The position numbers were made by a program, and so were the translations under genes. Positions 1 through 64,000 of a stretch of DNA of 64,000 nt are shown piece after piece. The stretch lies in the NCBI GenBank assembly GCA_963816975.1, contig CAWFMD010000006.1, positions 1,374,465 through 1,438,464 of the forward strand, given 5' to 3'. This DNA is from an uncultured Solirubrobacterales bacterium. GTDB lineage: Bacteria > Actinomycetota > Thermoleophilia > Solirubrobacterales > JBBDJG01. The number at the start of each line of letters is the position of its first letter. The first letter of the stretch is position 1. The notes under the pieces are model-generated. The model searched no databases, was not told the DNA's origin, and saw nothing but the letters and a program-made list of their open reading frames with translations.

Positions 1-1865
1 ACCTGGCGGCTCTGGTCGCGGGCTCCAAGTACCGCGGTGAGTTCGAGGAGCGCCTCAAGAAGGTGATGAAGGAGATCACCCAGCGCGGCGACATCATCCT
101 CTTCATCGACGAGCTGCACAACCTCGTCGGTGCGGGCGCGGCCGAGGGCGCGATCGACGCTGCCTCGATCCTGAAGCCGGCGTTGGCGCGTGGCGAGCTG
201 CAGACGATCGGTGCGACCACGCTCGACGAGTACCGCAAGTACCTGGAGCGCGACTCCGCGCTCGAGCGGCGCTTCCAGCAGATCAAGGTGGACCAGCCCT
301 CCACGGAGGAAACCGAGCAGATCCTGAAGGGGTTGCGCGAGCGCTACGAGCAGCACCACCGCGTGAAGATCACCGACGAGGCGCTGCACGCCTCGGCCGA
401 GCTTGCCGACCGCTACATCTCCGATCGCTTCCTGCCCGACAAGGCAATCGACCTGATCGACGAGGCCGCATCGCGGGCCCGCATCAAGGCGATGACCGCG
501 CCGCCCGTGTACCGCGACCTCGAGGACGAGATCGAGCAGACGCGGCGCGACAAGGAGGGCTCGATCGAGGCGCAGGAGTTCGAGAAGGCCGCCGGCCTGC
601 GCGACAAGGAGCGGCGCCTGACGAACAAGAAGCGCGAGCTCGAGGACCAGTGGCAGTCGGGTGAAGGCGGCGAGCGCCCCGAGATCGGCGAGGACGAGAT
701 CGCCGACATCGTCTCGATGTGGACGGGCATTCCGGTGTTCAAGCTGACCGAGGCCGAGTCCAAGAAGCTGATGCGCATGGAGGACGAGCTGCACAAGCGC
801 GTGATCGGGCAGCAGAAGTCGATCGAGGCGGTCTCCAAGGCGATCCGCCGCTCGCGCGCGGGCCTCAAGGACCCGAAGCGCCCGACCGGCTCGTTCATCT
901 TCCTCGGCCCCTCCGGCGTCGGCAAGACCGAGCTGGCCCGCACGCTCGCCGAGTTCCTGTTCGGCGACGAGGACGCGATGGTGCGGATCGACATGTCCGA
1001 GTACATGGAGAAGCACTCCGTGTCGCGTCTGGTCGGCTCCCCGCCCGGCTACATCGGCTACGACGAGGGTGGCCAGCTGACCGAGTCCGTGCGGCGCAAG
1101 CCGTACTGCGTGCTGCTGCTCGACGAGATCGAGAAGGCACACCCGGACGTGTTCAACATCCTGCTCCAGATTCTGGAGGACGGTCGGCTGACCGACGCGC
1201 AGGGCCGCACCGTGGACTTCCGCAACGCGATCGTGATCATGACGTCGAACATCGGCGCCGCCGACATCGCGCGGAACACGCCGCTGGGCTTCTCCGTCTC
1301 CGACGAGACCGGGATGACCTACGACGACATGAAGAACCGGATCACCGGCGAACTGAAGAAGGTCTTCCGGCCCGAGTTCCTCAACCGCCTCGACGAGGTG
1401 ATCGTCTTCCACAAGCTGTCCAAGGACGAGATCAAGCTGATCGTCGAGCTGCTGATGCGCCACCTGCGCAAGTCGATGGCGGAGCGCGAGCTACAGATCG
1501 AGATGTCCGAGGACGCCAAGGACTTCCTGGTCGAGAAGGGCTGGGACCCGGCCATGGGCGCACGGCCGCTGCGTCGCGCGATCCAGCGCTACATCGAGGA
1601 CCCGCTCGCCGACGAGGTGCTGAAGACTCCGCTGACCCCCGGTTCGACGGTGCTCGTGGAGCGCGACGAGGAGTCACGCCAGAAGGCTGCCGGCGGCGAC
1701 GGCGAGGAGGAGTTGAAGATCACCATCCTCGCGCCGGTCGAGAAGCCGCCGGAGGAGCAGCCGGTGCCGGTCGGTGGAGCTGACGAGGGCAACGAGCCCG
1801 ATGGCGACGCCGACGCGTCGGGCGACACGGGCGAGCAGCCCGAGCCGCCGCCCACCGAGAGCTAG
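1..1865 (+). CDS. clpC: ATP-dependent Clp protease ATP-binding subunit ClpC (5'-truncated at window edge; frame starts at nt 3)
   Basis: Frame of track ORF 63..1865 stays open back to nt 3 ([25 protein letters not shown]). Clp/Hsp100 hallmarks: UVR-like middle region ([13 protein letters not shown]), NBD2 Walker A GPSGVGKT, Walker [18 protein letters not shown]. Confidence 0.95.
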
Positions 1866-1899
1866 CCGGTCCGCGCGCTCCGCGGGCCGCGCCCCCGGA

Positions 1900-2694
1900 T
1901 CAGTCCTCGGTCTCGCCCTCGAACAGGGCGAACACGGCACCCTGCGGGTCGCGCGAAACCGCAATCCTGCTGCCCTGCAGGATCGACATCGGGCCGACCA
2001 TCACGGTGCCGCCCAGCTCGCCGATCTGCGTCGCACTGCGGTTCAGGTCAGCCGACGTGAAGTACGGCATCCAGTTGGGTGGGACGCCCATCTGCCGCTC
2101 CTGGTCGCCCAGCGCGCGGATGCCGCCATTCATCCTGGCGCCGTTGCGAATCGTCGTGTAGGGCGTCTCGTCGGTACCGACATCTTCGTAGGACCAGCCG
2201 AAGAGATCGGCATAGAAGCTCTTCGCCCGGTCGACGTCTGCGGTCGCAAGCTCGTTCCACGTGAGGCACCCGGGATCGTTGACGAGCTCCGCGCCGATGC
2301 TGGCGCGCGGCTCCCAGATGCACAGCGTCGCGCCGGTCGGATCCGAGCAGACGGCCATCCGGCCCGAGTCGAGCACGTCGAACGGGTCCGTCATGAGGTT
2401 TCCGCCGAGTTCGTTCACCCGCCCCGCCGTGTCGTCGGCGGACGCCACGGTCACGTAGTTGTTCCAGTGCGGCGGGATGCCGTGCGAGCGCTCCTGCTCC
2501 CGCTGCTCGGCGGCCGCGGCCACCGGCCTGCCGCGCAGCCGGAACATGCGGTACACGGAGCCGTCGCCGATCGGGCTGTCGGAGTGGTCCCAGCCCAGCA
2601 GCCCCTCGTAGAAGGCCGTGGCGCCCTCGCCGTCGCGGGTCGACAGGTCGACCCAGCTGAACGTGCCCGGAGCATGGCTCGTGCGCTCTCCCAT
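1900..2694 (-). CDS. VOC (glyoxalase/bleomycin-resistance/dioxygenase) family protein, two tandem halves
   Basis: Two similar halves (FSWVDLST..FYEGLLGW and LTWNELAT..FYADLFGW). ATG at 2694 (MGERTSHAPGTF) chosen. The 137 upstream codons of the track ORF are Arg/Ala/Pro-rich and run into the neighbouring gene. Confidence 0.8.
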   Translation of the reverse strand: MGERTSHAPGTFSWVDLSTRDGEGATAFYEGLLGWDHSDSPIGDGSVYRMFRLRGRPVAAAAEQREQERSHGIPPHWNNYVTVASADDTAGRVNELGGNLMTDPFDVLDSGRMAVCSDPTGATLCIWEPRASIGAELVNDPGCLTWNELATADVDRAKSFYADLFGWSYEDVGTDETPYTTIRNGARMNGGIRALGDQERQMGVPPNWMPYFTSADLNRSATQIGELGGTVMVGPMSILQGSRIAVSRDPQGAVFALFEGETED

Positions 2695-2735
2695 CGCGCG
2701 GCATGCTAGCCAACGGCCCGGGGACTGCTCGCGGC

Positions 2736-4940
2736 TCAGGAACGCTTGCGGCGGCGCCGCGCTCGGCGCAGGCGACGCGCGACACGCGCCGCCTCGCGCC
2801 GGTTCGCAGCCGGTGCGATCCGCACCGCGAGGCCCACCCGCCGGAACCTGCGCTGGTGCGCCAGCTGCACGGCGAGCGTGGGCCCGGGCCGGGGCGCGGA
2901 GGACTGCGCCTTCGGCCTCAGGATGTGCGCCGTGGCGCGCGGGCGCGCGCCGGTGGGCACGACCACGTACCCGGTCTCTTCGCCGGCGAGGTAGAAGTAC
3001 GCGACGTCGCGCAGGGATACCTGGCGCCGTTTCCGCTGCGGCTCGGCCAGCGTGACCCGGCGGCCGCCGCGCATCACCGCCTCCACGCGCGCGGTCTTGC
3101 CCCACGAGGGAAACATCACGTCAACCGTGTACCGCGCCCGGATGCGGCGCATCACGGCCCAGCGCGTCTCCACATGGCTCGGCGTGAACTTGTGCGTGGT
3201 GTCGATCACGACCTCGCGCGATTCCCGGCGGCCTTTCGCGACGAGGCTCTGGAAGGGCCCGGCGTATGGCCGGGCCGGATACGCCGGTGCAGCCGCCACC
3301 CGCCCCCGCGGTGAGGACAGCAGCGTGATCGGCGGGATCGGCGGCGCCACGGACCGCGGCCGCTGGGACGTGGCGATCTCCTGCTCACCACTGCGCACCA
3401 GCACGCCGAAGCTCGCCCACGGCCGGCCGCCCACGTTGGACACCACCCGCTGGTCGCCGTCATAGAGCCGGCACAGCTCCGTGCCGCCGTAGGGGAAGGC
3501 TCGCTGGTTGACCGGCACCACGGCGGTCGAGTAGCGCGGCGTGGTGATCGACAGGCGCCCGATGTCGGCATCGAAGGAGTACAGCGCAGGCGGCTCCTCG
3601 CCGCCCATCTCGCCCAGACCCAGCGCGATCGCGCGCGCCGCGTTCGCCTGCATGCGGGCGGCGAACAGCTCGCGGATGCTCGGGCCGAGCGGGGCGACGT
3701 TCACGTCGTAGAGGTTGGAGGGAGCGATCCCCTTCGCGTCGGGCGCCTCGCGCGAGAGCCGCTCGTACAGGCCGAGGCCGCGATCGAACATGTACTTCGC
3801 CCATGACCCGATCTCGGACCGGGCGTGAAAGCGCGGCGCCACGGCGATCGCCAGCAGTCCCTGCTGCGCGAGCGCCCAGGTGCGGCCGGCGTGCCAGCGC
3901 TTGAATCCGTAGCCGGTGTCCCAGTTCAGGTAGCCGCCATGGGTCCAGTAGGCGCACACGATGTGCTCGACCCAGGCCCGTAGCAGGCGGTAGTGATCGG
4001 GATGCAGCAGCGGCATGCCCGCGCGCACGGCCTGCTCGTGGTAGAGGATGAAGTGGCAGGTCTCGCTCGCATATTCGGCGCTGTCCACGTTGAACGGATG
4101 AGTCGGGGCCCGGTGGGGCAGATAGTGGAACCTGTAACCCGGCCCGAGGTTGGGCGAACCGCCCGGCGTGAGCGCGCGCGGGATGCCGTCGCAGAAGCGC
4201 GTCACCTGGGCGCGGTAGTCGTTGACGAGCAGCTCCGTGTCGCCCGTGATGCTCGCCGCATGGGCGTACAGCTCGCAGTTCCAGTTGACCTGGTTGAGGC
4301 GCACGTTCGGGAAGCGGAAGAACGGCCCGCGGGCGGCGCGGCTGACGCGGTCCGCGATCATGTCCACCGTCTCCTGCGGGAGTCGCAGCACGTCGCGTGC
4401 TCGCCACGCGTAGACGAGGGCCTCCGCAACCTTCGGATCGATCGACTTGTCCATCGCCGAGTCGCGGGTCCCGAGGCTCTCGACCCAGCCGGGGTTGTGG
4501 AACTGCGAGTCCCCGTCCGGCGACGCATCGCGCTCGCTCCACGGGGGCGACTCGCAGAGCCGCCGCGCGAGCGCGGCGGCGCGGCCGTCGTTGCGCGTCG
4601 GACCGACGTGGCCCGCGAGCGCGGCCACGGCGTGGGTCGTGAGCAACAGGGCGTTGTGGTAGATGCGGCCGACGGTGCTGTTGCCCGAGCCGTAATGCGA
4701 CCTGTCGTCCAGCCACAGGCCGTCGAAGTACGGTGCCAGCCAGTCCGCGAAGCGCCAGTAGTCGGCTGCCTTCAGCGGGGGCCGCGGGAGGCCGGGCGGA
4801 ACGAGGGCGCGATGCTCGGCTGCGTGGAACCCGAACGCGGGAGCCGGGACTGCGCCCAGGCCCCCGAGCGCCGCCGCACCGGCGCCCAATTGCGCGGAGC
4901 GCAGCATGAACTTCCTGCGTGTCAGCGATGGATCTGGCAT
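2736..4940 (-). CDS. Tat-signal secreted protein of unknown function (734 aa)
   Basis: N-terminus MPDPSLTRRKFMLRSAQLGAGAAALGGLGAVPAPAFG has a twin-arginine motif plus hydrophobic core. Coding-like composition throughout, with a very basic C-terminal tail (RRLRRARRRRKRS). Family not recognised with confidence. Confidence 0.75.
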   Translation of the reverse strand: MPDPSLTRRKFMLRSAQLGAGAAALGGLGAVPAPAFGFHAAEHRALVPPGLPRPPLKAADYWRFADWLAPYFDGLWLDDRSHYGSGNSTVGRIYHNALLLTTHAVAALAGHVGPTRNDGRAAALARRLCESPPWSERDASPDGDSQFHNPGWVESLGTRDSAMDKSIDPKVAEALVYAWRARDVLRLPQETVDMIADRVSRAARGPFFRFPNVRLNQVNWNCELYAHAASITGDTELLVNDYRAQVTRFCDGIPRALTPGGSPNLGPGYRFHYLPHRAPTHPFNVDSAEYASETCHFILYHEQAVRAGMPLLHPDHYRLLRAWVEHIVCAYWTHGGYLNWDTGYGFKRWHAGRTWALAQQGLLAIAVAPRFHARSEIGSWAKYMFDRGLGLYERLSREAPDAKGIAPSNLYDVNVAPLGPSIRELFAARMQANAARAIALGLGEMGGEEPPALYSFDADIGRLSITTPRYSTAVVPVNQRAFPYGGTELCRLYDGDQRVVSNVGGRPWASFGVLVRSGEQEIATSQRPRSVAPPIPPITLLSSPRGRVAAAPAYPARPYAGPFQSLVAKGRRESREVVIDTTHKFTPSHVETRWAVMRRIRARYTVDVMFPSWGKTARVEAVMRGGRRVTLAEPQRKRRQVSLRDVAYFYLAGEETGYVVVPTGARPRATAHILRPKAQSSAPRPGPTLAVQLAHQRRFRRVGLAVRIAPAANRREAARVARRLRRARRRRKRS

Positions 4941-5098
4941 CGAAGGCTGTGCAGCGGGCCGCGTGCTCAGGCTTGAACACGCGTGGGCCGGCGGCGGAGC
5001 GGTTTCCGGCCGGGTCTGCCCCGACAGGTTGTCAGGCCCGACGGGCGGCCGCGCCGCCGCGCAATAGCGTCGGGCGCGGCCCTTATGGTGACAAGGTC

Positions 5099-6529
5099 AT
5101 GGCCAAGCCTGTCGCCAGCTTCGCATGCACCGCCTGCGGCCAGGCCAGCCTGCGGTGGATGGGCCGCTGCCCGGGGTGCGGTGAGTGGAACACCCTGGTC
5201 GAAGAAAAGGCCGCCGATCGGCAGGCCGATCGGCGGGTTCGCGCTCGGGACCCGCGCGCATCGGGACGCCGGCGCGCGGCCGAGCCGCGCAAGCCGGTCG
5301 TCCTCGCCGACGTCGAGAGCGGCGCGGCCGACCGCCTGCGCACGGGCAGCGACGAGCTCGATCGTGTGCTCGGCGGCGGCCTCGTACCAGGCTCGGTCGT
5401 GCTGATCGGGGGCTCGCCCGGCATCGGCAAGAGCACCCTGATGAGCGCCGCCCTGGCGAACATCCAGGCCGCCGGCGCACGCTCGCTCTACGTCAGCGGC
5501 GAGGAGTCCGCAGCCCAGGTGAAGCTGCGCGCCGAGCGGCTCGGTCCCCATGCACTGGGCGTCCCGGTGCTGGCCGAGACCTCGCTCGAGGTGGTGCTCG
5601 CGTCGCTCGAGCAGGAGCGCCCGCAAGCTTGCGTGATCGACTCCGTGCAGACGCTCTGGTCGGCCGAGCTGACCGGCGCTCCGGGCAGCGTGGGACAGGT
5701 GCAGGAGGTCGCCGCGGCGCTCGAGCGCTTCGCCCGCGCGCACGGCTGCGCCATGATCCTGGTGGGCCACGTGACCAAGGAGGGCACCCTCGCCGGCCCG
5801 CGCGTGCTGGAGCACGCCGTCGATTGCGTCCTGCAGTTCGAGGGCGAGCGGGAGCGGAGCTTCCGGACGCTGCGCGCGCTGAAGAACCGCTTCGGGTCGA
5901 CCAACGAGATCGGGGTCTTCGAGATGCGCGCGGGGGGCCTCGACGAGGTCGCCGATCCCTCCGAGCGCTTCCTGCGCGATGCGGAGCCGGTGCCCGGTTC
6001 CTGCGTGCTCTGCGCGATGGAGGGCACGCGTCCGCTGCTGGTCGAGGTCCAGGCCCTGGTCGCACCCACGGACGTCGCGCCCCCGCGGCGGGTCGCGAAC
6101 GGCATCGACCGCAACCGGCTCAGCATGATCCTGGCTGTGCTGGCGCGCCACGGTGGGCCGTCGCTGGGAGCCGCGGACGTCTTCGTGAACGTGGCCGGTG
6201 GCGTCCGCATCGAGGAGCCCGGGGCCGACCTCGCCGTGGCGCTCGCGATCACGTCCGCCGCACGCAATGAGCCGCTCTCGGGCGGCGGGTCGCAGTCCGG
6301 GTGCTTCGGCGAGATCGGGCTGACCGGCGAGCTGCGCTACGTGGCCCATGCCGACCGGCGGCTGGAGGAGGCGGCGCGCTTCGGCCTCGAGCGGATCTTG
6401 CTCCCCGCGCGCTGCGGGGACGACGAGCTGCCGCCCGCCCGGAGGGCCCTGGCGGTGCCTGCGCCGACCCTCGCGCAGGCGCTTGCAGCGGCGCTCGGGA
6501 GCGGCGCGGAAGATCGCCGCGCGGCCTGA
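5099..6529 (+). CDS. radA: DNA repair protein RadA/Sms
   Basis: C4 zinc ribbon (CTACG..CPGCGEW), RecA-like Walker A GGSPGIGKST, LKNRFGSTNE motif, Lon-like C-terminal domain. ATG 5099 (MAKPVASFAC) preferred over track start 4919. Confidence 0.95.
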   Translation: MAKPVASFACTACGQASLRWMGRCPGCGEWNTLVEEKAADRQADRRVRARDPRASGRRRAAEPRKPVVLADVESGAADRLRTGSDELDRVLGGGLVPGSVVLIGGSPGIGKSTLMSAALANIQAAGARSLYVSGEESAAQVKLRAERLGPHALGVPVLAETSLEVVLASLEQERPQACVIDSVQTLWSAELTGAPGSVGQVQEVAAALERFARAHGCAMILVGHVTKEGTLAGPRVLEHAVDCVLQFEGERERSFRTLRALKNRFGSTNEIGVFEMRAGGLDEVADPSERFLRDAEPVPGSCVLCAMEGTRPLLVEVQALVAPTDVAPPRRVANGIDRNRLSMILAVLARHGGPSLGAADVFVNVAGGVRIEEPGADLAVALAITSAARNEPLSGGGSQSGCFGEIGLTGELRYVAHADRRLEEAARFGLERILLPARCGDDELPPARRALAVPAPTLAQALAAALGSGAEDRRAA

Positions 6530-6681
6530 GCCGAACCTGCTTCCCGGCCGGCCGGCGACCACGTGGCTTTAGTGCTGAATGTGACATGCTGCGGAGTCGC
6601 GTTCCGCATGGCGCCACGCTTTTCGGGCGGATTTCCAGCCAGACCGCGCTAACAGCGAAGTTTTCCTATCATTCGACGTCC

Positions 6682-7791
6682 ATGCGAGTAGGGGAAGAGT
6701 TAATCGAGGAGCTTCATTCTCGACAAGAACCCCGACTCCTCAGAGCATTGGAGATGGTCGCCCCGGGCACGGCGCTGCGGGAGGGCATCGACAACTGCGT
6801 GCTTGCTCGCACCGGGGCGCTGATCGTGATCGGCGACGAGGACGGCATGGTTCCGCTGCTGTCGGGTGGCATCAAGCTCGACATCGAGTACACGCCCGCC
6901 TTCCTCTACCAGCTCGCGAAGATGGACGGGGCCATCACGCTCACCCAGAACGCGACCAAGCTGATGTGGGCGAACGTGCAGCTCACCCCTGACCCGACGA
7001 TCCTCTCGCGCGAAACGGGAACGCGCCACCGCACCGCGGAGCGGGTCTCGAAGCAGACGGACGCGCTGGTGGTCTCGATCTCGGAGCGCCGCGAGGTCGT
7101 CACCCTGTTCGCCGGCGGAGCCAAGTACGTGCTCCAGGAGATCCCGGCCGTCCTCGCGAAGGCCAACCAGGCGCTGGCCACCCTCGACAAGTACCGGGCG
7201 CGCTTCGATCAGGTGTCCATGCGGCTGACCGCCCTCGAGTTCGAGGGCGGGGTCACGCTCCACGATGCGCTCACGGTGTTGCAGCGCTCCGAGATGGTGA
7301 CCCGCATGGCGGTCGAGATCGAACGCTACATCGTCGAGCTGGGGACCGAGGGGCGGCTGATCGAGATGCAGCTCGAGGAGATGCTCACGGGCGTCGCCGC
7401 CGACCGCTCCGCGCTTGTCAAGGACTACATCGTGGACCCGTCGGAAGAGGCGTTCGCGGCGGTCATGGAGTCGCTCCCGCGGCTTCCCAACCAGGACCTG
7501 CTGGACTTCGGCCGCCTGGGTGAGCTGATGGGTTACGACCGCAAGCTGAACACCCTGGACTTTCCCGTCACCCCGCGCGGCTACCGCATCCTGGGCCGCA
7601 TTCCTCGCCTCCCCGAGATGGTCGTGGAGAGCGTTGTGCGGGAGTTCGGAAGCTTCGACGTGATGCTGGCCGCGACAGCCGACGAGCTGGAGGCGGTCGA
7701 GGGCGTCGGTGAGCTGCGCGCGAAGGAGATCAGGGAGGGCCTCCGGCGCCTGCAGGAGATCAATCTTGTCGACCGCTACCTCCAGACATGA
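6682..7791 (+). CDS. disA: DNA integrity scanning protein DisA (diadenylate cyclase)
   Basis: DAC domain motifs (TGALIVIGDEDG, MDGAITL, GTRHRTAERVS), helical linker, C-terminal HhH-like region (VGELRAKEIREGL). ATG 6682 (MRVGEELIEEL). Confidence 0.95.
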   Translation: MRVGEELIEELHSRQEPRLLRALEMVAPGTALREGIDNCVLARTGALIVIGDEDGMVPLLSGGIKLDIEYTPAFLYQLAKMDGAITLTQNATKLMWANVQLTPDPTILSRETGTRHRTAERVSKQTDALVVSISERREVVTLFAGGAKYVLQEIPAVLAKANQALATLDKYRARFDQVSMRLTALEFEGGVTLHDALTVLQRSEMVTRMAVEIERYIVELGTEGRLIEMQLEEMLTGVAADRSALVKDYIVDPSEEAFAAVMESLPRLPNQDLLDFGRLGELMGYDRKLNTLDFPVTPRGYRILGRIPRLPEMVVESVVREFGSFDVMLAATADELEAVEGVGELRAKEIREGLRRLQEINLVDRYLQT

Positions 7792-7792
7792 G

Positions 7793-7818
7793 CCGTCCGC
7801 TCGTAAGCAAACGGACGG
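7793..7818 (+). terminator. Hairpin after disA (CCGTCCG-12 nt-CGGACGG)
   Basis: 7-bp GC-rich inverted repeat starting 2 nt after the disA stop. No U-tract. Confidence 0.35.
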
Positions 7819-7922
7819 CGGGGAAGCGGCACGGGCGAACCGCCAGCTAGAGGGCAACGCAGAAGCAGGGCAAAGCAGAACCGGCAGAACCAAAGGAGGA
7901 CACCATTCCCGAAGCAACACCA

Positions 7923-8471
7923 GTGGAGAACGGCGCGGTAGAGGTGGACGCGATCATCGTCAACTACAAGGTTGGCGACAAGGTCGTGTATCCGCATCAC
8001 GGCGCCGGAAAGGTCCTGAAGAAGGAGAAGCGGGCGATGATCGGCGAGATGCGCGAGTACCTCACGATCAAGATCCTGCACAACGACATGACGGTCATGG
8101 TGCCGAGCGCCAGCGCGGGGCGGGCAGGCCTGCGCCGGGTGATCGGCGAGGCCGAGGTCGAGCGGGTGCTGGGCGTCTTGCGGGACGACATGAGCCAGAT
8201 GCCGAAGAACTGGAATCGGCGCTTCAAGCACAACCGCGACAAGATGAAGACGGGGGACATCTTCGAGCTCGCCGAGGTGGTGCGTAATCTCGCGATTCGT
8301 GATTTCCAGAAAGGCCTCTCCACGGGGGAGAAGCAGATGTTCACGCGAGCCAAGAAGATCCTCGCGTCCGAGCTCATGTACGCGCTCGACATGGAGGAGA
8401 AGGACGCCGAGGACTACCTCGACGACCTGCTCGAGGAGACCAACACGGAGCGCGCAGGGGCCGCGAGCTAG
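7923..8471 (+). CDS. carD: CarD/CdnL family RNA polymerase-binding transcription regulator
   Basis: KVGDKVVYPHHGAGKV..EYLTIKI is the CarD_CdnL_TRCF signature. GTG 7923 is from the track. The start is uncertain (see the finding on an in-frame ATT at 7905 behind AGGAGG). Confidence 0.9.
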   Translation: MENGAVEVDAIIVNYKVGDKVVYPHHGAGKVLKKEKRAMIGEMREYLTIKILHNDMTVMVPSASAGRAGLRRVIGEAEVERVLGVLRDDMSQMPKNWNRRFKHNRDKMKTGDIFELAEVVRNLAIRDFQKGLSTGEKQMFTRAKKILASELMYALDMEEKDAEDYLDDLLEETNTERAGAAS

Positions 8472-8521
8472 TACTACTGGCGGGCTTTGACGCCCGGGCA
8501 TCACATCCGAGGAGGGCAGCG

Positions 8522-9208
8522 GTGGCCACGGCCCTCCTAGCGGCGGCGGGCGCCGGGGGACGCCTCGGCGCCGCCACGCCCAAGGCATTAGCCGAGGTCG
8601 CCGGCCGCGCGCTGATCGGGTGGAGCCTCGAGGCACTGGATGCCGCGGCCACCATCGACCGCGTCGTGATCGCCTTTCCGCCTGACTGGGAGGACGCCGT
8701 GCAGAAGGTCGCACGTCTCACCGCCCCGTCCGTGGAGATCTCGCTCACCCGTGGCGGGACGAGTCGCTCCCACTCGGTCAGGAACGCGCTCGCGGCGATC
8801 GAGGGCGCCGACGAGATCCTGGTCCACGACGCCGCCCGGCCGCTCGTCACTGCGGAGTTGATCGACCGCTGCGTGGAGCAGCGCCGCCAGTGGGACTGCG
8901 ACGGAGTGGTGGCCGCGGCCCGCGCGGTGGACACGATCAAGGAGGCCGACGCGGGCGGCCGGGTGATCGCGACCCTCGAACGCCGTCACCTGTGGGCGAT
9001 CCAGACACCGCAGGTGTTCACCGCCTCCGTCCTGCGTGAGGCGCTCGATCGCGGCGACCTCGACCGCGCCTACGACGACGCCCAGCTCGTCGAGGGGATC
9101 GGAGGCGACGTCAGGATCGTGGAGGCGCCGCGCCAGAACTTCAAGGTCACGACCCAGCACGATCTGCGGGTCGCGGAGTGGCTGCTCGAGGAGCGGCGCC
9201 GCGGCTGA
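8522..9208 (+). CDS. ispD: 2-C-methyl-D-erythritol 4-phosphate cytidylyltransferase
   Basis: N-terminal LLAAAGAGGRLG..PKALAEVAGRALI nucleotidyltransferase motif, with IspD-like length and order. GAGGAGGG lies 4-5 nt before GTG 8522. Confidence 0.9.
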   Translation: MATALLAAAGAGGRLGAATPKALAEVAGRALIGWSLEALDAAATIDRVVIAFPPDWEDAVQKVARLTAPSVEISLTRGGTSRSHSVRNALAAIEGADEILVHDAARPLVTAELIDRCVEQRRQWDCDGVVAAARAVDTIKEADAGGRVIATLERRHLWAIQTPQVFTASVLREALDRGDLDRAYDDAQLVEGIGGDVRIVEAPRQNFKVTTQHDLRVAEWLLEERRRG

Positions 9209-10029
9209 TGCTGACCGACTACCACACTCATCTGCGCCCCGACGCGCGCGACACTCCAGCCGCGCGGTACTTCACCGAGGACAACGTGCGGCGCTACCTC
9301 GAGGCCGCGCAGGGGCAGGGCATCGAGGAGCTTGGCTTCTCGGAGCACGTCTATCGCTTCCGCGAGAGCCTCGCGGTGTGGCGCCACCCGTTCTGGGTGG
9401 AGTGCGCCCAGGACTCGCTGGACGAGTACGTCGAGTTCCTGATCTCCATGCCGGTCAAGGTCGGCCTGGAGCTCGACTGGATCCCCGGGCGCGAGGAGCA
9501 GCTTGCGGCAATCGCCGATGCGTACCCCTGGGACTACATAATCGGGTCGGTGCACTTCATCGCAGACCGCGCTGTCGACCACGACGGATACGACATCTGG
9601 GCCACGTCGAGCCCCGACGAAGTGTGGTCTGCCTACTTCGATGCGCTCGGCGAGGCGGCCGCCAGCGGGCTCTTCGACGTGCTCGCGCACCCCGACCTCG
9701 TGAAGGTCTGGGGAAATGACAGACCGCGCCCGCCGCGGCCGGCGCGCGAGTACTACGAGCTGGCGATGGACCGGATCGCCGCCGCGGACGTGGCGATCGA
9801 GGTCTCCACGGCGGGGCTGCGCAAGCCCGTCGGCGAGATCTACCCGGAGCGCGAGCTGCTCGAGGCCTTCGCCGCTGCCGGCAAGCCCGTGTCGCTGTCC
9901 TCCGACGCGCACGAACCGGAGTGGATCGGCTACGGCTACGACCAGGCGGTGGCACTGATGCGCGAGTGCGGAATCGACCGCGTTTGCGTGTTCGAGGGCC
10001 GCCAGCGCCGCGAGGTCCCGCTCGGATGA
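9208..10029 (+). CDS. PHP-family histidinol-phosphatase-like protein (HisJ/HisK type)
   Basis: MLTDYHTHLRP start, plus SEHV, GSVHF, AHPDL and SSDAH metal-ligand motifs of the PHP fold. ATG 9208 overlaps the ispD TGA by 1 nt. Confidence 0.85.
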   Translation: MLTDYHTHLRPDARDTPAARYFTEDNVRRYLEAAQGQGIEELGFSEHVYRFRESLAVWRHPFWVECAQDSLDEYVEFLISMPVKVGLELDWIPGREEQLAAIADAYPWDYIIGSVHFIADRAVDHDGYDIWATSSPDEVWSAYFDALGEAAASGLFDVLAHPDLVKVWGNDRPRPPRPAREYYELAMDRIAAADVAIEVSTAGLRKPVGEIYPERELLEAFAAAGKPVSLSSDAHEPEWIGYGYDQAVALMRECGIDRVCVFEGRQRREVPLG

Positions 10030-10496
10030 GGTCCGGGATCGGCTACGACGTGCACCGGTTCGGTGACGGCCGCAGGCTCGTGCTGGGAGGGGTCGAGATT
10101 GCGGGGGAACGCGGGCTCGAGGGTCATTCGGACGCGGACGTGGTGACCCATGCCGTGGCGGACGCGTTGCTCGGCGCGGCCGGGCTCGGTGACATCGGCG
10201 AGCACTTCCCGGACGACGATCCGCGCTACCAGGACGCCGACAGCATCGACCTGCTGGCGCAGATCGCGCGAAAGCTCGGCGGCTGGCGGCTCGTGAACGT
10301 GGATGTCAGCGTGATCGCGGAGCAGCCGCGGCTCGCGCCGCTCAAGCGCGCGATGGCCGAGCGGCTGGCGGGCGCCCTGGGCATCGACGCGTCGTGCGTG
10401 AACGTGAAGGCCACGACGAGCGAGGGCATGGGCTTCGTCGGCCGCGGCGAAGGGATCGCCGCGTTGGCTGTGGCACAGATCGAGCGCGACGGGTGA
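10026..10496 (+). CDS. ispF: 2-C-methyl-D-erythritol 2,4-cyclodiphosphate synthase
   Basis: GIGYDVHRF, GHSDADV and DIGEHFPD motifs. ATG 10026 forms an ATGA overlap with the preceding stop. Confidence 0.95.
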   Translation: MRSGIGYDVHRFGDGRRLVLGGVEIAGERGLEGHSDADVVTHAVADALLGAAGLGDIGEHFPDDDPRYQDADSIDLLAQIARKLGGWRLVNVDVSVIAEQPRLAPLKRAMAERLAGALGIDASCVNVKATTSEGMGFVGRGEGIAALAVAQIERDG

Positions 10497-11890
10497 GCGC
10501 GGTACGCATCCACGACTCGCTGCGCGGGGAAGTGCGCGACCTCGAACCGCGGGAGCCGGGCAAGGTCGGCATCTACGCGTGCGGGCCGACCGTGTACGGC
10601 CGCATCCATGTGGGGAACGCGCGTCCCTACATCGTCTTCGCGCTCCTGAAGCGGTTTTTGGAGCACGAGGGATACGACGTGACCCTGGTCGAGAACATCA
10701 CCGACGTGAACGACAAGATCTACGACGCCGCCCGCACGGCGGGTGTGACCTCGGACCGGCTGGCGCGCGAGATGACCGCGGCCTATCGCGCCGATACCGA
10801 CCGGCTCGAGCTCGGCCGCCCCGATCGCGAGCCGCTGGCCAGCCAGACGATCGATCCGATCATCCATCTGATCGAGGCCCTGATCGAACGCGGCCACGCC
10901 TATGCGGCGCAGGGCGACGTCTACTTCAGCGTGCGCAGCTTCGACGGGTACGGCAAGCTCTCCAACCGTCGCCTCGAGGATCTGCTCCCGGCCGATCAGG
11001 GCGAGCCGGACGCCGAGCAGGTGCGCAAGCGCGACCCTCTGGACTTCGCCCTGTGGAAGGCGCAGAAGCCGGACGAGGACACCGCCTGGGACTCGCCCTG
11101 GGGCCGGGGCCGGCCCGGCTGGCACATCGAGTGCTCCGCGATGGCCGAGGAGATCCTCGGGCTCGAGTTCGACATCCACGGCGGCGGCTCCGACCTGATG
11201 TTTCCACACCACGAGAACGAGATCGCGCAGACCGAGGCGGGCCGGGGGGCACCGCTGGCCCGCTTGTGGATGCACAACGGGATGATCCGCTTCGGGGAGG
11301 AGAAGATGGCGAAGTCGGTCGGCAACGTCATGACGCTGGCGGACGCGCTCGACAGCTACGGCCGGGATGCGCTGATCGTCTACATGCTCGGCGGGCACTA
11401 CCGGCAGCCGCTGGCCTTCTCGGCGGAGCGGATGGAGGAAGCGCGGCAGGCGACACGGCGGCTCGCGGACTTCGCGCGCCTGGTGCGGCGCAGCGGCGAC
11501 CTCGTCGCAGGTGAGCCGGACCACGACGCCGCGGCGCTCGAGCAGGAGTTCTTCGCAGCCCTGCGGGATGACTTCAACACGCCGGAGGCGCTGGCGGCGC
11601 TGTTCAAGCTCGTCAGCGAGGGCAACCGCCGGATCGATTCCGGCCGCGCGCTGCCCGGCACGTGGTCCGTGCTGGGCGGGATGTTCGAGGTGCTGGGGCT
11701 GGAGGGCATGCTGGAAGAGCGCGAGGGCATCGACGAGGACGCCCTGCGCCTGGTGCAGGAGCGCGAGGACGCGCGCCTGGCGCGGGACTACAGCCGCGCC
11801 GACGCGGCCCGCGACGAGCTGCTCAAGCGTGGGTGGGAGGTGCGCGACACGTCGGAGGGCCCCGTGCTGGTGCCCGTCGCCGGAAGTTGA
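10493..11890 (+). CDS. cysS: Cysteine--tRNA ligase
   Basis: Class I aaRS motifs HVGNARPY (HIGH-type) and KMAKSVGN (KMSKS-type), plus CGPTVYG. GTG 10493 forms a GTGA overlap with the ispF stop. Confidence 0.95.
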   Translation: MSAVRIHDSLRGEVRDLEPREPGKVGIYACGPTVYGRIHVGNARPYIVFALLKRFLEHEGYDVTLVENITDVNDKIYDAARTAGVTSDRLAREMTAAYRADTDRLELGRPDREPLASQTIDPIIHLIEALIERGHAYAAQGDVYFSVRSFDGYGKLSNRRLEDLLPADQGEPDAEQVRKRDPLDFALWKAQKPDEDTAWDSPWGRGRPGWHIECSAMAEEILGLEFDIHGGGSDLMFPHHENEIAQTEAGRGAPLARLWMHNGMIRFGEEKMAKSVGNVMTLADALDSYGRDALIVYMLGGHYRQPLAFSAERMEEARQATRRLADFARLVRRSGDLVAGEPDHDAAALEQEFFAALRDDFNTPEALAALFKLVSEGNRRIDSGRALPGTWSVLGGMFEVLGLEGMLEEREGIDEDALRLVQEREDARLARDYSRADAARDELLKRGWEVRDTSEGPVLVPVAGS

Positions 11891-12594
11891 CCCTGTACGG
11901 CCGCAACGCCGTGCTGGAGGCTCTGCGGGGCCGCCGGAAGGTCCGCCGCGCATGGGTTGCCGACGAGCGCCTCGGCGCCACCGTTCGCGCCGCCGGCGTT
12001 CCCTGCGAGACGGCCGGCGCCGCGGCGCTCGAGGATCTCTGTGGCTCGTCCGCCCACCAGGGGATCGTGGCCGAGGTCGATCCGTACCCCTACTCGCAGG
12101 CGCGTGACCTGTTGAGCGGCGACCAGGCGCTCGTGGTCGCGCTCGACCAGATCCAGGATCCGCAGAACCTGGGCGCGATCTGCCGCAGCGCCGAGGGGGC
12201 CGGGGCGACCGGGGTAGTGATCCCGGAGCGCCGCGCCGTCGAGATCACCCCGGCGGTCTGCCGGGCATCCGCCGGCGCGGTCGAGCATCTGCCCGTCGCC
12301 CGCGTCCGCAACCTGGCCGACTTCCTCGCGGACGCCAAGCGCGCCGGCGCCTGGGTGTACGGGGCGGACGCGGCCGCGGCCCGGCTGTACACCGATGTCG
12401 ACTGGACCGGACCGGCGGTGCTGGTGCTCGGATCCGAGGGCCGTGGGGTGCGCCCGCGCGTGCGCGCGGCCTGCGACGACGTGATCGGCTTGCCCCTGCA
12501 CGGCAGGGTGGAATCGCTGAATGTGTCCGCCGCGGCGGCGGTTTTGCTGTACGAGGCTGTGCGATCTCGTGCAGTCGCAGCCCGGGACACTTGA
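11887..12594 (+). CDS. rlmB: SpoU/TrmH-family 23S rRNA 2'-O-methyltransferase (RlmB-like)
   Basis: LDQIQDPQNLGAICRSAEGAGA, LVLGSEGRGVR and LNVSAAAAVLLYE motifs. TTG 11887 forms a TTGA overlap with the cysS stop; the exact start is uncertain. Confidence 0.85.
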   Translation: MTLYGRNAVLEALRGRRKVRRAWVADERLGATVRAAGVPCETAGAAALEDLCGSSAHQGIVAEVDPYPYSQARDLLSGDQALVVALDQIQDPQNLGAICRSAEGAGATGVVIPERRAVEITPAVCRASAGAVEHLPVARVRNLADFLADAKRAGAWVYGADAAAARLYTDVDWTGPAVLVLGSEGRGVRPRVRAACDDVIGLPLHGRVESLNVSAAAAVLLYEAVRSRAVAARDT

Positions 12595-12618
12595 CAAGTC
12601 CACATAACTCCGTACACT
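12591..12618 (+). promoter_or_regulatory. Candidate sigma-70-type promoter for sigH (TTGACA-16 nt-TACACT)
   Basis: Perfect -35 hexamer TTGACA at 12591-12596, overlapping the rlmB stop. TACACT sits 16 nt downstream. A lower-GC 175-nt leader follows. Confidence 0.3.
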
Positions 12619-12769
12619 TGCCGCGCAAATCTAAGGTTGGACTTGAGGTTGAGCTTTAGGAAAGCCTGAAGCTTGGCTCGAGTCTCCAACGTCGAGGCGC
12701 CAGGGGAGGTAGCGCGCCACGGCCGAATCCACGCGATCCCGGACGGGGTCGCTAGGTGAGGAGGTTGCA

Positions 12770-13537
12770 GTGGCCGTTTCTCCCTCTCGCAGGGCCAGCA
12801 CGAGAGGCTCTGTTGCTGGTATGACCGCAGGGACAGCCGCCGGGCACGCCACGGCGCGAAAGCTCACACGGCGCGTCTCAGGTGCCGCGCCGCAGACCGC
12901 CCGGCGCAAGCAGGGTGCCTATCAGCCTGACGACGAGTACCTCGTGGCGCTCGCCAAACAGGGCGCTGCGCACGCGACAGACAGGCTCGTCCGCCGGTAC
13001 CACGGGTTCGTGCGCCTGAAGGCCTCGTCCTACTTCCTGATCGGGGGCGACTCCGACGACCTGATTCAGGAGGGCCTGGTCGGCCTGTACAAGTCGATCC
13101 GCGACTACCGCCCCGAGCGCGAGTCGAGCTTCCGCAACTTTGCGGAGCTGTGCATCACCCGCCAGATCATCACCGCAGTCAAGACGGCAACGCGCAACAA
13201 GCACACGCCGCTCAACTCCTACGTCTCGTTCAGCCAGACGCCGGCCGCGGGCGGGGAGGAGGGCGAGCCGACGATGGCGGACGTGCTCCCGGGCTCGACC
13301 GTCCACGATCCGGTGAACCAGGTGATCTCCGCGGAGGAGATCCGGAGCCTCGTGGGCTGCATCACCAGCGTGCTCAGCGAGCTGGAGAGCCATGTGCTCT
13401 CGCTGTACCTGGACGGCCGCTCCTACGAGGAGGTGGCGGAGCGGCTGGAGTGCGACACCAAGACTGTCGACAACGCGCTCCAGCGCGTGAAGCGCAAGGT
13501 CGGGATGCACCTCGACTCGCGGGCGGTGCCGCTCTAG
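12770..13537 (+). CDS. sigH: RNA polymerase sigma factor, Bacillus SigH (Spo0H)-type
   Basis: Long near-identical blocks to the SigH signature as I recall it: SYFLIGGDSDDLIQEGLVGLYKSIRDY, SFRNFAELCITRQIITAVKTATRNKHTPLNSYVS, LSLYLDGRSYEEV, VDNALQRVKRK. GAGGAGG lies 6 nt before GTG 12770. Confidence 0.9.
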   Translation: MAVSPSRRASTRGSVAGMTAGTAAGHATARKLTRRVSGAAPQTARRKQGAYQPDDEYLVALAKQGAAHATDRLVRRYHGFVRLKASSYFLIGGDSDDLIQEGLVGLYKSIRDYRPERESSFRNFAELCITRQIITAVKTATRNKHTPLNSYVSFSQTPAAGGEEGEPTMADVLPGSTVHDPVNQVISAEEIRSLVGCITSVLSELESHVLSLYLDGRSYEEVAERLECDTKTVDNALQRVKRKVGMHLDSRAVPL

Positions 13538-13547
13538 GCCGGGGCGA

Positions 13548-13829
13548 CTAGTTCTCAGCGCGCCTGGCGTAAACCGGCGCCGGGCGCGTGACATGGGTGC
13601 CGCCGTCGGCCTGCGGGCACGGAGCCGTCTTGCATCCCGCTCCGCCGCCGACCGGGCCGCGGCGCGGCCAGCGCGGCAGAGGCGGGAGCTTGCGGCGCGG
13701 CCCGCGATCCTCGCCCGTCGCCTCCTCCGGAAAGGGTTCCTGCTTGATCGCCCACCAGACGAGCCACAGGGCCGCGATCATCGGGATCTTCAGGATCACG
13801 ACCATGTAGAAGATGGTCCAGCCTTCCAA
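13548..13829 (-). CDS. Small membrane protein, unknown function
   Basis: N-terminal hydrophobic helix (IFYMVVILKIPMIAALWLVWWAI) followed by a Pro/Arg/Gly-rich tail. No family recognised. Confidence 0.45.
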   Translation of the reverse strand: MEGWTIFYMVVILKIPMIAALWLVWWAIKQEPFPEEATGEDRGPRRKLPPLPRWPRRGPVGGGAGCKTAPCPQADGGTHVTRPAPVYARRAEN

Positions 13830-13901
13830 GTACCTCTCTCCTTCGCGCTTGAGCCGCAGTCTAGCGCGGGCGCTGGGGGCGTCGATCGGGACCGGGGCCG
13901 A

Positions 13902-14909
13902 TCAGCGGCCGAACGTTTCGACGATCGCCTCGTGATAGGTGCGGATGCGGTCGGGGTCGGTCGCCACCACGGGTGCGCCGAGCAGCAGGCGGTCAGCGCT
14001 GCGCGCACGCGTCTCGAGCGCGGCGCGGCATTCGTCGGGGGTACCGGCGACGGCCATCTCGTCGAGCATCTCGTCGGTTACGAGCGCCGTCATCGCGGCC
14101 AGGTCGAAGCTCTTCCACAGATCCCTGATCCGGGCGGCGACGTCCGTGAACCCGTGCAGGTCCAGGATGCGGTCGTACGTGCGCACGGTCGCGTGGAACG
14201 CGATCTGGCGCTTCGCGTCTGCCCGCGCCTGGTCGCGGTCACCCGAGATCGCGAGCAGGACCCAATCGGCGACGGCGACGTCCGCGGGCGAACGGCGCGC
14301 GCGCGCGGCGCCCGCGGCGATCGCCGGGCGCATCACGTCTTGGATGTAGCGCACCGTGGCCATCGGGTGCGCGACGACCCCGTCCGCGATCGCGCCCGCC
14401 ATTCGCGTCATCCCCTCGTTGACCGCCGCGACATAGACGGGGACCCGCGGGCGGACCTGGCCGGCGCGGCCGTAGGGCCGCACGTTCAGGTTGATCAGCT
14501 CTCCCTCATACCGGACGCTGCCGGCCGCGGCTGCGTCCCATACGGCCCGGACCGCCTCGATCGTCTCGCGCAGCCGCGGGGCCGGCTGCTCGGCCGGAGC
14601 CCCCAGCCAGTCGGTGCGCATGCGCCGCGTGCCGGTTCCCAGTCCGAGCAGGAAGCGGCCGCCGGACATCTCGTCGAGATCGAGCGCGGTCACGGCGGTC
14701 AGCAGCGGCGACCGGCCGAACGCCCAAGCGATCGCGGTACCCAGCTCGATCCGCTCGGTCGCGACCGCCGCCGCCGCCAGCGCCAGCGCGCCCGAGTGGT
14801 TGTGGAACTCCGGCGCCCATGCGGAGTCGAAGCCGGCCTCCTCGGCCCGGCACGCGATCGCGACGTTCTCGCGCTGGGTGGGCAGCTCGAGCAGCAGGCC
14901 GAGGCGCAT
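13902..14909 (-). CDS. Luciferase-like monooxygenase (LLM) class oxidoreductase, probably F420-dependent
   Basis: AEEAGFDSAWAPEFH, GRFLLGLGTG and the overall LLM TIM-barrel pattern. Confidence 0.85.
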   Translation of the reverse strand: MRLGLLLELPTQRENVAIACRAEEAGFDSAWAPEFHNHSGALALAAAAVATERIELGTAIAWAFGRSPLLTAVTALDLDEMSGGRFLLGLGTGTRRMRTDWLGAPAEQPAPRLRETIEAVRAVWDAAAAGSVRYEGELINLNVRPYGRAGQVRPRVPVYVAAVNEGMTRMAGAIADGVVAHPMATVRYIQDVMRPAIAAGAARARRSPADVAVADWVLLAISGDRDQARADAKRQIAFHATVRTYDRILDLHGFTDVAARIRDLWKSFDLAAMTALVTDEMLDEMAVAGTPDECRAALETRARSADRLLLGAPVVATDPDRIRTYHEAIVETFGR

Positions 14910-15028
14910 CCCTGAGTTGTATCCGGCTGGCGCCGCAAGGAGGTGCCGGAGGCGTATGAACGGGTCGCCGCCGGGGACCGGCGGAGCGGCCGCGCTGACA
15001 AGGGCGACTGATACCCTCGCGCCCCCGA

Positions 15029-15580
15029 ATGACCGCCTATTACGTCCTCGGAATCGCCATGGTCCTGCTGGCGGTCGTGCTTTCCGCGATCGGCCTCACG
15101 CGGGAGGGCTTCCCGTCCAGCCGGGCGGGCGCGCGGGGGATCATGTTCGGGACCGCTGTCCTCGTGCTGACCGGGGCGGTCGTGCTGCTCCTCACGACGC
15201 ACAAGGAGCACCCGCGCGAGGAGGCGGCGGAAAAGGCGAAGCTGGCCGCCGAGCGCCGCGCGGAAGTGCCCGCCGGGGACGAGGCCCAGGGAGCAGGCGC
15301 CGAAACGACGGTGCGCGCGATCGAGAAGGAGTTCTCGATCGACCTCCAGGGGGGGAACACCCTGAAGCCCGGCAGCTATCGCTTCCGGGTCGCCAACGCG
15401 GGGAAGATCGAGCACGATCTCGCGATCGAGGGCGACGGCGTAGAGGAGAAGACCGCGCTGATCGGCCCGGGTGAAGAGGCCGCGCTGGAGGCGGATCTGA
15501 AGCCCGCGCAGTACCGCTTCTACTGCACCGTTCCGGGTCACGCGCAGTCGGGCATGGACATCAAAGTGGCGGTCCGATGA
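15029..15580 (+). CDS. Membrane-anchored cupredoxin (type-1 copper protein)
   Basis: N-terminal TM helices. C-terminal plastocyanin/azurin-like ligand set: H in EHDLAIEG, then C, H and M in FYCTVPGHAQSGM. Confidence 0.8.
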   Translation: MTAYYVLGIAMVLLAVVLSAIGLTREGFPSSRAGARGIMFGTAVLVLTGAVVLLLTTHKEHPREEAAEKAKLAAERRAEVPAGDEAQGAGAETTVRAIEKEFSIDLQGGNTLKPGSYRFRVANAGKIEHDLAIEGDGVEEKTALIGPGEEAALEADLKPAQYRFYCTVPGHAQSGMDIKVAVR

Positions 15581-15635
15581 GGGCCCGGACACCGCTCTTG
15601 GTCAGGTTCGCGGCGTAGTATCGTCCGCCCCCGGG

Positions 15636-16439
15636 ATGAGGCACCTTCGCAACCCGTACGTCCAGGTCGGCCTCTGGACCTCCGCGATCACGCTCATCGT
15701 GGGAGTGATCGTTTGGCAGGTTCCGTGGGAGCCCGAGCAGGCCTCCACCCAGGCCGGCCCGATCGACACCCTCTACGACGTGCTGGCGATCATCTCGGCG
15801 TTCGTGTTCGCGCTCGTGGTCAGCATCCTGATCGTCGCGGTCGTTCACTTCCGCAAGCGCGCGCCGGACGATCTGCGCGATGGTGAGCCCCTGCACGGCA
15901 ACACTCGCCTCGAGGTGGTGTGGACCACGATCCCGGCGATCCTGATGGTCGGCGCCGCGGTCTACAGCGGCCTGGTGCTGGCGGACATCGAGGAGACCAA
16001 GGCCAATCAGCGCACGATCGAGGTCACCGCGGAGCAGTTCGCCTGGACCTTCGAGTACACGGACGGCGAGCAGTTCCGGTCGGGTGAGCTGCACCTCGTG
16101 AAGGACGTCCCGTACTTCTTCAGGCTGACCGCGAAGGACGTGCTCCACTCATTCTGGGTCCCGCAGTTCCGGATGAAGAAGGACGCGGTTCCCGGCCTGA
16201 CGACGGACGTGCGCGTGACTCCCAGCCGGCTGGGCCGCTACACGCTCGCGTGCACGGAGCTGTGCGGATTGGGGCACTCCACGATGCGGGCCACGGTGAT
16301 CGTCGAGGACCAGGCCGCGTTCGATCGCTGGGCCCAGCGTCAGCGCAGCGGCGCCGGCCCCCAGCCCGGTGGGGTGGTCTCCCAGCAGGGCGGCCAGGCC
16401 GCCGGCGCCGAGTCACAGCAGCAGCAGGTCGCGCCGTGA
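15636..16439 (+). CDS. ctaC: Cytochrome c oxidase subunit II
   Basis: Two N-terminal TM helices, VLHSFWVP, and CuA site CTELCGLGHSTM. Confidence 0.9.
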   Translation: MRHLRNPYVQVGLWTSAITLIVGVIVWQVPWEPEQASTQAGPIDTLYDVLAIISAFVFALVVSILIVAVVHFRKRAPDDLRDGEPLHGNTRLEVVWTTIPAILMVGAAVYSGLVLADIEETKANQRTIEVTAEQFAWTFEYTDGEQFRSGELHLVKDVPYFFRLTAKDVLHSFWVPQFRMKKDAVPGLTTDVRVTPSRLGRYTLACTELCGLGHSTMRATVIVEDQAAFDRWAQRQRSGAGPQPGGVVSQQGGQAAGAESQQQQVAP

Positions 16440-16484
16440 TGCCCCGCGGGCCGCGCAACGGGTGCGATCGGAGGCGGGCCTAGA

Positions 16485-18455
16485 ATGGCCGGGATGGCGG
16501 TCGCCCAGCGCGAGATGAGTTTCCTGCGCCGCATGATGCAGCCGGGCTGGATCCGCGCCGCCTGGATGACGGTGGCCGGTGCCGCGTTCGCCTTCGGGCT
16601 GGTGGTCGGCATCCGGGCGCTGTACGGCACATACGTGCTCGAGGAGGACCCGCTCGTCACGGTCATCCTGATCGTCGCGCCGCTCGCGTTCCTGGTGGGG
16701 ATCGGAGGCTTCGATTACTGGGGCAGGTACATCGTGGGCGCGCCGACCAAGCCCGACGACCACTCGGATCACGGCGCCCGCAGCTGGAAGGACTACTTCA
16801 AGGTCAATACCGACCACAAGGTGATCGGTGTCCAGTACGTGGTCACGGCCCTGTTCTTCATGCTCGTCGGCGGCGCGCTGGCGGAGATGATCCGCGCGGA
16901 GCTTGCGCAGCCGGGGCAGCAGATCGTCGATCCGAACACCTACAACGGCCTGTTCTCGGTGCACGCCGCGCTGATGATCTTCCTGGTCATCATCCCGATC
17001 TTCGCGGGCCTCGCGAACTACGTGCTGCCGCTCATGATCGGCGCGCCCGACATGGCTTTCCCGCGCCTGAACGCGCTCAGCTACTGGCTGCTGCCCGTGG
17101 CCGGAGTGATGATGACCGCCAGCTTCCTCGTGCCGGACGGCGGTGCCTTCAACACCGGCTGGACTGCCTACGCACCGTTATCGGACAACGCGCCGCTGGG
17201 CCAGCAGTTCTTCACGATCGGCGTGCAGTTCGCGGGCACGTCCTCGATCATGACAGCGCTCAACTTCATCGTCACGATCATCACGATGCGCGCGCCCGGC
17301 ATGACGTTCTGGCGCATGCCGCTGCTGGTCTGGGCGAACTTCACCACGTCGCTGCTGGTCGTGATCGCGACACCGTTCGTCGCCGGCTCGCAGTTCCTGA
17401 TCCTGCTCGATCGCACGCTACAGGCGAACTTCTTCGACGCATCGCAGGGCGGGGACGTGATCTCCTACCAGCACATCTTCTGGTTCTACTCCCACCCGGC
17501 CGTCTACATCATGATGCTGCCCGGATTCGGGATCGTCTCGGAGGTGATCTCCACCAAGGCGCGCAAGCCGATCTTCGGCTATCGCCTGATGGCGCTGTCG
17601 CTGATGGCGATCCTGGTGCTGGGCTTCACCGTCTGGGCCCACCACATGTTCGTGTCGGGCATGTGGAGCTGGCTGCGCGTACCGATGATGATCACCACGA
17701 TGCTGATCGCGGTGCCGACCGGGATCAAGATCTTCTCGTGGCTCGCGACGCTGTGGAAAGGCGTGGTCGAGCTGTCCACGCCGATGCTGTTCGCGCTCGG
17801 CTTCATCGCGATGTTCACGCTCGGAGGCATCAGCGGGATCATGCTCGCCGCCATCCCGGTGGACATCCACACCTCGGACACGTACTTCGTGGTCGCGCAC
17901 CTCCACTACGTGCTGTTCGGCGGCAGCATCTTCACGATCTTTGCCGGCATCTACTACTGGTATCCGAAGATGACCGGGCGGATGTACGACGAGCGGCTCG
18001 GCAAGCTCCACTTCTGGATGACGTTCGTCGCCTTCAACGTCACGTTCGGGCCGATGCACTGGGTCGGGCTCGAGGGCATGCCGCGGCGCGTCGCGGACTA
18101 TGCCGACAAGTTCGCTGCATGGAACCTGGTCTCGTCGATCGGCGCCTTCTTCCTCGGGCTCGCGATGCTGGTGTTCGTCTACAACTTCGTCGCGAGCTGG
18201 GTCGGCGGGCCGCGCGCGCCCGGCAACCCGTGGCGGGCGCGCACGCTCGAGTGGCAGGTGTCCTCGCCGCCGCCGATCTTCAACTTCGACGAGATTCCCC
18301 AGGTGGTCGGCGGGCCCTACGAGTACGGCGTCCCCGGCTCGGTGCACGCGGTCCTGGCGGGCGGCGACCGCCAGGAGGTCGCGGTCGGGGCCGACGGCGC
18401 CGGGAACGGGCGGGCGGCGTCGCACGGCAACGGCAACGGTGCGCATCGGGAGTGA
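16485..18455 (+). CDS. ctaD: Cytochrome c oxidase subunit I (with about 105-aa N-terminal extension)
   Basis: Heme-copper oxidase subunit I motifs: NTDHKVIG, MAFPRLN, HPAVYI, WAHHMF, HLHYVLFGG. Confidence 0.95.
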   Translation: MAGMAVAQREMSFLRRMMQPGWIRAAWMTVAGAAFAFGLVVGIRALYGTYVLEEDPLVTVILIVAPLAFLVGIGGFDYWGRYIVGAPTKPDDHSDHGARSWKDYFKVNTDHKVIGVQYVVTALFFMLVGGALAEMIRAELAQPGQQIVDPNTYNGLFSVHAALMIFLVIIPIFAGLANYVLPLMIGAPDMAFPRLNALSYWLLPVAGVMMTASFLVPDGGAFNTGWTAYAPLSDNAPLGQQFFTIGVQFAGTSSIMTALNFIVTIITMRAPGMTFWRMPLLVWANFTTSLLVVIATPFVAGSQFLILLDRTLQANFFDASQGGDVISYQHIFWFYSHPAVYIMMLPGFGIVSEVISTKARKPIFGYRLMALSLMAILVLGFTVWAHHMFVSGMWSWLRVPMMITTMLIAVPTGIKIFSWLATLWKGVVELSTPMLFALGFIAMFTLGGISGIMLAAIPVDIHTSDTYFVVAHLHYVLFGGSIFTIFAGIYYWYPKMTGRMYDERLGKLHFWMTFVAFNVTFGPMHWVGLEGMPRRVADYADKFAAWNLVSSIGAFFLGLAMLVFVYNFVASWVGGPRAPGNPWRARTLEWQVSSPPPIFNFDEIPQVVGGPYEYGVPGSVHAVLAGGDRQEVAVGADGAGNGRAASHGNGNGAHRE

Positions 18456-18456
18456 C

Positions 18457-19323
18457 GTGGAGGCCGCGCAGTCGACACCGTCGCAGCAACCGGCACACGT
18501 GCTCGTCGTGGCGAACGAGACCGTCGGCGGGCAGAAGCTGATCGACGCGATCGAGCGCCGCGCCGCGCGCGGGCCGATCCGCTGCACCGTGGTGTGCCCG
18601 CAGAACACGCCGAGGCGCGGCTTCGTGGTCTATGACGACACAGCGCGCTCCGCCGCCCGTGTGCGCCTGGAGTTGATCCTGCAGCGCCTGCACGAGATGG
18701 GCATCGAGGCGCGCGGTGAGGTGATGGACCCCGAGCCCTATCTGGCGATCCAGGATGCGCTGCGCGAGTGGGGCGGGGACGAGATCATCATCTCCACCTA
18801 CGTCTATCCGCGCTCGGGACTGCTGCGCCGCGATCTGGTCGAGCGCATCGAGAAGTGGTCGGGCCTGCCCGTCGAGCACGTCGTGGTGGACCTGCGCGAG
18901 GAGCCCGTGCGCAACGTGCTGGTGCTCGCCAGCCAGACAGTCGGGGGGCGCAGCCTGATCGAGACGCTCGAGCGACGGTCGACATCTTCGCCGCACCGCT
19001 TCACGGTGATCCTGCCCCCCACGGGGCCCGACGACGACACCGCCCAGCAACGCCTCGACCACACTTTGGACGCGCTGCGCCGCGCCGGCCTCCGGGTGAC
19101 CGGATACGTGGCCGAGCCGGACCCGTTCAACAGCGTCATGAACGCGCTCGGGCACCACCCGGCTGACGAGATCGTGGTGTCGACGCTCCCGACCGGTGAG
19201 TCGCGCTGGCTGCGCGGTGACCTGATCGACAGGCTGCGCAAGGCGACGGCCCGCCCGGTCGAGCACGTGATTTCCGACCCGGCCGAGCAGGGATCGCAGC
19301 CCGCCGAGGCGGTGGCCGGCTGA
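18457..19323 (+). CDS. Uncharacterised protein made of two tandem copies of a ~125-aa alpha/beta domain, embedded in the cta operon
   Basis: GTG 18457 lies 1 nt after the ctaD stop, and the TGA overlaps the ctaE ATG. Internal duplication: HVLVVANETVGGQKLIDAIERR.. and NVLVLASQTVGGRSLIETLERR... The upstream part of track ORF 18100..19323 overlaps ctaD and is rejected. Confidence 0.75.
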   Translation: MEAAQSTPSQQPAHVLVVANETVGGQKLIDAIERRAARGPIRCTVVCPQNTPRRGFVVYDDTARSAARVRLELILQRLHEMGIEARGEVMDPEPYLAIQDALREWGGDEIIISTYVYPRSGLLRRDLVERIEKWSGLPVEHVVVDLREEPVRNVLVLASQTVGGRSLIETLERRSTSSPHRFTVILPPTGPDDDTAQQRLDHTLDALRRAGLRVTGYVAEPDPFNSVMNALGHHPADEIVVSTLPTGESRWLRGDLIDRLRKATARPVEHVISDPAEQGSQPAEAVAG

Positions 19324-19937
19324 TGGAGTCAGCCTCCGTCGCCGCAGGCGCGCACGCCCACGAGCATCACGGCCCGCCCGAGGCTCACAAGAGCTCGCGC
19401 ATCGACTCGCAGCTGCTGGGCGTCCTGCTCTTCATCATCTCCGAGGCGATGCTGTTCGGGTCGTTCTTCACGGCCTACTTCTTCGTTCGCGTCGTACAGA
19501 ACGAGCCGTGGCCGCCGGACCCGTTCGAGTACCCGGTCCTGGTGGCGAGCATGAACACGGCGATCCTGGTGTCATCGAGCTTCACGGTGCACTACGCGCT
19601 GCACTCGATCAAACGTGGCAACCGTCTCGGCATGCAGGTCGGGCTCGTGACGACGTTCCTGCTCGGGGCGATGTTCCTGCTCACGCAGGTGAACGAGTAC
19701 GTCAAGGCCGGTTTCGCGATCTCCGACGGCGCGTTCGCGTCCGTCTTCTACGGCCTCACCGGGCTGCACGGTGCGCACGTCTTCGTGGGGCTCACGCTGC
19801 TGGCGATCATGACCGTGCGCGCGTTTCGCGGCCACTTCAGTCCCGAAGCCCACATGGGCGTCGAGTGTGCGGGCATCTACTGGCACTTCGTGGACGTGAT
19901 GTGGATCGTCGTGTGGAGCACTGTCTACCTTTTGTAG
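19323..19937 (+). CDS. ctaE: Cytochrome c oxidase subunit III
   Basis: LGVLLFIISEAMLFGSFFTAYF, GLHGAHVFVG and YWHFVDVMWIV motifs. Confidence 0.9.
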   Translation: MESASVAAGAHAHEHHGPPEAHKSSRIDSQLLGVLLFIISEAMLFGSFFTAYFFVRVVQNEPWPPDPFEYPVLVASMNTAILVSSSFTVHYALHSIKRGNRLGMQVGLVTTFLLGAMFLLTQVNEYVKAGFAISDGAFASVFYGLTGLHGAHVFVGLTLLAIMTVRAFRGHFSPEAHMGVECAGIYWHFVDVMWIVVWSTVYLL

Positions 19938-20054
19938 CGAGTCCCATCCGAATCAGGGGGTGACGCGATCATCAATCCGCTCCGATCCGAGGAAGACGCT
20001 TTTCGGTTCACGCTGATCGTCGCGGCCCTGCTCGCACCGATCGCGCTGGTCGCG

Positions 20055-20639
20055 GTGATCTGGAGCACCGGCGCGGCGCTGGCCGTGGCCGGCGGTCTTG
20101 CGATCGGCGTCGTCGTCGGCCTGTTCATGCTGAAGCGGGACGAGCCGCGCGAGAAGATGCTCCTCGGCCGCCGCCTCGAGGACCGCCCTGACGGCCGCTA
20201 TCGGATCCTGGTGGTCGCCAACGAGACGCTGTCCGGCAGCGCCCTGCGCGCCGAGATCTCGCGCCGCGGGCACGGCGGGGAGGCCCACCTGAAGGTCGTG
20301 TGCCCGGCCCTCAACAGCAAGATCAAGCACTGGACCAACGAGGAGGACGCGGCCCGCGCGGCGGCCCGCGCGCGCCTCGAGACCTTGCTGGCGGGACTGC
20401 GCGGGGAGGGATTCGACGCCGACGGGGACATCGGCGACGACGACCCCGTGCAGGCCATGGAGGACGAGCTGCGGCGGTTCCCCGCCGACGAGGTGATCAT
20501 CTCCACCCACCCGCCGGGCCGTTCGAACTGGCTCGAGCGTGACGTCGTGGAACGGGCGCGGCAGACCTTCGCGATCGACGTCACCCACGTGGTGGTCGAC
20601 CTCGACCGCGAGGGCGTGGGTCCGGCGCCAGCTACTTGA
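20055..20639 (+). CDS. Membrane-anchored paralogue (third copy) of the cta-embedded domain
   Basis: Hydrophobic N-terminus, then RILVVANETLSGSALRAEISRR..DEVIISTHPPGRSNWLERDVVERA..VTHVVVD. The frame is open back to 19938, but no canonical start lies upstream of GTG 20055. Confidence 0.7.
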   Translation: MIWSTGAALAVAGGLAIGVVVGLFMLKRDEPREKMLLGRRLEDRPDGRYRILVVANETLSGSALRAEISRRGHGGEAHLKVVCPALNSKIKHWTNEEDAARAAARARLETLLAGLRGEGFDADGDIGDDDPVQAMEDELRRFPADEVIISTHPPGRSNWLERDVVERARQTFAIDVTHVVVDLDREGVGPAPAT

Positions 20640-21318
20640 CGGTCAGGTTGCCCTTCATGCCGGCCTGCTCGTGGCCCGGCACCGAGCAGTAGAACTCGTA
20701 CGTCCCGGCCTTCAGGTTCGCGCTCACCTCGGAGACCCCGCCGCCCTGCACGACGGGACCCTCGCCGTCGCCCTTGATCGCGATGTTGTGCGGCACGGAG
20801 GCGTCGTTCTTGGAGCGCAGCGTGATCTTGCCCGGCTTGGCGGTGGCGTCCTTGGCCTGATAGGCGAGCTGGCCGCTGGGGTCCGCCGGGATCGAGACCA
20901 CGTTGTTGGCGTCCGCCGCGGCGGTGCCGGAGGGACCGCCGGCGCCGCCTTCGGCCGCCTTGCCGATCGCACTCGCCACGTAGGCGCCCACGTCGCGCGC
21001 GTCGTCGCCCTTGTACAGGTCGGCCGGCATCTGGTTGCCCTGCGGCAGGTCGATCTGGTTCTCGACCACGGCCGCGATCGTGCTGCGCCCGAGGCCGTCC
21101 GCGATCGACTGCTTGAAGGCCAGGTCGAGGTTCGGCCCCTGCACGCCCTTTGTGCCGGCGTTCTGGAGGATGTGACAGGCGCCGCACTTCTGCGTGAAGA
21201 GCTCCTTGCCGCGGGCGAGGTCAGGCGGGTCCTGGCCGCCGCAGCCGGGGGCGGCCAGCGCGGTCGCGCCGGCGATCACGGCCGCGACCAGGGGGCTTCG
21301 GAGGGGCTTCGACAGCAT
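20632..21318 (-). CDS. Lipoprotein fusing a c-type cytochrome domain to a cupredoxin domain
   Basis: Lipobox LAAPGC, heme-c motif CGACH, distal Met candidate (GNQMPAD), then type-1 Cu ligands (PHNIAIKG, FYCSVPGHEQAGM). ATG 21318 (MLSKPLRS) preferred; the track start is TTG 21360. Confidence 0.8.
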   Translation of the reverse strand: MLSKPLRSPLVAAVIAGATALAAPGCGGQDPPDLARGKELFTQKCGACHILQNAGTKGVQGPNLDLAFKQSIADGLGRSTIAAVVENQIDLPQGNQMPADLYKGDDARDVGAYVASAIGKAAEGGAGGPSGTAAADANNVVSIPADPSGQLAYQAKDATAKPGKITLRSKNDASVPHNIAIKGDGEGPVVQGGGVSEVSANLKAGTYEFYCSVPGHEQAGMKGNLTVK

Positions 21319-21396
21319 CGGCGGTCGGGCATTATCCGCATTTCGGCGGTCGTGTGCCAAACGGGGGGCGCGTACGGCGCCCGATCGGCTACGCGC

Positions 21397-22815
21397 TCAG
21401 CAGCCCGACTGGGGGTCCGACGCGTTCGTCGGGGCACTCGGGCATTCCTCCCAGGTGCTGCGGGTGAAGCCCGACGCCGACCCGGACCCACCGCTGCCGG
21501 GGGGGTTGCTGCTGATGCCCGAGACGTCCCCCTCGACGAAGTTGAGGCCGTTGGTGGCGGTCACGCTCTGGGCGTAGATCGCTCCGTACCAGTTCGTCTT
21601 GTTCGTGAATTTGACGGGCGCATTCGGGGCGAAGAGTGCGGCCCCGAAGCCGGACTGGTTGCTGACGTTGATCTGGGCCGCACCGTAGTAGATGATCTGC
21701 AGCGCGGTCGGGTCGGCGGGCGGGCTGAGCGCCGGGTTGTAGTTCAAGTAGGAGGTATTGGTGATCGTGAACTTGCTGTCGCTGGAGCAGCTCGAGCCCG
21801 GGCGCGAGGATGAGTCGATGAACAACTGGACCTTTGCTCCGTTCAACAACACGATGCTTGTCTTGTTGCTGAACTTCACTTCGCAGAAGTTGAAGATCCA
21901 GTAGCCGCCCGAGCCCGCGCGCGGGTTCTGGCCGGTCAGCGTGAGGGTGGCGTCCCCGCTGTCCTCGAGGCTGCGCGTGCCGCTCGCCGGGTTGTAGTCG
22001 AAGCCGGCGGCGCTGCCGAAGACCGCCGCGTTGTCGTTGTTCGCGGCCAGCGCGGTGTTCGGATTGCCGATCAGCCCGTCGAAGCTGGGCGTCGGCCAGG
22101 GCGTCGGGTTGGGCGGCGCGACGTTGGGGGTGCCGCTGCACGAGTTCGAGATCGTCCCGCTCGGCCCCGGCGCGAAATCGATGCTCGAGGCCGAGCCCGA
22201 GGTCTTGCAGGACTTGAGCTTGAACTCGCCGTTCGTCGCGACCCGGCCCACGATGTCTCCGAAGCCGTTCTGGTTGATGTCGATCGAGCCCAGCCCCGAG
22301 AGTCCCAATCTCGGAAACAGCGGGGTGCTCGCTGCCGCGCTCGCGACCAGGGCCTCGAGGCGGCGCACCACGTTGCCGACCGTCCCGATCGAGGTGATGC
22401 ACCGCTGGATCGGCGTCGCGCCTCCGCTCTGCGCGGTCGTTCCGCCGCAGGCGGTCCCGGCGTCGAGCACGGGGGTCACGTAGTAGGAGTAGGTCGCGCC
22501 GTTGCCCGCGCCTGCGGTGGCCGGCGGGCACTCGCCGGGCGCCGCACCCGACGTGCCCGTCGCGACCGGCTGGTCCGTCAGGCACATGCCGGCTGCGGGG
22601 TCGACCTTGTTGAGGCGGTACCGCGCGATCTGCATGCCGGCCTCCGCCGCGCCGAGCGCGCGCTTCGCGCTGGTGTCCCGGCTCGCGGTGTTGTTGGCCT
22701 GGATCGACGCGCTGAGCACGACCGCGACCAGCAGGAGAACGACCGCCAGCACGGATACCGCGAGCGCCACCGCGACGCCGCTCTCGTCCCGGATCAGGCG
22801 GCGCGACACGCTCAC
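21397..22815 (-). CDS. PilX-N-like large pseudopilin/pilus-associated protein
   Basis: GTG 22815 forms a GTGA overlap with the upstream stop. RDESGVAVALAVSVLAVVLLLVAVVLSASIQ...AKRALGAAEAGMQIA matches the PilX N-terminal pattern. Gly/Thr/Ser/Asn-rich beta-type remainder. Confidence 0.7.
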   Translation of the reverse strand: MSVSRRLIRDESGVAVALAVSVLAVVLLLVAVVLSASIQANNTASRDTSAKRALGAAEAGMQIARYRLNKVDPAAGMCLTDQPVATGTSGAAPGECPPATAGAGNGATYSYYVTPVLDAGTACGGTTAQSGGATPIQRCITSIGTVGNVVRRLEALVASAAASTPLFPRLGLSGLGSIDINQNGFGDIVGRVATNGEFKLKSCKTSGSASSIDFAPGPSGTISNSCSGTPNVAPPNPTPWPTPSFDGLIGNPNTALAANNDNAAVFGSAAGFDYNPASGTRSLEDSGDATLTLTGQNPRAGSGGYWIFNFCEVKFSNKTSIVLLNGAKVQLFIDSSSRPGSSCSSDSKFTITNTSYLNYNPALSPPADPTALQIIYYGAAQINVSNQSGFGAALFAPNAPVKFTNKTNWYGAIYAQSVTATNGLNFVEGDVSGISSNPPGSGGSGSASGFTRSTWEECPSAPTNASDPQSGC

Positions 22816-23477
22816 GAGCCCTTCCTCGCGTTCGGGTCCGTTGCCACGGCGGAGAACAGCAGCGGCTTGCGGGCGCTGCCCGTGACCGTCACCGCCACCG
22901 TGATTCGCTTGTAGTCGGAGGTGATCGCCTGGTCCGCGGAGCTGGAGCACGATGTGCACGGGTCGTCGATCGAGGTGATGAACCTGTAGAGGCTCCCGGT
23001 CAGTCCCCCGGCGCTCCACGAGATCGGGCCGGGGGCCGTGGTCCCGCTCGCGTTGATCACCAGCGGGGCGACCGTCGCCGATGAGGCGGGGGCACTCTGG
23101 TCCCACTGGTAGCACGAGCTTGCGGAGGCGGGACAGCCCGAGGCGCCACTCGCGTAGACGTAGTAGCGGGGATCGCCCGGGTTCGTGCTCGCGGCGGGAG
23201 CCGCGTTGGTCGCGATCGATGCGTAGCCTCCCGCGAGCAGCCGTTCGAGGTCCTGCTGCGCGACGTGCGCGGCGGCCTGCTTGTTCTCCGAGCTGACGGT
23301 CAGCCTGCGGGAGCTGTCGAGCGCCATCGCCGCTCCCAGGAGGCCGACGGACAGCATCATGATCGCCACCAGCAGCTCGATCATCGTGAAGCCGCGCTCG
23401 TGGAGCAGCCGGCGGCGGGCCCGTCCAGCCAGGGGCGGCCCCGCGGTGGCGAGCGCTTTCAGCGCGTGCGACGTCAC
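22812..23477 (-). CDS. Type IV pilin-like protein with prepilin cleavage/methylation motif
   Basis: ERG/FTMIELLVAIMMLSVGLLG (G-1, E+5, hydrophobic helix). Track coordinates used. Confidence 0.8.
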   Translation of the reverse strand: MTSHALKALATAGPPLAGRARRRLLHERGFTMIELLVAIMMLSVGLLGAAMALDSSRRLTVSSENKQAAAHVAQQDLERLLAGGYASIATNAAPAASTNPGDPRYYVYASGASGCPASASSCYQWDQSAPASSATVAPLVINASGTTAPGPISWSAGGLTGSLYRFITSIDDPCTSCSSSADQAITSDYKRITVAVTVTGSARKPLLFSAVATDPNARKGS

Positions 23478-24088
23478 TGGGTTCCGAGATTCCTGGGGTA
23501 GAAGCCATCGTCCAGGGTGATGTTTCGGCTGTAGCCGGTCGAGCCTCCAGCGTTGGCGGGCACGACGACGGTGGCCTGGACGAACGTCGGATTAATCGCG
23601 TCCGGCGTGAAGCTGAAGACGCCCGGGTTGGACGGCGCCGCCGCGGTCCCGTTCAGGACCCGGTCCACGATCACAGGCGCGCTTCCGGTACTCGGCGCGG
23701 CCGTGAGCGTCGTGCTGGCAGCCCGCACGCACTGGCGATAGCTGACCCCCGAAGGCTGCACGTCGCACTTGTAGACGACGCGCGTCGGCACTCCCGCGAT
23801 CGCGATCTTGACGTCCATCGTGCTCGCGCTCGCCGCATAGATGGTGCTGGCCTGGCGCAGCTCGCGGGTCATGCGATGGAGGCCGACCTGGACCGCGCGG
23901 GCGGCTTGGCCGGCTGCGATCTCGCGCCTGGCGACCTTGTCCGTGACGTTGTAGAAGCCGAACAGCGACAGCATGACCACGACGAACCCCGACATCACTG
24001 CCAGCAGCTCGATCAGCGAGAACCCGGCCTCGCCGCCGAGCAGGCGCGCAGCTCCACGTGGAGCCTTCCGTGGCATCCAGTTGGACAT
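23474..24088 (-). CDS. Type IV pilin-like protein with prepilin cleavage/methylation motif
   Basis: GEAG/FSLIELLAVMSGFVVVMLSLFG. ATG 24088 (MSNWMPRKAPRG) chosen, because the track ORF start 24205 would run into the tRNA gene. Confidence 0.8.
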   Translation of the reverse strand: MSNWMPRKAPRGAARLLGGEAGFSLIELLAVMSGFVVVMLSLFGFYNVTDKVARREIAAGQAARAVQVGLHRMTRELRQASTIYAASASTMDVKIAIAGVPTRVVYKCDVQPSGVSYRQCVRAASTTLTAAPSTGSAPVIVDRVLNGTAAAPSNPGVFSFTPDAINPTFVQATVVVPANAGGSTGYSRNITLDDGFYPRNLGTQ

Positions 24089-24169
24089 TCGACCTATGTG
24101 TGATCGGCTACTTCGGCCCAGGGGTTGAGCGGAAACGCGGTTTTCCGTCGCCTCCCTCCTGACGCGCAG

Positions 24170-24242
24170 AGCCGGAGAGGGGACTCGAACCCCTGGCCCC
24201 GTCATTACAAGTGACGTGCTCTACCAACTGAGCTACTCCGGC
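24170..24242 (-). tRNA. tRNA-Thr (anticodon UGU)
   Basis: Minus strand reads GCCGGAGTAGCTCAGTTGGTAGAGCACGTCACTTGTAATGACGGGGCCAGGGGTTCGAGTCCCCTCTCCGGCT. Acceptor stem GCCGGAG/CTCCGGC, D arm GCTC/GAGC, anticodon stem CGTCA/TGACG with loop CTTGTAA, T arm AGGGG-TTCGAGT-CCCCT. 73 nt, CCA not encoded. Confidence 0.9.
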
Positions 24243-24667
24243 AGCTCGTAGTCCCGCGCCCACCGCACACGCTTGTCCTGGCCGTTTGCGGTGGGATCGA
24301 TTCGAAGGGTACCGCGGGACCGGGTGGTCTCATCGATCGGGATCGCGTAGATCCCCTTGGTCTCGGGACAGTGCACCATGAAGAGCTCCACCTGGTCCCG
24401 GTAGTCGCGTATCAACGTCTGCCTCGTGTTCACCCGGATGCTGCGCACGTTGAAGTCGATGCAGCCGTTGCGCAGGCGGCCGGTCTTGCACTGGACCCGG
24501 AGGAACGAGCCTTCGATGTCGAGCACCAGGTCGTAGCGCTGGTTCTGGCCGAATGGCAGCAGGACCCGTTAGCCGCGTCTCACGAGCTCGGCCAGGATCG
24601 TGGCCTCGGTCCGGCTGCCGACGTCCACCGGGTGGCGACTGGGTGTGGGCGCGGGAAGGGTTCTCAT
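24233..24667 (-). pseudogene. Small PD-(D/E)XK-type endonuclease gene interrupted by an in-frame TAA
   Basis: The frame reads MRTLPAPTPSRHPVDVGSRTEATILAELVRRG-TAA-RVLLPFGQNQRYDLVLDIEGSFLRVQCKTGR..., with nuclease core D..(D/E)xK as YDLVLD / VQCK. The stop codon is at 24569-24571. The 3' end overlaps the first 10 nt of tRNA-Thr. Confidence 0.6.
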
Positions 24668-24817
24668 CGGGCTTTCCCAGGCTATGGTGAGAGGCCTGAC
24701 GAGTCAGGACGCGGGTGTAGCTGGATCGTGCCGAGTTTCGCGCCGCGTGTGCTCGTCGCGGAGCGCGGCGCAGGGGCGCGCCCGCACGCGGCGAATCTCC
24801 TGTAACTCCGCATTCCG

Positions 24818-26497
24818 ATGCGGGGTATTCACCCTGTCGAGATGGACCTCGAGCGCGCCCACCAGATCGCCCGCGAACGCGGCCCCGTGATGCCCGTCTA
24901 TTGGGTGGTCCGCGCGATCCTCCAGCCGTTCTTCCACCTGTACTTCCGACTCGGACGCATCGGCCGGGAGCACGTCCCCGCGCAGGGCCCCGTGCTGCTC
25001 GCGTCCAACCACCGCAGCTTCGCGGACCCATTCCTGATCGGCTGCTGCCTCGGGCGTCCGCTGCGCTTCGTCGCGAAGCTCGAGTTGTTCGACAAGCGCT
25101 GGAAGGCCCGGCTCCTGCTGGCCCTCGGCGCCTTCCCCATCCGCCGCGGGGAATCCGACGAGGCCGCGATGGAGACGGCCCGGGTGATCCTCGAGCAGGG
25201 CGGTGCGGTCGGCATCTTCCCGGAGGGCACCCGCGTGCGGCCCGGTCCGCTGGGCGAGCCGAAGCGCGGCGTCGGCCGGCTGGCGCTCGAGACCGGCGCT
25301 CCCATCGTGCCCGTCGCGATCGTCGGCACGGAGGACATCCGCAAGGGCTGGCGCATCCGCCCGCGCCGCGTGACCGTCCGCTGCGGCCGCGCCCTGCGCT
25401 TCCCGCGCCCACTCGATCGCGAGCCCCGTCAGGCGGCCGCGCAGGAGATCTCCAACCGCGTGTGGTCGTGCATCTCGTTGCAGTGGGAATGGCTCGGGGG
25501 CCTGCAGCCGATCCGCCAGGCTGTCGTGGTCGGCGCCGGCAGCTGGGGCACTGCGGTGGCCACGCTGCTGGCGCGCTCAGGCACCACGGTGCAGCTCGGC
25601 TGCCGCACCGCGGAGCAGGCTCGCGACCTCGGCCTGAACCGCACGAATGCCGCGTATCTGCCGGGAGTCCAGCTGCCCGACAACGTGCGGGTCGTGATGG
25701 TCGACGATCTCCGCTTCGACGACGTGAGCCTGGTCTGCATGGCGGTTCCCTCCCGCTCGCTCGACGACGCGCTCGGCGCCATCCGGGCGCGCATCCCCGA
25801 CGGCCTCGGCGTGCTGGTGCTCTCGAAGGGCCTGCTTGCGCCGCACGGCACGCTGCCGAGCCAGCTGGTCGCCGCGCGCACCGGCGAACGGCCGACCGCA
25901 TGCCTCGGCGGGCCGGCTCATGCCGGCGAAGCGGTTCGCCGCGGCGCGCACGTGACCGTCGCATCTGCCGACCCGACGTTCGCGGCGCTGATCGCGAGCA
26001 GCCTGCGGCGCGCGGGACTTGCGTGCGACACGAGCCGCGACCTCGTCGGCATCGAGCTCGCAGGTGCCGCGAAGAACGCGGCCGCCCTGGCCGCGGGTGC
26101 GGCGATGGCGGATGGGCCGAACGCGGCCGGGGCGGCCGCGGGACGCGTCTACGAGGAGTGCCACGCGCTCGCCCACAAGCGCGGCGCGGCGGCCGCGAGC
26201 TTCACCGGTACGGCCGGCATCGGCGACCTGGTGGCCACCGTGCTCGCGGCACACAGCCGCAACCGGCGCGCCGGCGAGCTGCTTGCGCAGGGAGTCGAGC
26301 CCGGGGAGATCCCGCAGATCCTGGGCCAGGTTCCGGAGTCCCTGCATGCGGTACCCGTGCTCGCGCGGGCGATGAGCGAGGCGGGCGTCCGATCCACGGC
26401 GACCGAGCAGCTGGCGGCGCTCGCGGAGGGACGCATCGGCCCGGACCAGTGGGTCGAATTGGCGCGCCGCTCGCGCGCAGGGTCACGAGCCGCCTGA
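24818..26497 (+). CDS. plsC/gpsA: Fusion protein: 1-acyl-sn-glycerol-3-phosphate acyltransferase (PlsC) domain + NAD(P)H-dependent glycerol-3-phosphate dehydrogenase (GpsA) domain
   Basis: N-half: LLASNHRSFADPF (HX4D) and GIFPEGTR. C-half: VVVGAGSWGTAVATLLA Rossmann motif, NAAYLPG, GAAKNAAALAAG. One continuous frame with no stop between the halves. The start could be 24818 or 24842. Confidence 0.85.
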   Translation: MRGIHPVEMDLERAHQIARERGPVMPVYWVVRAILQPFFHLYFRLGRIGREHVPAQGPVLLASNHRSFADPFLIGCCLGRPLRFVAKLELFDKRWKARLLLALGAFPIRRGESDEAAMETARVILEQGGAVGIFPEGTRVRPGPLGEPKRGVGRLALETGAPIVPVAIVGTEDIRKGWRIRPRRVTVRCGRALRFPRPLDREPRQAAAQEISNRVWSCISLQWEWLGGLQPIRQAVVVGAGSWGTAVATLLARSGTTVQLGCRTAEQARDLGLNRTNAAYLPGVQLPDNVRVVMVDDLRFDDVSLVCMAVPSRSLDDALGAIRARIPDGLGVLVLSKGLLAPHGTLPSQLVAARTGERPTACLGGPAHAGEAVRRGAHVTVASADPTFAALIASSLRRAGLACDTSRDLVGIELAGAAKNAAALAAGAAMADGPNAAGAAAGRVYEECHALAHKRGAAAASFTGTAGIGDLVATVLAAHSRNRRAGELLAQGVEPGEIPQILGQVPESLHAVPVLARAMSEAGVRSTATEQLAALAEGRIGPDQWVELARRSRAGSRAA

Positions 26498-26535
26498 GCT
26501 CCGCGCCGTATGCCACCCCGGATACGCTCTGAGAG

Positions 26536-27102
26536 ATGGCCTCCAAGGCGCAAGAGAGTGGGTCGCCGGTGGACAAGGCGACCCTGGACCGCGACTTCTC
26601 CCAGTTCTACCGGGACCACCTGCGCGACGTCTACAACTACACGTACTACCGCACCGGCAACCACCACGACGCCGAGGATCTCACCACGCAGACGTTCATC
26701 CAGGCCTACCGGCACTTCGATCGCGCCCGCCGGGAGGCCCACGGCCGCCCCATGCGCCCGTGGCTCATCCGCATCGCCCACAACCTCGCGGCCAACTACT
26801 ACCGCGATCGCAAGCGCAAGCCTACGTCGGCGCTCGACGACGTCGAGGCGACGCTCGGGCAGCCACACGACACGGAGGACATCGTGGTCGGGCGCGAGGA
26901 GGCGGTGGCCGTGCTCAAGGGCGTGCAGTCACTGCCCGACGATCGCCGGGAAGCGCTCATCATGAGATTCGCGCTCGGAATGGACAACCGCGAGATCGCA
27001 CGCACGATGGGACGCACCGAGGGCGCCACGAAGGTGCTGATCCACCGTGCGATCAAGCAGCTCGAGCACGACCTGAAGCTGGAAGCGGGCGAGCAGGGCT
27101 GA
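26536..27102 (+). CDS. ECF-type sigma-70 family RNA polymerase sigma factor
   Basis: Region 2 (DAEDLTTQTFIQAY, WLIRIAHNLAANYYR) and region 4 HTH (REALIMRFALGMDNREIARTMGRTEGATKVLIHRAIKQL). Confidence 0.9.
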   Translation: MASKAQESGSPVDKATLDRDFSQFYRDHLRDVYNYTYYRTGNHHDAEDLTTQTFIQAYRHFDRARREAHGRPMRPWLIRIAHNLAANYYRDRKRKPTSALDDVEATLGQPHDTEDIVVGREEAVAVLKGVQSLPDDRREALIMRFALGMDNREIARTMGRTEGATKVLIHRAIKQLEHDLKLEAGEQG

Positions 27103-27485
27103 TGACCAACGCCGAGCCGGCACGGCGCGAGGGCGGCGGGCCCGGCCCCGAGATCATGCGGCTGCTGGAGCAGGCCCTGAAGCCCGTGGAGCCCCCGGCC
27201 GGGTTCCTGGGCCAGCTGGAGGGCCGTCTCGCCAACGTCGAGGCCGCGGCGCTCGAAGCGCTCGGGGAGGTCCGCGACTGGGAGCTGGACGCGATCCGGG
27301 ACCCGCGCAACTGGGTCCGGCCGGTCGCCGCGGTGGCGGTCGGCACGGCCGCGGGCGCCGCGCTGGTCGTGCTCGGCCTGCGCTCGCGCCGCCGGCGCAC
27401 GAGCGGCCTGCGGGGAATCGCGGAGCAGAGCGGCAAGGTGGCGAACGAGGCTTTCTCGTCCGCCCGCGGACTGATCCGTCAATGA
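27102..27485 (+). CDS. Putative anti-sigma factor / membrane protein coupled to the ECF sigma gene
   Basis: ATG 27102 overlaps the sigma gene TGA by 1 nt. 127 aa with one TM segment near the C-terminus (VAAVAVGTAAGAALVVLGL). No HxxxCxxC zinc motif. Confidence 0.5.
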   Translation: MTNAEPARREGGGPGPEIMRLLEQALKPVEPPAGFLGQLEGRLANVEAAALEALGEVRDWELDAIRDPRNWVRPVAAVAVGTAAGAALVVLGLRSRRRRTSGLRGIAEQSGKVANEAFSSARGLIRQ

Positions 27486-27687
27486 AAGCGGGCATGCCGG
27501 GGGCCCCGGCCCCCCGCGCGGCGCTGAAAATGATTGGGCAGCCGCCCCCTTCTTTGCTAGCTTTGACCCCGTCGGATGAGCGACGACCTTCCTCGAAGTC
27601 CCGGCGGACATAGCGCCGCCACGAAGGGCGAGCACTCGCCGGGACGAGCGGCGCGCAAGGCGCGCGTGCTGAGCTAGTCAGGAGCAT

Positions 27688-29019
27688 TTGACTGCGCTCC
27701 TCCTAGTCCTGCTGCTACTGCTGATCCTGCTGAACGGATTCTTCGTCGCTGCGGAGTTCGCGCTGGTTCGCGCACGGCGCACGCGCATGGAGGAGGCGGC
27801 GGGCGAGGGCTCGGGCAGCGCAAAGCGCGCGCTCCATCAGATGGACCACCTGAGCGAGTACCTGTCTGCCGCCCAGGTCGGAATCACGTTCACGTCGATC
27901 GGGCTCGGTTTCCTCGGTGAGCCGGCGATCGCGAGCTTGCTCGAGCCGGCGCTCGGTGGCGCCCTGGGCCACGGCGCGTCCGTCGCGATCTCCGTCGCGA
28001 TCGCCTATCTGTTCGTCACGTCTGCACACGTGATCGTCGGTGAGCAGGCGCCGAAGATGACAGCCATCACCCATGCCGAGCGGATCGCGCGCTTGTGCGC
28101 CCGTCCGCTGGAGTGGTTTCGGATCGGTCTCCACCCGGTCATCTGGGTGCTCAACAACGCGTCGAACTTCGTCGTCAAGCGGATCCTGCGAATCGACGTC
28201 GAGAGCGACGGCGAGGCCGCCACCGCCGAGGAGCTGCGGGTGCTGATCGGGCGCGGCGAGCGCTACGGTGAGCTCGACCCGAACGAGGCGGGCATGTTGG
28301 AGGGCGTGTTCCACCTCCACGAGCAGGAGGCGCGCCAGGTGATGACCCCGACGCCGGCGCTGGTAACCGTGAACAGCGAAGACACCGTCGAGACCGGACT
28401 GCGGCGCTGCATCACGTCCGGTCACACACGCCTGGTGGTGATCGAGGACGACAATGCGGATCGCGTGCGCGGAGTCGTGCACTCCAACCGCTTGGCGCAG
28501 ATCTTGATCGGCGAGGGACCGGAGGCGCCGCTCGCGCCGCTCGTGCGCGAGCCGCTGATCATGCCCGAGACGAAGCCGCTCGACGACCTGCTGGCCGACA
28601 TGCAGCGCCAGCGGACGTCGCTGGCCGTGATCGTCGACGAGTTCGGCCGCACGGCCGGGATCGTCACGATCGAGGACATCATCGAGGAGATCGTGGGGGA
28701 GATCGTCGACGAGACCGACCCGATGCTGTCATCGATCCGCCGCCTCGTGAACGGCGACTGGTTCGTGCGGGGTCATGTCTCGCTGGGCGACCTCGAGGAC
28801 GCCGGCATCCGCCTGCCCGTCGACTCCGACGCCTACACCTCGGTGGGCGGATATGTGTTCGGCCAGCTCGGGCGCCTGCCAAAGCGCGGCGATCAGATCA
28901 GCGCCAACGGGTACCTGATTCGCGTCGAGTCGGTGCGGGAGAACCGGGTCGAGGCGGTGCGGATCCACCCGACGGCGCCCGCGGCCCAGGGCCGCAGCGC
29001 GGCCCCGCGGGAGCCCTGA
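27688..29019 (+). CDS. CNNM/CorC/TlyC-family transporter-associated protein (DUF21-CBS pair-CorC_HlyC)
   Basis: LLNGFFVAAEFALVRARRTR (DUF21 start), CBS pair region, C-terminal CorC_HlyC-like domain. AGGAG lies 4-5 nt before TTG 27688. Confidence 0.9.
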   Translation: MTALLLVLLLLLILLNGFFVAAEFALVRARRTRMEEAAGEGSGSAKRALHQMDHLSEYLSAAQVGITFTSIGLGFLGEPAIASLLEPALGGALGHGASVAISVAIAYLFVTSAHVIVGEQAPKMTAITHAERIARLCARPLEWFRIGLHPVIWVLNNASNFVVKRILRIDVESDGEAATAEELRVLIGRGERYGELDPNEAGMLEGVFHLHEQEARQVMTPTPALVTVNSEDTVETGLRRCITSGHTRLVVIEDDNADRVRGVVHSNRLAQILIGEGPEAPLAPLVREPLIMPETKPLDDLLADMQRQRTSLAVIVDEFGRTAGIVTIEDIIEEIVGEIVDETDPMLSSIRRLVNGDWFVRGHVSLGDLEDAGIRLPVDSDAYTSVGGYVFGQLGRLPKRGDQISANGYLIRVESVRENRVEAVRIHPTAPAAQGRSAAPREP

Positions 29020-29046
29020 CCGCCGCCACTGCGGTTCCGCGAGTCC

Positions 29047-29065
29047 GTCCGCAGGCCTCTCTAGC
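29047..29065. repeat. Left arm of a 19-nt inverted repeat (GTCCGCAGGCCTCTCTAGC)
   Basis: Reverse complement of 29417..29435 with one mismatch. The arms bracket the small ORF 29113..29421. Confidence 0.7.
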
Positions 29066-29112
29066 TTGGCGGGCGTTGATCCTATGCCGACCCCGGGGGT
29101 GGCCTCAGGCCC

Positions 29113-29421
29113 ATGTGGTGCGCACGCTTCACCGATAGCCAGCTGGAGACCCTGAAGGATCTGATCCGGATCCAGGGAGAGATCGGTTCCGACCTCGAGG
29201 GCGCCCTGGAGGCTTTGGAGCTTGCCCGCTGGGACGACCTCCCCGAGGCGCAGCTTCCGTGGCCCCAGGTGATCGAGCTGGCCCAGCGCCAGGGCATCAG
29301 CGAGGCGGACGTCGTGTGGGACATGTCCGGGCGCCGCAAGGAGCCGGCCGCCCCGCGCGTGCGCAAGGCACGCAAGCCCGGGACGCGGGCGCCCAAGCGA
29401 GCCCGCAAGGCCGCCGGCTAG
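29113..29421 (+). CDS. Small hypothetical protein: acidic helical N-part with Lys/Arg/Pro/Ala-rich basic tail
   Basis: 102 aa, mostly high third-position GC. Tail RRKEPAAPRVRKARKPGTRAPKRARKAAG. No family recognised. Confidence 0.5.
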   Translation: MWCARFTDSQLETLKDLIRIQGEIGSDLEGALEALELARWDDLPEAQLPWPQVIELAQRQGISEADVVWDMSGRRKEPAAPRVRKARKPGTRAPKRARKAAG

Positions 29422-29435
29422 AGACGCCTGCGGAC
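29417..29435. repeat. Right arm of the 19-nt inverted repeat (GCTAGAGACGCCTGCGGAC)
   Basis: Pairs with 29047..29065 (18 of 19 positions). Contains the TAG stop of the small ORF. Confidence 0.7.
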
Positions 29436-29465
29436 TACGCAGATCCGGCGCCGCATGAGCCGTCC

Positions 29466-30305
29466 TCAGTAGTCGTAGAAGCCGGCGCCGGACTTGCGGC
29501 CCAGGCGCCCTTCGCCGACCAGTTCCTTGACGCGGCCGGGAGGCCGGTGCGCGGCGTCCCCCGTGTCCGCGTAGAGCGCCTCGCCGATTGCCGCGGCGAC
29601 GTCGATGCCGATCAGGTCCAGCAGCTGGAGCGGGCCCATCGGGTGCGAGGCGCCGAGCCTCATGCAGGCGTCGACCTGCTGCGGCTCCATTCCCGTGCGC
29701 TCGAGCAGCCGGACCGCGTCGAACAGGTACGGGAAGAGCAGCCGGTTGACCACGAATCCCGGCTCGTCGGGCACCTCGACGGGGGTCTTGCCGATGGCCT
29801 CGCAAAAGGCCGTCGCGCGAGTCCGCACCGGCCCGTCCGCGGTCGCGGGGAAGCACAGCTCGACGAGCTTCATCCTGGCCACCGGGTTGAAGACGTGCAG
29901 GCCGAAGAATCGCGCCGGGTCACCGCTCACGTCCGCAAGCCGGCCGATGCCGAGCGAGGACGTGGTCGTGGCGAGCAGCGCGTGGGGCGCCAGCAGGGCG
30001 CGCAGGGAGGGGAGCAGCTCGTGCTTCAGCGCCGGCTGCTCCGCGACCGCCTCGACCACGAGTGTCGCGTCGGCAAGCACATCCCGGTCAGTCGTGACGG
30101 TCAGCTGCTGTCCGTGCCTGTGGCTCAGGGCCTTGCGCGCGCGCCGTGCCGAGTCATCGCTGCGGGCCCACATCACGACGTCGCCGCCGTGTCCCATCAC
30201 GCAGGCCGCAAGCCCGCATGCGATCGTGCCCGAGCCCACGATGGCCACGCGCTCGGGAAAGGTCTGGAAGGCCGTGCCGCGGTCGCCCGCCCCTGGTTGA
30301 CTCAT
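29466..30305 (-). CDS. 3-hydroxyacyl-CoA (3-hydroxybutyryl-CoA) dehydrogenase
   Basis: VAIVGSGTIACGLA Rossmann motif, central HVFNPV block, C-terminal GRKSGAGFYDY. Confidence 0.9.
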   Translation of the reverse strand: MSQPGAGDRGTAFQTFPERVAIVGSGTIACGLAACVMGHGGDVVMWARSDDSARRARKALSHRHGQQLTVTTDRDVLADATLVVEAVAEQPALKHELLPSLRALLAPHALLATTTSSLGIGRLADVSGDPARFFGLHVFNPVARMKLVELCFPATADGPVRTRATAFCEAIGKTPVEVPDEPGFVVNRLLFPYLFDAVRLLERTGMEPQQVDACMRLGASHPMGPLQLLDLIGIDVAAAIGEALYADTGDAAHRPPGRVKELVGEGRLGRKSGAGFYDY

Positions 30306-30312
30306 GAGTCAA
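30297..30312. promoter_or_regulatory. Perfect 16-bp palindrome TTGACTCATGAGTCAA (candidate operator) in the divergent beta-oxidation promoter region
   Basis: Self-complementary 16-mer centred on the ATG of the 3-hydroxyacyl-CoA dehydrogenase gene, 103 nt upstream of the thiolase ATG. Related site at 39805..39824. Confidence 0.45.
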
Positions 30313-30414
30313 TGAAGTAACATAGCCGCTGCACGAGGCACCAAAACTTTCGCCGCGCCGAAGCTCCCCGAATGGACGTCGGAAGCGGCCGGCACGACAA
30401 TCGGAGGCGCACCG

Positions 30415-31599
30415 ATGCAGAACGGGACTGGCCGGGAAGTCGTGATCGTCGAGGCTGCACGCACACCGATCGGGCGCGGCCACCCCGAGAAGGGCTACTA
30501 CAAGAACACCCACCCGAACGAACTGCTCGGCAGGGCGTTCTCGGCCGTGATCGAGCGCTCCGGGATCCCGGCCCAGGACGTCGAGGACGTGATCACCGGC
30601 TGCGTCCAACAGCTCGGGGAGCAGGGCTTCAACGTCGGCCGCAACGCCTGGCTGCAGGCGGGCCTCCCGATCACCACCCCGGCAACCACCGTCGACCGCC
30701 AGTGCGGCTCGGCGCAGCAGGCGGTGAACTTCGGCGCCGCCCTGGTTGCGTCCGGCGTGCACGACGTCGTGATCGGCGGCGGCGTCGAGCACATGGGCCA
30801 CATCCCGATGGGCGTCACCTTCAACTTCGTGGACCAGGTCGGCTCCCCGTGGCCGGACGAGCTGATGGCCCGCTACAACCTCGTCCCGCAGGGCATCTCG
30901 GCCGAGATGATCGCCGACCAGTGGGAGATCCCGCGCTCCGAGCTGGACGAGCTGGGGCTGCGTTCCCACCGCAACGCCGCGCGCGCCACGGAGGAGGGCC
31001 GCTTCGAGCGCGAGACGATCCCGATGACCGTGAAGATGAACGGTTCGGAGGAGACCGTCGTGGCCGATCAGGGCATCCGCCCCGACACCAGCCTCGAGCA
31101 GCTGTCCCAGCTGAAGCCGGCGTTCAAGCAGGACGGCAAGGTGACGGCCGGCAACGCGAGCCAGATCTCCGACGGCGCCGCCGCGGTGCTGCTGATGACG
31201 CGCGAGAAGGCTGACGCATACGGCCTCAAGCCGCGCGCCCGCATCCTCGACCAGACCACGGTCGGGGTGGACCCGGTGATCATGCTGACCGGCCCGATCC
31301 CGGCAACCCACAAGCTGCTGGAGCGCAACAAGATGAAGATCGACGACATCGACCTGATCGAGATCAACGAGGCGTTCGCGTCCGTCGTCGCGGCCTGGCG
31401 GCGCGAGCTCGAGCCCGACATGGACCGCGTCAACGTGAACGGTGGCGCGATCGCGCTCGGGCACCCGCTCGGGTCGACCGGCGCACGCCTGATCACGACG
31501 CTGCTGCACGAGCTCGAGCGCACGGACAAGGAGATCGGCCTCGTGACGATGTGCTGTGGTGGAGGCCTCGGCACGGGCACGCTGATCCAGCGCGTCTGA
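30415..31599 (+). CDS. Acetyl-CoA C-acyltransferase (thiolase)
   Basis: VVIVEAARTPIGRG start, active-site region VDRQCGSAQQA, C-terminal NVNGGAIALGHPLGSTGARL and MCCGGGLG. Confidence 0.95.
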   Translation: MQNGTGREVVIVEAARTPIGRGHPEKGYYKNTHPNELLGRAFSAVIERSGIPAQDVEDVITGCVQQLGEQGFNVGRNAWLQAGLPITTPATTVDRQCGSAQQAVNFGAALVASGVHDVVIGGGVEHMGHIPMGVTFNFVDQVGSPWPDELMARYNLVPQGISAEMIADQWEIPRSELDELGLRSHRNAARATEEGRFERETIPMTVKMNGSEETVVADQGIRPDTSLEQLSQLKPAFKQDGKVTAGNASQISDGAAAVLLMTREKADAYGLKPRARILDQTTVGVDPVIMLTGPIPATHKLLERNKMKIDDIDLIEINEAFASVVAAWRRELEPDMDRVNVNGGAIALGHPLGSTGARLITTLLHELERTDKEIGLVTMCCGGGLGTGTLIQRV

Positions 31600-31606
31600 G
31601 GCGCCG

Positions 31607-32779
31607 GTGGACCTGACCCTGAGTCCCAGCGAGGAGGCCTTCCGCGACGAGGTGCGCTCGTGGCTGGCCGAGCATCACCCGGGCGCGGCCCCCGAGGACG
31701 AGAACGAGGCGTTCGAGTTCGCGCGCCGCTGGCAGCGCAAGCTGCACGACGGCGGCTGGGCCGGCGTCTCGTGGCCGGAGCAGTACGGCGGCCGTGGCGC
31801 CACGCTGATCGAGCAGGCGATCTTCTACGAGGAGATGGTGCGCGCCAAGGCGCCCCGAATCGCGAACGTCCTCGGTCTCGTGATGGGCGGCCCCGTCGTG
31901 ATCACGCACGGCACGGACGCGCAGAAGCAGCGCTACCTCGAGCCGATCCTGTCGGCCGAGGAGATCTGGTGCCAGGGATTCTCCGAGCCGGAGGCAGGCT
32001 CCGACCTGGCGTCCTTGAAGACCCGCGCCGTGAAGCGCGACGGCGGCTGGGTCGTGTCGGGGCAGAAGGTCTGGACCACCCTTGCCCACGAGGCGAAGTG
32101 GTGCATGCTCGTGGCGCGCACCGACCCGGACGCGCCCAAGCACCAGGGCCTCACCTACTTCCTGATGGACATGGAGCAGGACGGCGTCGAGGTCAAGCCG
32201 CTCGTGCAGATCACGGGCGAGGCCGAGTTCAACGAGATCTTCATGGACGAGGCCTACATCCCCGACGACAACGTCGTGGGTGGGGTGGGCAACGGCTGGA
32301 GCGTCGCGATCACGACCTTGATGAACGAGCGCGCCGGCCTCGCGTTCGCCGCCCAGGCGGCACTCGAGCTGGCGATGAGCAGGGCGATCGCGCTTGTGAA
32401 CACGACGTCGCGCAACGGCGGCCCGATTTCCGAGGACCCGGTGGTGCGCGACCGCCTCTCCCAGCTGTTCATCGAGTCCGAGATCTTTCGCGTGACGAAC
32501 CTCCGGGGGCTCACGAAGATCATGAAGAACGGCGTGCCGGGTCCCGAGGGTTCGCTCGGGAAGTGGCACTGGGCCGAGATCAATCAGCACCTGATGGAGC
32601 TGGTGATGGAGATCGAGGGCCCGTACTCGCAGTTCGCCGACGGCTCGCACCACTCGCTCGGCGGAGACTGGCAGTACCAGTACCTGCGCACCCGCGCAAA
32701 CTCCATCGAGGGCGGCACCACGGACATCCTCAAGAACATCGTCGCCGAGCGGGTCCTGGGCCTGCCGAAGCTCAGATAG
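31607..32779 (+). CDS. Acyl-CoA dehydrogenase family protein
   Basis: WCQGFSEPEAGSDLASL, GQKVWTT and C-terminal IEGGTTDILKNIVAERVLGLP. GTG start. Confidence 0.9.
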   Translation: MDLTLSPSEEAFRDEVRSWLAEHHPGAAPEDENEAFEFARRWQRKLHDGGWAGVSWPEQYGGRGATLIEQAIFYEEMVRAKAPRIANVLGLVMGGPVVITHGTDAQKQRYLEPILSAEEIWCQGFSEPEAGSDLASLKTRAVKRDGGWVVSGQKVWTTLAHEAKWCMLVARTDPDAPKHQGLTYFLMDMEQDGVEVKPLVQITGEAEFNEIFMDEAYIPDDNVVGGVGNGWSVAITTLMNERAGLAFAAQAALELAMSRAIALVNTTSRNGGPISEDPVVRDRLSQLFIESEIFRVTNLRGLTKIMKNGVPGPEGSLGKWHWAEINQHLMELVMEIEGPYSQFADGSHHSLGGDWQYQYLRTRANSIEGGTTDILKNIVAERVLGLPKLR

Positions 32780-32824
32780 GGCCGGCAATGAGCACGCTCA
32801 TTACCGGGTCTGGAGAGGGATGAC

Positions 32825-33970
32825 GTGAACTTCGACCTAACCGACGAGCAACAGATGCTGCAGGCCGCGGCGCGGGAGTTCCTCGCGGCGCGGTTGAAGT
32901 CCGAGCGGATCAGGGAGCTCGCCGAGTCCGACGACGCATTCAGCGAGGACCTGTGGCGCGAGATCAGCGATCTCAACTGGCCGGGTCTGATGATCTCGGA
33001 GCAGTACGGAGGACAGGGGCTGGGCACGGTGGAGCTGGCGGTGCTGATGGAGCAGCTCGGCTACGCACTCACGCCGGGGCCGATCCTCTCCAGCATCCTG
33101 GCCGGGATCGCGCTCGAGACCGCGGCCACCGAGGAGCAGAAGGAGCGCTACCTCGCGCCCCTCGCCACCGGCGAGCAGCGGGCGTCGCTGGCGCTCTGGG
33201 ACGCGGGGGCGGGCTGGTCGCCGAACGACATCACGCTGGAGCCCGAGGAAGCGAGCGGCGGCTACGTGCTGCGCGGCGAGAAGCTGTTCGTGATGGACGC
33301 CGCCCGGGCCGACTTCCTGATCGTCGGCGCGACGGGCGACCGACGGTTCATCGTCGCGCGCGACGCCGACGGCGTTTCGATCGCTCCCACCGAGACCATC
33401 GATGCGACCCGCAAGCAGTACGCCGTCAAGCTCGATGGTGTGCAGGTCTCAGCCGACGCGGCGTTCGGCGGTGACGGTGCGCTGGCCCCCGCGCGGGTGC
33501 GCGCTTTCACGGCGGTCGCGGCCGAGCTCACGGGAGTCGCCCAGCGCGCCATGGAGATGGCGGTCGAATACGCCAAGGAGCGCAAGCAGTTCGGCCGGCC
33601 GATCGGCTCCTACCAGGCCGTCTCGCACCGCTGCGCGCAGATGCTGCTGGAGACGGAGGCGGCGCGGTCGGCGGCCTACTACGCGGCCTGGGCGGCGGAC
33701 AACGAGCCCGAGACCGCCCCGCTCGCGGCGTCGATGGCGAAGGCGTATGCATCCGACGCCGGCGTCCGCGTCACGAACGCCTCGCTGCAGGTCCATGGCG
33801 GCATCGGGTTCACGTGGGAGCACGACCTGCACTTCTTCCTGAAGCGGGCCGCTGCCGACGCTGTGATGTTCGGCGACGCGCGCTGGCATCGCGAGCAGGT
33901 CGCGCGGATGGTGATCGACTCCCCCGGCGTCGGGGCCTCCGAGCCGACCGTGGTCGCGGCCGCGACCTAG
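32825..33970 (+). CDS. Acyl-CoA dehydrogenase family protein
   Basis: FDLTDEQQMLQAAAREF, YAKERKQFGRPIGSYQAV and LQVHGGIGFTWEHDLH. Confidence 0.9.
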   Translation: MNFDLTDEQQMLQAAAREFLAARLKSERIRELAESDDAFSEDLWREISDLNWPGLMISEQYGGQGLGTVELAVLMEQLGYALTPGPILSSILAGIALETAATEEQKERYLAPLATGEQRASLALWDAGAGWSPNDITLEPEEASGGYVLRGEKLFVMDAARADFLIVGATGDRRFIVARDADGVSIAPTETIDATRKQYAVKLDGVQVSADAAFGGDGALAPARVRAFTAVAAELTGVAQRAMEMAVEYAKERKQFGRPIGSYQAVSHRCAQMLLETEAARSAAYYAAWAADNEPETAPLAASMAKAYASDAGVRVTNASLQVHGGIGFTWEHDLHFFLKRAAADAVMFGDARWHREQVARMVIDSPGVGASEPTVVAAAT

Positions 33971-35478
33971 CGCGCGCGCTTGGCGGGCTTGGCCCGCGCG
34001 AGGTAGCGCTGGCCGGCGCGCACGGTGACGGTCTTGTGTTTGGCGATGTCGCGCACCTTGACCACGCCGCTGGTGACGCGCGTGAGGGTGCCGGCGCACC
34101 TGTCCTCGACCAGCCAGCGGGTGCCGCGCACGGTGGCCGCGCTGCGGCGTCCACGGGTCTTGTAGCGGCCCGTCGCGTTGCCCCACAGGCGGCGGCGGGG
34201 GCGGCGCTTGGCGCTCGCCTGCACGCCCCGGCCCGCGCGGCAGCGGGGCATCTGGCCGGCGAGCCTCAGCTCCACCAGTCCGTTCGCATTTTTGCGTTGC
34301 TGCCCGATGAACCGGCCGCCGTGGAAGACCCCCGACTGGATGCCGCCGGCAGGCGTGGCCGACGCGAGGCTGATGCGGCCCCGGCGCACATCGATCAGGG
34401 AGCCGACCGGCACCTGTGTGGCATCGGTCAGGGGCTTGAGCCGGCCCAGCCGCTTTCCGTGGCGGCGGGCCACCTTCACGACTCCCGAGACGCGCGCGAC
34501 GTTGAGCTCGCGGTAGATGTCGGGCGCGGCAAGCTGCGGTTGCGGCAACCCGGGCAGACCGGGAGAGGTGGTCTGGGGCGCCCGAGTGACGCCGACGGGG
34601 TTGTAGAACAGGCCGCCCGCGGACACCCCGGCCTGGGCGCCGGTGACGGTGTCGACACTGATCAGTCCACCGGATCCGCCGAACGCATCGGGGTCTGCCA
34701 CGAGCGCCGTGCCGGCCTCGGCGAACACACCCGCCGGGTCCTTGAGCGGGCTGCCCGCCGCCACCGGGGCGATGCTGCCGTTGGCGAGGCTGAGCGCCCA
34801 CAGGGACTCTTTCGTGGTGACGAGTACCCGGCCGTCCGGACTCACCGCGATGCCGCGCAGGGCGGAGCCGAACTGCGCTCCGGAGGCGACCTGCGACTGC
34901 ACCCCGGTCGTGGGGTCGATCCTGATCAACCCACCCTTCACGCTGTCCACCTTGGAATCGGCCACATAGATGACGCCGCCGGGCCCGACCGCGACGCCCA
35001 CGGGATCCACCAGCAGGCCATCGGCGCCGATCACCGTCTGGGCGCCGGTGGCCGGCTCGACGCGCACGACCTTGCCGCCCTCGTCGGAAACCAGCAGCGC
35101 GCCGTCGGCGGCGATTGCAACGCCCGTCGGCCTGTAGAAGTACCCCAGCTGAGCCACGACGGTCTGGGTCCCGGTCGTCGCGTCGATCGCCACAATCGCT
35201 CCCTTGCCGAGCGCGTGGCTGTCACTCACGAACAGCGTGCCGTCCGCGCGCGCGACGATCCCGGACGGCTTCTTCAGGTGCCCCTCCTTGGAAAGCAGTG
35301 TCTGGCCGCCCCCCGAGGTGTCGACCCGCACGACGCTGGCGCGCCCTTCGTCGACCACCAGCGCATCCGTGGAGGCGGCGAGCGCGGCGCCGGGCGTGGC
35401 CAGGGCGGCGGCGACCGAGAGCGCGATCGCGACCAGGGTGGCCCGCGGCGAGGGGCCGGGGTGGTGCAGGCTCAGCAC
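33967..35478 (-). CDS. Secreted NHL/beta-propeller repeat protein with C-terminal FecR-like domain
   Basis: GTG 35478, signal peptide (ATLVAIALSVAAALATPGAALA). Repeated units of the type P.G[IV]A....G.L[FL]V[SA]D (PSGIVARADGTLFVSD, PTGVAIAADGALLVSD, PVGVAVGPGGVIYVAD). Basic beta-rich C-terminus (VSGVVKV..VPVGSLIDV..). The upstream part of the track ORF overlaps the next gene and is rejected. Confidence 0.7.
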   Translation of the reverse strand: MLSLHHPGPSPRATLVAIALSVAAALATPGAALAASTDALVVDEGRASVVRVDTSGGGQTLLSKEGHLKKPSGIVARADGTLFVSDSHALGKGAIVAIDATTGTQTVVAQLGYFYRPTGVAIAADGALLVSDEGGKVVRVEPATGAQTVIGADGLLVDPVGVAVGPGGVIYVADSKVDSVKGGLIRIDPTTGVQSQVASGAQFGSALRGIAVSPDGRVLVTTKESLWALSLANGSIAPVAAGSPLKDPAGVFAEAGTALVADPDAFGGSGGLISVDTVTGAQAGVSAGGLFYNPVGVTRAPQTTSPGLPGLPQPQLAAPDIYRELNVARVSGVVKVARRHGKRLGRLKPLTDATQVPVGSLIDVRRGRISLASATPAGGIQSGVFHGGRFIGQQRKNANGLVELRLAGQMPRCRAGRGVQASAKRRPRRRLWGNATGRYKTRGRRSAATVRGTRWLVEDRCAGTLTRVTSGVVKVRDIAKHKTVTVRAGQRYLARAKPAKRAR

Positions 35479-35531
35479 CCTGGTGCTATCGGCCGGCGCG
35501 CATGCGGACTTGAGGCGCGGACGGGCCACGC

Positions 35532-37349
35532 CTAGCGACGCGGTGCCGTGGCGAGGGCCTTTGCCGGGCGCCGGCGAAGATCCCGCAGGGAGGTTCGCTC
35601 GCGCTCCATCCGCGGCGCCAGCGCGAGGAATCTCTCCACGAGCCGGGGGTCGAACGCCGTGCCGCTGCGCGCACGGATCTCGGCGAGCGCGGCGTCGAGG
35701 CTCCATGCGGGCTTGTAGGCGCGCTCCGACATGAGCGCGTCGAATACGTCGCAGATCGAGCAGATCCTTCCCGCCATCGGGATCTCCTCTCCGCGCAGTC
35801 CCGCCGGGTAGCCGCTGCCGTCCCACCGCTCGTGGTGCGTGCGGGCGATCACCTCGGCAACCTGGATCAGACGCGATCCTGAGCCCGCGAGAATCTCGCT
35901 GCCGATCTTCGTGTGGCTCCTCATGATCTCGCGCTCCTCGGCCGTGAACTCGCCCGGCTTGCGCAGGATCGCGTCGGGGATCCCGATCTTGCCGAGGTCG
36001 TGCAGGGCGCTCGCGTCCCGGAGGAGCTCGGCGTCGTCGACGCTCCAGCCGGCGTCGACTGCGAGTTGATAACAGAGCCGGCCGATTCGCTCGATGTGCT
36101 CACCGGTTTCGCGGTCGCGCGACTCCGCCGCCTGTCCGAGCCGGTACACGACCTCCATCTGGGTCTCGCGCAGCTCCGTGGTGCGCTTGCGCACCTCTCG
36201 CTCGAGCTCGTCCTTGCGATGCACGACGCGGCGGCGCTCGCTGCTCTCCGCAAGGTATGCGGCGGTGACCGCGGTCACGGTTCCGGTCATCAGTGCCGCG
36301 ATCGGATAGGTGAAGACCACGACCCACCCGGCGTTGAAGAGCTCCTGCGCGACGATCGCGTAGCCGATCGCCACCGAGGGAACGAGCACGACGAGCAGCC
36401 GCGCCCGCATGTAGGCGATTCCGAGCGTGGGTGCGAGCCCAAGTGCCAGGATCATGAGCAGGTCGATCCAGTCCGGCACGCTGCGCAGCGGGACACCGTG
36501 CATGGCGGTCCAGATCGCGTTCGCCTGGATCTCCGGTCCCGACATCGGATTCTCGTCTGACATCGGTGTCGGGTGGATGTCCTGCAGGGTCGACGCCGAC
36601 GCGCCCACCACGACCACCTTGTCGCGTAGCGCCGCGAAGGGGACGTCGCCTTCGACCAGGTCGGCGAAGGAGAAGGTCGGCACCGTTGCCGGGGGGCCGC
36701 GGTAGTCGATCCATGCGCCGCCGTGGTCGAACAGATGCCGCGGCGGCGGGTGTCCCGTCGCCTGGCCGGCGGTGGCCACGCCGAAGGTCTCGAGCCCGGC
36801 CTCCTCGTAGGCGATCTTGCGGACCACGCCCCCGCGGTCGACGGGGACGTTGCTCGCGGCGGCCCGGGCCCGCGCCCGCGCGACGTTGGCGTCGCCACCG
36901 AGCACGTTCGTGCGGCCCCGCTGGTCGACCTCCGTGGTGGCGAGCACCACATTGCCCGCCCGCCTGATCGCACGGTAGAGGGCAAGATCTTCGGCCGGCT
37001 TCGTGGGCTCCGTGAACTGGACGTCGTACGCGATCTGCCTGACGCCGGCCGCACGGAGCCGATCGATCGCGGTGGCGTGCAGCGAGCGTGGGAAGGGCCA
37101 CTGGATCTCCAGCCTGGAGAAGGTCACCTCGTCGATCGCGATCACGACTACGTCGTCGGGGGGATCCGCCTCGCGCAGTGTGAAGCGCATGTCGAGGCTG
37201 TCACCCTCCAGGGGTCCCCAGGCATCCGTCACGTACGCCAGGCAACTGAGGGCGACGGCGATCGTGGCCGCGAGCACCGTACCAACCCGACGGCCGGCCG
37301 CGCGGGTCGCGCGAAGGTCGCGCGCCCGACCCTTCGATCTCCTGCGCAT
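35532..37349 (-). CDS. CHASE2 sensor domain / HD-GYP domain signalling protein (putative c-di-GMP phosphodiesterase)
   Basis: Periplasmic CHASE2 pattern (VVVIAIDEVTF..WPFPRSLHA..YDVQF), three C-proximal TM helices, then HD-GYP (HIERIG, ALHDLGKIGIPD, HHERWDGSGYP). ATG 37349 chosen; GTG 37367 is possible. Confidence 0.85.
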   Translation of the reverse strand: MRRRSKGRARDLRATRAAGRRVGTVLAATIAVALSCLAYVTDAWGPLEGDSLDMRFTLREADPPDDVVVIAIDEVTFSRLEIQWPFPRSLHATAIDRLRAAGVRQIAYDVQFTEPTKPAEDLALYRAIRRAGNVVLATTEVDQRGRTNVLGGDANVARARARAAASNVPVDRGGVVRKIAYEEAGLETFGVATAGQATGHPPPRHLFDHGGAWIDYRGPPATVPTFSFADLVEGDVPFAALRDKVVVVGASASTLQDIHPTPMSDENPMSGPEIQANAIWTAMHGVPLRSVPDWIDLLMILALGLAPTLGIAYMRARLLVVLVPSVAIGYAIVAQELFNAGWVVVFTYPIAALMTGTVTAVTAAYLAESSERRRVVHRKDELEREVRKRTTELRETQMEVVYRLGQAAESRDRETGEHIERIGRLCYQLAVDAGWSVDDAELLRDASALHDLGKIGIPDAILRKPGEFTAEEREIMRSHTKIGSEILAGSGSRLIQVAEVIARTHHERWDGSGYPAGLRGEEIPMAGRICSICDVFDALMSERAYKPAWSLDAALAEIRARSGTAFDPRLVERFLALAPRMERERTSLRDLRRRPAKALATAPRR

Positions 37350-37474
37350 GTGAGTCCGTGAGAGCACGAGCTGACGAGTGCCCTGGGGGCGCCCGACAGT
37401 CGCATCGGCATCGGCTCGGCGGCGCTTGAGAACGATCGGCCCGCCCGCTCGCGCCAGTGCGGCGCGAGCTTCGG

Positions 37475-38242
37475 TCAGTCCGAGCCGGGGAGCCGACCTC
37501 CCACGAACTGGGTGAGGCCGGCCAGGCGCTGGCGGACGTCAATGAACCCGAGCGCGCGCAACGCGTCAACGAGTTCCTGCTGCTCGAACATGCGGATCCC
37601 CGCGGGCGCGGCGACTGCCCGCTCGAGCGCGCGCAACGCTCCCGTGCGCCCGTGGCTCGACGTGAACAGCGCGATGCGCCCGCCCGGGGCCAGCACGCGG
37701 CGCATCTCGTCGAGGGCCAGGTAGGGGTCGGGGAACAGGTTCAAGGCGGCGAAGCAGCACGCGGCGTCGAAGGACGCCGCTCGAAACGGCAGCGCGGCCG
37801 CGTCCGCGAACGCGAAGCACAGGTTGTCGATACCGGCGGCATGCGTCTCGCGCACCGCGCGTTCCAGCATCGGGCGGGAGGCGTCGACTCCCACCACGAG
37901 ACCGCCACCGCCTACGGCGTGGGCGAAGTCCCGCGAGAAGTTCCCGGGGCCGCAGGCGACGTCGAGCACGCCGTCACCCGGGCCGAGGCCCATCAGGAGC
38001 CTGGCGATCCGCTTCTCGTCCGCCATGCCCGGGCCGCCGATGCCCTTTGCCATCCGGCCCAGCGCGGGGCGCCACCAGCGCTCGTAGACGCGGGTCACCG
38101 GACCCGCCTGCATCAGGCTGCCGACCAGACCCGGCTGCTCGATGTCCCGGCCCAGTACCTCCAGATAGCCGTCGTGCAGGACCGCGTCGCGGTGATCGGG
38201 GCGCAGCAGCGGCCGCACCCGCTCGCAGGGGGAGCCGCTCAC
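37475..38242 (-). CDS. Class I SAM-dependent methyltransferase
   Basis: SAM motif I VLDVACGPGNFS and post-I VVGVDAS. GTG 38242 forms a GTGA overlap with the upstream stop. Confidence 0.85.
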   Translation of the reverse strand: MSGSPCERVRPLLRPDHRDAVLHDGYLEVLGRDIEQPGLVGSLMQAGPVTRVYERWWRPALGRMAKGIGGPGMADEKRIARLLMGLGPGDGVLDVACGPGNFSRDFAHAVGGGGLVVGVDASRPMLERAVRETHAAGIDNLCFAFADAAALPFRAASFDAACCFAALNLFPDPYLALDEMRRVLAPGGRIALFTSSHGRTGALRALERAVAAPAGIRMFEQQELVDALRALGFIDVRQRLAGLTQFVGGRLPGSD

Positions 38243-38523
38243 CCGGCGTCGCGACCGAGCCGGAGGCTCGGCAGCGGCTGTTCGTGCTCCTGCACGTGAC
38301 CGTCGCCCTGACCTTCGCGCGCGATGCGCTCGAGCCGCGCGATCGCGCGCTCCCCCTCAATGCGGGCGGGGTCTGCGGGCGGCAGGCTCGCGATCAGGCG
38401 CGCCACGCGATCGCGGATCTGGAGCGCAAAATGGGGAGTCGCGGGCCCCAGCAGCTCGCGCACGTCGTCGACCGTGACGCGGTGCTGCGGGGCGAGTCGG
38501 TCGGGTCGCTCTGCGCCGCTCAT
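38239..38523 (-). CDS. Small conserved-looking hypothetical protein (94 aa)
   Basis: ATG 38523 (MSGAERPDRL..VTVDDVRELLGPATPHFALQIRDRV). Only the last 94 codons of track ORF 38239..39831 look coding; the rest overlaps the next gene. Confidence 0.5.
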   Translation of the reverse strand: MSGAERPDRLAPQHRVTVDDVRELLGPATPHFALQIRDRVARLIASLPPADPARIEGERAIARLERIAREGQGDGHVQEHEQPLPSLRLGRDAG

Positions 38524-38549
38524 GCCCGCAAGAGTACGGCCCGCCGCTC

Positions 38550-39737
38550 CTACAGTCCCTCGTCGCGCACGCGCACGATCTCGGCCAGCTCGTCGATCCT
38601 GGCCTGCACGCCCAGGCTGATCGCGGACTCGTCTCCCAGGATCCAGGCGTGGTTGTAGACGCCCCGCACCGGGTCGAACCGGTAGCCGGGCTGGATGTCG
38701 AGCAGGTAGTCCTCCAGCGGCCCTGGGAGCTTGTCCTTGTCGTCGACGAGCAGCAACGGCCCATAGGTGCCGCTCCCTCCGAGCGCCGCAGCCGCGGCCG
38801 CGTCGCCCGTGCGGCCGGAGTTGGCGAACACGAGGCCGTGTCCGGGGTCGCGGACTCCCCAGCCGAAGGTCGCGTCGGAGTAGCGTGCGAACGCGATCGC
38901 GTTGGTCACGGGTGTGCTGCCCTGGATCCGCTTGACCGGGCCGAGCCGCCGCAGCGAGCGCTCCACTTCTGACGAGATCACGTGCTCGGGCCCGAGCACG
39001 TAGATGCGCGGCTGCTCGTGGCGGTTGATCGCCTGCCGCGTCGCGCGCGGCAGGGCGTTGCGTTCCGTGAAGAGCACCGAGTCGCCGGACTTGGCCGCCC
39101 ACGAAGCCGCGGGCATCGCGAACTGCGGCTGGTCCACCGAGACGATCACGACGTTGGCGGACGGGCGCTTCGCGACATCGGTGCGAAACGCGTCGATCGT
39201 GGCTGCGAGCCTGACCGGGTCGCCGCCCGCAATGCGGCGCGAGCGCAGCTCTCCCGGTGCCCGAGCGTCCCCGACCTCGATGGCCTGCGCGCCGCCCGCG
39301 TCGGGCGCCCCGGTCGGTTTGAGCGTGTCCAGGGCGGTCGCGGTGGCGCGCGGCAGGTCTCCGCCGTCGGTCAGCAGGATCGGGGCGCGCAGCGGCCGGC
39401 CCATCAGGGCGGCGGCCGCGATCGCCGCGCGCCAGTCGTCCCGGTCGACGAGCGTCACGGCCCGCGGGCGCGTGCCGCGGGTCTGCCCGGGATAGGTCGC
39501 GGCGGCCGTCCCGGCCGCGTCGGCGACCGCGTCCCGACCACCGACCCGCGTCGTGTTCTTGGTCGCGAGCGCGGGGAAGCCGAGCACGGCCTGGTTCGCG
39601 GTGTCCTCCTTGAGCTGGACCTCGACCGGATTGCCGTCGTCGCCGCACGCGCCGATCGCCAGCGCAAGCGCGACCATCACGATCACCGTCCCGGTCAGAT
39701 GCGCGCCTGTGCGGGGCTCCGCCATCGAGCGGCGCAC
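38550..39737 (-). CDS. Lipoprotein with three putative cell-wall-binding (CWB2-like) repeats
   Basis: Lipobox LAIGAC. Three repeats with R[VI].G.D....A pattern plus 'ILLTD..LP', 'VLFTERNALP' and 'LLLVDDKDKLP' segments, typical of cell wall binding repeat 2. Confidence 0.65.
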   Translation of the reverse strand: MRRSMAEPRTGAHLTGTVIVMVALALAIGACGDDGNPVEVQLKEDTANQAVLGFPALATKNTTRVGGRDAVADAAGTAAATYPGQTRGTRPRAVTLVDRDDWRAAIAAAALMGRPLRAPILLTDGGDLPRATATALDTLKPTGAPDAGGAQAIEVGDARAPGELRSRRIAGGDPVRLAATIDAFRTDVAKRPSANVVIVSVDQPQFAMPAASWAAKSGDSVLFTERNALPRATRQAINRHEQPRIYVLGPEHVISSEVERSLRRLGPVKRIQGSTPVTNAIAFARYSDATFGWGVRDPGHGLVFANSGRTGDAAAAAALGGSGTYGPLLLVDDKDKLPGPLEDYLLDIQPGYRFDPVRGVYNHAWILGDESAISLGVQARIDELAEIVRVRDEGL

Positions 39738-39804
39738 GATAGCGGCTGGACCTCCCGGGCCCGAAAGCTGGTTGACGGGGCCCGAGGGGGGTACACTTTG
39801 ACTT

Positions 39805-39824
39805 GGTTGACTCGTCAGTCAACC
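39805..39824. promoter_or_regulatory. Inverted repeat GGTTGACT-CGTC-AGTCAACC (candidate operator), preceded by an extra TTGACT half-site
   Basis: 8-bp arms with a 4-nt spacer, 60 nt upstream of the acyl-CoA dehydrogenase ATG. Same TTGACT/AGTCAA arms as 30297..30312. Confidence 0.45.
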
Positions 39825-39883
39825 GCCGCACGGCATGGCAGCCCGAGCGTCATGCGGCGGCCGAAGACTTGGAGCCGGAGCGG

Positions 39884-41215
39884 ATGGACTTTCGACTCAG
39901 CGACGACAGCCTCGAGTGGCAGCAGTACTGCCGGCAGTTCGCACGCGAGGTGGTGCGGCCTGCCGCTGCGCAGCACGATCGGGACGAGAGCGTGCCTTAC
40001 GACGTGATGCAGAAGGCCTACGAGTGGAAGCTCGCCGGCCTCGAGTGGATCCAGACGCTGCAGACGGACACGGAAGGGCTGAAGGGCGTCATCTACGCCG
40101 AGGAGGTCCACTGGGGCTGTGCGGGCATCGCACTCGCCATCTCCGCCTCCACGCTGTGCGCGGCGGGGATCGCCTCCTCCGGCACACCCGAGCAGATCGG
40201 CCGCTGGATCCCCGAGGTGATCGGCAACAAGGACGACCCCAAGATCGGGGCCTACGCCGTCACCGAGCCCGCTGCCGGCTCGGACGTGAAGTCGCTGCGC
40301 ACGACCGCCAAGCGCGACGGCGACGACTGGATCCTGAACGGCACCAAGACCTTCATCTCGAACGGCGGCATCGCGGATGTGACGGTCGTGGTCGCGACCG
40401 TCGACCCGGACCTCGGGCACCGGGGCCAGGCGTCGTTCATCGTGACCGGCGACAACCCCGGCCTGAAGCTCGGCCACAAGGAGTCCAAGCTCGGCATCCG
40501 TGCCTCACAGACCGCAGAGATCGTGCTGGAGGACTGCCGCGTCCCCGGCGACCACCTGCTGGGCGGCGAGGAGAAGTTGCAGCGCAAGCTCGAGCGGGCC
40601 CGCTCGGGCAAGAGCTCTGGTGCCTCCGGCGCGCTGGCGACGTTCGAGATCACGCGCCCGACCGTCGGCGCCTCTGCGCTGGGCATCGCGCAGGCCGCCT
40701 ACGAGTGGACTCTCGAGTACCTGCACGGCCGCACCGAGGACGGGCGTCCCCTGCTCCAGGAGCAGCGCATCCAGCAGGTGCTGGCCGACGTTGCGACCGA
40801 GATCGAGGCGGCGCGACTGCTGGTGTGGCGCGCGGCCTGGATGGGCCGCCATGGTGTGCCGATGACCGGCGGCCAGGGCTCCATGTCCAAGCTCAAGGGC
40901 GGCGACGTGGCGATGTGGGCCACCACGGAGTTGATGGACCTGGTCGGGCCCGCCGCGCAGTCGATGGACTATCCGCTCGAGAAGTGGTTCCGCGACGCCA
41001 AGATCTACCAGATCTTCGAGGGCACGGCGCAGATCCAGCGGCTGGTCATCGCCCGCATGCAGACGACCGAGTACACCGAGCGGCTGCAGTTCGCGCAGGA
41101 GGTGGCGGCCGCCGCCCAGGGCCAGGGGTCCGGCAACGGTGTCGTCTCGCAGGCGCCGGGCAACGCTCCGTCGGAGCAGCCCGCCGGCGCCGAGGCGCAG
41201 CGTGTCCCTGCCTAG
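39884..41215 (+). CDS. Acyl-CoA dehydrogenase
   Basis: AYAVTEPAAGSDV, GTKTFISNGG and IYQIFEGTAQIQRLVIAR. GGAG lies before ATG 39884. Low-complexity C-terminal tail. Confidence 0.9.
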   Translation: MDFRLSDDSLEWQQYCRQFAREVVRPAAAQHDRDESVPYDVMQKAYEWKLAGLEWIQTLQTDTEGLKGVIYAEEVHWGCAGIALAISASTLCAAGIASSGTPEQIGRWIPEVIGNKDDPKIGAYAVTEPAAGSDVKSLRTTAKRDGDDWILNGTKTFISNGGIADVTVVVATVDPDLGHRGQASFIVTGDNPGLKLGHKESKLGIRASQTAEIVLEDCRVPGDHLLGGEEKLQRKLERARSGKSSGASGALATFEITRPTVGASALGIAQAAYEWTLEYLHGRTEDGRPLLQEQRIQQVLADVATEIEAARLLVWRAAWMGRHGVPMTGGQGSMSKLKGGDVAMWATTELMDLVGPAAQSMDYPLEKWFRDAKIYQIFEGTAQIQRLVIARMQTTEYTERLQFAQEVAAAAQGQGSGNGVVSQAPGNAPSEQPAGAEAQRVPA

Positions 41216-41252
41216 CGCGCAAGAGATGTAAGCAACATCTAGCCTGAGCGCG

Positions 41253-42164
41253 ATGGCGCACGCGCACTCCCACGGGCTCGACGCGCGCCGGGCCGGCAAC
41301 CGCTCGCGGATGGCGATCGCGCTCGCGATCAACGTCGTGCTGCTGGTGGGCACCGTGGTTGGCGGGATCCTGACGGACTCGCTGGCGCTGTTGGCCGACG
41401 CCGGGCACCTGCTGTCGGACGTCGGGGCGATCGTGATCGGCCTGGCCGCCGCCCGCCTGGCGGCGCGCGCCCCGACCCCCGCGCGCACTTTCGGGCTGCA
41501 GCGCAGCGAGGTGCTGGGCGCGCTTGCCAACGGCGTGCTGCTGGTCGTGATCGCGGTGCTGATCGTGGTCGAGGCGGTCGGGCGGTTCGGGTCCGCGCCC
41601 GACGTGTCGGGCGGCGGGGTGCTGGCGGTCGGCCTGGCCGGCCTGGCCGGCAACATCGCGGCCACCTGGGTGCTCGCCGCGGGGGATCGCGCCGACCTCA
41701 ACCTCGAGGGCGTGCTGCGGCACTCCGCGGCGGACGCGCTCAGCTCGATCGGCGTCGTGGTGGCGGCGATCCTGATCCTGGCCGCGGGCTGGGACGAGGC
41801 GGACCCGCTCGCCAGCCTCCTGATCGCGGGGCTGATCCTCGTGGGCTCCTGGCGGCTGTTGAAGGAACCGGTCGACGTGCTGCTCGAGGCGGCGCCGCAG
41901 GGGACGGACGTGTCGGCGATCGGCACCGCGATGGCGGCCGAGCGTGACGTGGTCGAGGTCCACGACCTGCACGTCTGGACCGTCACGTCGGGGTTCCCGG
42001 CGCTCAGCGCGCACGTCGTGGTCTGTCCCGGCTGTGATCGCGATCGCGTGCTGCGGCGTGTGGAGGCGCTCCTGCGCGAGCGCTTCGGCATCACGCACGC
42101 GACCCTGCAGATGGTCGAGCACACTGCGGGTGACGGCCTGATCCAGGTCGAGCGCCGGGACTGA
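41253..42164 (+). CDS. Cation diffusion facilitator (CzcD/ZitB-like) metal efflux transporter
   Basis: His-rich N-terminus MAHAHSHG, TM2 motif SLALLADAGHLLSDV, C-terminal cytoplasmic domain (HDLHVWT). Confidence 0.9.
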   Translation: MAHAHSHGLDARRAGNRSRMAIALAINVVLLVGTVVGGILTDSLALLADAGHLLSDVGAIVIGLAAARLAARAPTPARTFGLQRSEVLGALANGVLLVVIAVLIVVEAVGRFGSAPDVSGGGVLAVGLAGLAGNIAATWVLAAGDRADLNLEGVLRHSAADALSSIGVVVAAILILAAGWDEADPLASLLIAGLILVGSWRLLKEPVDVLLEAAPQGTDVSAIGTAMAAERDVVEVHDLHVWTVTSGFPALSAHVVVCPGCDRDRVLRRVEALLRERFGITHATLQMVEHTAGDGLIQVERRD

Positions 42165-42184
42165 CCCGGCCGGCCCGGGCTGAG

Positions 42185-43000
42185 TCAGATGATCACCGGC
42201 ACGGTGCCGCCGTCGACGCTCCACGCCGCCCCGGCCACATAGGACGCGCGCTCCGAGCACAGGAACACGATCGCGCCCGCGATCTCCCCGGGTTCGGCCA
42301 TGCGGCCGATCGGCCGCCCGGCGCCGGACTTCAGCATCGCCTCCTGCGCGCCCGCCAGGCCCGAGAGGGCGGCCGACTGGTCGGCCAGCCCGCCCGCGCC
42401 GACCCACAATTCGGATTTGGTCGGCCCGGGGCACACCGCGTTGACGAGCACGCCGTCCGGCGCGCAGCGATCCGCCCACAGGCGTGAGAGTGAAAGCTGG
42501 GCGGCCTTGGCCACGGAGTACTCGGGCATGTTGGCGGACGGGCGCTTGCCCGCCGTGCTCGCGACATTCACCACGCGGCCCCAGCGGCGCGCGCGCATCC
42601 CCGGCACGAGCGCGCGCATCGCGCGGTGCGACGCCATCACGTTCAGCTCCCATGCGGCGCTCCAGTCCTCGTCGGGGACGTCGTCGAGGTCGCGCCAGCG
42701 CGCGGTGCCCGCGTTGTTGACGAGCACGTCGGGCTCGCCCAGGTCTGTGCGGGCCGCGCCGAGCATGCGCTCCCCGGCATCGGCGTCGGTCACGTCGCAG
42801 CGCAGGGCCGCGGCGCGGCCGCCCGCAGCGCGGCCGCCCGCAGCGCGGCATGTCTCGAGCGCTTGCGCGAGCGCATCGGGCGAGCGCGCCACGAGCAGCA
42901 CCGCAGCACCCTCCTCACACAGCGCCAGCGAGGTCGCCAGCCCGATGCCGCGGCTCGCGCCGGTCACGACGCACACCTTTCCTCCCAGGCCCAGATCCAC
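42185..43000 (-). CDS. SDR family oxidoreductase
   Basis: VVTGASRGIGLA (TGxxxGxG), NNAG, and YSVAK (YxxxK). Confidence 0.9.
   Translation of the reverse strand: MDLGLGGKVCVVTGASRGIGLATSLALCEEGAAVLLVARSPDALAQALETCRAAGGRAAGGRAAALRCDVTDADAGERMLGAARTDLGEPDVLVNNAGTARWRDLDDVPDEDWSAAWELNVMASHRAMRALVPGMRARRWGRVVNVASTAGKRPSANMPEYSVAKAAQLSLSRLWADRCAPDGVLVNAVCPGPTKSELWVGAGGLADQSAALSGLAGAQEAMLKSGAGRPIGRMAEPGEIAGAIVFLCSERASYVAGAAWSVDGGTVPVII
42813..42849. repeat. In-frame 15-bp tandem duplication (GCGCGGCCGCCCGCA, about 2.5 copies) inside the SDR gene
   Basis: Encodes the AAGGRAAGGRAA stretch of the protein. Confidence 0.6.
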
Positions 43001-43129
43001 GCGCAGCAGTCTAGGACTGGGCGCAATCTCTCGTGCAGCGGCGCGGCGCAGGGCAGGAAAACGCGCCGGCCCGCGTCTTGCTGCTAAGGTTCCCGCGCTT
43101 TTGCAGGCAAATCAGTTCTGGGAGGTACG

Positions 43130-43312
43130 AACCTTCTCGAGCCGCTGAGTTCTCCCCGTGGCGGCCAGGACGGCCAAGCGGGGCGAAGCGGGGGAACCAA
43201 AGGCCAGCAGTGGGCGCCGGTTGGCGCCCTCGGGGCTAATCGCCGCGAGCCTCTTCGACGGTGTAGCGCCAGCTCTTCCGGCGCGAGTCCGACAGCTAAC
43301 CCCGTAAGCGTT
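43130..43312 (+). promoter_or_regulatory. Candidate ydaO/yuaA-type (cyclic-di-AMP) riboswitch in the leader of the M23 peptidase gene
   Basis: The 322-nt non-coding leader contains the blocks I associate with this motif: GCCGCUGAGUUC, GCGGGGGAACCAAA, CGGGGCUAAUCGCC and the 3' signature GAGUCCGACAGCUAACCCCGUAAGCG, which ends 12 nt before the ATG. The 5' boundary is approximate. Confidence 0.65.
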
Positions 43313-43322
43313 GGAAAGAGAC

Positions 43323-44570
43323 ATGGTGGATCCAAGCCCTTCGGGCCCCAGCAGGGGCCTCGCACGAACAACCGATGCTCGTACGCCAAGGCAGGCAGCC
43401 GCGCTCGCGGCTGGGCTGTTGTTGAGCGCCCTCGCGCTCATCGCCCTTGCTCCCGATGCGTCGCGCTCCGCATCGCTCCAGGCGATCCAGGCGAACATCA
43501 CCGAGAAGCAGGACGCGATCGAGAATGCGCAGGCGCAGGAGGGCGTGCTCACCGGCGACATCAGCGCGCTGTCCCGGCGAATCCGCACGCTCACGCGAGA
43601 GATCGGGTCGCTGCGCCGGCGTGAGGCGCGCGTCCAGAACACGCTCGACGCGCGGCGCGCGCAGCTCGCCCGTGTGCAGGCGCGCTACCAGGTCGAGCAC
43701 CGGCGATTCGTGCGCTTGCGCAGGGAGCTGCACCGCTCGCAGATCGTGCTGGCGCAGCGCCTGATCGAGATCTACAAGTCGGACCAGCCGGACATGCTGT
43801 CGGTGATCCTCGAGTCCGACGGCTTCAACGATCTGCTCGTGCGCGCCGACTACATGAGCGCGATCGGCGAGCAGGACTCCGTGATCGTCGACAAGGTGCG
43901 TGCCCTGAAGAAGAAGTCCGCGCAGAAGCGGCTGCTGCTCGTCGTGCTGAAGTCGCAGGCCGAGGTGGCGGTGCGGGTGATCGAGGCAAAGCAGCGCGAG
44001 CTCGAGCAGGCACGCGCGGCGATCCAGGCCAACGAAGCCGATCTCGCATCGGCGCGGCGCTACAAGTTCGGCAAGCTCGGCAACGTGAAGGCGCATCGCC
44101 ATGAGCTGGAGGGTGACCTGCGCGAGTTGCAGGCCGCGTCGGCCCAGGTGACGAACCAGCTGCAGGCCGGGGGCCCCGCGCCCGCGGGCCCGATCCGCCA
44201 GGGCGGAGGGGGGTACATCTGGCCGGTGAACGGCCCGGTCGTGTCGCCCTTCGGGATGCGCTGGGGGCGCCTGCACGCGGGCGTCGACATCGCGGTGCCG
44301 GCCGGCACGCCGATTCGGGCCGCGGCCAGCGGCACGGTCGCGATGGCGGGGTGGATGGGCGGCTACGGGCAGTACACGTGCATCCAGCACGGCGGTGGCG
44401 TCGCCACCTGCTACGCACACCAGTCGTCGATCGGGGTCGGCGCGGGCGCGAGCGTCAAGCAGGGCCAGGTGATCGGGTCGGTCGGTTGCACCGGTCACTG
44501 CTTCGGCGACCACCTGCACTTCGAGGTCCGGATCAACGGGTCCCCGGTGGACCCGATGGGCTACCTCTAG
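43323..44570 (+). CDS. M23 family metallopeptidase with N-terminal signal/anchor and coiled-coil region
   Basis: C-terminal LytM/M23 motifs HAGVDIAVPAGTPI and GHCFGDHLHFEV. Long heptad-like region before them. ATG 43323 sits behind GGAAAGAG. Confidence 0.85.
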   Translation: MVDPSPSGPSRGLARTTDARTPRQAAALAAGLLLSALALIALAPDASRSASLQAIQANITEKQDAIENAQAQEGVLTGDISALSRRIRTLTREIGSLRRREARVQNTLDARRAQLARVQARYQVEHRRFVRLRRELHRSQIVLAQRLIEIYKSDQPDMLSVILESDGFNDLLVRADYMSAIGEQDSVIVDKVRALKKKSAQKRLLLVVLKSQAEVAVRVIEAKQRELEQARAAIQANEADLASARRYKFGKLGNVKAHRHELEGDLRELQAASAQVTNQLQAGGPAPAGPIRQGGGGYIWPVNGPVVSPFGMRWGRLHAGVDIAVPAGTPIRAAASGTVAMAGWMGGYGQYTCIQHGGGVATCYAHQSSIGVGAGASVKQGQVIGSVGCTGHCFGDHLHFEVRINGSPVDPMGYL

Positions 44571-44964
44571 GCGCCGGCGGGGGGTGGCGCTCCGCCGCCG
44601 GCCAGCCTCATCAGCAGCTGGTCGAGCCATCCGCTGTCTCGCAGGCCGCGCACGATGTTGTGCTGCTCCGAGCGCACGGGATGCAGCGGCACCTGCGTCA
44701 GGTGACCGATCCGCTCCGCGTGAGCGCGGTCGAGTTGGTTGTCGGCCCCGTAGTAGACGTGCGCTGGGCGGAGTCCCGCACGAAAGCAGCCTTCAGCCCG
44801 AGCCGCGAGATGGTCCGGAACAGCTCGAAGGGGGGAGCTCCGAACGCCCGCCGGAGCCCACCGAAGACCACGACCATGTGCGGTGAGTCATGGTCGAGAT
44901 CGACGAGCATGCCGGCATCGGGGTTGCGAATCCCCTGCAAGATTGCGTTGTCGTTGCCCGGCAT
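44533..44964 (-). pseudogene. Frameshifted small gene of unknown family
   Basis: Frame A, 44964 down to about 44757: MPGNDNAILQ..HMVVVFGGL..PPFELFR..AAFVRDSAQR. Coding signal then continues in the -1 frame from about 44754 to TGA 44533-44535: YYGADNQLDRAHAERIGHLTQVPLHPVRSEQHNIVRGLRDSGWLDQLLMRL. That frame has very high third-position GC and no start codon of its own. Confidence 0.45.
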
Positions 44965-45004
44965 TGGCGTGCAGTATCGCGCCCAAGCGCGATAATCGCC
45001 GCCC

Positions 45005-45766
45005 GTGCAGCCCGAGATCCAGCTAGGCCCGCTCGAGCTGAAGACGTTCGGGCTGATGTTCGCGCTCGGCTTCCTGGCCGCGGGCGCGGTGATCGCGCGC
45101 CGTTTCCTGGAGCTCGAGAAGCCTGCCGACTGGGCGTACGAGATGACCTTCTCGGCGCTGCTCGGCGGCCTCGTGGGCGCGCGTGTCTACTACCTCGCCG
45201 AGAACTGGTCGGACGTCCACGACGACTTGCTCGGCAACGTCTTCTCCGGATCCGGGCTGGTGTGGTACGGGGGAGCGATCGGGGGCGCGCTCGCAGTGTT
45301 CGCGTGGGCGTGGTGGCGTGGGTTCCTGTCGCTCGCGTTGCTCGACGTGGCGGCGGTGCCGCTCGCCCTCGGATATGCGATCGGACGCGTGGGATGCCAG
45401 CTGTCGGGCGACGGCGACTACGGTCGCGCGTCCGACCTACCGTGGGCGATGTCGTACCCCGACGGGACGGTTCCGACCAACGAGCAGGTCCACCCGACAC
45501 CCGTCTACGAGACGCTCGCAATGGGACTGGTCGCCTGGCTGCTGTGGCAATGGCGCGACCGGTTCAGGCCCGGCGTGCTGTTCGCGCTCTACCTGGTGCT
45601 GGCTGGGCTGGAGCGCTTTCTGGTCGAGTTCGTACGGCGCAACGAGGACACGGTCGCCGGCCTCACGACGCCGCAGGTGGAGAGCCTCGTGCTGATGTGC
45701 GTGGGCGTCGCGTGGATCGTGGTGGTTCGCCACCGCAAGGGCGGGCTCTCGCCCCAGCCGGCCTGA
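45005..45766 (+). CDS. lgt: Prolipoprotein diacylglyceryl transferase
   Basis: FGLMFALGF, GARVYY, GGAIGG, GRVGCQLSGDG and TPVYE motifs. GTG start. Confidence 0.9.
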   Translation: MQPEIQLGPLELKTFGLMFALGFLAAGAVIARRFLELEKPADWAYEMTFSALLGGLVGARVYYLAENWSDVHDDLLGNVFSGSGLVWYGGAIGGALAVFAWAWWRGFLSLALLDVAAVPLALGYAIGRVGCQLSGDGDYGRASDLPWAMSYPDGTVPTNEQVHPTPVYETLAMGLVAWLLWQWRDRFRPGVLFALYLVLAGLERFLVEFVRRNEDTVAGLTTPQVESLVLMCVGVAWIVVVRHRKGGLSPQPA

Positions 45767-45784
45767 TCGATCGTCACACAGCCA

Positions 45785-45819
45785 GGCGACGACGACGCCT
45801 CCCGTCGATCGTCGTCGCC
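45785..45819 (+). terminator. Hairpin terminator after lgt (GGCGACGACGA-13 nt-TCGTCGTCGCC, followed by CTTTCCC)
   Basis: 11-bp perfect stem starting 19 nt after the lgt stop, with a short T-containing tail. Confidence 0.5.
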
Positions 45820-45884
45820 CTTTCCCGGGCATCCTCCCTGTCCTCTACATAGCACCGACGCAGCCGCCTGGGGCGCGGGTTCGC

Positions 45885-46628
45885 CTACATCACTCGGGCG
45901 AGCCAGCGCAGCGACTCGCCCTGCAGCTCTGCGTCGTGCTGGGCCGAGCGGTGGTCGCCGCCCTCGAGCAGGACCAGGCGCTTGGGCTCGGAGGCCAGCT
46001 CGAAGAGCTGCTCCGAGTGCGTGTAGGGGACGACTTCGTCACCGCGCGCGTGGATCAGCAGCAGCGGCTTGGAGCCCATCCGCTGGACGGCCTCGCCGAC
46101 GTCACTGGTCTCCAGCCAGCCGGCGAGTGAGGGGGCGTCGATCCGCATCTCCGCCAGCGCGCTCCCCGCCGCCGCCGGCTTTCCCTCTGCGATTCGTCGC
46201 ACGTCGGCGGCCAGCATCCACTCGGCGGCCGGGCAGATCGCGACGACGGCCGCGACGCGCCGGCTGGCCGCTCCCGCATGGATTGCCATCAGTCCGCCCA
46301 TGCTGGAGCCACGCGCCGCGACCCTGCGTTCGTCCACCTCGGGCCGCGCGGCGAGCCACTCCGCGAGCAGGCGCAGGTCGTCCACGACCGTGGGGTCGAG
46401 GTCGCCGTCCGTCTCCCCGTGGCCGCGGTTGTCGAACGTCAGCGCCACGAAGCCGTGGTTCACGGCGGCGCGCGCGAAGTCCGCGTGATTCTCCTTGCGC
46501 GAGCCTGCACCGTGCATGACCATCACGGCGGGCCACGGTCCTGTCCCGGCAGGGCGCCACAGGCACCACGCGATGCCCGCGAGGCTGCCCGTCTCGTCCG
46601 GCGGCTGGATGTTCAACTCTGCGGTCAT
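45885..46628 (-). CDS. Alpha/beta hydrolase (dienelactone hydrolase / S9-like)
   Basis: VMVMHGAGS, nucleophile elbow GSSMGG, HARGDEVVP (Asp), GGDHRS (His). ATG 46628 (MTAELNIQ). Confidence 0.85.
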   Translation of the reverse strand: MTAELNIQPPDETGSLAGIAWCLWRPAGTGPWPAVMVMHGAGSRKENHADFARAAVNHGFVALTFDNRGHGETDGDLDPTVVDDLRLLAEWLAARPEVDERRVAARGSSMGGLMAIHAGAASRRVAAVVAICPAAEWMLAADVRRIAEGKPAAAGSALAEMRIDAPSLAGWLETSDVGEAVQRMGSKPLLLIHARGDEVVPYTHSEQLFELASEPKRLVLLEGGDHRSAQHDAELQGESLRWLARVM

Positions 46629-46629
46629 A

Positions 46630-47916
46630 ATGCGCGGCAGTATGGCGGCTACCGCTCTCAGCCACGCGTACCCGCTCGGAGCGCGCGTGAACGACCGCGG
46701 CCACCTCGAGGTGGGGGGCTGTGACGTCGTCGAGCTGGCCGAGCGCCACGGCACGCCCGCGTACATCTACGACGAGGACGACATCCGCGCCCGGGCGCGA
46801 GCGTACCTCGAGGCGTTCCGGTCGCGGACCGACGACTTCGAGGTGATCTATGCCTCCAAGGCGCTGCCCATCACTGCGGCCTACGAGGTCGTGGCGGACG
46901 AGGGTCTGTCGGTGGACGTCGCCTCCGGCGGCGAGCTGCATCTCGCGCTGCGAGCCGGCGTCCGTCCAAAGCGGCTCTTCATGCACGGCAACAACAAGAC
47001 CGAGGCCGAGCTGCGGATGGCATTCGATGCGGGCATCGGCTACCTCGTGCTGGACTCGTTCGAGGAGATCGAGCGAGCAGAGCGCCTGGCGCCCCGGACC
47101 CAGGACGTCCTGATCCGCGTCACTCCCGGCATCAAGCCCTCGACCCACAGCTATGTGCAGACGGGCCAGCTGGACTCCAAGTTCGGCTTCGGCCTGTCTG
47201 ACGGGCGCGCCACGGAGGCCGTGCGGCGCGTACGCGCCGCGCGGCGGCTCAAGCTCGTCGGCGTGCATGCGCACATCGGCTCCAACATCTTCGAGCTGGA
47301 GCCGTACACCCGCACGATCGAGCTGCTCGCCGACTTCGTCGACTTCGAGTGTCACCTGCTGAACGTCGGCGGCGGGCTCGGCATCGCCTACACCGCCGAG
47401 CAGGAGCCCGCTTCGATCGAGGACTACGTCGACGTCAAGGTGAAGGGCGTGCAGGCCGCGTTCGACCCGGTGCCCCGCGTGCTGATCGAGCCGGGCCGCT
47501 CGCTGGTCGGAAACGCCGGGATCACCGTTTACCGCATCGGCACCATCAAGGAGATCCCGGGAGTGCGCACATACGTGGCCGTGGACGGCGGGATGTCGGA
47601 CAACCTGCGCCCGATGCTCTATGACGCGCGCTATGACGCCGCGCTCGCGGACCGGCCCGACGCGATGGGCACGCAGCTCGCGACGATCGCCGGCATGCAC
47701 TGCGAGTCCGGCGACATCCTGATCAAGGAGGTCGCACTGCCGGACCCGCAGGTCGGGGACCTGCTGGTGACGCCCGCGACGGGCGCGTACGGGTATGCGA
47801 TGGCGAACAACTACAACGGGGTGCCGCGACCGCCGGTGATCTTCTGCCGAAATGGCGAAGCGCGCGTCGTCGTGCGGCGCGAGACCTACGAGGACCTGAC
47901 GGCGCGCGACGTATGA
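46630..47916 (+). CDS. lysA: Diaminopimelate decarboxylase
   Basis: GTPAYIYDED, YASKA (PLP Lys), HIGSNI, GGGLGIAY, EPGRSLVGNAG and CESGD. The start is ATG 46630 or ATG 46642. Confidence 0.9.
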   Translation: MRGSMAATALSHAYPLGARVNDRGHLEVGGCDVVELAERHGTPAYIYDEDDIRARARAYLEAFRSRTDDFEVIYASKALPITAAYEVVADEGLSVDVASGGELHLALRAGVRPKRLFMHGNNKTEAELRMAFDAGIGYLVLDSFEEIERAERLAPRTQDVLIRVTPGIKPSTHSYVQTGQLDSKFGFGLSDGRATEAVRRVRAARRLKLVGVHAHIGSNIFELEPYTRTIELLADFVDFECHLLNVGGGLGIAYTAEQEPASIEDYVDVKVKGVQAAFDPVPRVLIEPGRSLVGNAGITVYRIGTIKEIPGVRTYVAVDGGMSDNLRPMLYDARYDAALADRPDAMGTQLATIAGMHCESGDILIKEVALPDPQVGDLLVTPATGAYGYAMANNYNGVPRPPVIFCRNGEARVVVRRETYEDLTARDV

Positions 47917-49148
47917 CGGCCGCGCCTTTCCGCGTCGGCCTGCTCGGTCACGGAACGGTCGGTGCGGCGTTCGACTCACTCCTCGCCGAGCGCGCCGGTG
48001 CGATCGCCGCGGCGACGGGCCGCCGACCCGAGCTCGCCGGAGTGCTGACACGCGCGCGCGGGTCATTCGACGAGATCCTGCGGTCCTCCGACGCGATCGT
48101 CGAGCTGATCGGCGGCATCGAGCCCGCCCGCGAGTACGCGCTGCGCACGCTGGAGGCGGGCAAGCCGCTGGTGACCGCCAACAAGCAGCTGCTCTCACAG
48201 CATGGCGACGAGCTGTTCGCCGCGGCGCGCGCCGGCGCGGCACAGCTGCGCTACGAGGCGGCGGTCGCGGGCGTGGTCCCGGTGATCCGCGTGATGCGCG
48301 AGTCGTTTGCCGGCGCCCACATCGAGAAGGTGCACGGCATCGTGAACGGAACGACGAACTTCATCCTCAGCGAGATGGCACGCACGGGTGCGTCCTATGA
48401 GGACGTCCTGAGGCGCGCGCAGGATCTGGGCTACGCGGAGGCGGACCCCACGGAGGACGTGAACGGCAAGGACGCGGCCGCCAAGATGGCGATCCTGGGA
48501 CGGCTCGCGTTCCACGCGGAGGTGACGCTCGCCGACGTTCCCTTCGAGGGCATCGAGCAGATCACCTCGGACGACCTCGACTACGCCAAGGAGTTCGGCC
48601 TGGTGCTGAAGCTGCTGGGCGTGGCCGAGCGCCGCGACGGCGGCGTCAGCGTGCGCGTCTTCCCCGCCTTCCTGTATGGCGGGCACCCGCTCGCCGCGGT
48701 GGTCGGCCCGTTCAACGCGGTCACGCTGGAGTCGGAGGCGATCACCGAGGTGACGCTCTCGGGACCGGGCGCGGGGGGGCCGCAGACTGCGTCGGCCGTG
48801 CTCGGCGACGTGGTCTCGGTGATGAGCTCGGCGGGCATGGCGCTGGACCCGATCGAGCAGCCGCGCTTCCTGCCCGAGGAGGAGGTGGAGTCCGCGTTCT
48901 ACCTCTACCTCGAAGTCGAGGACCGCCCCGGGGTGCTCGCGCAGGTCGCCCAGGTGCTCGGGGATCACGAGGTCAGCGTGAAGAGCGTCGTGCAGAAGGG
49001 CATCGGCGAGAACGCGCGCCTCGTGATGGTGATGCACCGGGTCGCGGAGGGCCGCTTCCGCAGCGCGCTGGATGTCATCTCCGGGCTCGAGTTCCTGCGC
49101 TCGCGGCCGCGCTCGATCCGGGTGATCGAGGAGGAGTTCGTCTCATGA
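47913..49148 (+). CDS. hom: Homoserine dehydrogenase
   Basis: [27 protein letters not shown]-terminal ACT domain. ATGA overlap with the lysA stop. Confidence 0.95.
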
Positions 49149-49161
49149 GGAGGGGCTATTC

Positions 49162-50199
49162 GTGAGTGAGATGACGGCGGCGGGCCGAGTCCCCCTGATC
49201 GAGCGTTACCGCGACCGCCTGCCGGTCGCAGCGGACACTCCTGTCGTGTCGCTGATGGAGGGCTCCACTCCGCTGATCCACGCGCCGCGGCTGTCTGAGC
49301 GCATCGGCGTCGAGACGCACCTCAAGTTCGAGGGCATGAACCCGACCGGCAGCTTCAAGGACCGGGGCATGACGCTCGCGGTGTCGTGGGCCAAGGCCAA
49401 GGGGGCGGAGGCGATCATCTGTGCCTCGACGGGCAACACGGCCGCCAGCGCCGCGGCCTATGCGGCGCGCGCGGGCATGCGGGGTGCGGTGATCGTGCCG
49501 GAGGGCAAGATCGCGCGCGGCAAGCTGGCCCAGGCGGTGATGCACGGCGCCCGCGTGATCTCGCTGCGCGGCAACTTCGACCAGGCGCTGGAGCTGGTGA
49601 AGCAGATCGTCGAGCGCCAGCCGGTGGAGCTCGTCAACTCCATCAACCCCTACCGGATCGAGGGCCAGAAGACCGCGGCGTTCGAGGTTTGTGACGAGCT
49701 GGGTGCCGCGCCCGACGCGCTCGCGATCCCGGTCGGGAACGCGGGCAACATCACGGCCTGGTGGCAGGGCTTCGTCGAGTACGGGCAGGGCAGGCCACAT
49801 TTGTACGGGTATCAGGCCGAGGGCGCCGCGCCGATCGTGCTCGGCCACCGCGTCGAGCACCCGGAGACCGTCGCGTCCGCGATTCGCATCGGCAACCCGG
49901 CCCGCTGGAAGGAGGCGGAGGCCGCGCTGGACGACTCCGGCGGGAGCATCTCCGCTGTCCGTGACGCGGAGATCCTGGACGCGCAGCGCTGGCTGGCGTC
50001 GAGTGAGGGCGTGTTCTGCGAGCCCGCCTCGGCCGCGTGCATCGCGGGAGTGCTGAAGTCGCCGCCGGCGCACGCGGCGCTGCTGGTGTGCGTGCTGACC
50101 GGCCACGGGCTGAAGGACCCGGAGACGGCGCTGGCCGCGGTCGAGGTCACGGTCTGCGACCCCGACTACGCCGCGGTCGAGCGCGCGGTGCTCGGCTGA
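49162..50199 (+). CDS. thrC: Threonine synthase
   Basis: PLP motif [16 protein letters not shown] and [17 protein letters not shown] lies 5-6 nt before GTG 49162. Confidence 0.95.
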
Positions 50200-51062
50200 T
50201 GGGACGCCGCCGCCGGGTGCGCGTGCCCGGCTCGTCGGCGAACCTCGGGCCCGGCTTCGACGCGATGGCCGCCGCCGTGTCGGTCCACCTCGAGCTGGAG
50301 GTCGAGGAGACCGGCACGTTTGCCGTGGACCCCGGCGACGCCGGGCTGCCCGCCGGCGCGGACAACCTGTGCGTGCGCGCGTTCGCGCAGCTGCATCCCG
50401 TCGACGGCCTGAGCTTCAAGGTGCGCTCGGAGATCCCGCTGGAGGCGGGCCTGGGATCGAGCGGCGCGGCGATCGTCGCCGGGCTGGTGGCGGCGGACCA
50501 CATGTACGAGCTCGCGCTGGAGCGCGACGAGCTGATGGGCCATGCGGCCGCGGTCGAGGGGCATCCCGACAACGTGGCCGCGTCGCTGTATGGGAGCTTT
50601 GTGATCTGCGCGAACGGATCGGTCACGGTGATCGAGCCACCGGCGGGGCTGGAGGCGGTCGCGGTGGTGCCCGCCGAGGCGGTGCCGACGGGCGCGGCCC
50701 GTGCAGCGCTCCCCGACCAGGTGCCGCTGGCGGACGCGACTTTCAACGTCGCGCGGGCGGCGACGCTGGCACTGGGGCTTGCCCGCGGCGACCTCGCGGA
50801 GATCGCGCGCGGCCTCGACGATCGCCTGCACCAGCCACACCGGCGGCGGCTCTACCCGCGGTCGATGGAGCTGGTCGAGCGCGCGGCCGAGCTGGGCGCG
50901 CTGGGTGCCACGATCTCCGGCGCCGGCCCGAGCGTGCTGTTCTGGGTGTTCTTCGAGCAGACCGGCGCGCTCGTGGAGCGGCTCCGCGCGGAGGTCGATG
51001 GCTGGGCCGACATCCGGCGGCTCAACTTCGTCGCGCTGGGCGCGGACGTCGCCGAGCTGTAA
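50199..51062 (+). CDS. thrB: Homoserine kinase
   Basis: VPGSSANLGPGFD and GHMP kinase motif PLEAGLGSSGAAIVAG. ATG 50199 overlaps the thrC TGA by 1 nt. Confidence 0.9.
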   Translation: MGRRRRVRVPGSSANLGPGFDAMAAAVSVHLELEVEETGTFAVDPGDAGLPAGADNLCVRAFAQLHPVDGLSFKVRSEIPLEAGLGSSGAAIVAGLVAADHMYELALERDELMGHAAAVEGHPDNVAASLYGSFVICANGSVTVIEPPAGLEAVAVVPAEAVPTGAARAALPDQVPLADATFNVARAATLALGLARGDLAEIARGLDDRLHQPHRRRLYPRSMELVERAAELGALGATISGAGPSVLFWVFFEQTGALVERLRAEVDGWADIRRLNFVALGADVAEL

Positions 51063-51080
51063 GGCGCCCCCGCCCCCCGC

Positions 51081-51119
51081 GTGTGCAGATGAGCGCGCAT
51101 AGCGCGCTCATCTGCACAC
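51081..51119. terminator. Perfect 18-bp-stem hairpin (GTGTGCAGATGAGCGCGC-ATA-GCGCGCTCATCTGCACAC) between convergent genes
   Basis: Lies between the thrB stop (51062) and the stop of the convergent SDR gene (51119-51121). No U-tract on either side. Confidence 0.55.
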
Positions 51120-51994
51120 TAAGGGCGGGCGGCGGAGCTTTCGGCCGCGGCGGCCGGGCCGTCGCCGGCCACCTCGGCCTCGGTCAGCCGCACCGCCTCC
51201 GCGATCTTGGCGCGGTTGCCGCGCTGGCTGAGCGGCTGAAGCACTCCCCGCAGCCAGGTCATGGGAAGCACCCAGCGGGGCGCATAGACCTTGTCGGCGC
51301 GGCGCGACACGCCGCGCTCGATCGCCCTGCCGGCCGCCGCCAGTGGCGCGGTGCCGCCAAACGGGCCCGGTGTGGCGTCGCGCAGCAGCTGGGCGGCCGG
51401 GCTGTCGAGACCCTCGCGCACCATGTCGGTGTCGATGAAGCTGAAGTAGGCCACGCCGACGCGCGCGCCGGTGTGGGCGATCTCGGCGCGCAGGCTGTCC
51501 GCGAACGCCTCGACGCCGGCCTTGGTCGCGGCGTAGTGGGCGAGCATCGGCGGGTGCAGCGCCGCGGCCAGCGACGCGATCGGCAGGATGTAGCCCTGTC
51601 GCGCGATCACGTGCGGCAGCGTTGCGCGCACCGTGCGCCACACTCCGATCAGATTCACCTCGATCGTGCGCTCGAACGCGGCCGGGTCGATCGTCGCCAC
51701 CGTGCCGAACGGCGCGATCCCGGCGTTGGCGATCACGACGTCGATGCCGCCGAAGCGCTCGACGGTCTCGGCGACTGCGCGGTCGAGCGCCGCGCGGTCG
51801 GTGACGTCTGCCTCGAACCACGCCGCCTGGGCGCCGATGCCCTCGGCGACCTGTCGCAACAGGTCCGGCTCCAGCCCGACGAGCGACACCCGCGCCCCCC
51901 GCTGCGCCAGCCGCTGCGCCGCCTCGGCGCCGATGCCGCGGGCGCCGCCGGTGATCAGCACGACCTTGTCGCGGATTTCGTAGCTGCCGGCCAT
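51119..51994 (-). CDS. SDR family oxidoreductase
   Basis: LITGGARGIGAE, NAGI and YAATK (YxxxK). Confidence 0.9.
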   Translation of the reverse strand: MAGSYEIRDKVVLITGGARGIGAEAAQRLAQRGARVSLVGLEPDLLRQVAEGIGAQAAWFEADVTDRAALDRAVAETVERFGGIDVVIANAGIAPFGTVATIDPAAFERTIEVNLIGVWRTVRATLPHVIARQGYILPIASLAAALHPPMLAHYAATKAGVEAFADSLRAEIAHTGARVGVAYFSFIDTDMVREGLDSPAAQLLRDATPGPFGGTAPLAAAGRAIERGVSRRADKVYAPRWVLPMTWLRGVLQPLSQRGNRAKIAEAVRLTEAEVAGDGPAAAAESSAARP

Positions 51995-51997
51995 CGG

Positions 51998-52846
51998 CTA
52001 CGCCGCGTCGGAGGTGCGCGCCGAGACCGGCGCCGTGGTCACCATCTCCTCGCGCAGCGCCCGCAGCCGCTCGCGCGACTCCTCGTCGTCGAGCCGCGCC
52101 AGCAGCTCGTCCGCGAGGCGGATGTAGTCGCCGCCCAGCTCGGGGCGGTAGTCGAGGATCGACACGCCGCGCTCTGCGGACTCGGGATACCGCACCGATC
52201 GCCGGATCACTGTGGTGAAGACCTTGTCGCCGAAGCTCTCGCGCATGTTCGCCAGCGTCTCGCGCGTGTGGACCATGCGCATGTCGGCCATGTTCAGCAC
52301 CACGCCGAGCCACTGGAGGCCCTCGTTGAGGTTCTCGCGCGCCAGCTCCATCACCTCCAGCACCTGCTCCACGCCCTGCAGTGAGAAGTACTCGCCCTCG
52401 GCGCTGACGAGCGCGTGGGTTGCGGCGACGAGCGCGTTGACGGTCAGCAGCCCGAGCGCCGGCGGGCAGTCGATCACGACCAGATCGTGCTGGCGGCGCG
52501 ACTCCCGCAGCGCGTGCTTGAGCGTCAGCTCGCGTCCCATCTTGCCACTCAGCACCAGCTCCGCCTCCGCCAGGCCGAGGTTCGCGGGGATCATGTTCTT
52601 GTGGATCGCGTCGACGGCGCGGGCGCGCCCCGCGAGCACCTCGCCGATCGTCGGGGAGGCGTCGGGATCCACGTCGAAGTAGTCCGACAGGTTCCCCTGC
52701 GGGTCGAGGTCGACCGCGAGCACGTCCAGGCCGACGCGCCGCAGCACGTCGGTGAGCGTCCTGACCATGGTCGTCTTGCCGGTACCACCCTTCTGGGAGA
52801 GCACCGTCACGACGGGACATGGCGAGGGGAGGATGGTCGGGCTCAC
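51998..52846 (-). CDS. ParA/MinD-family P-loop ATPase (orphan ParA-like)
   Basis: Deviant Walker A SQKGGTGKTT, VDLDPQGN, and Walker B VVIDCPP. GTG 52846 chosen (AGGA 9-12 nt upstream); the track ORF extends to 53005. Confidence 0.85.
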   Translation of the reverse strand: MSPTILPSPCPVVTVLSQKGGTGKTTMVRTLTDVLRRVGLDVLAVDLDPQGNLSDYFDVDPDASPTIGEVLAGRARAVDAIHKNMIPANLGLAEAELVLSGKMGRELTLKHALRESRRQHDLVVIDCPPALGLLTVNALVAATHALVSAEGEYFSLQGVEQVLEVMELARENLNEGLQWLGVVLNMADMRMVHTRETLANMRESFGDKVFTTVIRRSVRYPESAERGVSILDYRPELGGDYIRLADELLARLDDEESRERLRALREEMVTTAPVSARTSDAA

Positions 52847-52987
52847 GACCGTTTCATCCTGCCTGTGATCGGGCCCGGATCGCACGGCGGCAAGCCGTGC
52901 GGCCGGAGATTTTCCCGCAAATTCCGATAAGAACGCCTTCCTCCGGCTCGCCGCTCCGGCGAGTCGTTCCGCGACTGGGCTGCGGAC

Positions 52988-52993
52988 TATAAT
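52988..52993 (+). promoter_or_regulatory. Perfect TATAAT hexamer 62 nt upstream of gltB (candidate -10 box)
   Basis: GGACTATAATTCC stands out in an otherwise GC-rich divergent intergenic region. No convincing -35 hexamer seen. Confidence 0.25.
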
Positions 52994-53054
52994 TCCGCCT
53001 CCCACGAACCCGTCGCGCGCCCGCTCGGAGAAGGCGTGGAACCCGGGAGGATAG

Positions 53055-56000
53055 ATGAGCGCTCATTCTTCGAAGCTGTCCGAGCAGGACGCGGCCGTGC
53101 CGGTGCAGCAGCGGCGCGGACACTACTCGTCGACCCAGGCCTACCGGCCGCTGCGGCGTCCCGAAACGGTCGAGGACAAGGACGCCTGCGCCCTGTACGC
53201 GGCGGTCCGCAAGGACGGGCGCGCCACCCACGACGTGATCGAGAAGGGCTTCGTCGCCCTCCAGAAGATGCTGCACCGGGCGGGCAACGTGGACGGTGAA
53301 GGCGATGGCTGCGGGGCGATGATCGACATCCCCCGTGCGATCTGGCAGGAGGAGGTCCGCGCCGGCGGGCACGCGCCCCGCCTGGCGCTCGACCCGGCAT
53401 TCGCGGTGGCGCATGTCTTCGTGGCGCGCGCCGCGGACTACGAGCAGGTCAAGCAGCGTGCCCGGCAGATCCTGCACCGCAACGGCCTGCGGGTGCTGGC
53501 GGAGCGCGAGGACCGGGTCACGAGCGCCGCGCTCGGGCCGACCGCGCGCGAGGAGGAACCGCACTTCTGGCAGATCGGCGTGCTCGTCCCCGACGCCGAC
53601 GGCCGCGATCGCGTCTTGTTCGACGTCGCGATCGAGATCGAGAGCACGCTCGATGCGCATGTCGCCTCCCTTTCGGCGGAGAGCGCCGTGTACAAGGTGA
53701 TGGGCGCGCCGCTGGTGTTGCAGGGCTACTTCGAGGACCTCGGTGACCCGCGCTGCGAGACCGTCTCGCTGCTCGGCCACAACCGCTACTCGACCAACAC
53801 GTGGCCGTCGTTCATGCGCGTGCAGCCCTTCTCCGTGCTCGGCCACAACGGCGAGATCAACACGGTCGCACGGCTACGGGCGGAGTCCCGCATGCTGGGC
53901 GTGCCGATTCGCGACGACTCCTCCGACTCCCAGGACCTGAACCGCCTGATCGAGACCCTGATCCACCGGCGCGGGCTCTCGCTGCCTGAGGCGATGGAGC
54001 TGGCGGTGCCGCCGATCGTGCACGAGATCCGCCAGTTTCCCGAGGGGCTGCGCGGGTTCTATATGTACCTGAGGCAGGCGATGGGCCCGTTCGCGCAGGG
54101 TCCGATCGCGCTGATCGCGCGCAACGGCGACGAGTACGTGTTCTCGGTCGACGCGCTCGGGCTGCGCCCGCTGTGGGAGATCCACGCGGAGGACTCGTAC
54201 GTGTTCAGCTCGGAGCCGGGCGTCGTGGCGCTCGCCGACATGACGGGTGAGCCGAAGCCGCTGTCGCCGGGGGAGAAGGTGATGGTGCGTGTCAAGCGCG
54301 ACAAGGCCGCGCGGCTGTTCGACCACCAGGAGCTGCAGCAGCTCGTGCACAAACGCTGGCTCGAGCGCACGGGCGGCGAGGCCGTCGCGGGGTTCGAGCA
54401 GGCGATCCCCACCGGCGGACCGCTGGAGGGGCCGGAGATTCCCGGCTACGACTCCGCGGGGCCGTCCGAGCCGGTGAAGGTGGAGGACAGGATCCTGGCC
54501 GGGATGGGATGGCAGCGCGACGACACCAAGCTGGTCCAGCAGATGGCCTCCAGCGGGGCCGAGCCGATCGGCTCGCTGGGCTACGACGGTCCGCTCGCCT
54601 CCCTGTCGGACGAGCGCCAGAACCTCGCCGACTACTTCAAAGAGACGGTCGCGGTCGTCACGAACCCCGCGATCGACCGCGAGCGCGAGATCGAGCACTT
54701 CTCCTGCCGCGCGGTGTTCGGCGCGCGGCCGTCGATCGACCGCCCGCAGGACGACCCGCGCACGATCGAGACGGCGTTCCCCGTCCTGCTGGGCGGCCAC
54801 CACGACATGGCGCCACTGTCGGACAAGACCTACCGGCGCGTCGCCCGGGGCCACAAGACCTATCTGCTCGAGGACCTGTGGGAGGGCTTCCGCGGGCGCG
54901 CGGGGGTGATCGACATCTCGTGCCTCGAGGCCGAGACGGTCGAGGGTGCGCTCGAGCGACTCAAGTTCGAAGCGGCGAAGAAGGTGCTCGACGGCTGCGA
55001 GCTGCTCGTGCTCTCCGACCGCACGGCGTTCGACGGGCAGCGCCCGTGGATCGACCCGCACCTGGCGCTGGCCGCGGTCGATCGCGCGCTGCGCGAGTAC
55101 CGCGTGGAGCCGGGCGAGGAGAACCTGCGCCGGCGGACGTCGATCGTGCTGCGCTCCGGCGCGATTCGCAACGTGCACGACGTCTGCATGGCGCTCGGCC
55201 TGGGCGCCGACGGTGTGTGCCCCTACGTGATGATCGAGGTCATCTGCGTCGACGATTACCGCAGCGACATCTCCAACATGTGCTCAGCCCTGCGCAAAGG
55301 GATGGAGAAGGTGATCTCGACGCTCGGGATCCACGAGCTGCGCGGCTACGCGCGGCTGTTCTCGGCGATCGGCCTGCGGCCGGAGCTGGTCGAGATCTTC
55401 GGTACGCCCGGCTACTACGGCTCCGCCGGTGCGGGCACCGGGTTGGCGGAGCTGAACGCCGAGTCGGCCGTGCGCCAGCGCATCCTCGCCGGGCAGGAGG
55501 ACGGCAAGCCCGCCAAGACGTTCCGCTTCTACCCGAAGGTCTACAAGTCGGCGATCGCGGCTGCGAACGGCAGCGCGACCTTCGAGGAGTACTCCGCCAA
55601 GGTTCGCGAGTTGGAGCGCGAGCATCCGATCTCGATGCGGCATGTGCTCGACCTGAAGTCCGACCGGGCTCCGATCGAGCCCGACCGGGTCGACCCCGGC
55701 GTGGGCCGGCACTCGTACCCGATCGTGATCTCCTCGATGTCGTTCGGATCACAGGGCGAGACGGCCTTCCGCGCGTATCCGGAGGCGGCCAAGCGCGTCA
55801 ACATCGTGTGCGTGAACGGCGAGGGCGGTGAGATCCGCGACATGTACGGCAAGTACCCGCTGTGGCGCGGCCAGCAGGTCGCCTCGGGCCGGTTCGGCGT
55901 GACCTCCGAGATGCTCAACTCCTCCTACCTCGTCGAGATCAAGATCGGGCAGGGGGCGAAGCCGGGGGAGGGAGGCCACCTCCCGGCGAAGAAGGTCTCC

Positions 56001-57818
56001 GAGAAGGTCGCCGCTGCGCGTAATGCGGCACCCGGCACCGACCTGATCTCCCCGTCGAACAACCACGATCTCTACTCGATCGAGGATCTCGCAGAGCTGA
56101 TCGACGAGCTGAAGACCGCAAACCCCGATGTGCGTGTCTCGGTGAAGGTCCCGGTGGTGCCGAACATCGGCACGATCGGGGTCGGCATCGCGAAGGCGGG
56201 GGCCGACATCATCACCCTGTCGGGCTTCGAGGGAGGCACGGGCGCCGCGCGCCAACATGCGCTGCGCCACGTCGGGCTGCCCTCGGACATCGGCACCCGC
56301 GCGGTGCACCTCGCGCTGCTCGAGACGGGCATCCGCAACCGGGTCGAGATCTGGGCCGACGGCGGCTACCGGCACGGCTGGGACATCGTGAAGCTGCACT
56401 GCCTGGGCGCGAATCGCGTCGCCTTCGGGACGCTCGCGATGGTCTCCCTGGGCTGCACGATCTGCCGCGGCTGTCAGCTCGACACGTGCCACGTGGGCAT
56501 CGCGACGCAGATCGAGAACATGGCGGAGGCCGAGGAGAAGGGCCTCAAGAAGTTCACGCCGCAGGAGTTCGAGCTGGCCGCCCAGAACAGCGCCCGCTTC
56601 TTCGCAGGGATGGGCGAGGAAGTGCGCCAGATCGTCGCCGGGCTCGGCTACGAGCGCGCCCAGGACCTGGTGGGGCGCAGCGATCTGCTCGTGCAGTCGC
56701 GCGCCAAGGAGGCGATCGACCTGACCGAGATGATCCGCCCGCTCGAGGAGATGCTCGACCTCGAGCCCATCGACATGCCGGCTTCCGCCGAGGAGCAGCG
56801 CGAGGCGGCCGGGCTGATCGTTGCGCAGCCGATCCGCATGGCGGTCAAGCAGGCTTCACGCGAGATCGCCGCGCTGGCCACAGAGGTTTGCGGCGGCCCC
56901 GTCAGCATCGGTGGCGGTCACGGACCCACTGCGAGCGCGGCCGAGGGCACGGTGTCGGTCACTCACAGCGGTCGCATCGCCCACGAGTACGAGCGGGCCG
57001 TGGATGCCAATGACCGCGTCCTCGGTACGGCGCTTGCGGGCGCGCTGTCGCGGGCGCGCATCTACCGTCCCGACGACTCACCCCCCTCGACGATGGACTC
57101 GGTCGCGGACCTGCACTTCAACGGCGGGTCGATCGGCGGCTCCGGGCTTGGCGCGTTCAACGTGTGGGGCATCGACATCCGCGTCGAAGGCGGGGCTCAG
57201 GATGGCGTCGGAAAGACGATGTTCGGCGGCACGATCGCGGTCATGAAGGGGCGTAACCGGCTGGGCGAGCGCGTCAACGGATCGGTCGGCAAGTCGTTCG
57301 CATATGGCGCTCAGCGTGGGCGGTTCTTCGTGCAGGGCTCCGCGGACTCGCGGTTCTGCATCCGTCTCTCGGGTGCGGACGTCGTGATCGCGGGCGAGCC
57401 CGACGGGCCGATCCGCGACGACGTCGGCGGAATCGCCGACCGCGCCAACATCAAGGGCTTCGCGTTCGAGTACATGACGTCGGGCCGCGCGGTGGTGCTC
57501 GGCGACATCGGTCCGTGGGCCTGCGCGGGCCAGACCGGCGGGCGCGTCTACATGCGCGTGAACGACGAGTGGGGGCTCGACCGCGAGGCGCTCGAGCGGC
57601 GGCTCGGCAAGGGCGCGCTGGTCAGCCTCCAGACGCTCGACCCGGAGGGCATGGCGGACGTGAAGGAGTTGCTCGGGCACTACGCGCATGAGCTGGAGCG
57701 CTCCGAGCAGCACGAGGAAGCGCAGCGTGTGCGCGCGCTCGCGGCGAACGCGCAGGCGCACTTCCTGATGTCGGTGCCGGAGCGCGAGCAGACGGACCCG
57801 AGCGTTTCGACCGAATGA
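53055..57818 (+). CDS. gltB: Glutamate synthase large subunit (all four GltB domains, 1587 aa)
   Basis: Class II amidotransferase region (LGHNRYSTNTWPSFMRVQPF, LGHNGEINT), central domain, FMN/Fe-S domain (GEGGE, KIGQGAKPGEGGHLP, SGFEGGTGAA, cysteine cluster CTICRGCQLDTC), C-terminal GXGXG beta-helix domain. GGGAGG lies before ATG 53055. Confidence 0.95.
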   Translation: MSAHSSKLSEQDAAVPVQQRRGHYSSTQAYRPLRRPETVEDKDACALYAAVRKDGRATHDVIEKGFVALQKMLHRAGNVDGEGDGCGAMIDIPRAIWQEEVRAGGHAPRLALDPAFAVAHVFVARAADYEQVKQRARQILHRNGLRVLAEREDRVTSAALGPTAREEEPHFWQIGVLVPDADGRDRVLFDVAIEIESTLDAHVASLSAESAVYKVMGAPLVLQGYFEDLGDPRCETVSLLGHNRYSTNTWPSFMRVQPFSVLGHNGEINTVARLRAESRMLGVPIRDDSSDSQDLNRLIETLIHRRGLSLPEAMELAVPPIVHEIRQFPEGLRGFYMYLRQAMGPFAQGPIALIARNGDEYVFSVDALGLRPLWEIHAEDSYVFSSEPGVVALADMTGEPKPLSPGEKVMVRVKRDKAARLFDHQELQQLVHKRWLERTGGEAVAGFEQAIPTGGPLEGPEIPGYDSAGPSEPVKVEDRILAGMGWQRDDTKLVQQMASSGAEPIGSLGYDGPLASLSDERQNLADYFKETVAVVTNPAIDREREIEHFSCRAVFGARPSIDRPQDDPRTIETAFPVLLGGHHDMAPLSDKTYRRVARGHKTYLLEDLWEGFRGRAGVIDISCLEAETVEGALERLKFEAAKKVLDGCELLVLSDRTAFDGQRPWIDPHLALAAVDRALREYRVEPGEENLRRRTSIVLRSGAIRNVHDVCMALGLGADGVCPYVMIEVICVDDYRSDISNMCSALRKGMEKVISTLGIHELRGYARLFSAIGLRPELVEIFGTPGYYGSAGAGTGLAELNAESAVRQRILAGQEDGKPAKTFRFYPKVYKSAIAAANGSATFEEYSAKVRELEREHPISMRHVLDLKSDRAPIEPDRVDPGVGRHSYPIVISSMSFGSQGETAFRAYPEAAKRVNIVCVNGEGGEIRDMYGKYPLWRGQQVASGRFGVTSEMLNSSYLVEIKIGQGAKPGEGGHLPAKKVSEKVAAARNAAPGTDLISPSNNHDLYSIEDLAELIDELKTANPDVRVSVKVPVVPNIGTIGVGIAKAGADIITLSGFEGGTGAARQHALRHVGLPSDIGTRAVHLALLETGIRNRVEIWADGGYRHGWDIVKLHCLGANRVAFGTLAMVSLGCTICRGCQLDTCHVGIATQIENMAEAEEKGLKKFTPQEFELAAQNSARFFAGMGEEVRQIVAGLGYERAQDLVGRSDLLVQSRAKEAIDLTEMIRPLEEMLDLEPIDMPASAEEQREAAGLIVAQPIRMAVKQASREIAALATEVCGGPVSIGGGHGPTASAAEGTVSVTHSGRIAHEYERAVDANDRVLGTALAGALSRARIYRPDDSPPSTMDSVADLHFNGGSIGGSGLGAFNVWGIDIRVEGGAQDGVGKTMFGGTIAVMKGRNRLGERVNGSVGKSFAYGAQRGRFFVQGSADSRFCIRLSGADVVIAGEPDGPIRDDVGGIADRANIKGFAFEYMTSGRAVVLGDIGPWACAGQTGGRVYMRVNDEWGLDREALERRLGKGALVSLQTLDPEGMADVKELLGHYAHELERSEQHEEAQRVRALAANAQAHFLMSVPEREQTDPSVSTE

Positions 57819-57847
57819 TTCGCAGAATCACTCGGTCGGACAGCTAG

Positions 57848-57873
57848 CCGTCAGTCTGCGCGCAGACTGACGG
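57848..57873 (+). terminator. Perfect 26-nt palindrome CCGTCAGTCTGCG/CGCAGACTGACGG followed by GTTTGG
   Basis: Starts 30 nt after the gltB stop, between convergent genes. Confidence 0.55.
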
Positions 57874-57907
57874 GTTTGGTCGGGACGCGGTCGCTTCAGG
57901 GGCGGCG

Positions 57908-58471
57908 TTACGCTGCCGCGGGCGTGGCGGGCGTGCCGGTGGACACCGCGCTGTGCGTGGTGTCCACGAAGTGCAGGCGGTAGCGGCCGACGACCAGCTC
58001 GTCGCCGTCGCGCAGGTCGTGCCACTCGACGCGCTCACCGTTCAGGAAGAGGCCGTTCAGCGAGCGATCGTCGAGCACGCGCACGCGGCCGGATTGCCGG
58101 CACACGAGCGCGTGCCGGCGCGATACCGTGGAGTCGTCGAGCCGGATGTCCGCCGCGAGGCTGCGGCCGATCCGGGTCCACTCCCGTACGATCGGGATCA
58201 CCGAGACGCGCTCCTCGTCACGGAACGCCAGGTACTGGCCGGGGCCGCCGACCCCGTCCCGCACCGCGTCGAGCCACCGCACGTCGTCGTCGTGCAGGTC
58301 GCTCGTGTCGGGTTCGGCCACGTCGAACATCGACGTGCGTGCGAAATTGGCCTTGCCGCAATGCGGGCACTCGGGGATGTGGTCGAGGATCTGGAGCGCG
58401 ACGTGGAAGCCGCACTCCTGACAGCGGAACGATCCTGCTCCTGCGAGCGTTCCGGTCGTGTAGCTGTCCAT
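57908..58471 (-). CDS. Zinc-ribbon + FHA domain protein
   Basis: N-terminal CxxC..CxxC (FRCQECG..ECPHCG). C-terminal FHA (IGRSLAADIRLDDSTVSRRHA..LDDRSLNGLFLNG). GAGGAGG lies before ATG 58471. Confidence 0.85.
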   Translation of the reverse strand: MDSYTTGTLAGAGSFRCQECGFHVALQILDHIPECPHCGKANFARTSMFDVAEPDTSDLHDDDVRWLDAVRDGVGGPGQYLAFRDEERVSVIPIVREWTRIGRSLAADIRLDDSTVSRRHALVCRQSGRVRVLDDRSLNGLFLNGERVEWHDLRDGDELVVGRYRLHFVDTTHSAVSTGTPATPAAA

Positions 58472-58624
58472 CGGCCCTCCTCGGGTTGTCTGCCAGCATG
58501 CGTCCGTGCCGGCCCTTCGAGCGCGGGCCCAATGCAGCTCCCTCAAGAACTTGTGGCCATTCTAACTGCCGGCTCGCCAAGGCCTGACGGGTCCGCGACG
58601 CGCGCGTCCGGCAAATGACGCAAA

Positions 58625-59128
58625 ATGCGCGTCCGCATGCGCGCTTTTGAAGTCTCACGCACCGTCGATGCCCCGCGCGAGCGCATCTTCGACTACCTGT
58701 CGAACTTCGCCAACCACGTGGAGTTCTCCGATCACTACCTGGATGACTTCCGGATCGGGCGGCTGGACTCGACGGGAGTCGGCGCATCGGCGAGCTTCCG
58801 CATGAGCTTCCCACTCGGCCGCCGCTGGGGAGACGCGGCGATCACAGAGCTGGACCGGCCACACAGGATCGTGCTCGAGGGGCGCAGCGGCCGCATCGGC
58901 CGGATCCCGACGCGCGCCGAGTACCGGCTGATCCCGGCGGACCACCACATGACGCGGGTCGAATACGAGTTCGAGACGCGGCCCCGGAATCCGGTGGACC
59001 GCTTGAAGGAGGCGCTCGGGATGCGAGGCTGGCTGCGGCGCAAGGCACGCCGCGGGTTGGGCCGCATGGCGCGCGCCATCGAGGATGGAACCGCTTCCAC
59101 CCACGCGGTCAGACCGGCGGCTGGATAG
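58625..59128 (+). CDS. SRPBCC (START/polyketide cyclase-like) superfamily protein
   Basis: FEVSRTVDAPRERIFDYLSNFANHVEFSD is a typical SRPBCC N-terminal pattern. Size about 165 aa. Confidence 0.7.
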   Translation: MRVRMRAFEVSRTVDAPRERIFDYLSNFANHVEFSDHYLDDFRIGRLDSTGVGASASFRMSFPLGRRWGDAAITELDRPHRIVLEGRSGRIGRIPTRAEYRLIPADHHMTRVEYEFETRPRNPVDRLKEALGMRGWLRRKARRGLGRMARAIEDGTASTHAVRPAAG

Positions 59129-59141
59129 ACTTCCGCGCTCG

Positions 59142-59705
59142 ATGGACCGGGTGCGCACGCTTCCGTGGCTCCCCGCCGCACTGGTCGCGGCGGCGCTCAT
59201 GACCACTCTCGCGCTTGCCGCCTGTGGCGCGGAGGAGAACAAGCTCGAAGGCGCCGAGGGGGAGTTCATCGCCGTCGGCGATGCGGACTACCAGGTCCAG
59301 CTCACCAGGCTGCTCAATCCGGAGGAGCGCCCGGACGACGCTTTCCTGCGGGGCCAGGCAGAGCTGCCCGCGGATGAGGCCTACCTCGGCGTGTTCGTGC
59401 GCATCGAGAACGACGGCGACGCGCCGCACCAGTCGCCCCGTGACATGAAGGTCATCGACACGCAGGACAACGAGTACCTGCCGCTCGACACGACGCAGAG
59501 CGGTTTTGGGCTGGACTTCGGAAGCCCGATCCCGCCCGATGACGTGGCGCCGCCCCCGAACTCGCCCGCGTCGTTCAGCCCGACGTCGGGCGCCCTGATC
59601 CTGTTCAGGGTGAAGCTGGATTCTGCGACCGACAACCTGCCGCTGGTGCTCGAGATCCCGGTCGAGGGCCAGGATGAGCCCTCGCGGATCACGCTGGACG
59701 TCTGA
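59142..59705 (+). CDS. Lipoprotein of unknown function (beta-sandwich-like)
   Basis: ATG 59142, lipobox LALAAC, beta-rich body (YLGVFVRIENDGDAP, LILFRVKLD). Confidence 0.65.
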   Translation: MDRVRTLPWLPAALVAAALMTTLALAACGAEENKLEGAEGEFIAVGDADYQVQLTRLLNPEERPDDAFLRGQAELPADEAYLGVFVRIENDGDAPHQSPRDMKVIDTQDNEYLPLDTTQSGFGLDFGSPIPPDDVAPPPNSPASFSPTSGALILFRVKLDSATDNLPLVLEIPVEGQDEPSRITLDV

Positions 59706-59712
59706 CGCCGGC

Positions 59713-60069
59713 CTATTCCTCCAGGTCGCTCGCCAGGGGGTACCCGAGCGACGCACCGATGAGTATGCAGAGCGCCCCGATCACGGCCAGCCAGCCTCCC
59801 AGAGTCTCACTGCCCTCAGCGATCAGCCGCGAAAAAATGACCACCGCCGCGCCGGTTGCGACCGCCCAGTACCAGCTCCGGCCGAGGCCACCGCGTGCGG
59901 CGATCACTGCGCCGACGGCGGCCAGCACGAGGCCGGCGATCGCGGTCCCGAAGGGGTCGAACACGACCAGCAGCGCGCCCAAGGACGCGATCAGGATGCC
60001 GGCCCGCGTGACTCGCACCGTGCCGGGGTCACGCCGGATCGGCCGCGTGAGTGCGCCGGAACCCTCCAT
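59713..60069 (-). CDS. Small integral membrane protein
   Basis: Three or four hydrophobic segments (AGILIASLGALLVVF, IAGLVLAAVGAVIAA, WAVATGAAVVIF, WLAVIGALCILIGA). ATG 60069 chosen. Confidence 0.5.
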   Translation of the reverse strand: MEGSGALTRPIRRDPGTVRVTRAGILIASLGALLVVFDPFGTAIAGLVLAAVGAVIAARGGLGRSWYWAVATGAAVVIFSRLIAEGSETLGGWLAVIGALCILIGASLGYPLASDLEE

Positions 60070-60122
60070 GCCGTGCACTCTATAACGCGCCACGCGCACG
60101 ACGCGCAAAAAAGGGGAGCCGC

Positions 60123-61268
60123 ATGACCGCGGTCGACTGGATCATCATCGGGTTCGTCGCGCTGATGGCGCTCTGGGGCTACGGCCAGGGCCTTGTGATC
60201 AGCGCCCTGTCCCTGGCGGGATTCGCGTGTGGCGCATTTGCCGGCAGCCGGCTTGCTCCGCTGCTGCTCGAGCAGGGATCCCAGTCTCCCTATGCGCCGC
60301 TCTTCAGCCTGGTGACCGCGCTGCTGGTCGGGGGCGTCGTGGCGATCCTGTTCGAGGCTGTGGGCGTGGGGATCCGGCGCCGTCTGTCGTTCCGGCTTGC
60401 CGAGGTGGTGGACGGCGTCGGCGGCGCCGCCCTGGTCGCCACGCTGGCGCTCGGGCTCGTGTGGATCATCGGCGCGGTCGCGCTCCAGACGCCCGGTGCG
60501 CGGCAGTACCGGCAGGACATCCAGCGGTCGGCGATCCTGCGCAAGCTGAACGAGGCGCTGCCGCCGTCGGGCCCGATCCTGAACGCGCTCGCCCGGGTCG
60601 ACCCGTTCCCGCAGATCACCGGCCCCGAGGCGGATGTCCCGCCGCCCAACCGGCGCATCCTGCGCGACGGCCAGGTGCGCGCGGCGGCCGACAGCGTGGT
60701 GCGCGTCCTCGGTGTCGCCTGCGGCCTCGCCGTGCAGGGCTCGGGATGGGTGGCGGCGCCGCAGGTGGTGGTCACCAACGCCCATGTCGTCGCCGGCGAG
60801 GACGACACGACCGTGAAACTCGACGGGGGGGACGAGCTCGATGCCCAGGCGGTCGTCTTCGATCCCGACAACGACGTCGCCGTCCTGCGCGTGCCGGGAC
60901 TCGACGCCCCAGTGCTCGACCTGCGTCTGCAGGGAGACATCGGCGAGCAGGTGGCGATCCTCGGGTATCCGAAGAACGGGCCCTATCGGGCAGAGCCCGG
61001 GCGGCTCGGTGAGACGCGCACCGTGATCAGCCGGGACGCCTACGGCAACGGCCCGGTCAGGCGGCGCATCACGTCGCTGCGCGGGCGGGTCCGGTCGGGC
61101 AACTCGGGCGGACCGGTCGTGGACGCGACCGGAGGAGTCGTCGCGACCCTGTTCGCGGCCACGACAGCGGGCACCCAGGGTGGGTTCGGCATCCCGCCGG
61201 GAATCGTGAGATCCGCGCTGCGCAAGGTCTCCCGGGGGGCTGTGGACACCGGTCCCTGCGTGCGTTAG
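60123..61268 (+). CDS. MarP-like membrane serine protease (CvpA-type TM domain + trypsin-like S1 domain)
   Basis: N-terminal four-helix CvpA-like region (VDWIIIGFVALMALWGY). S1 protease triad context: TNAHVV (His), DVAVL (Asp), GNSGGP (Ser). GGGGAG lies before ATG 60123. Confidence 0.85.
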   Translation: MTAVDWIIIGFVALMALWGYGQGLVISALSLAGFACGAFAGSRLAPLLLEQGSQSPYAPLFSLVTALLVGGVVAILFEAVGVGIRRRLSFRLAEVVDGVGGAALVATLALGLVWIIGAVALQTPGARQYRQDIQRSAILRKLNEALPPSGPILNALARVDPFPQITGPEADVPPPNRRILRDGQVRAAADSVVRVLGVACGLAVQGSGWVAAPQVVVTNAHVVAGEDDTTVKLDGGDELDAQAVVFDPDNDVAVLRVPGLDAPVLDLRLQGDIGEQVAILGYPKNGPYRAEPGRLGETRTVISRDAYGNGPVRRRITSLRGRVRSGNSGGPVVDATGGVVATLFAATTAGTQGGFGIPPGIVRSALRKVSRGAVDTGPCVR

Positions 61269-61347
61269 GGCGGCATCCACCCGCTATCTGGAGCCGGGTC
61301 GCGCGCGCGGGCCCCGTTCCGTCGGGCGTCCTTCCTATGTTTGCGGC

Positions 61348-61803
61348 ATGTCGCTTTGTTTCATGGAGCCCGCCGAGGCGATTCGGGTGATCGCGGAGTC
61401 CATCGGCCGCGAGGCGCGGCGCGCCCTGCTGGCCGCGGTGATCGAGTCGTGGGTCGACGACATCCCCGAGCACGAGCTCGCCCAGCACTACGCGAAGGCG
61501 GTCAGCGATCTCGACCACGAGGATCTTTCGATGCTTGCGGCCTGGCACGCGACGCTCGAGGTTGGCACTCCCGTGCCGAGCCCCGAGTTCCTCGTCGGTG
61601 TCTTCGACGGCCTCGGCGAGCACCGGCGCGACGTGCTGAAGCTGGCCGCGCGCTTCCGCGGGGACGAGGCGTTCCTGGCCGGCGTCGGGGAGGAGGAGGC
61701 GCTTGACATCGTGTTGCCGTGGCTCTCGCACGAGCGGCTCGAGCACCTCTGCGCCAAGGCTCTGCAGATCTACGTCGACGACCGCATCGGCGGCCAGAAC
61801 TAG
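61348..61803 (+). CDS. Acidic cytoplasmic hypothetical protein
   Basis: 151 aa, helical, coding-like composition. No family recognised. The start could be 61363. Confidence 0.5.
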   Translation: MSLCFMEPAEAIRVIAESIGREARRALLAAVIESWVDDIPEHELAQHYAKAVSDLDHEDLSMLAAWHATLEVGTPVPSPEFLVGVFDGLGEHRRDVLKLAARFRGDEAFLAGVGEEEALDIVLPWLSHERLEHLCAKALQIYVDDRIGGQN

Positions 61804-61805
61804 AT

Positions 61806-61831
61806 CGAGTTTCGCTTAGCCGCGAAACTCG
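61806..61831. terminator. Hairpin CGAGTTTCGC-TTAGCC-GCGAAACTCG between convergent genes
   Basis: 10-bp perfect stem starting 3 nt after the stop at 61803 and ending 12 nt before the convergent stop at 61843. Confidence 0.5.
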
Positions 61832-61842
61832 GGAGTTCTGAG

Positions 61843-62496
61843 CTACCCGCCGAGCGCCGCCCTGATCTCGGGGATGGCCTGCTCGTTGGAAACGAACCGG
61901 ACCGCGGCCAGGCCGAGCTCGCGTGCCGCCTCGACGTTCAGCTCGTTGTCGTCGATGAACAGGCACTGCGAGGGCTGCAGCGCTTGATCCAGCCGTTCGA
62001 TCGTGAGCCTGTAGATCTCCGGCTGCGGCTTGCGCATCCCCACCCACGCGGAGTCGACCACCAGCTCGAAGATCTCGTCCACCGGGAGCTTCGCGCGCCA
62101 CAGCTCCTCCCACTCGCGCACGTTGTTGGTGAGAATCGCCATCCGGTAGCCGCGTTCGCTCAGCTCCCGCATCAGTTCCAGCATCGGCTCGTTGGCCTGG
62201 AGAGCCTCGAACCAGATCTCCCGGAACCGGTGCAGCGTCGGGCGATGGCCCAGCTCGAGCTCCAGTCCCCAGGCCAGGTCCTCGAGGAACTGGCGCTCGG
62301 TGAGCTCGCCGCGCTCGAGCCGGAACAGCGGGTACTCGCCGTCGCGCTCGGCGACGCGCTGCATGCCCCGGCCGAGCTGCTCCATCGATATTCCCGTCTC
62401 GTCCTGGAACGCCGCGAAGGCCTCCACGAGCTTGCTGGTCAGCACTCCGCCGAAGTCGCTGATCACGGCACGGATCCCGTCGGATCCCGGGCCCAT
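61843..62496 (-). CDS. HAD-superfamily hydrolase (subfamily IA-like)
   Basis: Motif I VISDFGGVL, motif II ILTNN, motif IV FIDDNELNVEAA. ATG 62496 forms an ATGA overlap with the upstream stop. Confidence 0.85.
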   Translation of the reverse strand: MGPGSDGIRAVISDFGGVLTSKLVEAFAAFQDETGISMEQLGRGMQRVAERDGEYPLFRLERGELTERQFLEDLAWGLELELGHRPTLHRFREIWFEALQANEPMLELMRELSERGYRMAILTNNVREWEELWRAKLPVDEIFELVVDSAWVGMRKPQPEIYRLTIERLDQALQPSQCLFIDDNELNVEAARELGLAAVRFVSNEQAIPEIRAALGG

Positions 62497-63203
62497 CACG
62501 GAGCGGGTTCCAGCTCGTACGTGCCCCAGGCCGGCCGGCCCATCAGCGTCCAGCGAAAGAAGGTGATGGCGAGCGTTGCGCCGTTCAGCGGCATCGGGCC
62601 TCCCGAGATCGCCTCCCCCGACAGGCGTGCCGGAAGCTCGTCGCCGGGCCGGTAGAGCTCGGCTCCGGCCTTTTTCGGGAGTCCGTCCGCCCCGTAGATC
62701 GTGGAGAGCCGCACCTCCTCGAACACCTGCGCGCCGGTTCCGCCCTGCGCGGAGATCTCGCATGCCGCGACCAGCTCGTCGCCGTGCGGCGACGCACTGT
62801 CGGGGCGGATCGCGGCGACGCTCACGAGTGAGCCCTCGGCGGTGGCGGCGGTCACGAACCGGCGCCGCCGTGCGCCGACGGGGTCAGCCGTGGAGCGGGT
62901 TCGCAGGGCCAGTCCGTGCAACGACTTGGGCCGCCCACCGACGGCCATCGTGCCCTCCACCTCGCACAGCTGCATGGACCGGTCGACTCCGGCGGCCGCG
63001 CCCTGCGCCAGTGGCGCCAGCGTGACGTCGATGGTCACGCCCTCCGCTTCCACTCGCGCGCGCGCGTCGCCGAGCTCGACAGCCGGCCCGCGCGCGGCCG
63101 TCACCGTGCCCTGCGCGAACACGAGCGCGGCGTGCCCCCGAATGGCCGCGAACAACTCTCGCTCCGGGGACCAGACGTCGAGTCCGGCCAGCTCGCCGCT
63201 CAC
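62496..63203 (-). CDS. Hypothetical protein (235 aa)
   Basis: GTG 63203 forms a GTGA overlap with the fxsA stop. Beta-rich, coding-like composition. The upstream part of track ORF 62496..63716 overlaps fxsA and is rejected. Confidence 0.5.
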   Translation of the reverse strand: MSGELAGLDVWSPERELFAAIRGHAALVFAQGTVTAARGPAVELGDARARVEAEGVTIDVTLAPLAQGAAAGVDRSMQLCEVEGTMAVGGRPKSLHGLALRTRSTADPVGARRRRFVTAATAEGSLVSVAAIRPDSASPHGDELVAACEISAQGGTGAQVFEEVRLSTIYGADGLPKKAGAELYRPGDELPARLSGEAISGGPMPLNGATLAITFFRWTLMGRPAWGTYELEPAP

Positions 63204-63673
63204 CGGCCGGGAGGCTCCAGGCTGCGGGGCGGCTGCGGCTCCACCGGCTCTGCATGCGGGCGCGGCCGCGGCGGGGGAGAGCCTGGCTGCACCACCACGC
63301 CGGCCCAGCGCAGCGGCCCGCGGCGGGCCAGCATGCGCGTGATGGCGCCCGCGATCGCCGTGCGGGTGGGCGGGAGCAGCAGCGAGAGGCCCACCACATC
63401 CGAGATGAAGCCTGGTGTGAGCAGGAATGCTCCGCCCATCATCACGAGCGCACCGTGCAGGATCTCGCGGTGCGGCATGCGCCCGCCCGCCAGCGCCTCG
63501 CGGAAGGAGGCCCAGACCCGCCGGCCCTGCGATCGCAGCAGCATCGCGCCCACGATCGAGTCCACGATCAGCAGCCCCACGGTCGGCAGGGCCCCGATCG
63601 CCTGGCCGACCTGGATGATCACGTAGATCTCCGCGATCGGCACGAGGATGAACAGCAGGATCAGGAAAGGCAT
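63200..63673 (-). CDS. fxsA: FxsA family membrane protein
   Basis: MPFLILLFILVPIAEIYVIIQVG..LLTPGFISDVVGL is the FxsA signature. Confidence 0.85.
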   Translation of the reverse strand: MPFLILLFILVPIAEIYVIIQVGQAIGALPTVGLLIVDSIVGAMLLRSQGRRVWASFREALAGGRMPHREILHGALVMMGGAFLLTPGFISDVVGLSLLLPPTRTAIAGAITRMLARRGPLRWAGVVVQPGSPPPRPRPHAEPVEPQPPRSLEPPGR

Positions 63674-63713
63674 CCCCGGCAGGGTACCGAGGGGCGTTGT
63701 CTACAATCGCGGA

Positions 63714-64000
63714 CATGGCTGACGAAGCAACGCAAAGCGGCGCACCCGACCGCGACGACGTCTGGGAGGCGCTCGAGAACGTGATCGACCCCGAGCTGGG
63801 GCTCGACTTCGTCTCGCTCGGGCTCGTCTACGACGTCGAGCTGGAGGGCAACGACGTCCACATCACGTTCACGCTCACGTCACCGGGATGCCCGATCGGG
63901 CCCCAGGTGACCGAGCAGATGAAGGAGTACGTGAGCGAGGTCGCGGGCGTCGAGAAGGTCTTGCCGAAGATGATCTTCACGCCACCGTGGTCCCCGGAGA
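63714..64000 (+). CDS. DUF59 / SufT-PaaD-like Fe-S cluster assembly protein (3'-truncated at window edge)
   Basis: VWEALENVIDPELGLDFVSLGLVYDV..TLTSPGCPIG. TACAAT at 63701-63706 ends 7 nt before ATG 63714, so a leaderless or near-leaderless transcript is possible. Confidence 0.8.

Follow-up and report, generated by a model that had tools for sequence, protein, structure and literature searches.

The sigma factor SigH (Spo0H, sigma-30) of Bacillus subtilis is a transition-state and early-sporulation sigma factor that starts endospore formation by activating spo0A, spo0F, kinA, and sigF. It recognizes promoters of the form RNAGGAWWW and RNNGAAT separated by 11–12 nt, and its repression by AbrB is known in Bacillus. 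Discussions of SigH usually treat it either as the sigma factor that opens the sporulation cascade in Bacillus or as the one that serves competence in Firmicutes that do not sporulate. The latter have kept alternative sigma factors from the SigH lineage, among them Staphylococcus aureus SigH and streptococcal ComX. The SigH of Mycobacterium tuberculosis and Corynebacterium glutamicum is an ECF sigma factor of group 4, which responds to heat and oxidative stress and is paired with the anti-sigma factor RshA; ECF sigma factors are usually co-transcribed with their anti-sigma factor. In B. subtilis, hpf and the response to nutrient limitation are driven by SigH (PMC12421865), and in non-sporulating Firmicutes, SigH-like factors switch on competence genes (PMC3364868). 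In Lactobacillus sakei, the sigH gene sits in the cysS-nusG locus, and overproduction of SigH activates com genes (PMC3364868).

The stretch of DNA analyzed here (64,000 nucleotides, hereafter the window) stems from a Solirubrobacterales bacterium of the class Thermoleophilia (Actinomycetota) and thus, in contrast to B. subtilis, from a high-GC actinobacterium in a group without reported endospores. It encodes a SigH-like protein in the following context, with all features on the forward strand (+).

4919–6529 (+): radA, NCBIfam/Pfam match above cut-off
about 6721–7791 (+): disA, NCBIfam/Pfam match above cut-off
7923–8471 (+): carD, NCBIfam/Pfam match above cut-off
8522–9208 (+): ispD, NCBIfam/Pfam match above cut-off
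9178–10029 (+): gene of a PHP/HisJ-family histidinol-phosphatase, NF005596 with 218.9 bits (cut-off 202)
about 10493–11890 (+): cysS, NCBIfam/Pfam match above cut-off
about 11890 to 12594 (+): rlmB, extent of the HMM match, NCBIfam/Pfam above cut-off
12758–12764 (+): Shine-Dalgarno sequence GAGGAGG, 5 nt 5′ of the GTG start, read from the sequence
12770–13537 (+): sigH coding sequence, 255 aa, based on the ORF listing, NCBIfam SigH equivalogs, Pfam, and AlphaFold/Foldseek
12770–12928 (+): N-terminal Ala/Arg-rich extension, residues 1–53
12932–13198 (+): sigma region 2, residues 55–143, Pfam Sigma70_r2
residues 146–187 of SigH: variable linker
13331–13522 (+): sigma region 4, residues 188–251, Pfam Sigma70_r4_2

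The earlier note had given the gene a span of 12595–13537. The open reading frame is real, but the start is not: in the ORF listing sigH begins with GTG at 12770. Position 12595 is the base directly 3′ of the rlmB stop codon, and 12595–12769 constitute the promoter and 5′ untranslated region (5′UTR) of sigH instead of coding sequence. Related loci carry GAAAGGA at the homologous Shine-Dalgarno position. The GC3 of sigH (0.88) and its codon-position GC are typical for a coding frame of this genome and match those of the adjacent genes, and its composition is therefore regarded as native to the host.

Judged by its sequence, the window protein is a SigH (Spo0H)-family sigma factor. Its whole-protein score exceeds the cut-offs of three NCBIfam SigH equivalogs of the PRK08295 group, namely NF006148 (252.9 bits, cut-off 208), NF006145 (237.9 bits, cut-off 212), and NF006147 (213.8 bits, cut-off 212). 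With B. subtilis SigH it has in common these equivalogs, the layout of sigma-2 domain, linker, and sigma-4 domain, and a location downstream of cysS…rlmB within the radA-disA-ispD block. It scores below the cut-off of NF006146 (223.9 bits, cut-off 414) and below the trusted cut-off of TIGR02859 spore_sigH, a model built on endospore formers (243.3 bits, cut-off 294.8); on account of these results, it is placed in the broad SigH family, outside the narrow equivalog of the spore formers. The alignment with SigH of B. subtilis PY79 has 49% identity over 202 aa (E 9e-72). Four blocks that the earlier note had quoted as a SigH signature all align with named Bacillus SigH proteins (YFLIGgDsdDliQEGlvGLYKSIRD, FrnFAELCITRQIITAvKTATRnKHtPLNSY, LYLDGRSYeE, and DNALQRVKRK), and they are invariant across the proteins of Thermoleophilia, Acidimicrobiales, and Bacillus. 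The closest solved structure by sequence is the Fusobacterium “sigma-H” (3mzy).

If the protein were a common actinobacterial sigma factor of the ECF or group-3 type, its resemblance to SigH would be convergent or over-read. Its two-domain layout of regions 2 and 4 is typical of ECF factors, and the generic sigma70-ECF superfamily model does match it with 83 bits. We nevertheless give this identity practically no credence, because the SigH equivalogs score 214–253 bits, compared with at most 45 bits for other specific sigma families (RpoE, SigK, and SigI models; at most 40 bits for the RpoE-type models). In addition, the ECF sigma factor encoded in the same window has just 20% identity to SigH (E 0.18), the Kimura distance of the window SigH is 2.75 to ECF and 0.8–0.96 to other SigH proteins, and the top Foldseek match is the B. 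subtilis SigH model (RPSH, 9a4r). Model scores, pairwise identity, tree distance, and structural comparison thus refute an ECF or group-3 identity, and the SigH assignment of the earlier note stands. Name, phylum, and two-domain layout are all that the window protein has in common with the SigH of M. tuberculosis and C. glutamicum; unlike the mycobacterial ECF factor, it does not attain comparable ECF-model scores, and no anti-sigma gene adjoins sigH in the window. A 93-aa membrane ORF at 13548–13829 on the reverse strand was rejected as a candidate anti-sigma factor, as its orientation is convergent, no family model matches it, and 2 of 80 loci retain it.

Sigma70_r2 and Sigma70_r4_2 are the only Pfam domains of the protein, which has neither a region 1.1 nor a canonical region 3. 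The AlphaFold model reaches pLDDT values above 90 in both helical domains, and values mostly below 50–55 in the N-terminus and the linker. Compared with B. subtilis SigH, the protein of the window lineage carries an additional N-terminal extension of approximately 50 aa, which is probably disordered. Overall identity to B. subtilis SigH is 49% but rises to about 80% in the segments that recognize the −10 and −35 elements, and the corresponding values for Bacillus spizizenii SigH are 82% in regions 2.3–2.4 and 79% in the 4.2 helix, compared with just 26% in the linker. Since the recognition segments are this similar, recognition of SigH-type promoters is predicted. The sigma-2 and sigma-4 domains would bind core RNA polymerase, and the resulting holoenzyme should read RNAGGAWWW and RNNGAAT elements spaced by 11–12 nt.

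The gene neighborhood, described in the earlier note as a radA-disA-carD-ispD-ispF-cysS-rlmB block followed by sigH at a Firmicutes-like position, is largely as claimed. The NCBIfam and Pfam matches support the order of the block, which in the window begins with the gene of a ClpC-type AAA protein upstream of radA, but ispF has to be struck from it, as 9178–10029 encodes the PHP/HisJ phosphatase. The Bacillus locus has the order radA-disA-yacL-ispD-ispF-gltX-cysE-cysS-mrnC-rlmB-yacP-sigH-secE-nusG, so that the upstream half of the comparison holds and the downstream half does not: no secE-nusG-rplK is found downstream of sigH in the window, where a small ORF, an LLM oxidoreductase gene, and cytochrome oxidase genes lie 3′ of it, and the downstream genes differ among relatives. 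The window also differs from the Bacillus locus by the absence of yacP and mrnC between rlmB and sigH.

SigH relatives are encoded on at least 538 genome stretches. At E ≤ 1e-30, the search for relatives gave 859 clusters. The best 80 of the genome stretches all belong to Thermoleophilia and each contain sigH, flanked by cysS in 76 and by rlmB in 75 cases, with the cysS-rlmB-sigH arrangement preserved in about 75. The closest genome among the matches listed is a Solirubrobacterales MAG, whose SigH is 88% identical and in which 14 of 14 tested neighbors occur in the same order. Proteins that bear the name SigH are on record for Patulibacter, Thermoleophilia, and Acidimicrobiales, and the one contig examined from an Acidimicrobiales MAG (L081) has the order clpC-x-radA-disA-carD-ispD-ispF-rlmB-sigH. 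SigH is thus standard across Thermoleophilia, occurs in Acidimicrobiales MAGs as well, and is not peculiar to this genome. The Spo0H ortholog that the earlier note had proposed for a GC-rich lineage is confirmed, but it is no isolated case and already carries the name SigH in NCBI and IMG annotation. A full-text search of the literature found no work that deals with SigH or Spo0H in Actinomycetota, be it in Thermoleophilia, in Acidimicrobiia, or in other groups, and neither the Thermoleophilia marker paper nor the Conexibacter genome paper mentions sigma factors. Mycobacterium-type actinobacteria are not known to have a SigH-type sigma factor at this locus.

The upstream gene order is common to the Thermoleophilia loci, one Acidimicrobiales MAG, and Bacillus. 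This synteny, and not phylogeny, favors vertical inheritance of the ortholog: sigH would have been kept at its ancestral site after cysS-rlmB in Thermoleophilia, a deep-branching actinobacterial class, and in Acidimicrobiia MAGs (the same locus in one contig), and presumably was lost later in the classical actinobacteria. In a neighbor-joining bootstrap tree (computed with numpy), Thermoleophilia monophyly has 61% support, the grouping of Thermoleophilia with Acidimicrobiales 18%, and the deep nodes are not resolved; because they lack support, we claim no sister relationships among the SigH groups. Alternatively, an ancestor of the Thermoleophilia could have gained sigH from Firmicutes by an ancient horizontal transfer and fixed it, with Acidimicrobiia receiving it separately or jointly, in which case it would not be an ancestral Terrabacteria gene. 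The lack of deep resolution is compatible with such a transfer, and for proteins of different phyla, the 49% identity with SigH of Bacillus is exceptional, considering that some SigH-like proteins within lactobacilli share just 29% (PMC3364868). However, sigH occupies one and the same site behind rlmB in the radA-disA-carD-ispD-cysS block of Thermoleophilia, Acidimicrobiales, and Bacillus, so that a transfer would have required insertion at the exact homologous site. Moreover, it is found at all of the best 80 Thermoleophilia loci among the at least 538 stretches, its codon composition is native, and the proteins of Thermoleophilia group with one another instead of nesting among low-GC sequences. 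Transfer hence appears improbable to us, and vertical descent is the preferred interpretation.

The region between rlmB and the sigH start codon contains the following elements.

12591–12618 (+): sigma-70-type promoter-like site, TTGACA at 12591–12596, 16-nt spacer, TACACT at 12613–12618
12636–12690 (+): hairpin P1 around the element AACCUnAGGUU, window strands UCUAAGGUU / CUUGAGGUU, RNAfold
12696–12718 (+): hairpin P2, GGCGCC-aGGGGAGGtag-GCGCC, with an invariant GGGAGG loop
12729–12756 (+): hairpin P3, variable in sequence, directly 5′ of the Shine-Dalgarno sequence, RNAfold
12716–12774 (+): long-range helix P4, in which GCCAC(GGCC) at 12716–12724 pairs with GGUU at 12763–12766 and GUGGC at 12770–12774

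This class-wide sigH leader, comprising a TTGACA promoter, a 5′UTR of roughly 145 nt, and conserved folds, is new here. Expression appears to start at the housekeeping-type promoter, which overlaps the rlmB stop codon and matches 10 of 12 positions in a consensus scan, where shuffled sequences would yield 0.1 sites of this quality. In 58 of 81 sequences, the corresponding position carries TTGACA and, behind it, the conserved spacer motif CATAAC, and the putative transcription start was inferred from this site. A plain MAFFT alignment of all leaders analyzed with RNAalifold recovered P2 alone; the variable hairpins required alignments of subgroups, folding of single sequences, and a trimmed alignment of P2/P4. 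Of the 80 Thermoleophilia loci, 73 have the P2 motif upstream of sigH, as does the window, and just seven loose matches lie elsewhere in about 1.5 Mb. In its alignment, 94.6% of the cells are paired and four are changed on both sides, which none of 500 shuffles reaches, a significance that is overstated as the sequences are related. Hairpins at the positions of P1 and P3 recur in 56 loci, for P1 despite sequence change (mean z −1.8; 75% with z < −1) and for P3 with unrelated sequences (mean z −1.5); according to RNAalifold, P3 has compensatory pairs in one subgroup.

The 5′ strand of P4 overlaps and follows the 3′ strand of P2, and its 3′ partner GUGGC consists of the start codon and the next two bases, so that P4 encloses P3 and the Shine-Dalgarno sequence. 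RNAalifold predicts P4 in two subgroups. Its duplex energy averages −16.4 kcal/mol (z −3.6), with z < −1 in 57 of 58 loci; in the window the helix is weaker than in most relatives (−11.7 kcal/mol, z −0.9). Pairing amounts to 86.9%, compared with 27–49% when the partner is slid, and 15 cells are changed on both sides, a number that none of 500 shuffles reaches, although these controls, too, overstate significance for related sequences. The P2 loop GGGAG could additionally pair with a CUCCC that 30 of 58 loci contain at +10/+11 of the coding sequence (background 2%), but this pairing exhibits no covariation and Ile-Ser codons could account for CUCCC.

Because the GGGAGG hairpin is conserved and the helix sequestering the start codon covaries, the leader suggests translational control of sigH. 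The sequence following the GGGAGG-loop hairpin would form the helix that occludes the start codon, and translation thus appears to be gated by a 5′ leader conserved across the class, which might respond to temperature, a small RNA, a protein, or a ligand. Pairing of the initiation region within a long 5′UTR of a sigma factor gene is likewise known from the E. coli rpoS leader, which is opened by small RNAs, from the rpoH mRNA, which acts as a thermosensor, and from other start-site RNA thermometers. The sigH leader, however, has no sequence or Rfam relationship to the rpoS and rpoH leaders, and a search against Rfam 15 at gathering score gave no match, the only hit in E-value mode being a spurious one to a miRNA model (E 2.7). 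The GGGAGG-hairpin leader is also absent from the Bacillus locus, and the upstream control regions are unrelated. We know of no described counterpart of the invariant GGGAGG loop and the P2/P4 overlap, and no characterized regulatory RNA in the class Thermoleophilia was found in the literature.

For the function of SigH in these organisms, a role in nutrient limitation or the transition state, possibly including competence, is inferred. Scans for SigH-type promoters contributed little: the strict scan of the 64-kb window yielded no match (0.04 expected), the relaxed scan one match, which is at or below chance level, and 1.4 Mb of related loci three matches, about the chance number. The two homologous matches among these three (L046 and L048) lie inside an open reading frame, and the scan matches were discarded as regulon evidence. 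Likewise, an autoregulatory SigH promoter in the leader (AGGTTTA-N12-ATTGAAT) was dismissed, being confined to one Solirubrobacteraceae subgroup and absent from the window and most loci. The regulon most likely represents the non-sporulation core of the SigH response, that is, nutrient limitation or stationary-phase entry and perhaps, as in non-sporulating Firmicutes, DNA-uptake genes, because the named cultured relatives are described as non-spore-forming, among them Solirubrobacter (PMC10722151).

The family-model name “sporulation sigma factor” is all that would speak for a cryptic endospore-type sporulation program in Thermoleophilia under SigH, and it was carried over from Bacillus by homology. 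No sporulation genes were detected in the 64-kb window, Solirubrobacter isolates are described as non-spore-forming (PMC10722151), and non-sporulating Firmicutes keep SigH too (PMC3364868), which makes such a program highly improbable. A narrower function as a DNA-uptake sigma factor, resembling ComX and SigH of non-sporulating Firmicutes instead of a broad transition-state regulator, has more in its favor, as the host class, to the extent that it has been described, does not sporulate and com genes respond to SigH overproduction in L. sakei (PMC3364868). Against this function, neither competence genes nor SigH boxes were found in the window or the related loci. Furthermore, the SigH-like factors of non-sporulating Firmicutes are strongly diverged and tied to competence genes, whereas Thermoleophilia SigH stays near the Bacillus type and, with 49% identity, is far closer to the broad-regulon Bacillus SigH than the divergent competence-type factors are. 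We therefore consider a specific competence sigma factor rather unlikely and prefer the broader non-sporulation regulon.

Taken as a whole, the explanation that the window encodes an ortholog of Firmicutes SigH, inherited vertically at its ancestral locus, controlling a non-sporulation regulon and gated at translation by its leader, is in our view probably correct. More tentatively, and with somewhat less than even confidence, SigH might be no endospore-bound invention of the Firmicutes but an ancestral Terrabacteria sigma factor, encoded directly after rlmB before Bacillota and Actinomycetota diverged. It would have persisted in Thermoleophilia and Acidimicrobiia with a near-unchanged promoter specificity, and in Thermoleophilia it would have come to be governed by an undescribed riboregulator, a leader of about 145 nt with P2 competing with P4.

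A SigH with conserved recognition segments thus belongs, at the same locus, to the standard equipment of abundant and little-studied soil actinobacteria (Thermoleophilia and Acidimicrobiia). The automatic name “sporulation sigma factor SigH” is misleading in these phyla, as is the name “SigH” of the unrelated mycobacterial ECF factor. The regulon should be unusually easy to predict, because the AT-rich SigH motif should be rare by chance at 70% GC, and the conserved leader offers a tangible case in which the translation of an alternative sigma factor may be controlled. As the ortholog is standard at the same locus in Thermoleophilia and Acidimicrobiia, our results suggest that SigH predates endospore formation, and that its original job probably was adaptation to starvation.

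According to the NCBIfam models, the window encodes a SigH-family sigma factor with two domains. The protein passed three SigH equivalogs, NF006148 (252.9 bits, cut-off 208), NF006145 (237.9 bits, cut-off 212) and NF006147 (213.8 bits, cut-off 212); with the narrower spore-former model TIGR02859 it scored 243.3 bits, under the cut-off of 294.8, and all other specific sigma families in NCBIfam gave 45 bits or less. It is 49% identical to SigH of Bacillus subtilis PY79 over 202 residues (E 9e-72); a B. subtilis SigH query sequence was 98–99% identical to the NCBI-named SigH of the B. subtilis group. The four motif blocks by which the earlier note had recognized SigH all align gap-free with the Bacillus protein. 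Identity to Bacillus SigH reaches 82% in regions 2.3–2.4 and 79% in the region 4.2 recognition helix and is just 26% in the linker, being concentrated at the sites where a sigma factor contacts DNA. The closest relative of solved structure by sequence is 3mzy, a "sigma-H factor" (E 1.5e-18), and by fold it is B. subtilis RPSH (model 9a4r, E 6.8e-15, 45% identity), followed by housekeeping sigma factors at about 1e-6. Identity between the window SigH and the window's own ECF sigma factor (26536–27102) is only 20% (E 0.18). Because the blocks align, the equivalog scores are high, the ECF factor is distant and the structure and fold matches agree, the SigH identity is upheld against both a failed alignment and a placement among ECF or group 3 sigma factors. 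Pfam places the two domains as follows:

residues 73–142, Sigma70_r2
residues 200–243, Sigma70_r4_2

An AlphaFold model built with 35 homologues as input contains two helical domains (residues 55–143 and 188–251, pLDDT > 90), with low confidence at the linker (146–187) and the N-terminus (1–53).

The gene had been given a start at 12595, which is wrong: translation from there runs into stop codons, and the sole long open frame within 12595–13537 begins with the GTG at 12770 and extends to 13537 (+ strand, 255 aa), leaving 12595–12769 as 175 non-coding bases. A GAGGAGG Shine-Dalgarno sequence (12758–12764) lies 5' of the GTG, GC3 is 0.88, and the codon-position GC pattern is that of real genes in this window of 70% GC. 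The N-terminus (12770–12928) carries about 40–50 extra residues, an Ala-, Arg-, Thr- and Gly-rich stretch mostly modelled with low confidence and shared only by the closest relatives P0001, L001 and P0055; most Thermoleophilia SigH proteins start with "VARISxNPNSEPKVED" and are about 215–220 aa long.

Upstream of sigH, every gene called with NCBIfam and Pfam is on the + strand:

63–1865, + strand, ClpC/ClpB-type AAA protein, truncated at the window edge
4919–6529, + strand, radA
about 6721–7791, + strand, disA
7923–8471, + strand, carD
8522–9208, + strand, ispD
9178–10029, + strand, PHP/HisJ-family histidinol-phosphatase
to 11890, + strand, cysS
to 12594, + strand, rlmB

The order radA-disA-carD-ispD-ispF-cysS-rlmB had been proposed, and it stands except for ispF: the gene at 9178–10029 is a histidinol-phosphatase, which occupies the ispF slot of Bacillus and of an Acidimicrobiales metagenome-assembled genome (MAG). 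A histidinol-phosphatase between ispD and cysS was detected in 44 of the 80 Thermoleophilia loci that are the best of at least 538, and ispF of this genome must be located elsewhere. On the 3' side of sigH there is a membrane ORF of 93 aa in convergent orientation, together with genes for an LLM-type oxidoreductase, a cupredoxin and subunits II, I and III of cytochrome oxidase; NCBIfam and Pfam found no secE-nusG downstream of sigH in the window. The Firmicutes-like position claimed for sigH thus holds on the upstream side, where the genes match the Bacillus context, and not on the downstream side. The 93-aa ORF (13548–13829, − strand) encodes a hydrophobic helix at the N-terminus and a tail rich in Pro, Arg and Gly; no family matches it, and among the best 80 of at least 538 loci only L001 and L002 retain it.

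The remaining window content includes genes of lipid and acyl-CoA metabolism, the ECF sigma factor, a CHASE2-HD protein and glutamate synthase; no sporulation or competence genes were found in the 64 kb. A PlsC-GpsA fusion (acyltransferase and glycerol-3-phosphate dehydrogenase, 24818–26497) precedes the ECF gene, and the Thermoleophilia loci L003 and L072 have a comparable acyltransferase-ECF pair a few kb 3' of sigH. Besides the c-di-AMP synthase DisA, the window encodes a c-di-AMP (ydaO-type) riboswitch (43133–43325, + strand; 62.3 bits, gathering score 38) ahead of an M23 peptidase/PcsB-like cell-wall hydrolase (43308–44570, + strand). Long ORFs without Pfam or NCBIfam match are a 734-aa frame between clpC and radA (2736–4940, − strand) and frames of 703 and 243 aa (21397–24205, − strand) adjoining tRNA-Thr (24169–24242); their GC3 is coding-like (0.81–0.90).

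With each species represented by one genome, a scan returned at least 538 stretches encoding SigH relatives, the best 80 of which are all from Thermoleophilia (Solirubrobacterales, Solirubrobacteraceae, Conexibacter, Paraconexibacteraceae, Thermoleophilaceae, Solirubrobacter phytolaccae). The closest SigH among the matches listed is that of L001, a Solirubrobacterales MAG (88% identity), in which 14 of 14 tested neighbour genes have the same order as in the window (68–98% identity), in line with the assignment of the window to a Solirubrobacterales bacterium (Actinomycetota; Thermoleophilia). Among these best 80, cysS lies 5' of sigH in 76 and rlmB in 75, and the downstream genes are not conserved. 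Close relatives number in the thousands in the protein database, from soil metagenomes, and are named "RNA polymerase sporulation-specific sigma factor" or "sigma-H" by IMG and "SigH [Thermoleophilaceae bacterium]" by NCBI. Searching 1.84 billion cluster representatives gave 859 matching clusters at E <= 1e-30, the more distant high-GC ones with members named Patulibacter medicamentivorans, P. defluvii, "Thermoleophilia bacterium" and, in two independent MAGs, "Acidimicrobiales bacterium". With one Acidimicrobiales SigH as query, more than 100 further clusters appeared (68–79% identity), several named Acidimicrobiales or Actinomycetota, on contigs of up to 1 Mb. On the evidence of the genome scan and the cluster searches, sigH is therefore a regular feature of Thermoleophilia with relatives common in Acidimicrobiales-labelled MAGs. 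The window gene is no singular oddity; it is an unstudied member of a known family whose SigH label is already in the databases, and a literature search found no paper discussing SigH of Thermoleophilia or Acidimicrobiales.

An Acidimicrobiales contig (L081) has the order clpC, unknown gene, radA, disA, carD, ispD, ispF, rlmB, sigH, and the Bacillus contig radA, disA, yacL, ispD, ispF, gltX, cysE, cysS, mrnC, rlmB, yacP, sigH, secE, nusG, rplK and onwards, which places sigH behind rlmB within a shared block in Bacillus as well as in two classes of actinobacteria. This shared position, the native codon composition and the occurrence of sigH in every one of the 80 Thermoleophilia loci retrieved speak for vertical descent from an ancestor common to Bacillota and Actinomycetota. 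Classical actinobacteria would then have lost the gene, which is not known from mycobacterial genomes. Ancient horizontal acquisition, which would have required insertion exactly at the homologous site, is improbable. The protein tree is neutral, neither for nor against vertical inheritance: neighbour-joining bootstrap over 195 columns gave 61% for Thermoleophilia with the window and 63% for Acidimicrobiales, and 4–18% for deeper SigH groupings.

Conservation across the class Thermoleophilia extends to the 175 bases that separate rlmB from sigH. A sigma-70-type promoter-like site (TTGACA-16-TACACT, 12591–12618) overlaps the rlmB stop, and 58 of 81 sequences have TTGACA followed by a fixed CATAAC in this position; the predicted 5'UTR is about 145 nt long and in the window folds with a z of -3.46. 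Since L081 has a promoter-like TTGACA-17-TAGAAA (6609–6640) at the extreme end of rlmB, about 90 nt 5' of sigH, comparison of the loci suggests that the promoter position is common to Thermoleophilia and Acidimicrobiales and the leader is not. Neither the Acidimicrobiales locus (L081) nor the Bacillus locus (L082) has the leader motif, for which Rfam gave no matching family; this structured leader RNA is previously undescribed.

Four predicted helices recur in the leader. The P1 hairpin is built around AACCUnAGGUU, with a partner strand that differs between subgroups (mean z -1.8, 56 loci). P2, a GGCGCC…GGGAGG…GCGCC hairpin with invariant GGGAGG loop, lies upstream of sigH in the window and in 73 of the best 80 of at least 538 loci and is near-absent elsewhere in about 1.5 Mb; its exchanges are G-C to A-U and C-G to U-A. 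P3, a hairpin just 5' of the Shine-Dalgarno, has sequences unrelated between loci (mean z -1.5). In P4, GCCAC-U-GAGCA, directly 3' of P2, pairs with UGCUC-GUGGC, which comprises the start codon and the bases on either side of it. RNAalifold predicted P4 in two subgroups; its duplex averages -16.4 kcal/mol (z -3.6; z < -1 in 57 of 58 loci) and is weaker in the window (-11.7 kcal/mol, z -0.9), and pairing is kept with different bases in L004, L006-8, L038, L043, L050, L061 and L072. With a spliced P2/P4 construct as alignment, 94.6% of P2 cells are paired (four with two-sided change) and 86.9% of P4 cells (15 with two-sided change; 27–49% paired with the partner slid), and 0 of 500 shuffles equalled either count, a control that overstates significance because the sequences are related. 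P4 is thus predicted, with covariation, to sequester the sigH start codon. As the P2 3' strand and the P4 5' strand have GCC in common, the two helices may compete. Our reading is that the leader would gate sigH translation, comparable in principle to the E. coli rpoS and rpoH leaders.

Further elements accompany these helices. The leader conserves a near-palindromic element, (A)ACCTnAGGT(T) (window 12630–12663, where it reads CTAAGGTT, CTTGAGGTT and CTTTAGG), and a near-identical copy, CTGAACCTAAGGT, appears within the coding sequence of many loci at about +20 to +35 (e.g. L035, L044, L060); the window coding sequence has CTCAGGT about 110 nt in. The element might serve a DNA-binding protein as its operator, or it might belong to the RNA structure. 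CUCCC, complementary to the P2-loop GGGAG, stands at sigH codons 4–5 (CTCCC at 12780–12784) and is paired with that loop in the window minimum-energy fold. It occurs at +10/+11 in 30 of 58 loci (52%), against 2% in the gene's other 30-nt windows. No covariation between CUCCC and the loop was found, and conserved Ile-Ser codons could explain it.

The DNA-contacting segments of the window SigH are nearly those of Bacillus SigH, and the protein would bind core RNA polymerase and read SigH-type promoters. The B. subtilis consensus is RNAGGAWWW, 11–12 nt, RNNGAAT. No such promoter was found in the 64-kb window (0.04 expected), and across 1.4 Mb of related loci matches did not exceed the chance number, a null that is uninformative on the regulon because all the loci span one and the same region. 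Solirubrobacter has been described as not forming spores (PMC10722151), competence genes are activated by SigH-like factors in Firmicutes that do not sporulate (PMC3364868), and in B. subtilis hpf is among the genes that SigH ties to nutrient limitation (PMC12421865). By analogy with these cases we infer that the window SigH might control a starvation or transition-state regulon, possibly with DNA-uptake genes. Regulon prediction for SigH is tractable in a high-GC genome, and the evolutionary implication of its descent would be that SigH is older than endospores.

Follow-up and report, generated by a model that had tools for sequence, protein, structure and literature searches.

A cytochrome c-cupredoxin fusion and a membrane-anchored cupredoxin as candidate electron-delivery proteins of an A-type oxidase in Thermoleophilia

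On the plus strand, the window (the whole 64-kb stretch of DNA analysed here) carries a haem-copper oxidase cluster in the gene order cup1-ctaC-ctaD-unkA-ctaE-unkB, with 55 bp between the end of cup1 and the start of ctaC. A gene encoding a cytochrome c-cupredoxin fusion (the fusion, below) is convergent to this cluster, with an 8-bp overlap between its 3' end and unkB (Table 1). The fusion is the sole c-type cytochrome gene within the 64 kb: no CxxCH or Rieske motif was detected among the other likely genes of the window, and reductase genes (qcr or ACIII) are absent from it. The whole neighbourhood, including a sigma factor gene, luciferase-like genes and PlsC-GpsA, is syntenic in close relatives, and the best-matching loci on genome contigs were only ~50% identical. 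The window is best explained as a respiratory module of one Solirubrobacterales lineage (class Thermoleophilia).

Table 1 Features of the oxidase cluster and the convergent fusion gene, with positions in the window.
Feature	Position	Strand	Basis
cup1, cupredoxin on a two-helix hairpin anchor, 183 aa, first gene of the cluster	15029..15580	+	Pfam PF00127
Cup1 membrane hairpin: helix 3-24, Arg-rich loop TREGFPSSRAGARG, helix 32-60	15035..15208	+	hydropathy, AF2
Cup1 type-1 Cu ligand set, C-x4-H-x4-M spacing	15413..15556	+	conservation
Cup1 Cu ligands H129, C166, H171, M176	15413-15415, 15524-15526, 15539-15541, 15554-15556	+	predicted
ctaC, oxidase subunit II, CuA only, no cytochrome c domain	15636..16439	+	Pfam COX2_TM + COX2
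ctaD, subunit I, A-type haem-copper oxidase, ~110-aa N-terminal extension	16485..18455	+	Pfam COX1
unkA, 288 aa, soluble, tandem TT0030-like (USP-like) domain, between ctaD and ctaE	18457..19323	+	profile match
ctaE, subunit III	19323..19937	+	Pfam COX3, E 9.2e-46
unkB, N-terminal TM helix and one unkA-type domain	20055..20639	+	likeness to UnkA
Fusion, N-terminal cytochrome c and C-terminal cupredoxin, probable lipoprotein, 228 aa	20632..21318	-	Pfam PF00034, PF00127
Fusion type-1 Cu ligands: H177 20788-20790, C211 20686-20688, H216 20671-20673, M221 20656-20658	20656..20790	-	predicted
Fusion Met97, probable distal haem ligand, motif QMPA	21028..21030	-	conservation
Fusion N-terminal features: lipobox Cys26 21241-21243; haem-binding C45-G-A-C48-H49 21172-21186	21172..21243	-	predicted
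Promoter-like site TTGGCA-18-GATAAT, immediately 5' of the fusion ATG	21331..21360	-	motif scan

CtaC has a complete CuA motif (H-x34-CTELCGLGHSTM) and scored above the cut-off of the CoxB model TIGR02866 (163.1 vs 147.7). It lacks CxxCH, and Pfam gave only COX2_TM and COX2 with no Cytochrom_C match, which bears out the initial annotation of a subunit with CuA and no fused cytochrome c. CtaD matched Pfam COX1 over residues 114-556 (E = 4.1e-160) and scored above the cut-off of TIGR02891 (701.1 vs 670.75). The three models of the bcc-aa3 supercomplex type, NF050116, NF050117 and NF050119, stayed below their cut-offs (606.3 vs 880, 117.5 vs 250 and 136.2 vs 190, respectively).

The two unk genes of the cluster encode related proteins (44% identity over 138 aa, E = 1e-18). 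UnkA has at least 6,909 homologues, counted among the 8,000 best candidates and mostly named 'hypothetical'. In nearly all related loci its gene separates ctaD from ctaE; tblastn found no UnkA match in L025 or L028. Pfam and NCBIfam gave no match for UnkA, and a profile search matched PDB 2iel, a 'hypothetical protein' of T. thermophilus (TT0030), with an E value of 1.7e-8. Assignment of UnkA and UnkB to the universal stress proteins (PF00582) was considered and rejected, with no Pfam match and a precomputed PF00582 assignment in 1 of 120 homologues. As a separate gene, unkB was found only in the loci that bear Cup1.

The first gene of the cluster had been described from its letters as a membrane-anchored cupredoxin with type-1 Cu ligands, and both parts of that description hold. 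Cup1, which carries EHDLAIEG and FYCTVPGHAQSGM, matched PF00127 (Copper-bind; E = 2.8e-7, 31.3 bits vs a gathering score of 21.2), and its GC3 of 0.89 is typical for genes of the window. The four predicted Cu ligands are all invariant in alignments A2 and A4, and C-x4-H-x4-M was present in 120 of 120 homologues out of a family of 351. The AF2 model has a mean pLDDT of 74; in the beta-sandwich (residues 93-182) the means of 10-residue blocks lie between 73 and 92, mostly at 86-92. Its Foldseek matches are cupredoxins, including the N-domains of EfeO and HdNiR, azurin and auracyanin.

A membrane anchor was rightly predicted for Cup1, in the form of a two-helix hairpin instead of a single helix: the Kyte-Doolittle profile has two peaks above 2.1, and AF2 places helices at residues 3-24 and 32-60. 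An N-out, C-out topology is suggested only by the three Arg residues of the loop, and the segment after helix 2 likewise bears Lys and Arg. Across 62 sequences, neither the loop motif GLTRExFP nor the juxtamembrane EHP..EAA varies. Conservation of hairpin and juxtamembrane motif to the same degree as the Cu site suggests that this region makes a specific protein contact and is not a plain anchor.

The convergent gene, whose product is 100% identical to database protein P0001, encodes CGACH, PHNIAIKG and FYCSVPGHEQAGM. The domain search returned Cytochrom_C (PF00034; E = 1.2e-7, 33.4 bits vs a cut-off of 21.3) and PF00127 (E = 1.9e-9, 38.3 bits vs a gathering score of 21.2), so the fusion of a c-type cytochrome to a cupredoxin that the initial annotation had read from the motifs is real. 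The ligands of both predicted cofactors are invariant or nearly so in homologues. C26, C45, C48 and H49 do not vary in either alignment, A1 or A3, and Met97 does not vary in A3 and is conserved to at least 90% in A1; C211, H216 and M221 are invariant in A1 with H177 at least 90% conserved, and in the deeper A3 it is H177, C211 and H216 that are invariant and M221 that is at least 90% conserved. CxxCH was found in 120 of 120 homologues and C-x4-H-x4-M in 118 of 120, always C-terminal to the haem motif.

The fusion is a probable lipoprotein. The lipobox Cys never varies, and a PROSITE-like lipobox pattern fits 112 of the 120 best homologues. In the window the lipobox reads A-P-G-C, which is atypical in its Pro at -2 and does not fit that pattern. 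The predicted anchor is followed by a Gly/Pro-rich tail, and a Gly/Ala-rich, low-confidence linker of ~30 residues separates the two domains. In the AF2 model the 10-residue block means of the cupredoxin part are mostly 71-95, with one block at 59, and residues 34-116 form five helices with pLDDT mostly below 65, modelled without haem from a shallow alignment. Because the haem domain and linker are of low confidence (mean pLDDT 63.9), the model gives no usable haem-to-Cu geometry. The best Foldseek match of the cupredoxin part is auracyanin 6kol (E = 1e-6), and the auracyanin, plastocyanin, azurin and EfeO N-domain matches of the two cupredoxin models all have a Foldseek probability of 1.00.

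Both domains of the fusion have relatives at the oxidase. The two cupredoxin domains are paralogous, as first proposed (38% identity over 73 aa, E = 4e-15), and the haem domain of the fusion is 45% identical over 40 aa (E = 6e-8) to the haem domain of the caa3 oxidases of relatives. Among its closest sequence matches in the PDB is the second haem domain of actinobacterial QcrC (7q21_C, E = 6.6e-5), with further QcrC matches to 7e1v and 8hcr, and mitochondrial-type cytochromes c match almost equally.

The fusion lies on the opposite strand, which excludes its co-transcription with the cta genes. A motif scan of positions 14700-21600 returned the promoter-like site of Table 1 as the only sigma-70-like match, against 0.4 expected by chance; the evidence is weak, and it agrees with a start codon at 21318 and with the fusion being transcribed on its own. 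A scan for terminators found fewer sites than chance would give, and its output was set aside.

With 1,863 homologues (E <= 1e-5), almost all belonging to the class Thermoleophilia, the fusion is abundant in this class; its architecture, called unusual at the outset, is unusual only in being uncharacterised. Full-length fusions were recovered in 48 loci, 43 of which were informative (at least 2 kb of 3' flank). A convergent ctaE was found within 3 kb in 38 of these 43 and within 4.7 kb in 40, and this convergence spans the Solirubrobacteraceae, Conexibacteraceae, Baekduia and Thermoleophilaceae at only 40-51% identity, while the genes on the other side of the fusion vary among the loci of those families. 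Two distant homologues (L043 and L044) have no cta neighbours, and the cytochrome c-cupredoxin module recurs in further protein architectures, among them a Ser/Thr kinase that carries it C-terminally.

Cup1 is bound to the oxidase genes in a narrower lineage. In all 41 metagenome loci with sufficient downstream sequence, ctaC follows Cup1 on the same strand at a distance of 0-468 bp, and Cup1 also lies directly before ctaC in L001, L002, L003, L084, L085, L086 and the window (48 loci in total). The synteny with cta genes that had been put forward as a check was therefore found for the fusion in 40 of 43 loci and for Cup1 in every informative locus. Related hairpin-anchored cupredoxins were found away from cta genes, and the cupredoxin-only matches L045-L083 and L131-L166 were set aside as other cupredoxin families outside the cta context. 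NCBI annotates the named examples of both families only as 'plastocyanin/azurin family copper-binding protein'.

The occurrence of Cup1 was compared with that of a haem domain on CtaC. In the 22 metagenome Cup1 loci whose ctaC frame reaches a stop, the frame measures 243-270 codons, counted from where the match begins, and lacks CxxCH, as does ctaC in the window and in L001, L002, L084, L085 and L086 (27 loci with complete ctaC plus the window). Among 23 loci with no Cup1 gene upstream of ctaC, 18 encode a CtaC with a C-terminal CxxCH domain, confirmed by Pfam Cytochrom_C in two of the 18. Cup1 and the CtaC haem domain are mutually exclusive; a CtaC without a cytochrome c domain is a lineage trait, and most relatives are of the caa3 type. 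L025, L029, L030, L039 and L040 have neither the haem domain nor Cup1, so a missing haem domain does not always call for Cup1, and we rejected the idea of such a general need. In a neighbour-joining tree of CtaD the Cup1-bearing lineage is monophyletic and, under midpoint rooting, sister to all others, so that the tree does not separate loss of the haem domain from its ancestral absence. The five loci with neither are scattered among the caa3 loci, suggesting repeated loss of the haem domain.

Given the domain search, the ligand conservation and the synteny with cta genes, the initial view of the two proteins as candidate electron-delivery proteins stands as the best hypothesis; as a general pair they do not hold up, since Cup1 is limited to one sub-lineage. 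We consider it reasonably probable that the fusion is a tethered shuttle of the Thermoleophilia A-type oxidases and that Cup1 is an extra electron-entry subunit. The fusion, lipid-anchored on the outside, would take electrons from a menaquinol:cytochrome c reductase and hand them to the oxidase. The cytochrome c domain fused to CtaC would accept them in most relatives. In the window's lineage, with its CtaC free of a haem domain, Cup1 held by its hairpin would be an additional oxidase subunit, and its type-1 Cu would provide electron entry to CuA, analogous to the caa3 haem c domain and to AcoP. Cofactor binding, outward topology and lipidation are what we infer from sequences and models, as are the partners and the path and direction in which electrons pass.

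Genes adjoining ctaC often encode assembly factors, and Cup1 may instead be an accessory protein that handles copper for the oxidase or protects it: it could supply or protect CuA, act as an AcoP-type stabiliser or be a CopI-like copper-stress protein. Its best Foldseek neighbours are the cupredoxin domains of EfeO and FtrB, NCBIfam gave weak, sub-threshold matches to CopI (E = 1.3e-4) and EfeO (E = 1.8e-5), and five relatives live without Cup1 and without the haem domain. AcoP, too, was first described as stabilising oxidase activity (PMC5982212). However, all the NCBIfam scores are far under their cut-offs (e.g., 24 bits vs 270), Cup1 is strictly tied to a CtaC without haem domain, and its complete, invariant H-C-H-M set has the C-x4-H-x4-M loop of rusticyanin and auracyanin. 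Among copper-handling proteins, CopI has a His/Met-rich stretch, Sco a CxxxC motif and PCuAC a Met/His motif; viewing of the aligned Cup1 sequences revealed none of these. An accessory role is, in our judgement, unlikely. The same degree of doubt applies to the fusion as a permanent supercomplex subunit linking complex III to the oxidase, as the two-domain QcrC of Actinomycetes does, instead of a mobile carrier. In the bcc-aa3 supercomplexes of Actinomycetes electrons go via QcrC and not via a soluble cytochrome c, the second haem domain of QcrC is among the closest PDB sequence matches of the fusion's haem domain, and two redox centres per chain would suit a wire. Yet the predicted lipid anchor, the Gly/Pro-rich tail and the ~30-residue Gly/Ala-rich linker fit a tethered mobile carrier, the oxidase subunits are under the cut-offs of the actinobacterial supercomplex-type NCBIfam models, and lipoprotein cytochromes c of Firmicutes serve as carriers (PMC3475470).

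Still less probable is that the fusion is a general extracytoplasmic carrier, or the donor to another enzyme, and stays beside the cta genes by inherited gene order only. Its place on the opposite strand, probably with a promoter of its own, the synteny of the entire neighbourhood in close relatives, the reuse of the module in the kinase and the distant homologues without cta neighbours would all agree with this. Inherited order explains less well why adjacency to cta is kept across families at 40-51% protein identity while the gene on the other side changes. The fusion is, moreover, the only c-type cytochrome gene of the window, and in the loci with gene tables no NirK, NosZ or other likely acceptor gene was called beside it.

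The tethered shuttle with Cup1 as entry subunit resembles several known systems in part. AcoP is a TM-anchored cupredoxin of an oxidase operon; it is purified together with the oxidase and takes electrons from cytochrome c4 (PMC5982212, PMC4059628). Its operon, the rus operon of Acidithiobacillus ferrooxidans (cyc2-cyc1-acoP-coxBACD-rus), encodes this N-terminally anchored cupredoxin with an aa3 oxidase, and a second cupredoxin and a c-type cytochrome in the same locus, whereas here the cytochrome and the second cupredoxin form one polypeptide. AcoP has one helix where Cup1 has a two-helix hairpin and the classic H-C-H-M set with C-x4-H-x4-M, and the host of Cup1 is a neutrophilic soil actinobacterium. 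AcoP chains were absent from the PDB sequence matches of Cup1 at E <= 0.1 and from its top 50 Foldseek matches; homology was not found, and the resemblance is positional and functional only. In the caa3 oxidases of Thermus, Bacillus and Rhodothermus, as in most Thermoleophilia relatives, subunit II carries a cytochrome c domain at its C-terminus and with it an entry site of its own for single electrons beside CuA. CtaC of the window lacks this domain, and a separate type-1 Cu protein stands in the corresponding genomic, and presumably functional, place.

For the fusion, auracyanin 6kol is the closest solved structure to the cupredoxin part by sequence as well (E = 4.9e-5). Auracyanin of Chloroflexus and Roseiflexus is a membrane-tethered blue copper carrier of respiration or photosynthesis with the same C-x4-H-x4-M loop type, but it is only ~25% identical, has no haem domain and belongs to another phylum. 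Halocyanin and sulfocyanin (SoxE) are membrane-bound blue copper proteins of archaea that serve terminal oxidases instead of cytochrome c; they differ in being archaeal and in having no haem c partner domain, and the Pfam SoxE matches were weak (19.4 and 20.2, below the gathering score of 21). In Bacillus and Geobacillus, haem-copper oxidases receive electrons from the lipoprotein cytochromes c551 (PMC3475470). B. subtilis CccB/c551 and Geobacillus c551 are, like the haem part of the fusion, small class-I cytochromes c with an N-terminal lipid tether on the external face of the membrane; they are single-domain proteins, and the fusion adds a C-terminal cupredoxin and so would have two redox centres. 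Natural fusions of a cytochrome c or an extra cupredoxin to a type-1 Cu chain are found in RpNiR and HdNiR (PMC13324648, PMC6278305), the latter contributing one of the best structural matches of Cup1 with its N-terminal cupredoxin. Those are three-domain enzymes with a catalytic T2 Cu core, whereas the fusion consists of two carrier domains only.

A more specific version, which we hold as tentative and rather doubtful, is a cupredoxin-aa3 oxidase in which a hairpin-anchored type-1 Cu subunit replaced the caa3 haem c domain, electrons enter from type-1 Cu to CuA, and the two-headed donor docks like with like. The haem domain of the fusion would meet the paralogous caa3 haem domain in most relatives, and its Cu domain would meet the paralogous Cup1 here. 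If true, this would be a natural, phylogenetically traceable haem-for-copper swap at the point where electrons enter a bacterial A-type oxidase.

In soil, the Thermoleophilia (Solirubrobacterales and relatives) rank with the most abundant Actinomycetota, and most are known only from metagenomes; to our knowledge, their respiratory chains have not been studied, and a literature search on cytochrome c-cupredoxin fusions or Thermoleophilia oxidases found nothing relevant. In the textbook actinobacterial arrangement, a dihaem QcrC is wired directly to aa3. Thermoleophilia appear not to follow it and to use a caa3 or aa3 oxidase together with a dedicated haem-copper fusion carrier. The placement of Cup1 and the fusion on either side of the oxidase genes is conserved and previously unstudied, the two proteins probably supply the oxidase with electrons, and two large protein families are now given a specific functional hypothesis. 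The clean phylogenetic split between a haem domain on CtaC and a cupredoxin before ctaC amounts to a natural experiment that asks if type-1 Cu and haem c are interchangeable at the entry to CuA.

The oxidase cluster lies in a window with a G+C content of ~70%, and its genes, their neighbors and features in related loci are listed in the table. CtaC (subunit II) matched only COX2_TM and COX2 in Pfam and has a complete CuA motif, and a motif check of the whole protein detected no CxxCH, in agreement with the initial annotation, which had described a CuA site without a fused cytochrome c domain. The oxidase subunits passed the equivalog cut-offs of the generic NCBIfam models CoxB and CtaD, and scored below those of the actinobacterial supercomplex-type models. 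By these scores the oxidase is classified as a generic A-type, neither caa3 nor actinobacterial supercomplex type. Besides the fusion gene, no qcr or further cytochrome gene was found within the 64-kb window. CtaD (subunit I) has an N-terminal extension of ~110 residues ahead of its Pfam COX1 match (from residue 114), with two further hydrophobic segments at roughly residues 24-45 and 58-75, which may be a fused small subunit.

Features of the oxidase region (window positions unless a related locus, L, is named)
Feature	Positions	Strand	Remarks
sigma-70 family gene	12770-13537	+	
93-aa protein gene	13548-13829	-	
cup1	15029-15580	+	183 aa
ctaC	15636-16439	+	267 aa
ctaD	16485-18455	+	656 aa
CtaD extension	16485-16825	+	
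unkA	18457-19323	+	288 aa, GTG start
ctaE	19323-19937	+	204 aa
unkB	20055-20639	+	194 aa
fusion	20632-21318	-	228 aa; convergent; 8-bp overlap with unkB
pseudopilin-like genes	21397-24205	-	three genes
PlsC-GpsA fusion	24818-26497	+	559 aa
L025, further ORF	17697-18605	-	
L030, further ORF	17658-18500	-	
L040, further ORF	17837-18493	-	
L150, sister cupredoxin	6677-7261		
L161, sister cupredoxin	6677-7273		
L135, sister cupredoxin	1094-1699		

The convergent gene had been read as encoding a cytochrome c fused to a cupredoxin, and the domain search bore this out (Cytochrom_C, E 1.2e-7; Copper-bind, E 1.9e-9); every motif quoted for this protein and for Cup1, the membrane-anchored cupredoxin, was recovered at its assigned position. 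An invariant Cys26 closes the signal-like N-terminal segment of the fusion and is followed by the haem-binding motif C45-G-A-C48-H49, Met97 within Q-M-P, a Gly/Ala-rich linker and a cupredoxin with H177, C211, H216 and M221. Its ligands were well conserved among the 120 best homologues, with CxxCH, always N-terminal, in 120 and C-x4-H-x4-M in 118. A lipobox pattern fits 112 of them, although the window's own A-P-G-C does not fit. By motif and model score, the N-terminal half is assigned to the class-I cytochromes c; AF2 predicted five helices in residues 34-116, mostly at a pLDDT below 65. The C-terminal half qualifies as a cupredoxin on model score, fold and ligands. The closest solved structure was auracyanin (6kol), and none among the sequence and structure matches joined both domains. 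As previously claimed, Cup1 and the fusion have paralogous cupredoxin domains (38% identity over 73 aa, E 4e-15); an alignment of the fusion haem domain with that of the relatives' caa3 oxidases gave 45% identity over 40 aa (E 6e-8).

The initial annotation called this architecture unusual, and it proved common, with 1,863 homologues at E<=1e-5. Matches to 50%-identity representatives comprised 4,245 clusters at E<=1e-3 (57 at E<=1e-30), many being full-length proteins of 225-260 aa, and for 119 of the 120 best homologues the precomputed Pfam hits covered the two domains (P0023 had cytochrome families only). In species-representative genomes, the informatively labelled matches were almost all Thermoleophilia (Solirubrobacteraceae, Conexibacteraceae, Baekduia, Thermoleophilaceae and Gaiellaceae), and several records carried only "uncultured Actinomycetes bacterium" or "bacterium" as label. 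Named examples of the Cup1 and fusion families are annotated by NCBI as "plastocyanin/azurin family copper-binding protein", one fusion homologue as "c-type cytochrome", and a literature search found no paper on either family. Given these counts, the spread across Thermoleophilia and the literature blank, the architecture is, as judged from sequence, real, conserved and common, and apparently unstudied. Other architectures also include the module: in P0185 it forms the C-terminal portion of a Ser/Thr protein kinase, in P0252 it follows a zinc-ribbon, and in P0232 it has two haem domains. Related proteins of 400-790 aa (P0122, P0124, P0140 and P0151) have 4-6 cupredoxin repeats. A bin labelled Candidatus Limnocylindrales (Chloroflexota; L039, JBBRYO010000048.1) contained the whole ctaC-ctaD-unkA-ctaE plus fusion module, with CtaD clustering among Thermoleophilia sequences, reflecting either horizontal transfer or a binning/labelling error.

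The expected synteny with cta genes was also detected. Among 48 loci with a full-length fusion, 43 had at least 2 kb past its 3' end, and a convergent ctaE (subunit III) was within 3 kb in 38 of these and within 4.7 kb in two more, the exceptions being L017 and two distant homologues (~34% identity). In more distant loci the core order ctaC-ctaD-unkA-ctaE facing the fusion was kept at 40-51% protein identity, and the gene content on the fusion's other side varied among loci keeping this core.

Cup1 matched Pfam Copper-bind (E 2.8e-7) and has two hydrophobic segments (Kyte-Doolittle >2.1), for which AF2 gives helices at 3-24 and 32-60 with TREGFPSSRAGARG as the connecting loop, then an amphipathic helix (62-78), a disordered acidic linker and a confident beta-sandwich (93-182). 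It qualifies as a cupredoxin by model score, fold and ligands. Because no charge precedes helix 1 and the loop has three Arg, the likeliest topology is N-out, loop-in and C-out, which would place the copper domain outside the membrane. H129, C166, H171 and M176 were invariant in 62 homologues, as were the loop motif GLTRExFP and a juxtamembrane E-H-P..A; this hairpin conservation, as strong as that of the Cu site, suggests a fixed protein-protein contact. Two tandem cupredoxin domains occurred in 19 of the 120 best homologues.

Comparison of the loci revealed two kinds of cluster. Searching metagenome contigs with the Cup1 alignment yielded 44 loci of the family proper. Wherever enough sequence followed Cup1 (41 loci), ctaC was downstream on the same strand (gap 0-468 bp), as in the window, L001-L003 and L084-L086. 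In 22 of the 41 the ctaC frame reached a stop, 243-270 codons from the match start, and none of the 22 had CxxCH. Loci with long flanks had the complete order cup1-ctaC-ctaD-unkA-ctaE-unkB facing the fusion. Cup1 and a separate unkB were confined to the window's lineage, monophyletic in the CtaD tree. Among 23 Cup1-less loci retaining a ctaC match, none had a cupredoxin gene upstream of ctaC, and 18 had a C-terminal CtaC extension of ~110 aa with CxxCH (Pfam Cytochrom_C in the two tested), for which their oxidases are classified as caa3-type; the other five had neither. Cup1 and the CtaC haem domain were strictly mutually exclusive across the loci compared. In three of the five (L025, L030 and L040), a further ORF ~3.5 kb upstream of ctaC bears a copper-site-like Cys/His/Met motif; this ORF could encode a second subunit II and so hint at a nearby second oxidase cluster.

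Hairpin-anchored cupredoxins of a sister family (L131-L166; ~50% identity to Cup1 in the Cu domain) have a Thr-rich linker and an FPRFRP loop, and cta genes do not adjoin them. In L150 and L161, the sole sister loci with enough upstream sequence, the gene is preceded by a pair resembling, by eye, an ECF sigma factor and a membrane anti-sigma-like protein; in L135 only the latter is visible, cut by the contig end. More distant Cup1-like proteins (L045 and L082) are likewise outside cta context.

UnkA, encoded between ctaD and ctaE, is a tandem duplicate of a ~140-aa domain, and UnkB, encoded after ctaE, has a TM helix and one copy. Neither matched Pfam or NCBIfam; the UnkA homologue profile matched TT0030, a Thermus thermophilus structural-genomics protein (PDB 2iel, E 1.7e-8), and a few JGI records name homologues "UspA family". 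At least 6,909 unkA homologues were found, and nearly every Thermoleophilia locus examined had unkA inside its oxidase cluster, with L025 and L028 giving no match. Among the pseudopilin-like genes immediately upstream of the fusion is one whose product carries a prepilin N-methylation motif (PF07963) and another with a DUF7305 match below threshold. Because the close relatives L001 and L002 have Tricorn/PD40 beta-propeller genes there, this block is interpreted as a lineage-specific insertion adjoining a conserved respiratory module. The fused PlsC-type acyltransferase and NAD-dependent glycerol-3-phosphate dehydrogenase (GpsA) was kept in L001, L084 and L086. The sigma-70 gene and the 93-aa protein gene adjoin the cta cluster in L001 and L084-L086 too; this conserved protein, which has a hydrophobic segment at its N terminus and matched nothing in Pfam, is a candidate anti-sigma partner.

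The most economical explanation would be that the fusion is a tethered carrier from quinol:cytochrome c reductase to the A-type oxidase across the whole class, and that Cup1 is an extra oxidase subunit giving a one-electron entry site beside CuA in the lineage whose CtaC is without a haem c domain. This fits the exclusivity of Cup1 and the CtaC haem domain, the hairpin conservation and the paralogous donor/acceptor pairs (Cup1 with the fusion cupredoxin; the fusion haem domain with the caa3 haem domain of relatives). That the fusion adjoins cta merely through inherited gene order is unlikely, because the adjacency persists across families. Its QcrC-like haem domain has suggested a fixed bridge inside a III-IV supercomplex, against which the predicted lipid anchor and flexible linkers speak. 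Cup1 could instead be a copper-handling or stabilising accessory of the oxidase, a role favored only by its sub-threshold CopI and EfeO matches, its general fold neighbors and the five loci with neither Cup1 nor a CtaC haem domain, but its invariant type-1 ligand set argues against this. The candidate cytochrome c/cupredoxin delivery chain of the initial annotation is partly supported, by architecture, conservation and synteny, and sharpened, its Cup1 half being limited to one lineage.

AcoP of A. ferrooxidans is a TM-anchored cupredoxin from an oxidase operon; it copurifies with this enzyme and takes electrons from cytochrome c4 (PMC5982212, PMC4059628). It is a direct precedent for Cup1, which is AcoP-like in position and anchoring but not a member of that family by sequence or closest structure. 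For the tethered carrier, the lipoprotein cytochromes c551 of Bacillus/Geobacillus offer a precedent (PMC3475470). Small redox proteins that are tethered to the membrane and serve haem-copper oxidases are a known kind; new here would be that a single lineage has exchanged a haem c entry domain for a type-1 copper subunit.

Follow-up and report, generated by a model that had tools for sequence, protein, structure and literature searches.

The window, as we call the whole 64-kb stretch of DNA from an uncultured Solirubrobacterales bacterium that was analysed here, contains genes for subunits II, I and III of a cytochrome c oxidase (ctaC, ctaD and ctaE, assigned with Pfam), co-oriented in one cluster, the arrangement that identifies an A-family haem-copper oxidase operon. 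Two further genes, one between ctaD and ctaE and one directly after ctaE, encode proteins built from a shared USP-like domain. The genes and features of the cluster are as follows.

15029..15580, + strand: first gene in the cluster, for a membrane-anchored blue copper protein of the cupredoxin type (Pfam Copper-bind, 2.8e-07).
15636..16439, + strand: ctaC, cytochrome c oxidase subunit II (Pfam COX2, 2.4e-14; COX2_TM, 4.2e-12), with the CuA motif CTELCGLGHSTM.
16485..18455, + strand: ctaD, subunit I, 656 aa (Pfam COX1, 4.1e-160, residues 114-556).
18457..19323, + strand: soluble tandem USP-like (TT0030-type) protein, 288 aa (from the ORF, its internal repeat, AlphaFold and Foldseek).
18496..18897, + strand: domain copy 1, with the motifs VVANETVGG, VVCPQ, DPEP, DEIIIST, RSGLLRRD and PVEHVVVD.
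18913..19284, + strand: domain copy 2, with a shorter beta2-alpha2 loop (from alignments).
19323..19937, + strand: ctaE, subunit III, 204 aa (Pfam COX3, 9.2e-46).
19968..20639, + strand: membrane-anchored USP-like protein, 223 aa if the ATC at 19968 is the start (from orthologue starts).
19974..20009, + strand: conserved N-terminal peptide NPLRSEEDAFRF, predicted to be cytoplasmic (from the motif count among orthologues).
20007..20135, + strand: two hydrophobic helices, spanning roughly residues 14-33 and 35-56, with a very short turn between them (Kyte-Doolittle scan).
20196..20606, + strand: domain copy 3, with the motifs ILVVANETLSG, VVCPALN, DPVQAMEDEL, DEVIISTHPPGRSNWLERD and THVVVDL.
20632..21360, - strand: cytochrome c-cupredoxin fusion protein, convergent (Pfam Cytochrom_C, 1.2e-07; Copper-bind, 1.9e-09).

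The cupredoxin and the cytochrome c-cupredoxin fusion are both candidate electron donors. The former keeps its position in two relatives (L001 and L002), and the latter, whose 3' end shares 8 nt with the anchored gene, is conserved in the same two. Subunit I carries extensions at its N- and C-terminal ends, and its TGA stop (18453-18455) is followed after 1 nt by the GTG (18457) that begins the tandem ORF. The TGA of this ORF (19321-19323) in turn overlaps the ctaE ATG (19323-19325) in the string CTGATGG (19320-19326), and an overlapping stop and start was also present in L001. Thus, when we re-derived the coordinates, a 288-aa ORF coupled on both sides was found exactly as the original prediction had placed it, and Pfam identified its flanks as COX1 and COX3. 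Within the cox cluster, no promoter- or terminator-like signals exceeded the shuffle expectation.

The tandem protein had been read as an internal duplication, and alignment of its halves bore this out: copies 1 and 2 share 39% identity (E=6e-29). The AlphaFold model of the protein has two beta-alpha domains, each with the order b-a-b-a-b-a-b-a-b. The copy downstream of ctaE is the best conserved of the three, matching copy 1 with 44% identity (E=3e-20) and copy 2 with E=3e-15; tblastn detected no additional copies in the 64-kb window. The claim that this third copy lies behind a membrane anchor held for the copy itself and changed in its details: the anchor has two helices rather than one, and the gene most likely starts at 19968 instead of 20055, where a GTG start would delete helix 1. 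The frame is open from 19938. We favor 19968 because orthologues begin M/V-(I/R)-NP(L/F)RSE..AFRF at the equivalent site, because 71 of the best 80 loci have an ATG, GTG or TTG/CTG there, and because a Shine-Dalgarno-like GGGGG run lies 7 nt upstream of the window ATC.

Since the turn between the two helices is very short, the N-terminus of the anchored protein and its domain are predicted to lie together in the cytoplasm; the KRDEPRE that comes after helix 2 and the positive-inside rule point to the same topology. Among the anchored orthologues of the best 80 loci, 77 of 80 carry NPx[RSK][STD]ExxA[FY] at the N-terminus, and their transmembrane residues vary. A conserved peptide beside drifting membrane residues is the pattern expected for a docking element, and the peptide may serve as one. 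We also considered whether the hairpin is a known subunit IV. The membrane part of the anchored protein and 22 orthologous N-termini had no match to Pfam COX4_pro, Cyt_c_ox_IV or related models, and a profile of the 22 N-termini retrieved no subunit IV chain from the PDB. The only matches, to DUF2244 and DUF6232, were weak, sub-threshold and typical of transmembrane composition, and we rejected this assignment.

The domain had been described as unrecognised. Consistent with this description, neither window protein reached any Pfam or NCBIfam model, and neither matched Pfam PF00582 (Usp) at E<=1, placing both outside the reach of that family model; among orthologues, 7 of 35 gave weak PF00582 matches (best 1.2e-5). 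The description failed in another respect, as the domain has a relative with a solved structure and belongs to a known fold class. TT0030 of Thermus thermophilus (PDB 2IEL) matched residues 15-143 of the tandem protein, copy 1, with phmmer (E=4.5e-5), and the AlphaFold model with Foldseek (TM-score 0.73-0.74, rmsd 3.6-3.7 A, 28-30% identity). The two share 18 invariant columns, including T in the beta1 loop, P, S-T, S.WL and H-V, and this full-length similarity in sequence and structure makes the window module a TT0030-like domain. TT0030 differs in being a single, free-standing, soluble domain of 138 aa encoded away from the cox genes in Thermus (L084). Its structural-genomics crystal structure is labelled 'hypothetical protein', and our literature search on TT0030/2IEL found no function or paper.

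The model also matched many USP structures with a Foldseek probability of 1.0, in agreement with a USP-type alpha/beta fold of five parallel strands alternating with helices. Alongside TT0030, the best matches were tandem USPs (E. coli/Salmonella UspE/YdaA, 5CB0/4R2K; M. tuberculosis Rv2623, 3CIS; T. thermophilus TTHA0350, 3AB8), with E values of 2.6e-6 to 1e-3 over about 300 columns; weak-score fold matches included ThiI and TsaN. The Rossmann- or USP-like fold anticipated from strand and helix alternation was thus recovered, and the internal repeat, model and Foldseek matches together give the tandem USP architecture of two USP-fold domains in one polypeptide. Tandem USPs likewise have two such domains in a chain of about 290 aa; unlike them, the window protein lacks a PF00582 match and the G-2x-G-9x-G(S/T) motif and is encoded inside, or fused to, oxidase genes. 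The absence of this classical ATP motif, also foreseen in the original prediction, was evident in a profile alignment to UspF, in which 'HRPDITTYLLGS' aligned with the family's 'lppgrsrwLrrd': the terminal G-S is replaced by R-D, and the glycines are unconserved. The domain profile matched UspF with E=0.003 and MJ0577 with E=0.26. Judged from its predicted structure, the domain falls within the USP/HUP fold class as a divergent member; its family comprises 4912 clusters at 50% identity. Several polar positions are invariant in all copies and TT0030, namely T following beta1, P following beta2, S-T following beta4, S in the next loop and H in the last strand. From USP topology, these positions would sit where USPs bind nucleotide.

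To survey other genomes we used a scan with alignment A3. The best 80 loci, all from Thermoleophilia, come from species-representative genomes of Solirubrobacterales and Gaiellales; there were at least 448 further matches. Among these best 80 loci, the order COX1-tandem-COX3-anchored was found in at least 62 species genomes and 13 more were consistent with it up to the contig end; a tandem orthologue lay between COX1 and COX3 at 69 loci, and the anchored gene was immediately 3' of COX3 at 75 of 78. Projected spacing between the genes was a few nucleotides (medians -14 and +10). L001 and L002 share the longer order COX2-COX1-tandem-COX3-anchored, and in at least two orders the tandem gene retains its place between subunits I and III. 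Three loci (L009, L061 and L070) have COX1-COX3-anchored without the tandem gene, and at one (L082) the anchored gene stands without any cox gene inside 10 kb. The linkage to cta genes, proposed for survey across Actinomycetota, therefore held within the class Thermoleophilia for the best 80 loci and is not general to Actinomycetota. Three more distant, TT0030-like single-domain relatives that we examined (L084 in Thermus and two metagenome contigs, L085 and L086) had no cox linkage and lay in unrelated or general stress neighborhoods. The genome paper on Gaiella occulta assigns its oxidase genes to Gocc_0001, 0002 and 0004 and leaves out 0003 (PMC6741124). Such a gap is consistent with a cultured strain having a gene, not remarked upon there, between those for subunits I and III, and cultured members such as G. 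occulta appear, from the numbering, to have the gene.

A more direct connection was found in Miltoncostaeaceae, where COX1 carries the tandem module as an in-frame C-terminal fusion. Such fusions occur in P0394, P0402, P0414 and P0381 and at loci L088 and L089, from independent Illumina-type assemblies. In P0402, residues 1-352 correspond to residues 273-624 of the window COX1 (68% identity), and residues 362-610 match the 288-aa protein with E=9e-29. Among long family members, COX1 was the sole fusion partner found. The tie to the aa3-type oxidase, suggested initially from one operon, is thus upheld by the gene order in 62 of the best 80 loci and by this fusion. Five other candidate fusions were discarded: P0294 and the window ORF 18100-19323 are out-of-frame readings of ctaD, and P0270, P0430 and L087 contain frameshifted stretches due to error-prone assemblies. 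An AlphaFold model of P0394 (pTM 0.45) had a tandem part with pLDDT >=90, a disordered linker and a poorly modelled, truncated COX1 part, and it gave no confident docking pose or interface on COX1. The fused lineage has no anchored gene. Because this lineage lacks the one component and L009, L061 and L070 lack the other, neither is indispensable.

Against this background of anatomy, fold class, conserved synteny and COX1 fusion, we lean toward the view that the tandem and anchored proteins both serve the Thermoleophilia aa3-type oxidase as accessory subunits that are specific to the lineage and face the cytoplasm. Their TT0030-type, ATP-motif-less module would most likely be a ligand sensor. 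Subunits I and III and both USP-like proteins would be made from one mRNA with translational coupling, which would probably yield matched amounts. The tandem protein would work at the C-terminus of subunit I on the cytoplasmic side, where the two are fused in Miltoncostaeaceae, and the third copy, encoded right after ctaE, would be tethered to the membrane via its N-terminal two-helix hairpin. Conserved polar crevice residues could then bind a small ligand that contains phosphate or resembles a nucleotide, and such binding could modulate the activity, assembly or oligomeric state of the oxidase. Physical association with the oxidase in organisms without the fusion is probable; a regulatory, ligand-sensing role is more tentative. 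The missing ATP motif could mean that there is no ligand.

USP domains are known ligand sensors, and two structural matches with TM-scores of about 0.66 illustrate the principle. The USP domain of KdpD (c-di-AMP, 7JI4) and MSMEG_3811 (cAMP, 5AHW) are USP-fold domains that are linked to a membrane protein or act together with one, and each recognises a nucleotide second messenger although it lacks the classical ATP motif; in Thermoleophilia the partner differs, being a haem-copper oxidase. Bacterial A-type oxidases can contain a small accessory subunit IV, such as CtaF of Bacillus and Actinomycetota or the two-helix subunit IV of Thermus caa3. The anchored protein resembles these in its gene position after ctaE, its short helical membrane element and its lack of a cofactor, but has no detectable sequence similarity to any subunit IV family and is extended by the conserved peptide at its N-terminus and by a predicted cytoplasmic domain of 135 aa.

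The absent ATP motif would also suit proteins that have lost ligand binding and are purely structural subunits, stabilising the complex or promoting its dimerisation or its assembly into supercomplexes. Dimerisation is habitual for USP domains, and the tandem protein together with the anchored copy could bridge complexes; the last strand, PV.HV, is strongly conserved and lies at the usual USP dimer interface. Coupled and fused genes are also typical for structural subunits. However, a pure scaffold would not need the polar crevice residues (T, S-T, S, R, D and H) that are kept across paralogues of 30-44% identity and in free-standing TT0030, and some lineages have lost one or the other component. 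We consider this explanation rather unlikely. The adjacency to ctaD would also suit an assembly or maturation factor that acts on the cytoplasmic side in subunit I biogenesis, for example on haem a or nascent COX1, and is absent from the mature enzyme; the HUP fold class contains nucleotide-using enzymes, and ThiI and TsaN are among the weak fold matches. Yet a permanent covalent fusion to COX1, as in Miltoncostaeaceae, is unusual for a transient factor, catalytic HUP motifs (such as SGGxDS and HxGH) are missing from conserved positions, and the known assembly genes ctaA, ctaB and ctaG are not replaced by the USP-like genes, making such a role improbable.

Finally, the fold class and the neighborhoods of L084-L086 would be compatible with ordinary stress proteins that ride in the operon, co-expressed with the oxidase and serving an unrelated cellular role. 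This already disfavored idea is very improbable in view of the slot kept between subunits I and III in at least two orders, the stop/start overlap in the window and L001 and, most telling, the in-frame COX1 fusion.

We return to the accessory subunits with a putative sensor module, for which the mitochondrial enzyme offers a precedent in concept. Mitochondrial cytochrome c oxidase is subject to nucleotide (ATP/ADP) control via nuclear-encoded subunits IV/VIa. Common to both systems would be supernumerary subunits on the N-side that possibly couple the oxidase to the energy state; the proteins and folds are unrelated, and the analogy is purely hypothetical here. In its strongest form, which we regard as somewhat unlikely, Thermoleophilia respiration would be under direct allosteric control, with the USP-like modules binding a nucleotide or second messenger and gating proton uptake or turnover. 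If true, this would be a bacterial counterpart to ATP/ADP control of mitochondrial cytochrome oxidase and could possibly throttle respiration in soil dormancy.

The prevailing view, to our knowledge, is that A-type cytochrome oxidases of bacteria are minimal enzymes of three or four subunits without cytoplasmic regulatory parts, and that control through supernumerary subunits is a mitochondrial speciality. Literature searches on USPs with haem-copper oxidases, USP-subunit I fusions, Miltoncostaea and Thermoleophilia oxidases returned nothing relevant save the Gaiella occulta numbering gap. The operon position and the COX1 fusion point to a cytoplasmic USP-like accessory or control module for respiration, of which we found no description in the searchable literature. 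A whole class of abundant soil Actinomycetota has a conserved cytoplasmic domain module within its oxidase operon, fused in one family to the catalytic subunit. This offers a first functional context for a domain family of several thousand clusters that has a crystal structure (2IEL) and no family model. If the module is a sensor, it would provide a simple bacterial model of direct metabolic control over a terminal oxidase and would hint at how slow-growing bacteria in soil manage their respiration.

The oxidase genes lie in a compact plus-strand cluster at positions 15029-20639 of the window, which encodes, in order, a cupredoxin, COX2, COX1, a 288-aa ORF, COX3 and a final ORF.

Genes of the oxidase cluster and its convergent neighbor
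15029-15580, + strand: membrane-anchored cupredoxin; opens the cluster and is kept in close relatives
15636-16439, + strand: ctaC/COX2 (Pfam E=2.4e-14)
16485-18455, + strand: ctaD/COX1 (Pfam E=4.1e-160)
18457-19323, + strand: 288-aa ORF (tandem protein); GTG start at 18457, TGA at 19321-19323
19323-19937, + strand: ctaE/COX3 (Pfam E=9.2e-46)
ending at 20639, + strand: ORF of the anchored protein with the third domain copy; frame open from 19938
20632-21360, - strand: cytochrome c-cupredoxin fusion gene; convergent, kept in close relatives

The original prediction held that the 288-aa ORF is translationally coupled on both sides, and we recovered exactly the same junctions: a single nucleotide separates the ctaD TGA from the GTG at 18457, and the A of the ORF's TGA also belongs to the ctaE ATG. 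A consensus scan found no promoter- or terminator-like sites inside the cluster above shuffle expectation. The cupredoxin and the cytochrome c-cupredoxin protein look like dedicated electron donors; Gaiellales and Miltoncostaeaceae loci instead carry a plain cytochrome c at the corresponding place. The gene for the cytochrome c-cupredoxin protein shares 8 nt with the 3' end of the anchored gene. The 656-aa COX1 is spanned by its Pfam model over residues 114-556 only. Its N-terminal extension of ~110 aa (16485-16825) contains a pair of additional hydrophobic segments as well as a His-rich stretch (DHSDHGARSWKDYF), and its C-terminal tail (18360-18452) is a low-complexity Gly/Ala/Asn segment that resembles the linker of fused forms.

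Upstream of the cluster lies a divergent ORF (13902-14909, -); in two close relatives (L001 and L002) the gene at this position and orientation has a precomputed annotation as a luciferase-like monooxygenase (PF00296), an annotation of the relatives' genes only. Downstream, the N-termini in a run of minus-strand ORFs (21397-24242) are of prepilin type (GFTMIELLVA, GFSLIELLAV), which points to a putative type IV pilin or pseudopilin cluster; after this run comes a tRNA-Thr(TGT) at 24169-24242 that overlaps the 5' end of the last ORF's longest reading. Further along, a c-di-AMP (ydaO-type) riboswitch (43133-43325, +; Rfam RF00379, 62 bits) precedes an ORF (43311-44570, +) whose sequence resembles a coiled-coil region with an M23/LytM-type peptidase domain after it. 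Such a pairing would be nothing unusual in actinobacteria, and the riboswitch match shows that the organism uses c-di-AMP signaling.

Pairwise comparisons bore out an internal duplication in the 288-aa ORF and a third copy after ctaE. The two halves of the tandem protein (copies 1 and 2) are 39% identical (E=6e-29), and copy 3 is 44% identical to copy 1 (E=3e-20) and 31% identical to copy 2 (E=3e-15); no further copies were found in the 64-kb window. Among 1.84 billion representatives, a profile built from the three copies matched 4912 clusters at the 50% identity level with E<=1e-3, 2364 of them with E<=1e-10; the architectures seen were single domains of 130-170 aa, tandems of ~285 aa and anchored proteins of ~220 aa. 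One metagenomic representative (P0242, 324 aa) is a soluble tandem of two anchored-type domains (VVCPALNS...STHPEGRSNWLERD) without the membrane hairpin, which shows further shuffling of the module.

Neither protein reached any model in Pfam or NCBIfam, in keeping with the first reading, which could place the domain in no named family. However, the Rossmann- or universal stress protein (USP)-like fold suspected from the sequence was upheld by the predicted structure. The AlphaFold model of the tandem protein (35 orthologues, mean pLDDT 76.6) has two b-a-b-a-b-a-b-a-b domains, and its best Foldseek matches in the PDB are tandem USPs: YdaA/UspE (4R2K/5CB0), 3OLQ, Rv2623 (3CIS) and TTHA0350 (3AB8). 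Next comes TT0030 of Thermus thermophilus (2IEL, "hypothetical protein"), with a TM-score of 0.73 and 28-30% identity; a PDB sequence search aligned it across the entire copy 1 at E=4.5e-5. Among the single USP domains matched are that of KdpD, which binds c-di-AMP, and MSMEG_3811, which binds cAMP. Kinship to USPs at the level of sequence is faint: PF00582 matches, all sub-threshold, came from 7 of 35 orthologues, and the domain profile gave E=0.003 with UspF and E=0.26 with MJ0577. Aligned with UspF, the window domain family has R-D where the USP ATP motif ends in G-S, and it does not conserve the glycines before it; the classical ATP site, already noted as missing, is therefore absent. In a six-sequence alignment (the three window copies, two copy-3 orthologues and TT0030), a set of polar positions is invariant: Thr follows strand 1, Pro strand 2 and Ser-Thr strand 4; the loop that comes next has a Ser and the last strand a His. 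Judging from USP topology, these residues would line the usual USP ligand crevice. By fold, the domain is of the USP/HUP class, specifically alongside TT0030; by family-model criteria it is neither a PF00582 member nor an ATP-type USP.

The anchored gene was initially read from GTG 20055, the first canonical start in its frame. The third copy stands, but that start probably does not, and the predicted anchor comprises two helices. Anchored orthologues in two relatives begin 29 codons upstream of 20055 with M/V-INPLRSEEDAFRF, and 71 of 80 orthologues from other species carry ATG, GTG or TTG/CTG at the position of ATC 19968. A run of GGGGG precedes this ATC by 7 nt, the amino acids encoded upstream of 20055 are nearly identical to those of L001, and the motif NPx[RSK][STD]ExxA[FY] is present in 77 of the 80 orthologues. 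Accordingly, the gene most likely spans 19968-20639 (223 aa). ATC 19968 (within 19956-19973) would reflect rare initiation at AUC, a recent mutation or an error in sequencing. Read this way, the protein opens with a conserved N-terminal peptide; then come two hydrophobic helices (residues ~14-33 and ~35-56, with a very short turn between them), a basic KRDEPRE and the domain. Because there are two helices, the positive-inside rule would place both the N-terminus and the domain in the cytoplasm. The hairpin resembled no known subunit IV family. Weak sub-threshold Pfam matches to DUF2244, an integral membrane protein, occurred in 12 of 22 regions orthologous to the window hairpin at 19968-20135 (best E=7e-4), possibly reflecting transmembrane composition only.

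The seven-gene arrangement is identical in L001 and L002, both on long contigs. Scanning GTDB at one genome per species yielded at least 528 relatives, and we examined the best 80 loci, mapping the window proteins by tblastn. All 80 are from Thermoleophilia (Solirubrobacterales, Gaiellales/Gaiellaceae and unclassified MAGs). In 62 of them, one strand carries COX1, the tandem gene, COX3 and the anchored gene in this order, and 13 more are consistent up to contig or alignment limits. Of the 78 loci whose anchored match is full, 75 have COX3 directly upstream of the anchored gene; median projected gaps are -14 nt from tandem stop to COX3 start and +10 nt from COX3 stop to anchored start. Three loci (L009, L061 and L070) have COX1-COX3-anchored without the tandem gene, an order confirmed from ORFs in L009 (5126-6476); in L056 the anchored gene adjoins the operon on the opposite strand, and in L082 it has no cox genes within 10 kb. 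TT0030-like single-domain proteins, from Thermus and two metagenomic contigs, have neighborhoods unrelated to cox: alcohol dehydrogenase and LptFG; Usp, Asp23 and a sigma factor; and arginine- and tryptophan-related genes. The proposed linkage therefore stood for the Thermoleophilia loci but not for these three relatives, and is a property of a Thermoleophilia clade of the family rather than of the domain generally.

In Miltoncostaeaceae, the tandem module is fused to COX1. Two profile-search representatives, P0332 and P0381, join a Pfam COX1 match to the module, and a search with P0381 returned ~30 proteins covering at least 84% of the fusion, several labeled by NCBI as [quoted passage not shown]. 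P0394 (723 aa) and P0414 (763 aa) read uninterrupted from COX1 through the linker into the tandem, with the junction ...FNFDxxPQVVGGPYQYG(V/I)P.ARHAV(I/V)FAP, a 15-20-residue linker and then ...(I/V)LV(L/V)ANET.... Residues 1-352 of P0402 are 68% identical to window COX1 273-624, and residues 362-610 match the 288-aa ORF at E=9e-29. Two independent short-read contigs, L088 (NCBI) and L089 (JGI), carry the fusion gene followed directly by COX3 and then by a cytochrome c gene; no anchored copy was found at either locus. In the AlphaFold model of the natural fusion, the tandem module has pLDDT >=90 and the linker is disordered (pTM 0.45). Four other candidates (P0294, P0270, P0430 and L087) were rejected as frameshift or wrong-frame artefacts. 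Collectively, three USP-like domains are co-encoded with A-family oxidase core subunits across a class and fused in one family. Of the evidence available, stable covalent fusion to the cytoplasmic COX1 C-terminus argues most strongly for a physical action of the tandem protein on the oxidase, and we consider it likely that the tandem and anchored proteins associate with the enzyme. That the genes merely hitch-hike in the operon fits the COX1 fusion poorly and is highly improbable; a role as assembly factor, which also fits it poorly, is only marginally less so.

We propose that translational coupling would keep the output of the two proteins matched to that of subunits I and III, and that both proteins would lie on the cytoplasmic (proton-uptake) face. 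The tandem protein would be held at the C-terminal tail of subunit I and the third copy by the hairpin, which is encoded in the slot of the small subunit IV of other bacteria, with the conserved N-terminal peptide as a possible docking element. The module may then tune oxidase activity, stability or oligomeric state in a ligand-dependent manner. We tentatively prefer such a sensor role, at somewhat below even chances, because USP-fold domains are typically small-molecule sensors and the domain has a distinct conserved polar crevice. The main rival, that the proteins are purely structural, seems to us unlikely, if well ahead of hitch-hiking or assembly.

USP domains on membrane machines are known, as is their wider use on transporters; the KdpD USP domain is itself a structural match here. 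Our literature search found no account of USP-like subunits in, or fused to, a haem-copper oxidase. The Gaiella occulta genome paper lists its oxidase genes as Gocc_0001, 0002 and 0004 (PMC6741124), and the gap at Gocc_0003 would be consistent with a gene between those for subunits I and III that passed without comment in this cultured strain. The anatomy of the module and its evolutionary conservation are solid, and both would come as a surprise to specialists in bioenergetics. The phenomenon, so far seen in a single class, pairs a known enzyme with an accessory module of a new class, whose fold is itself known.
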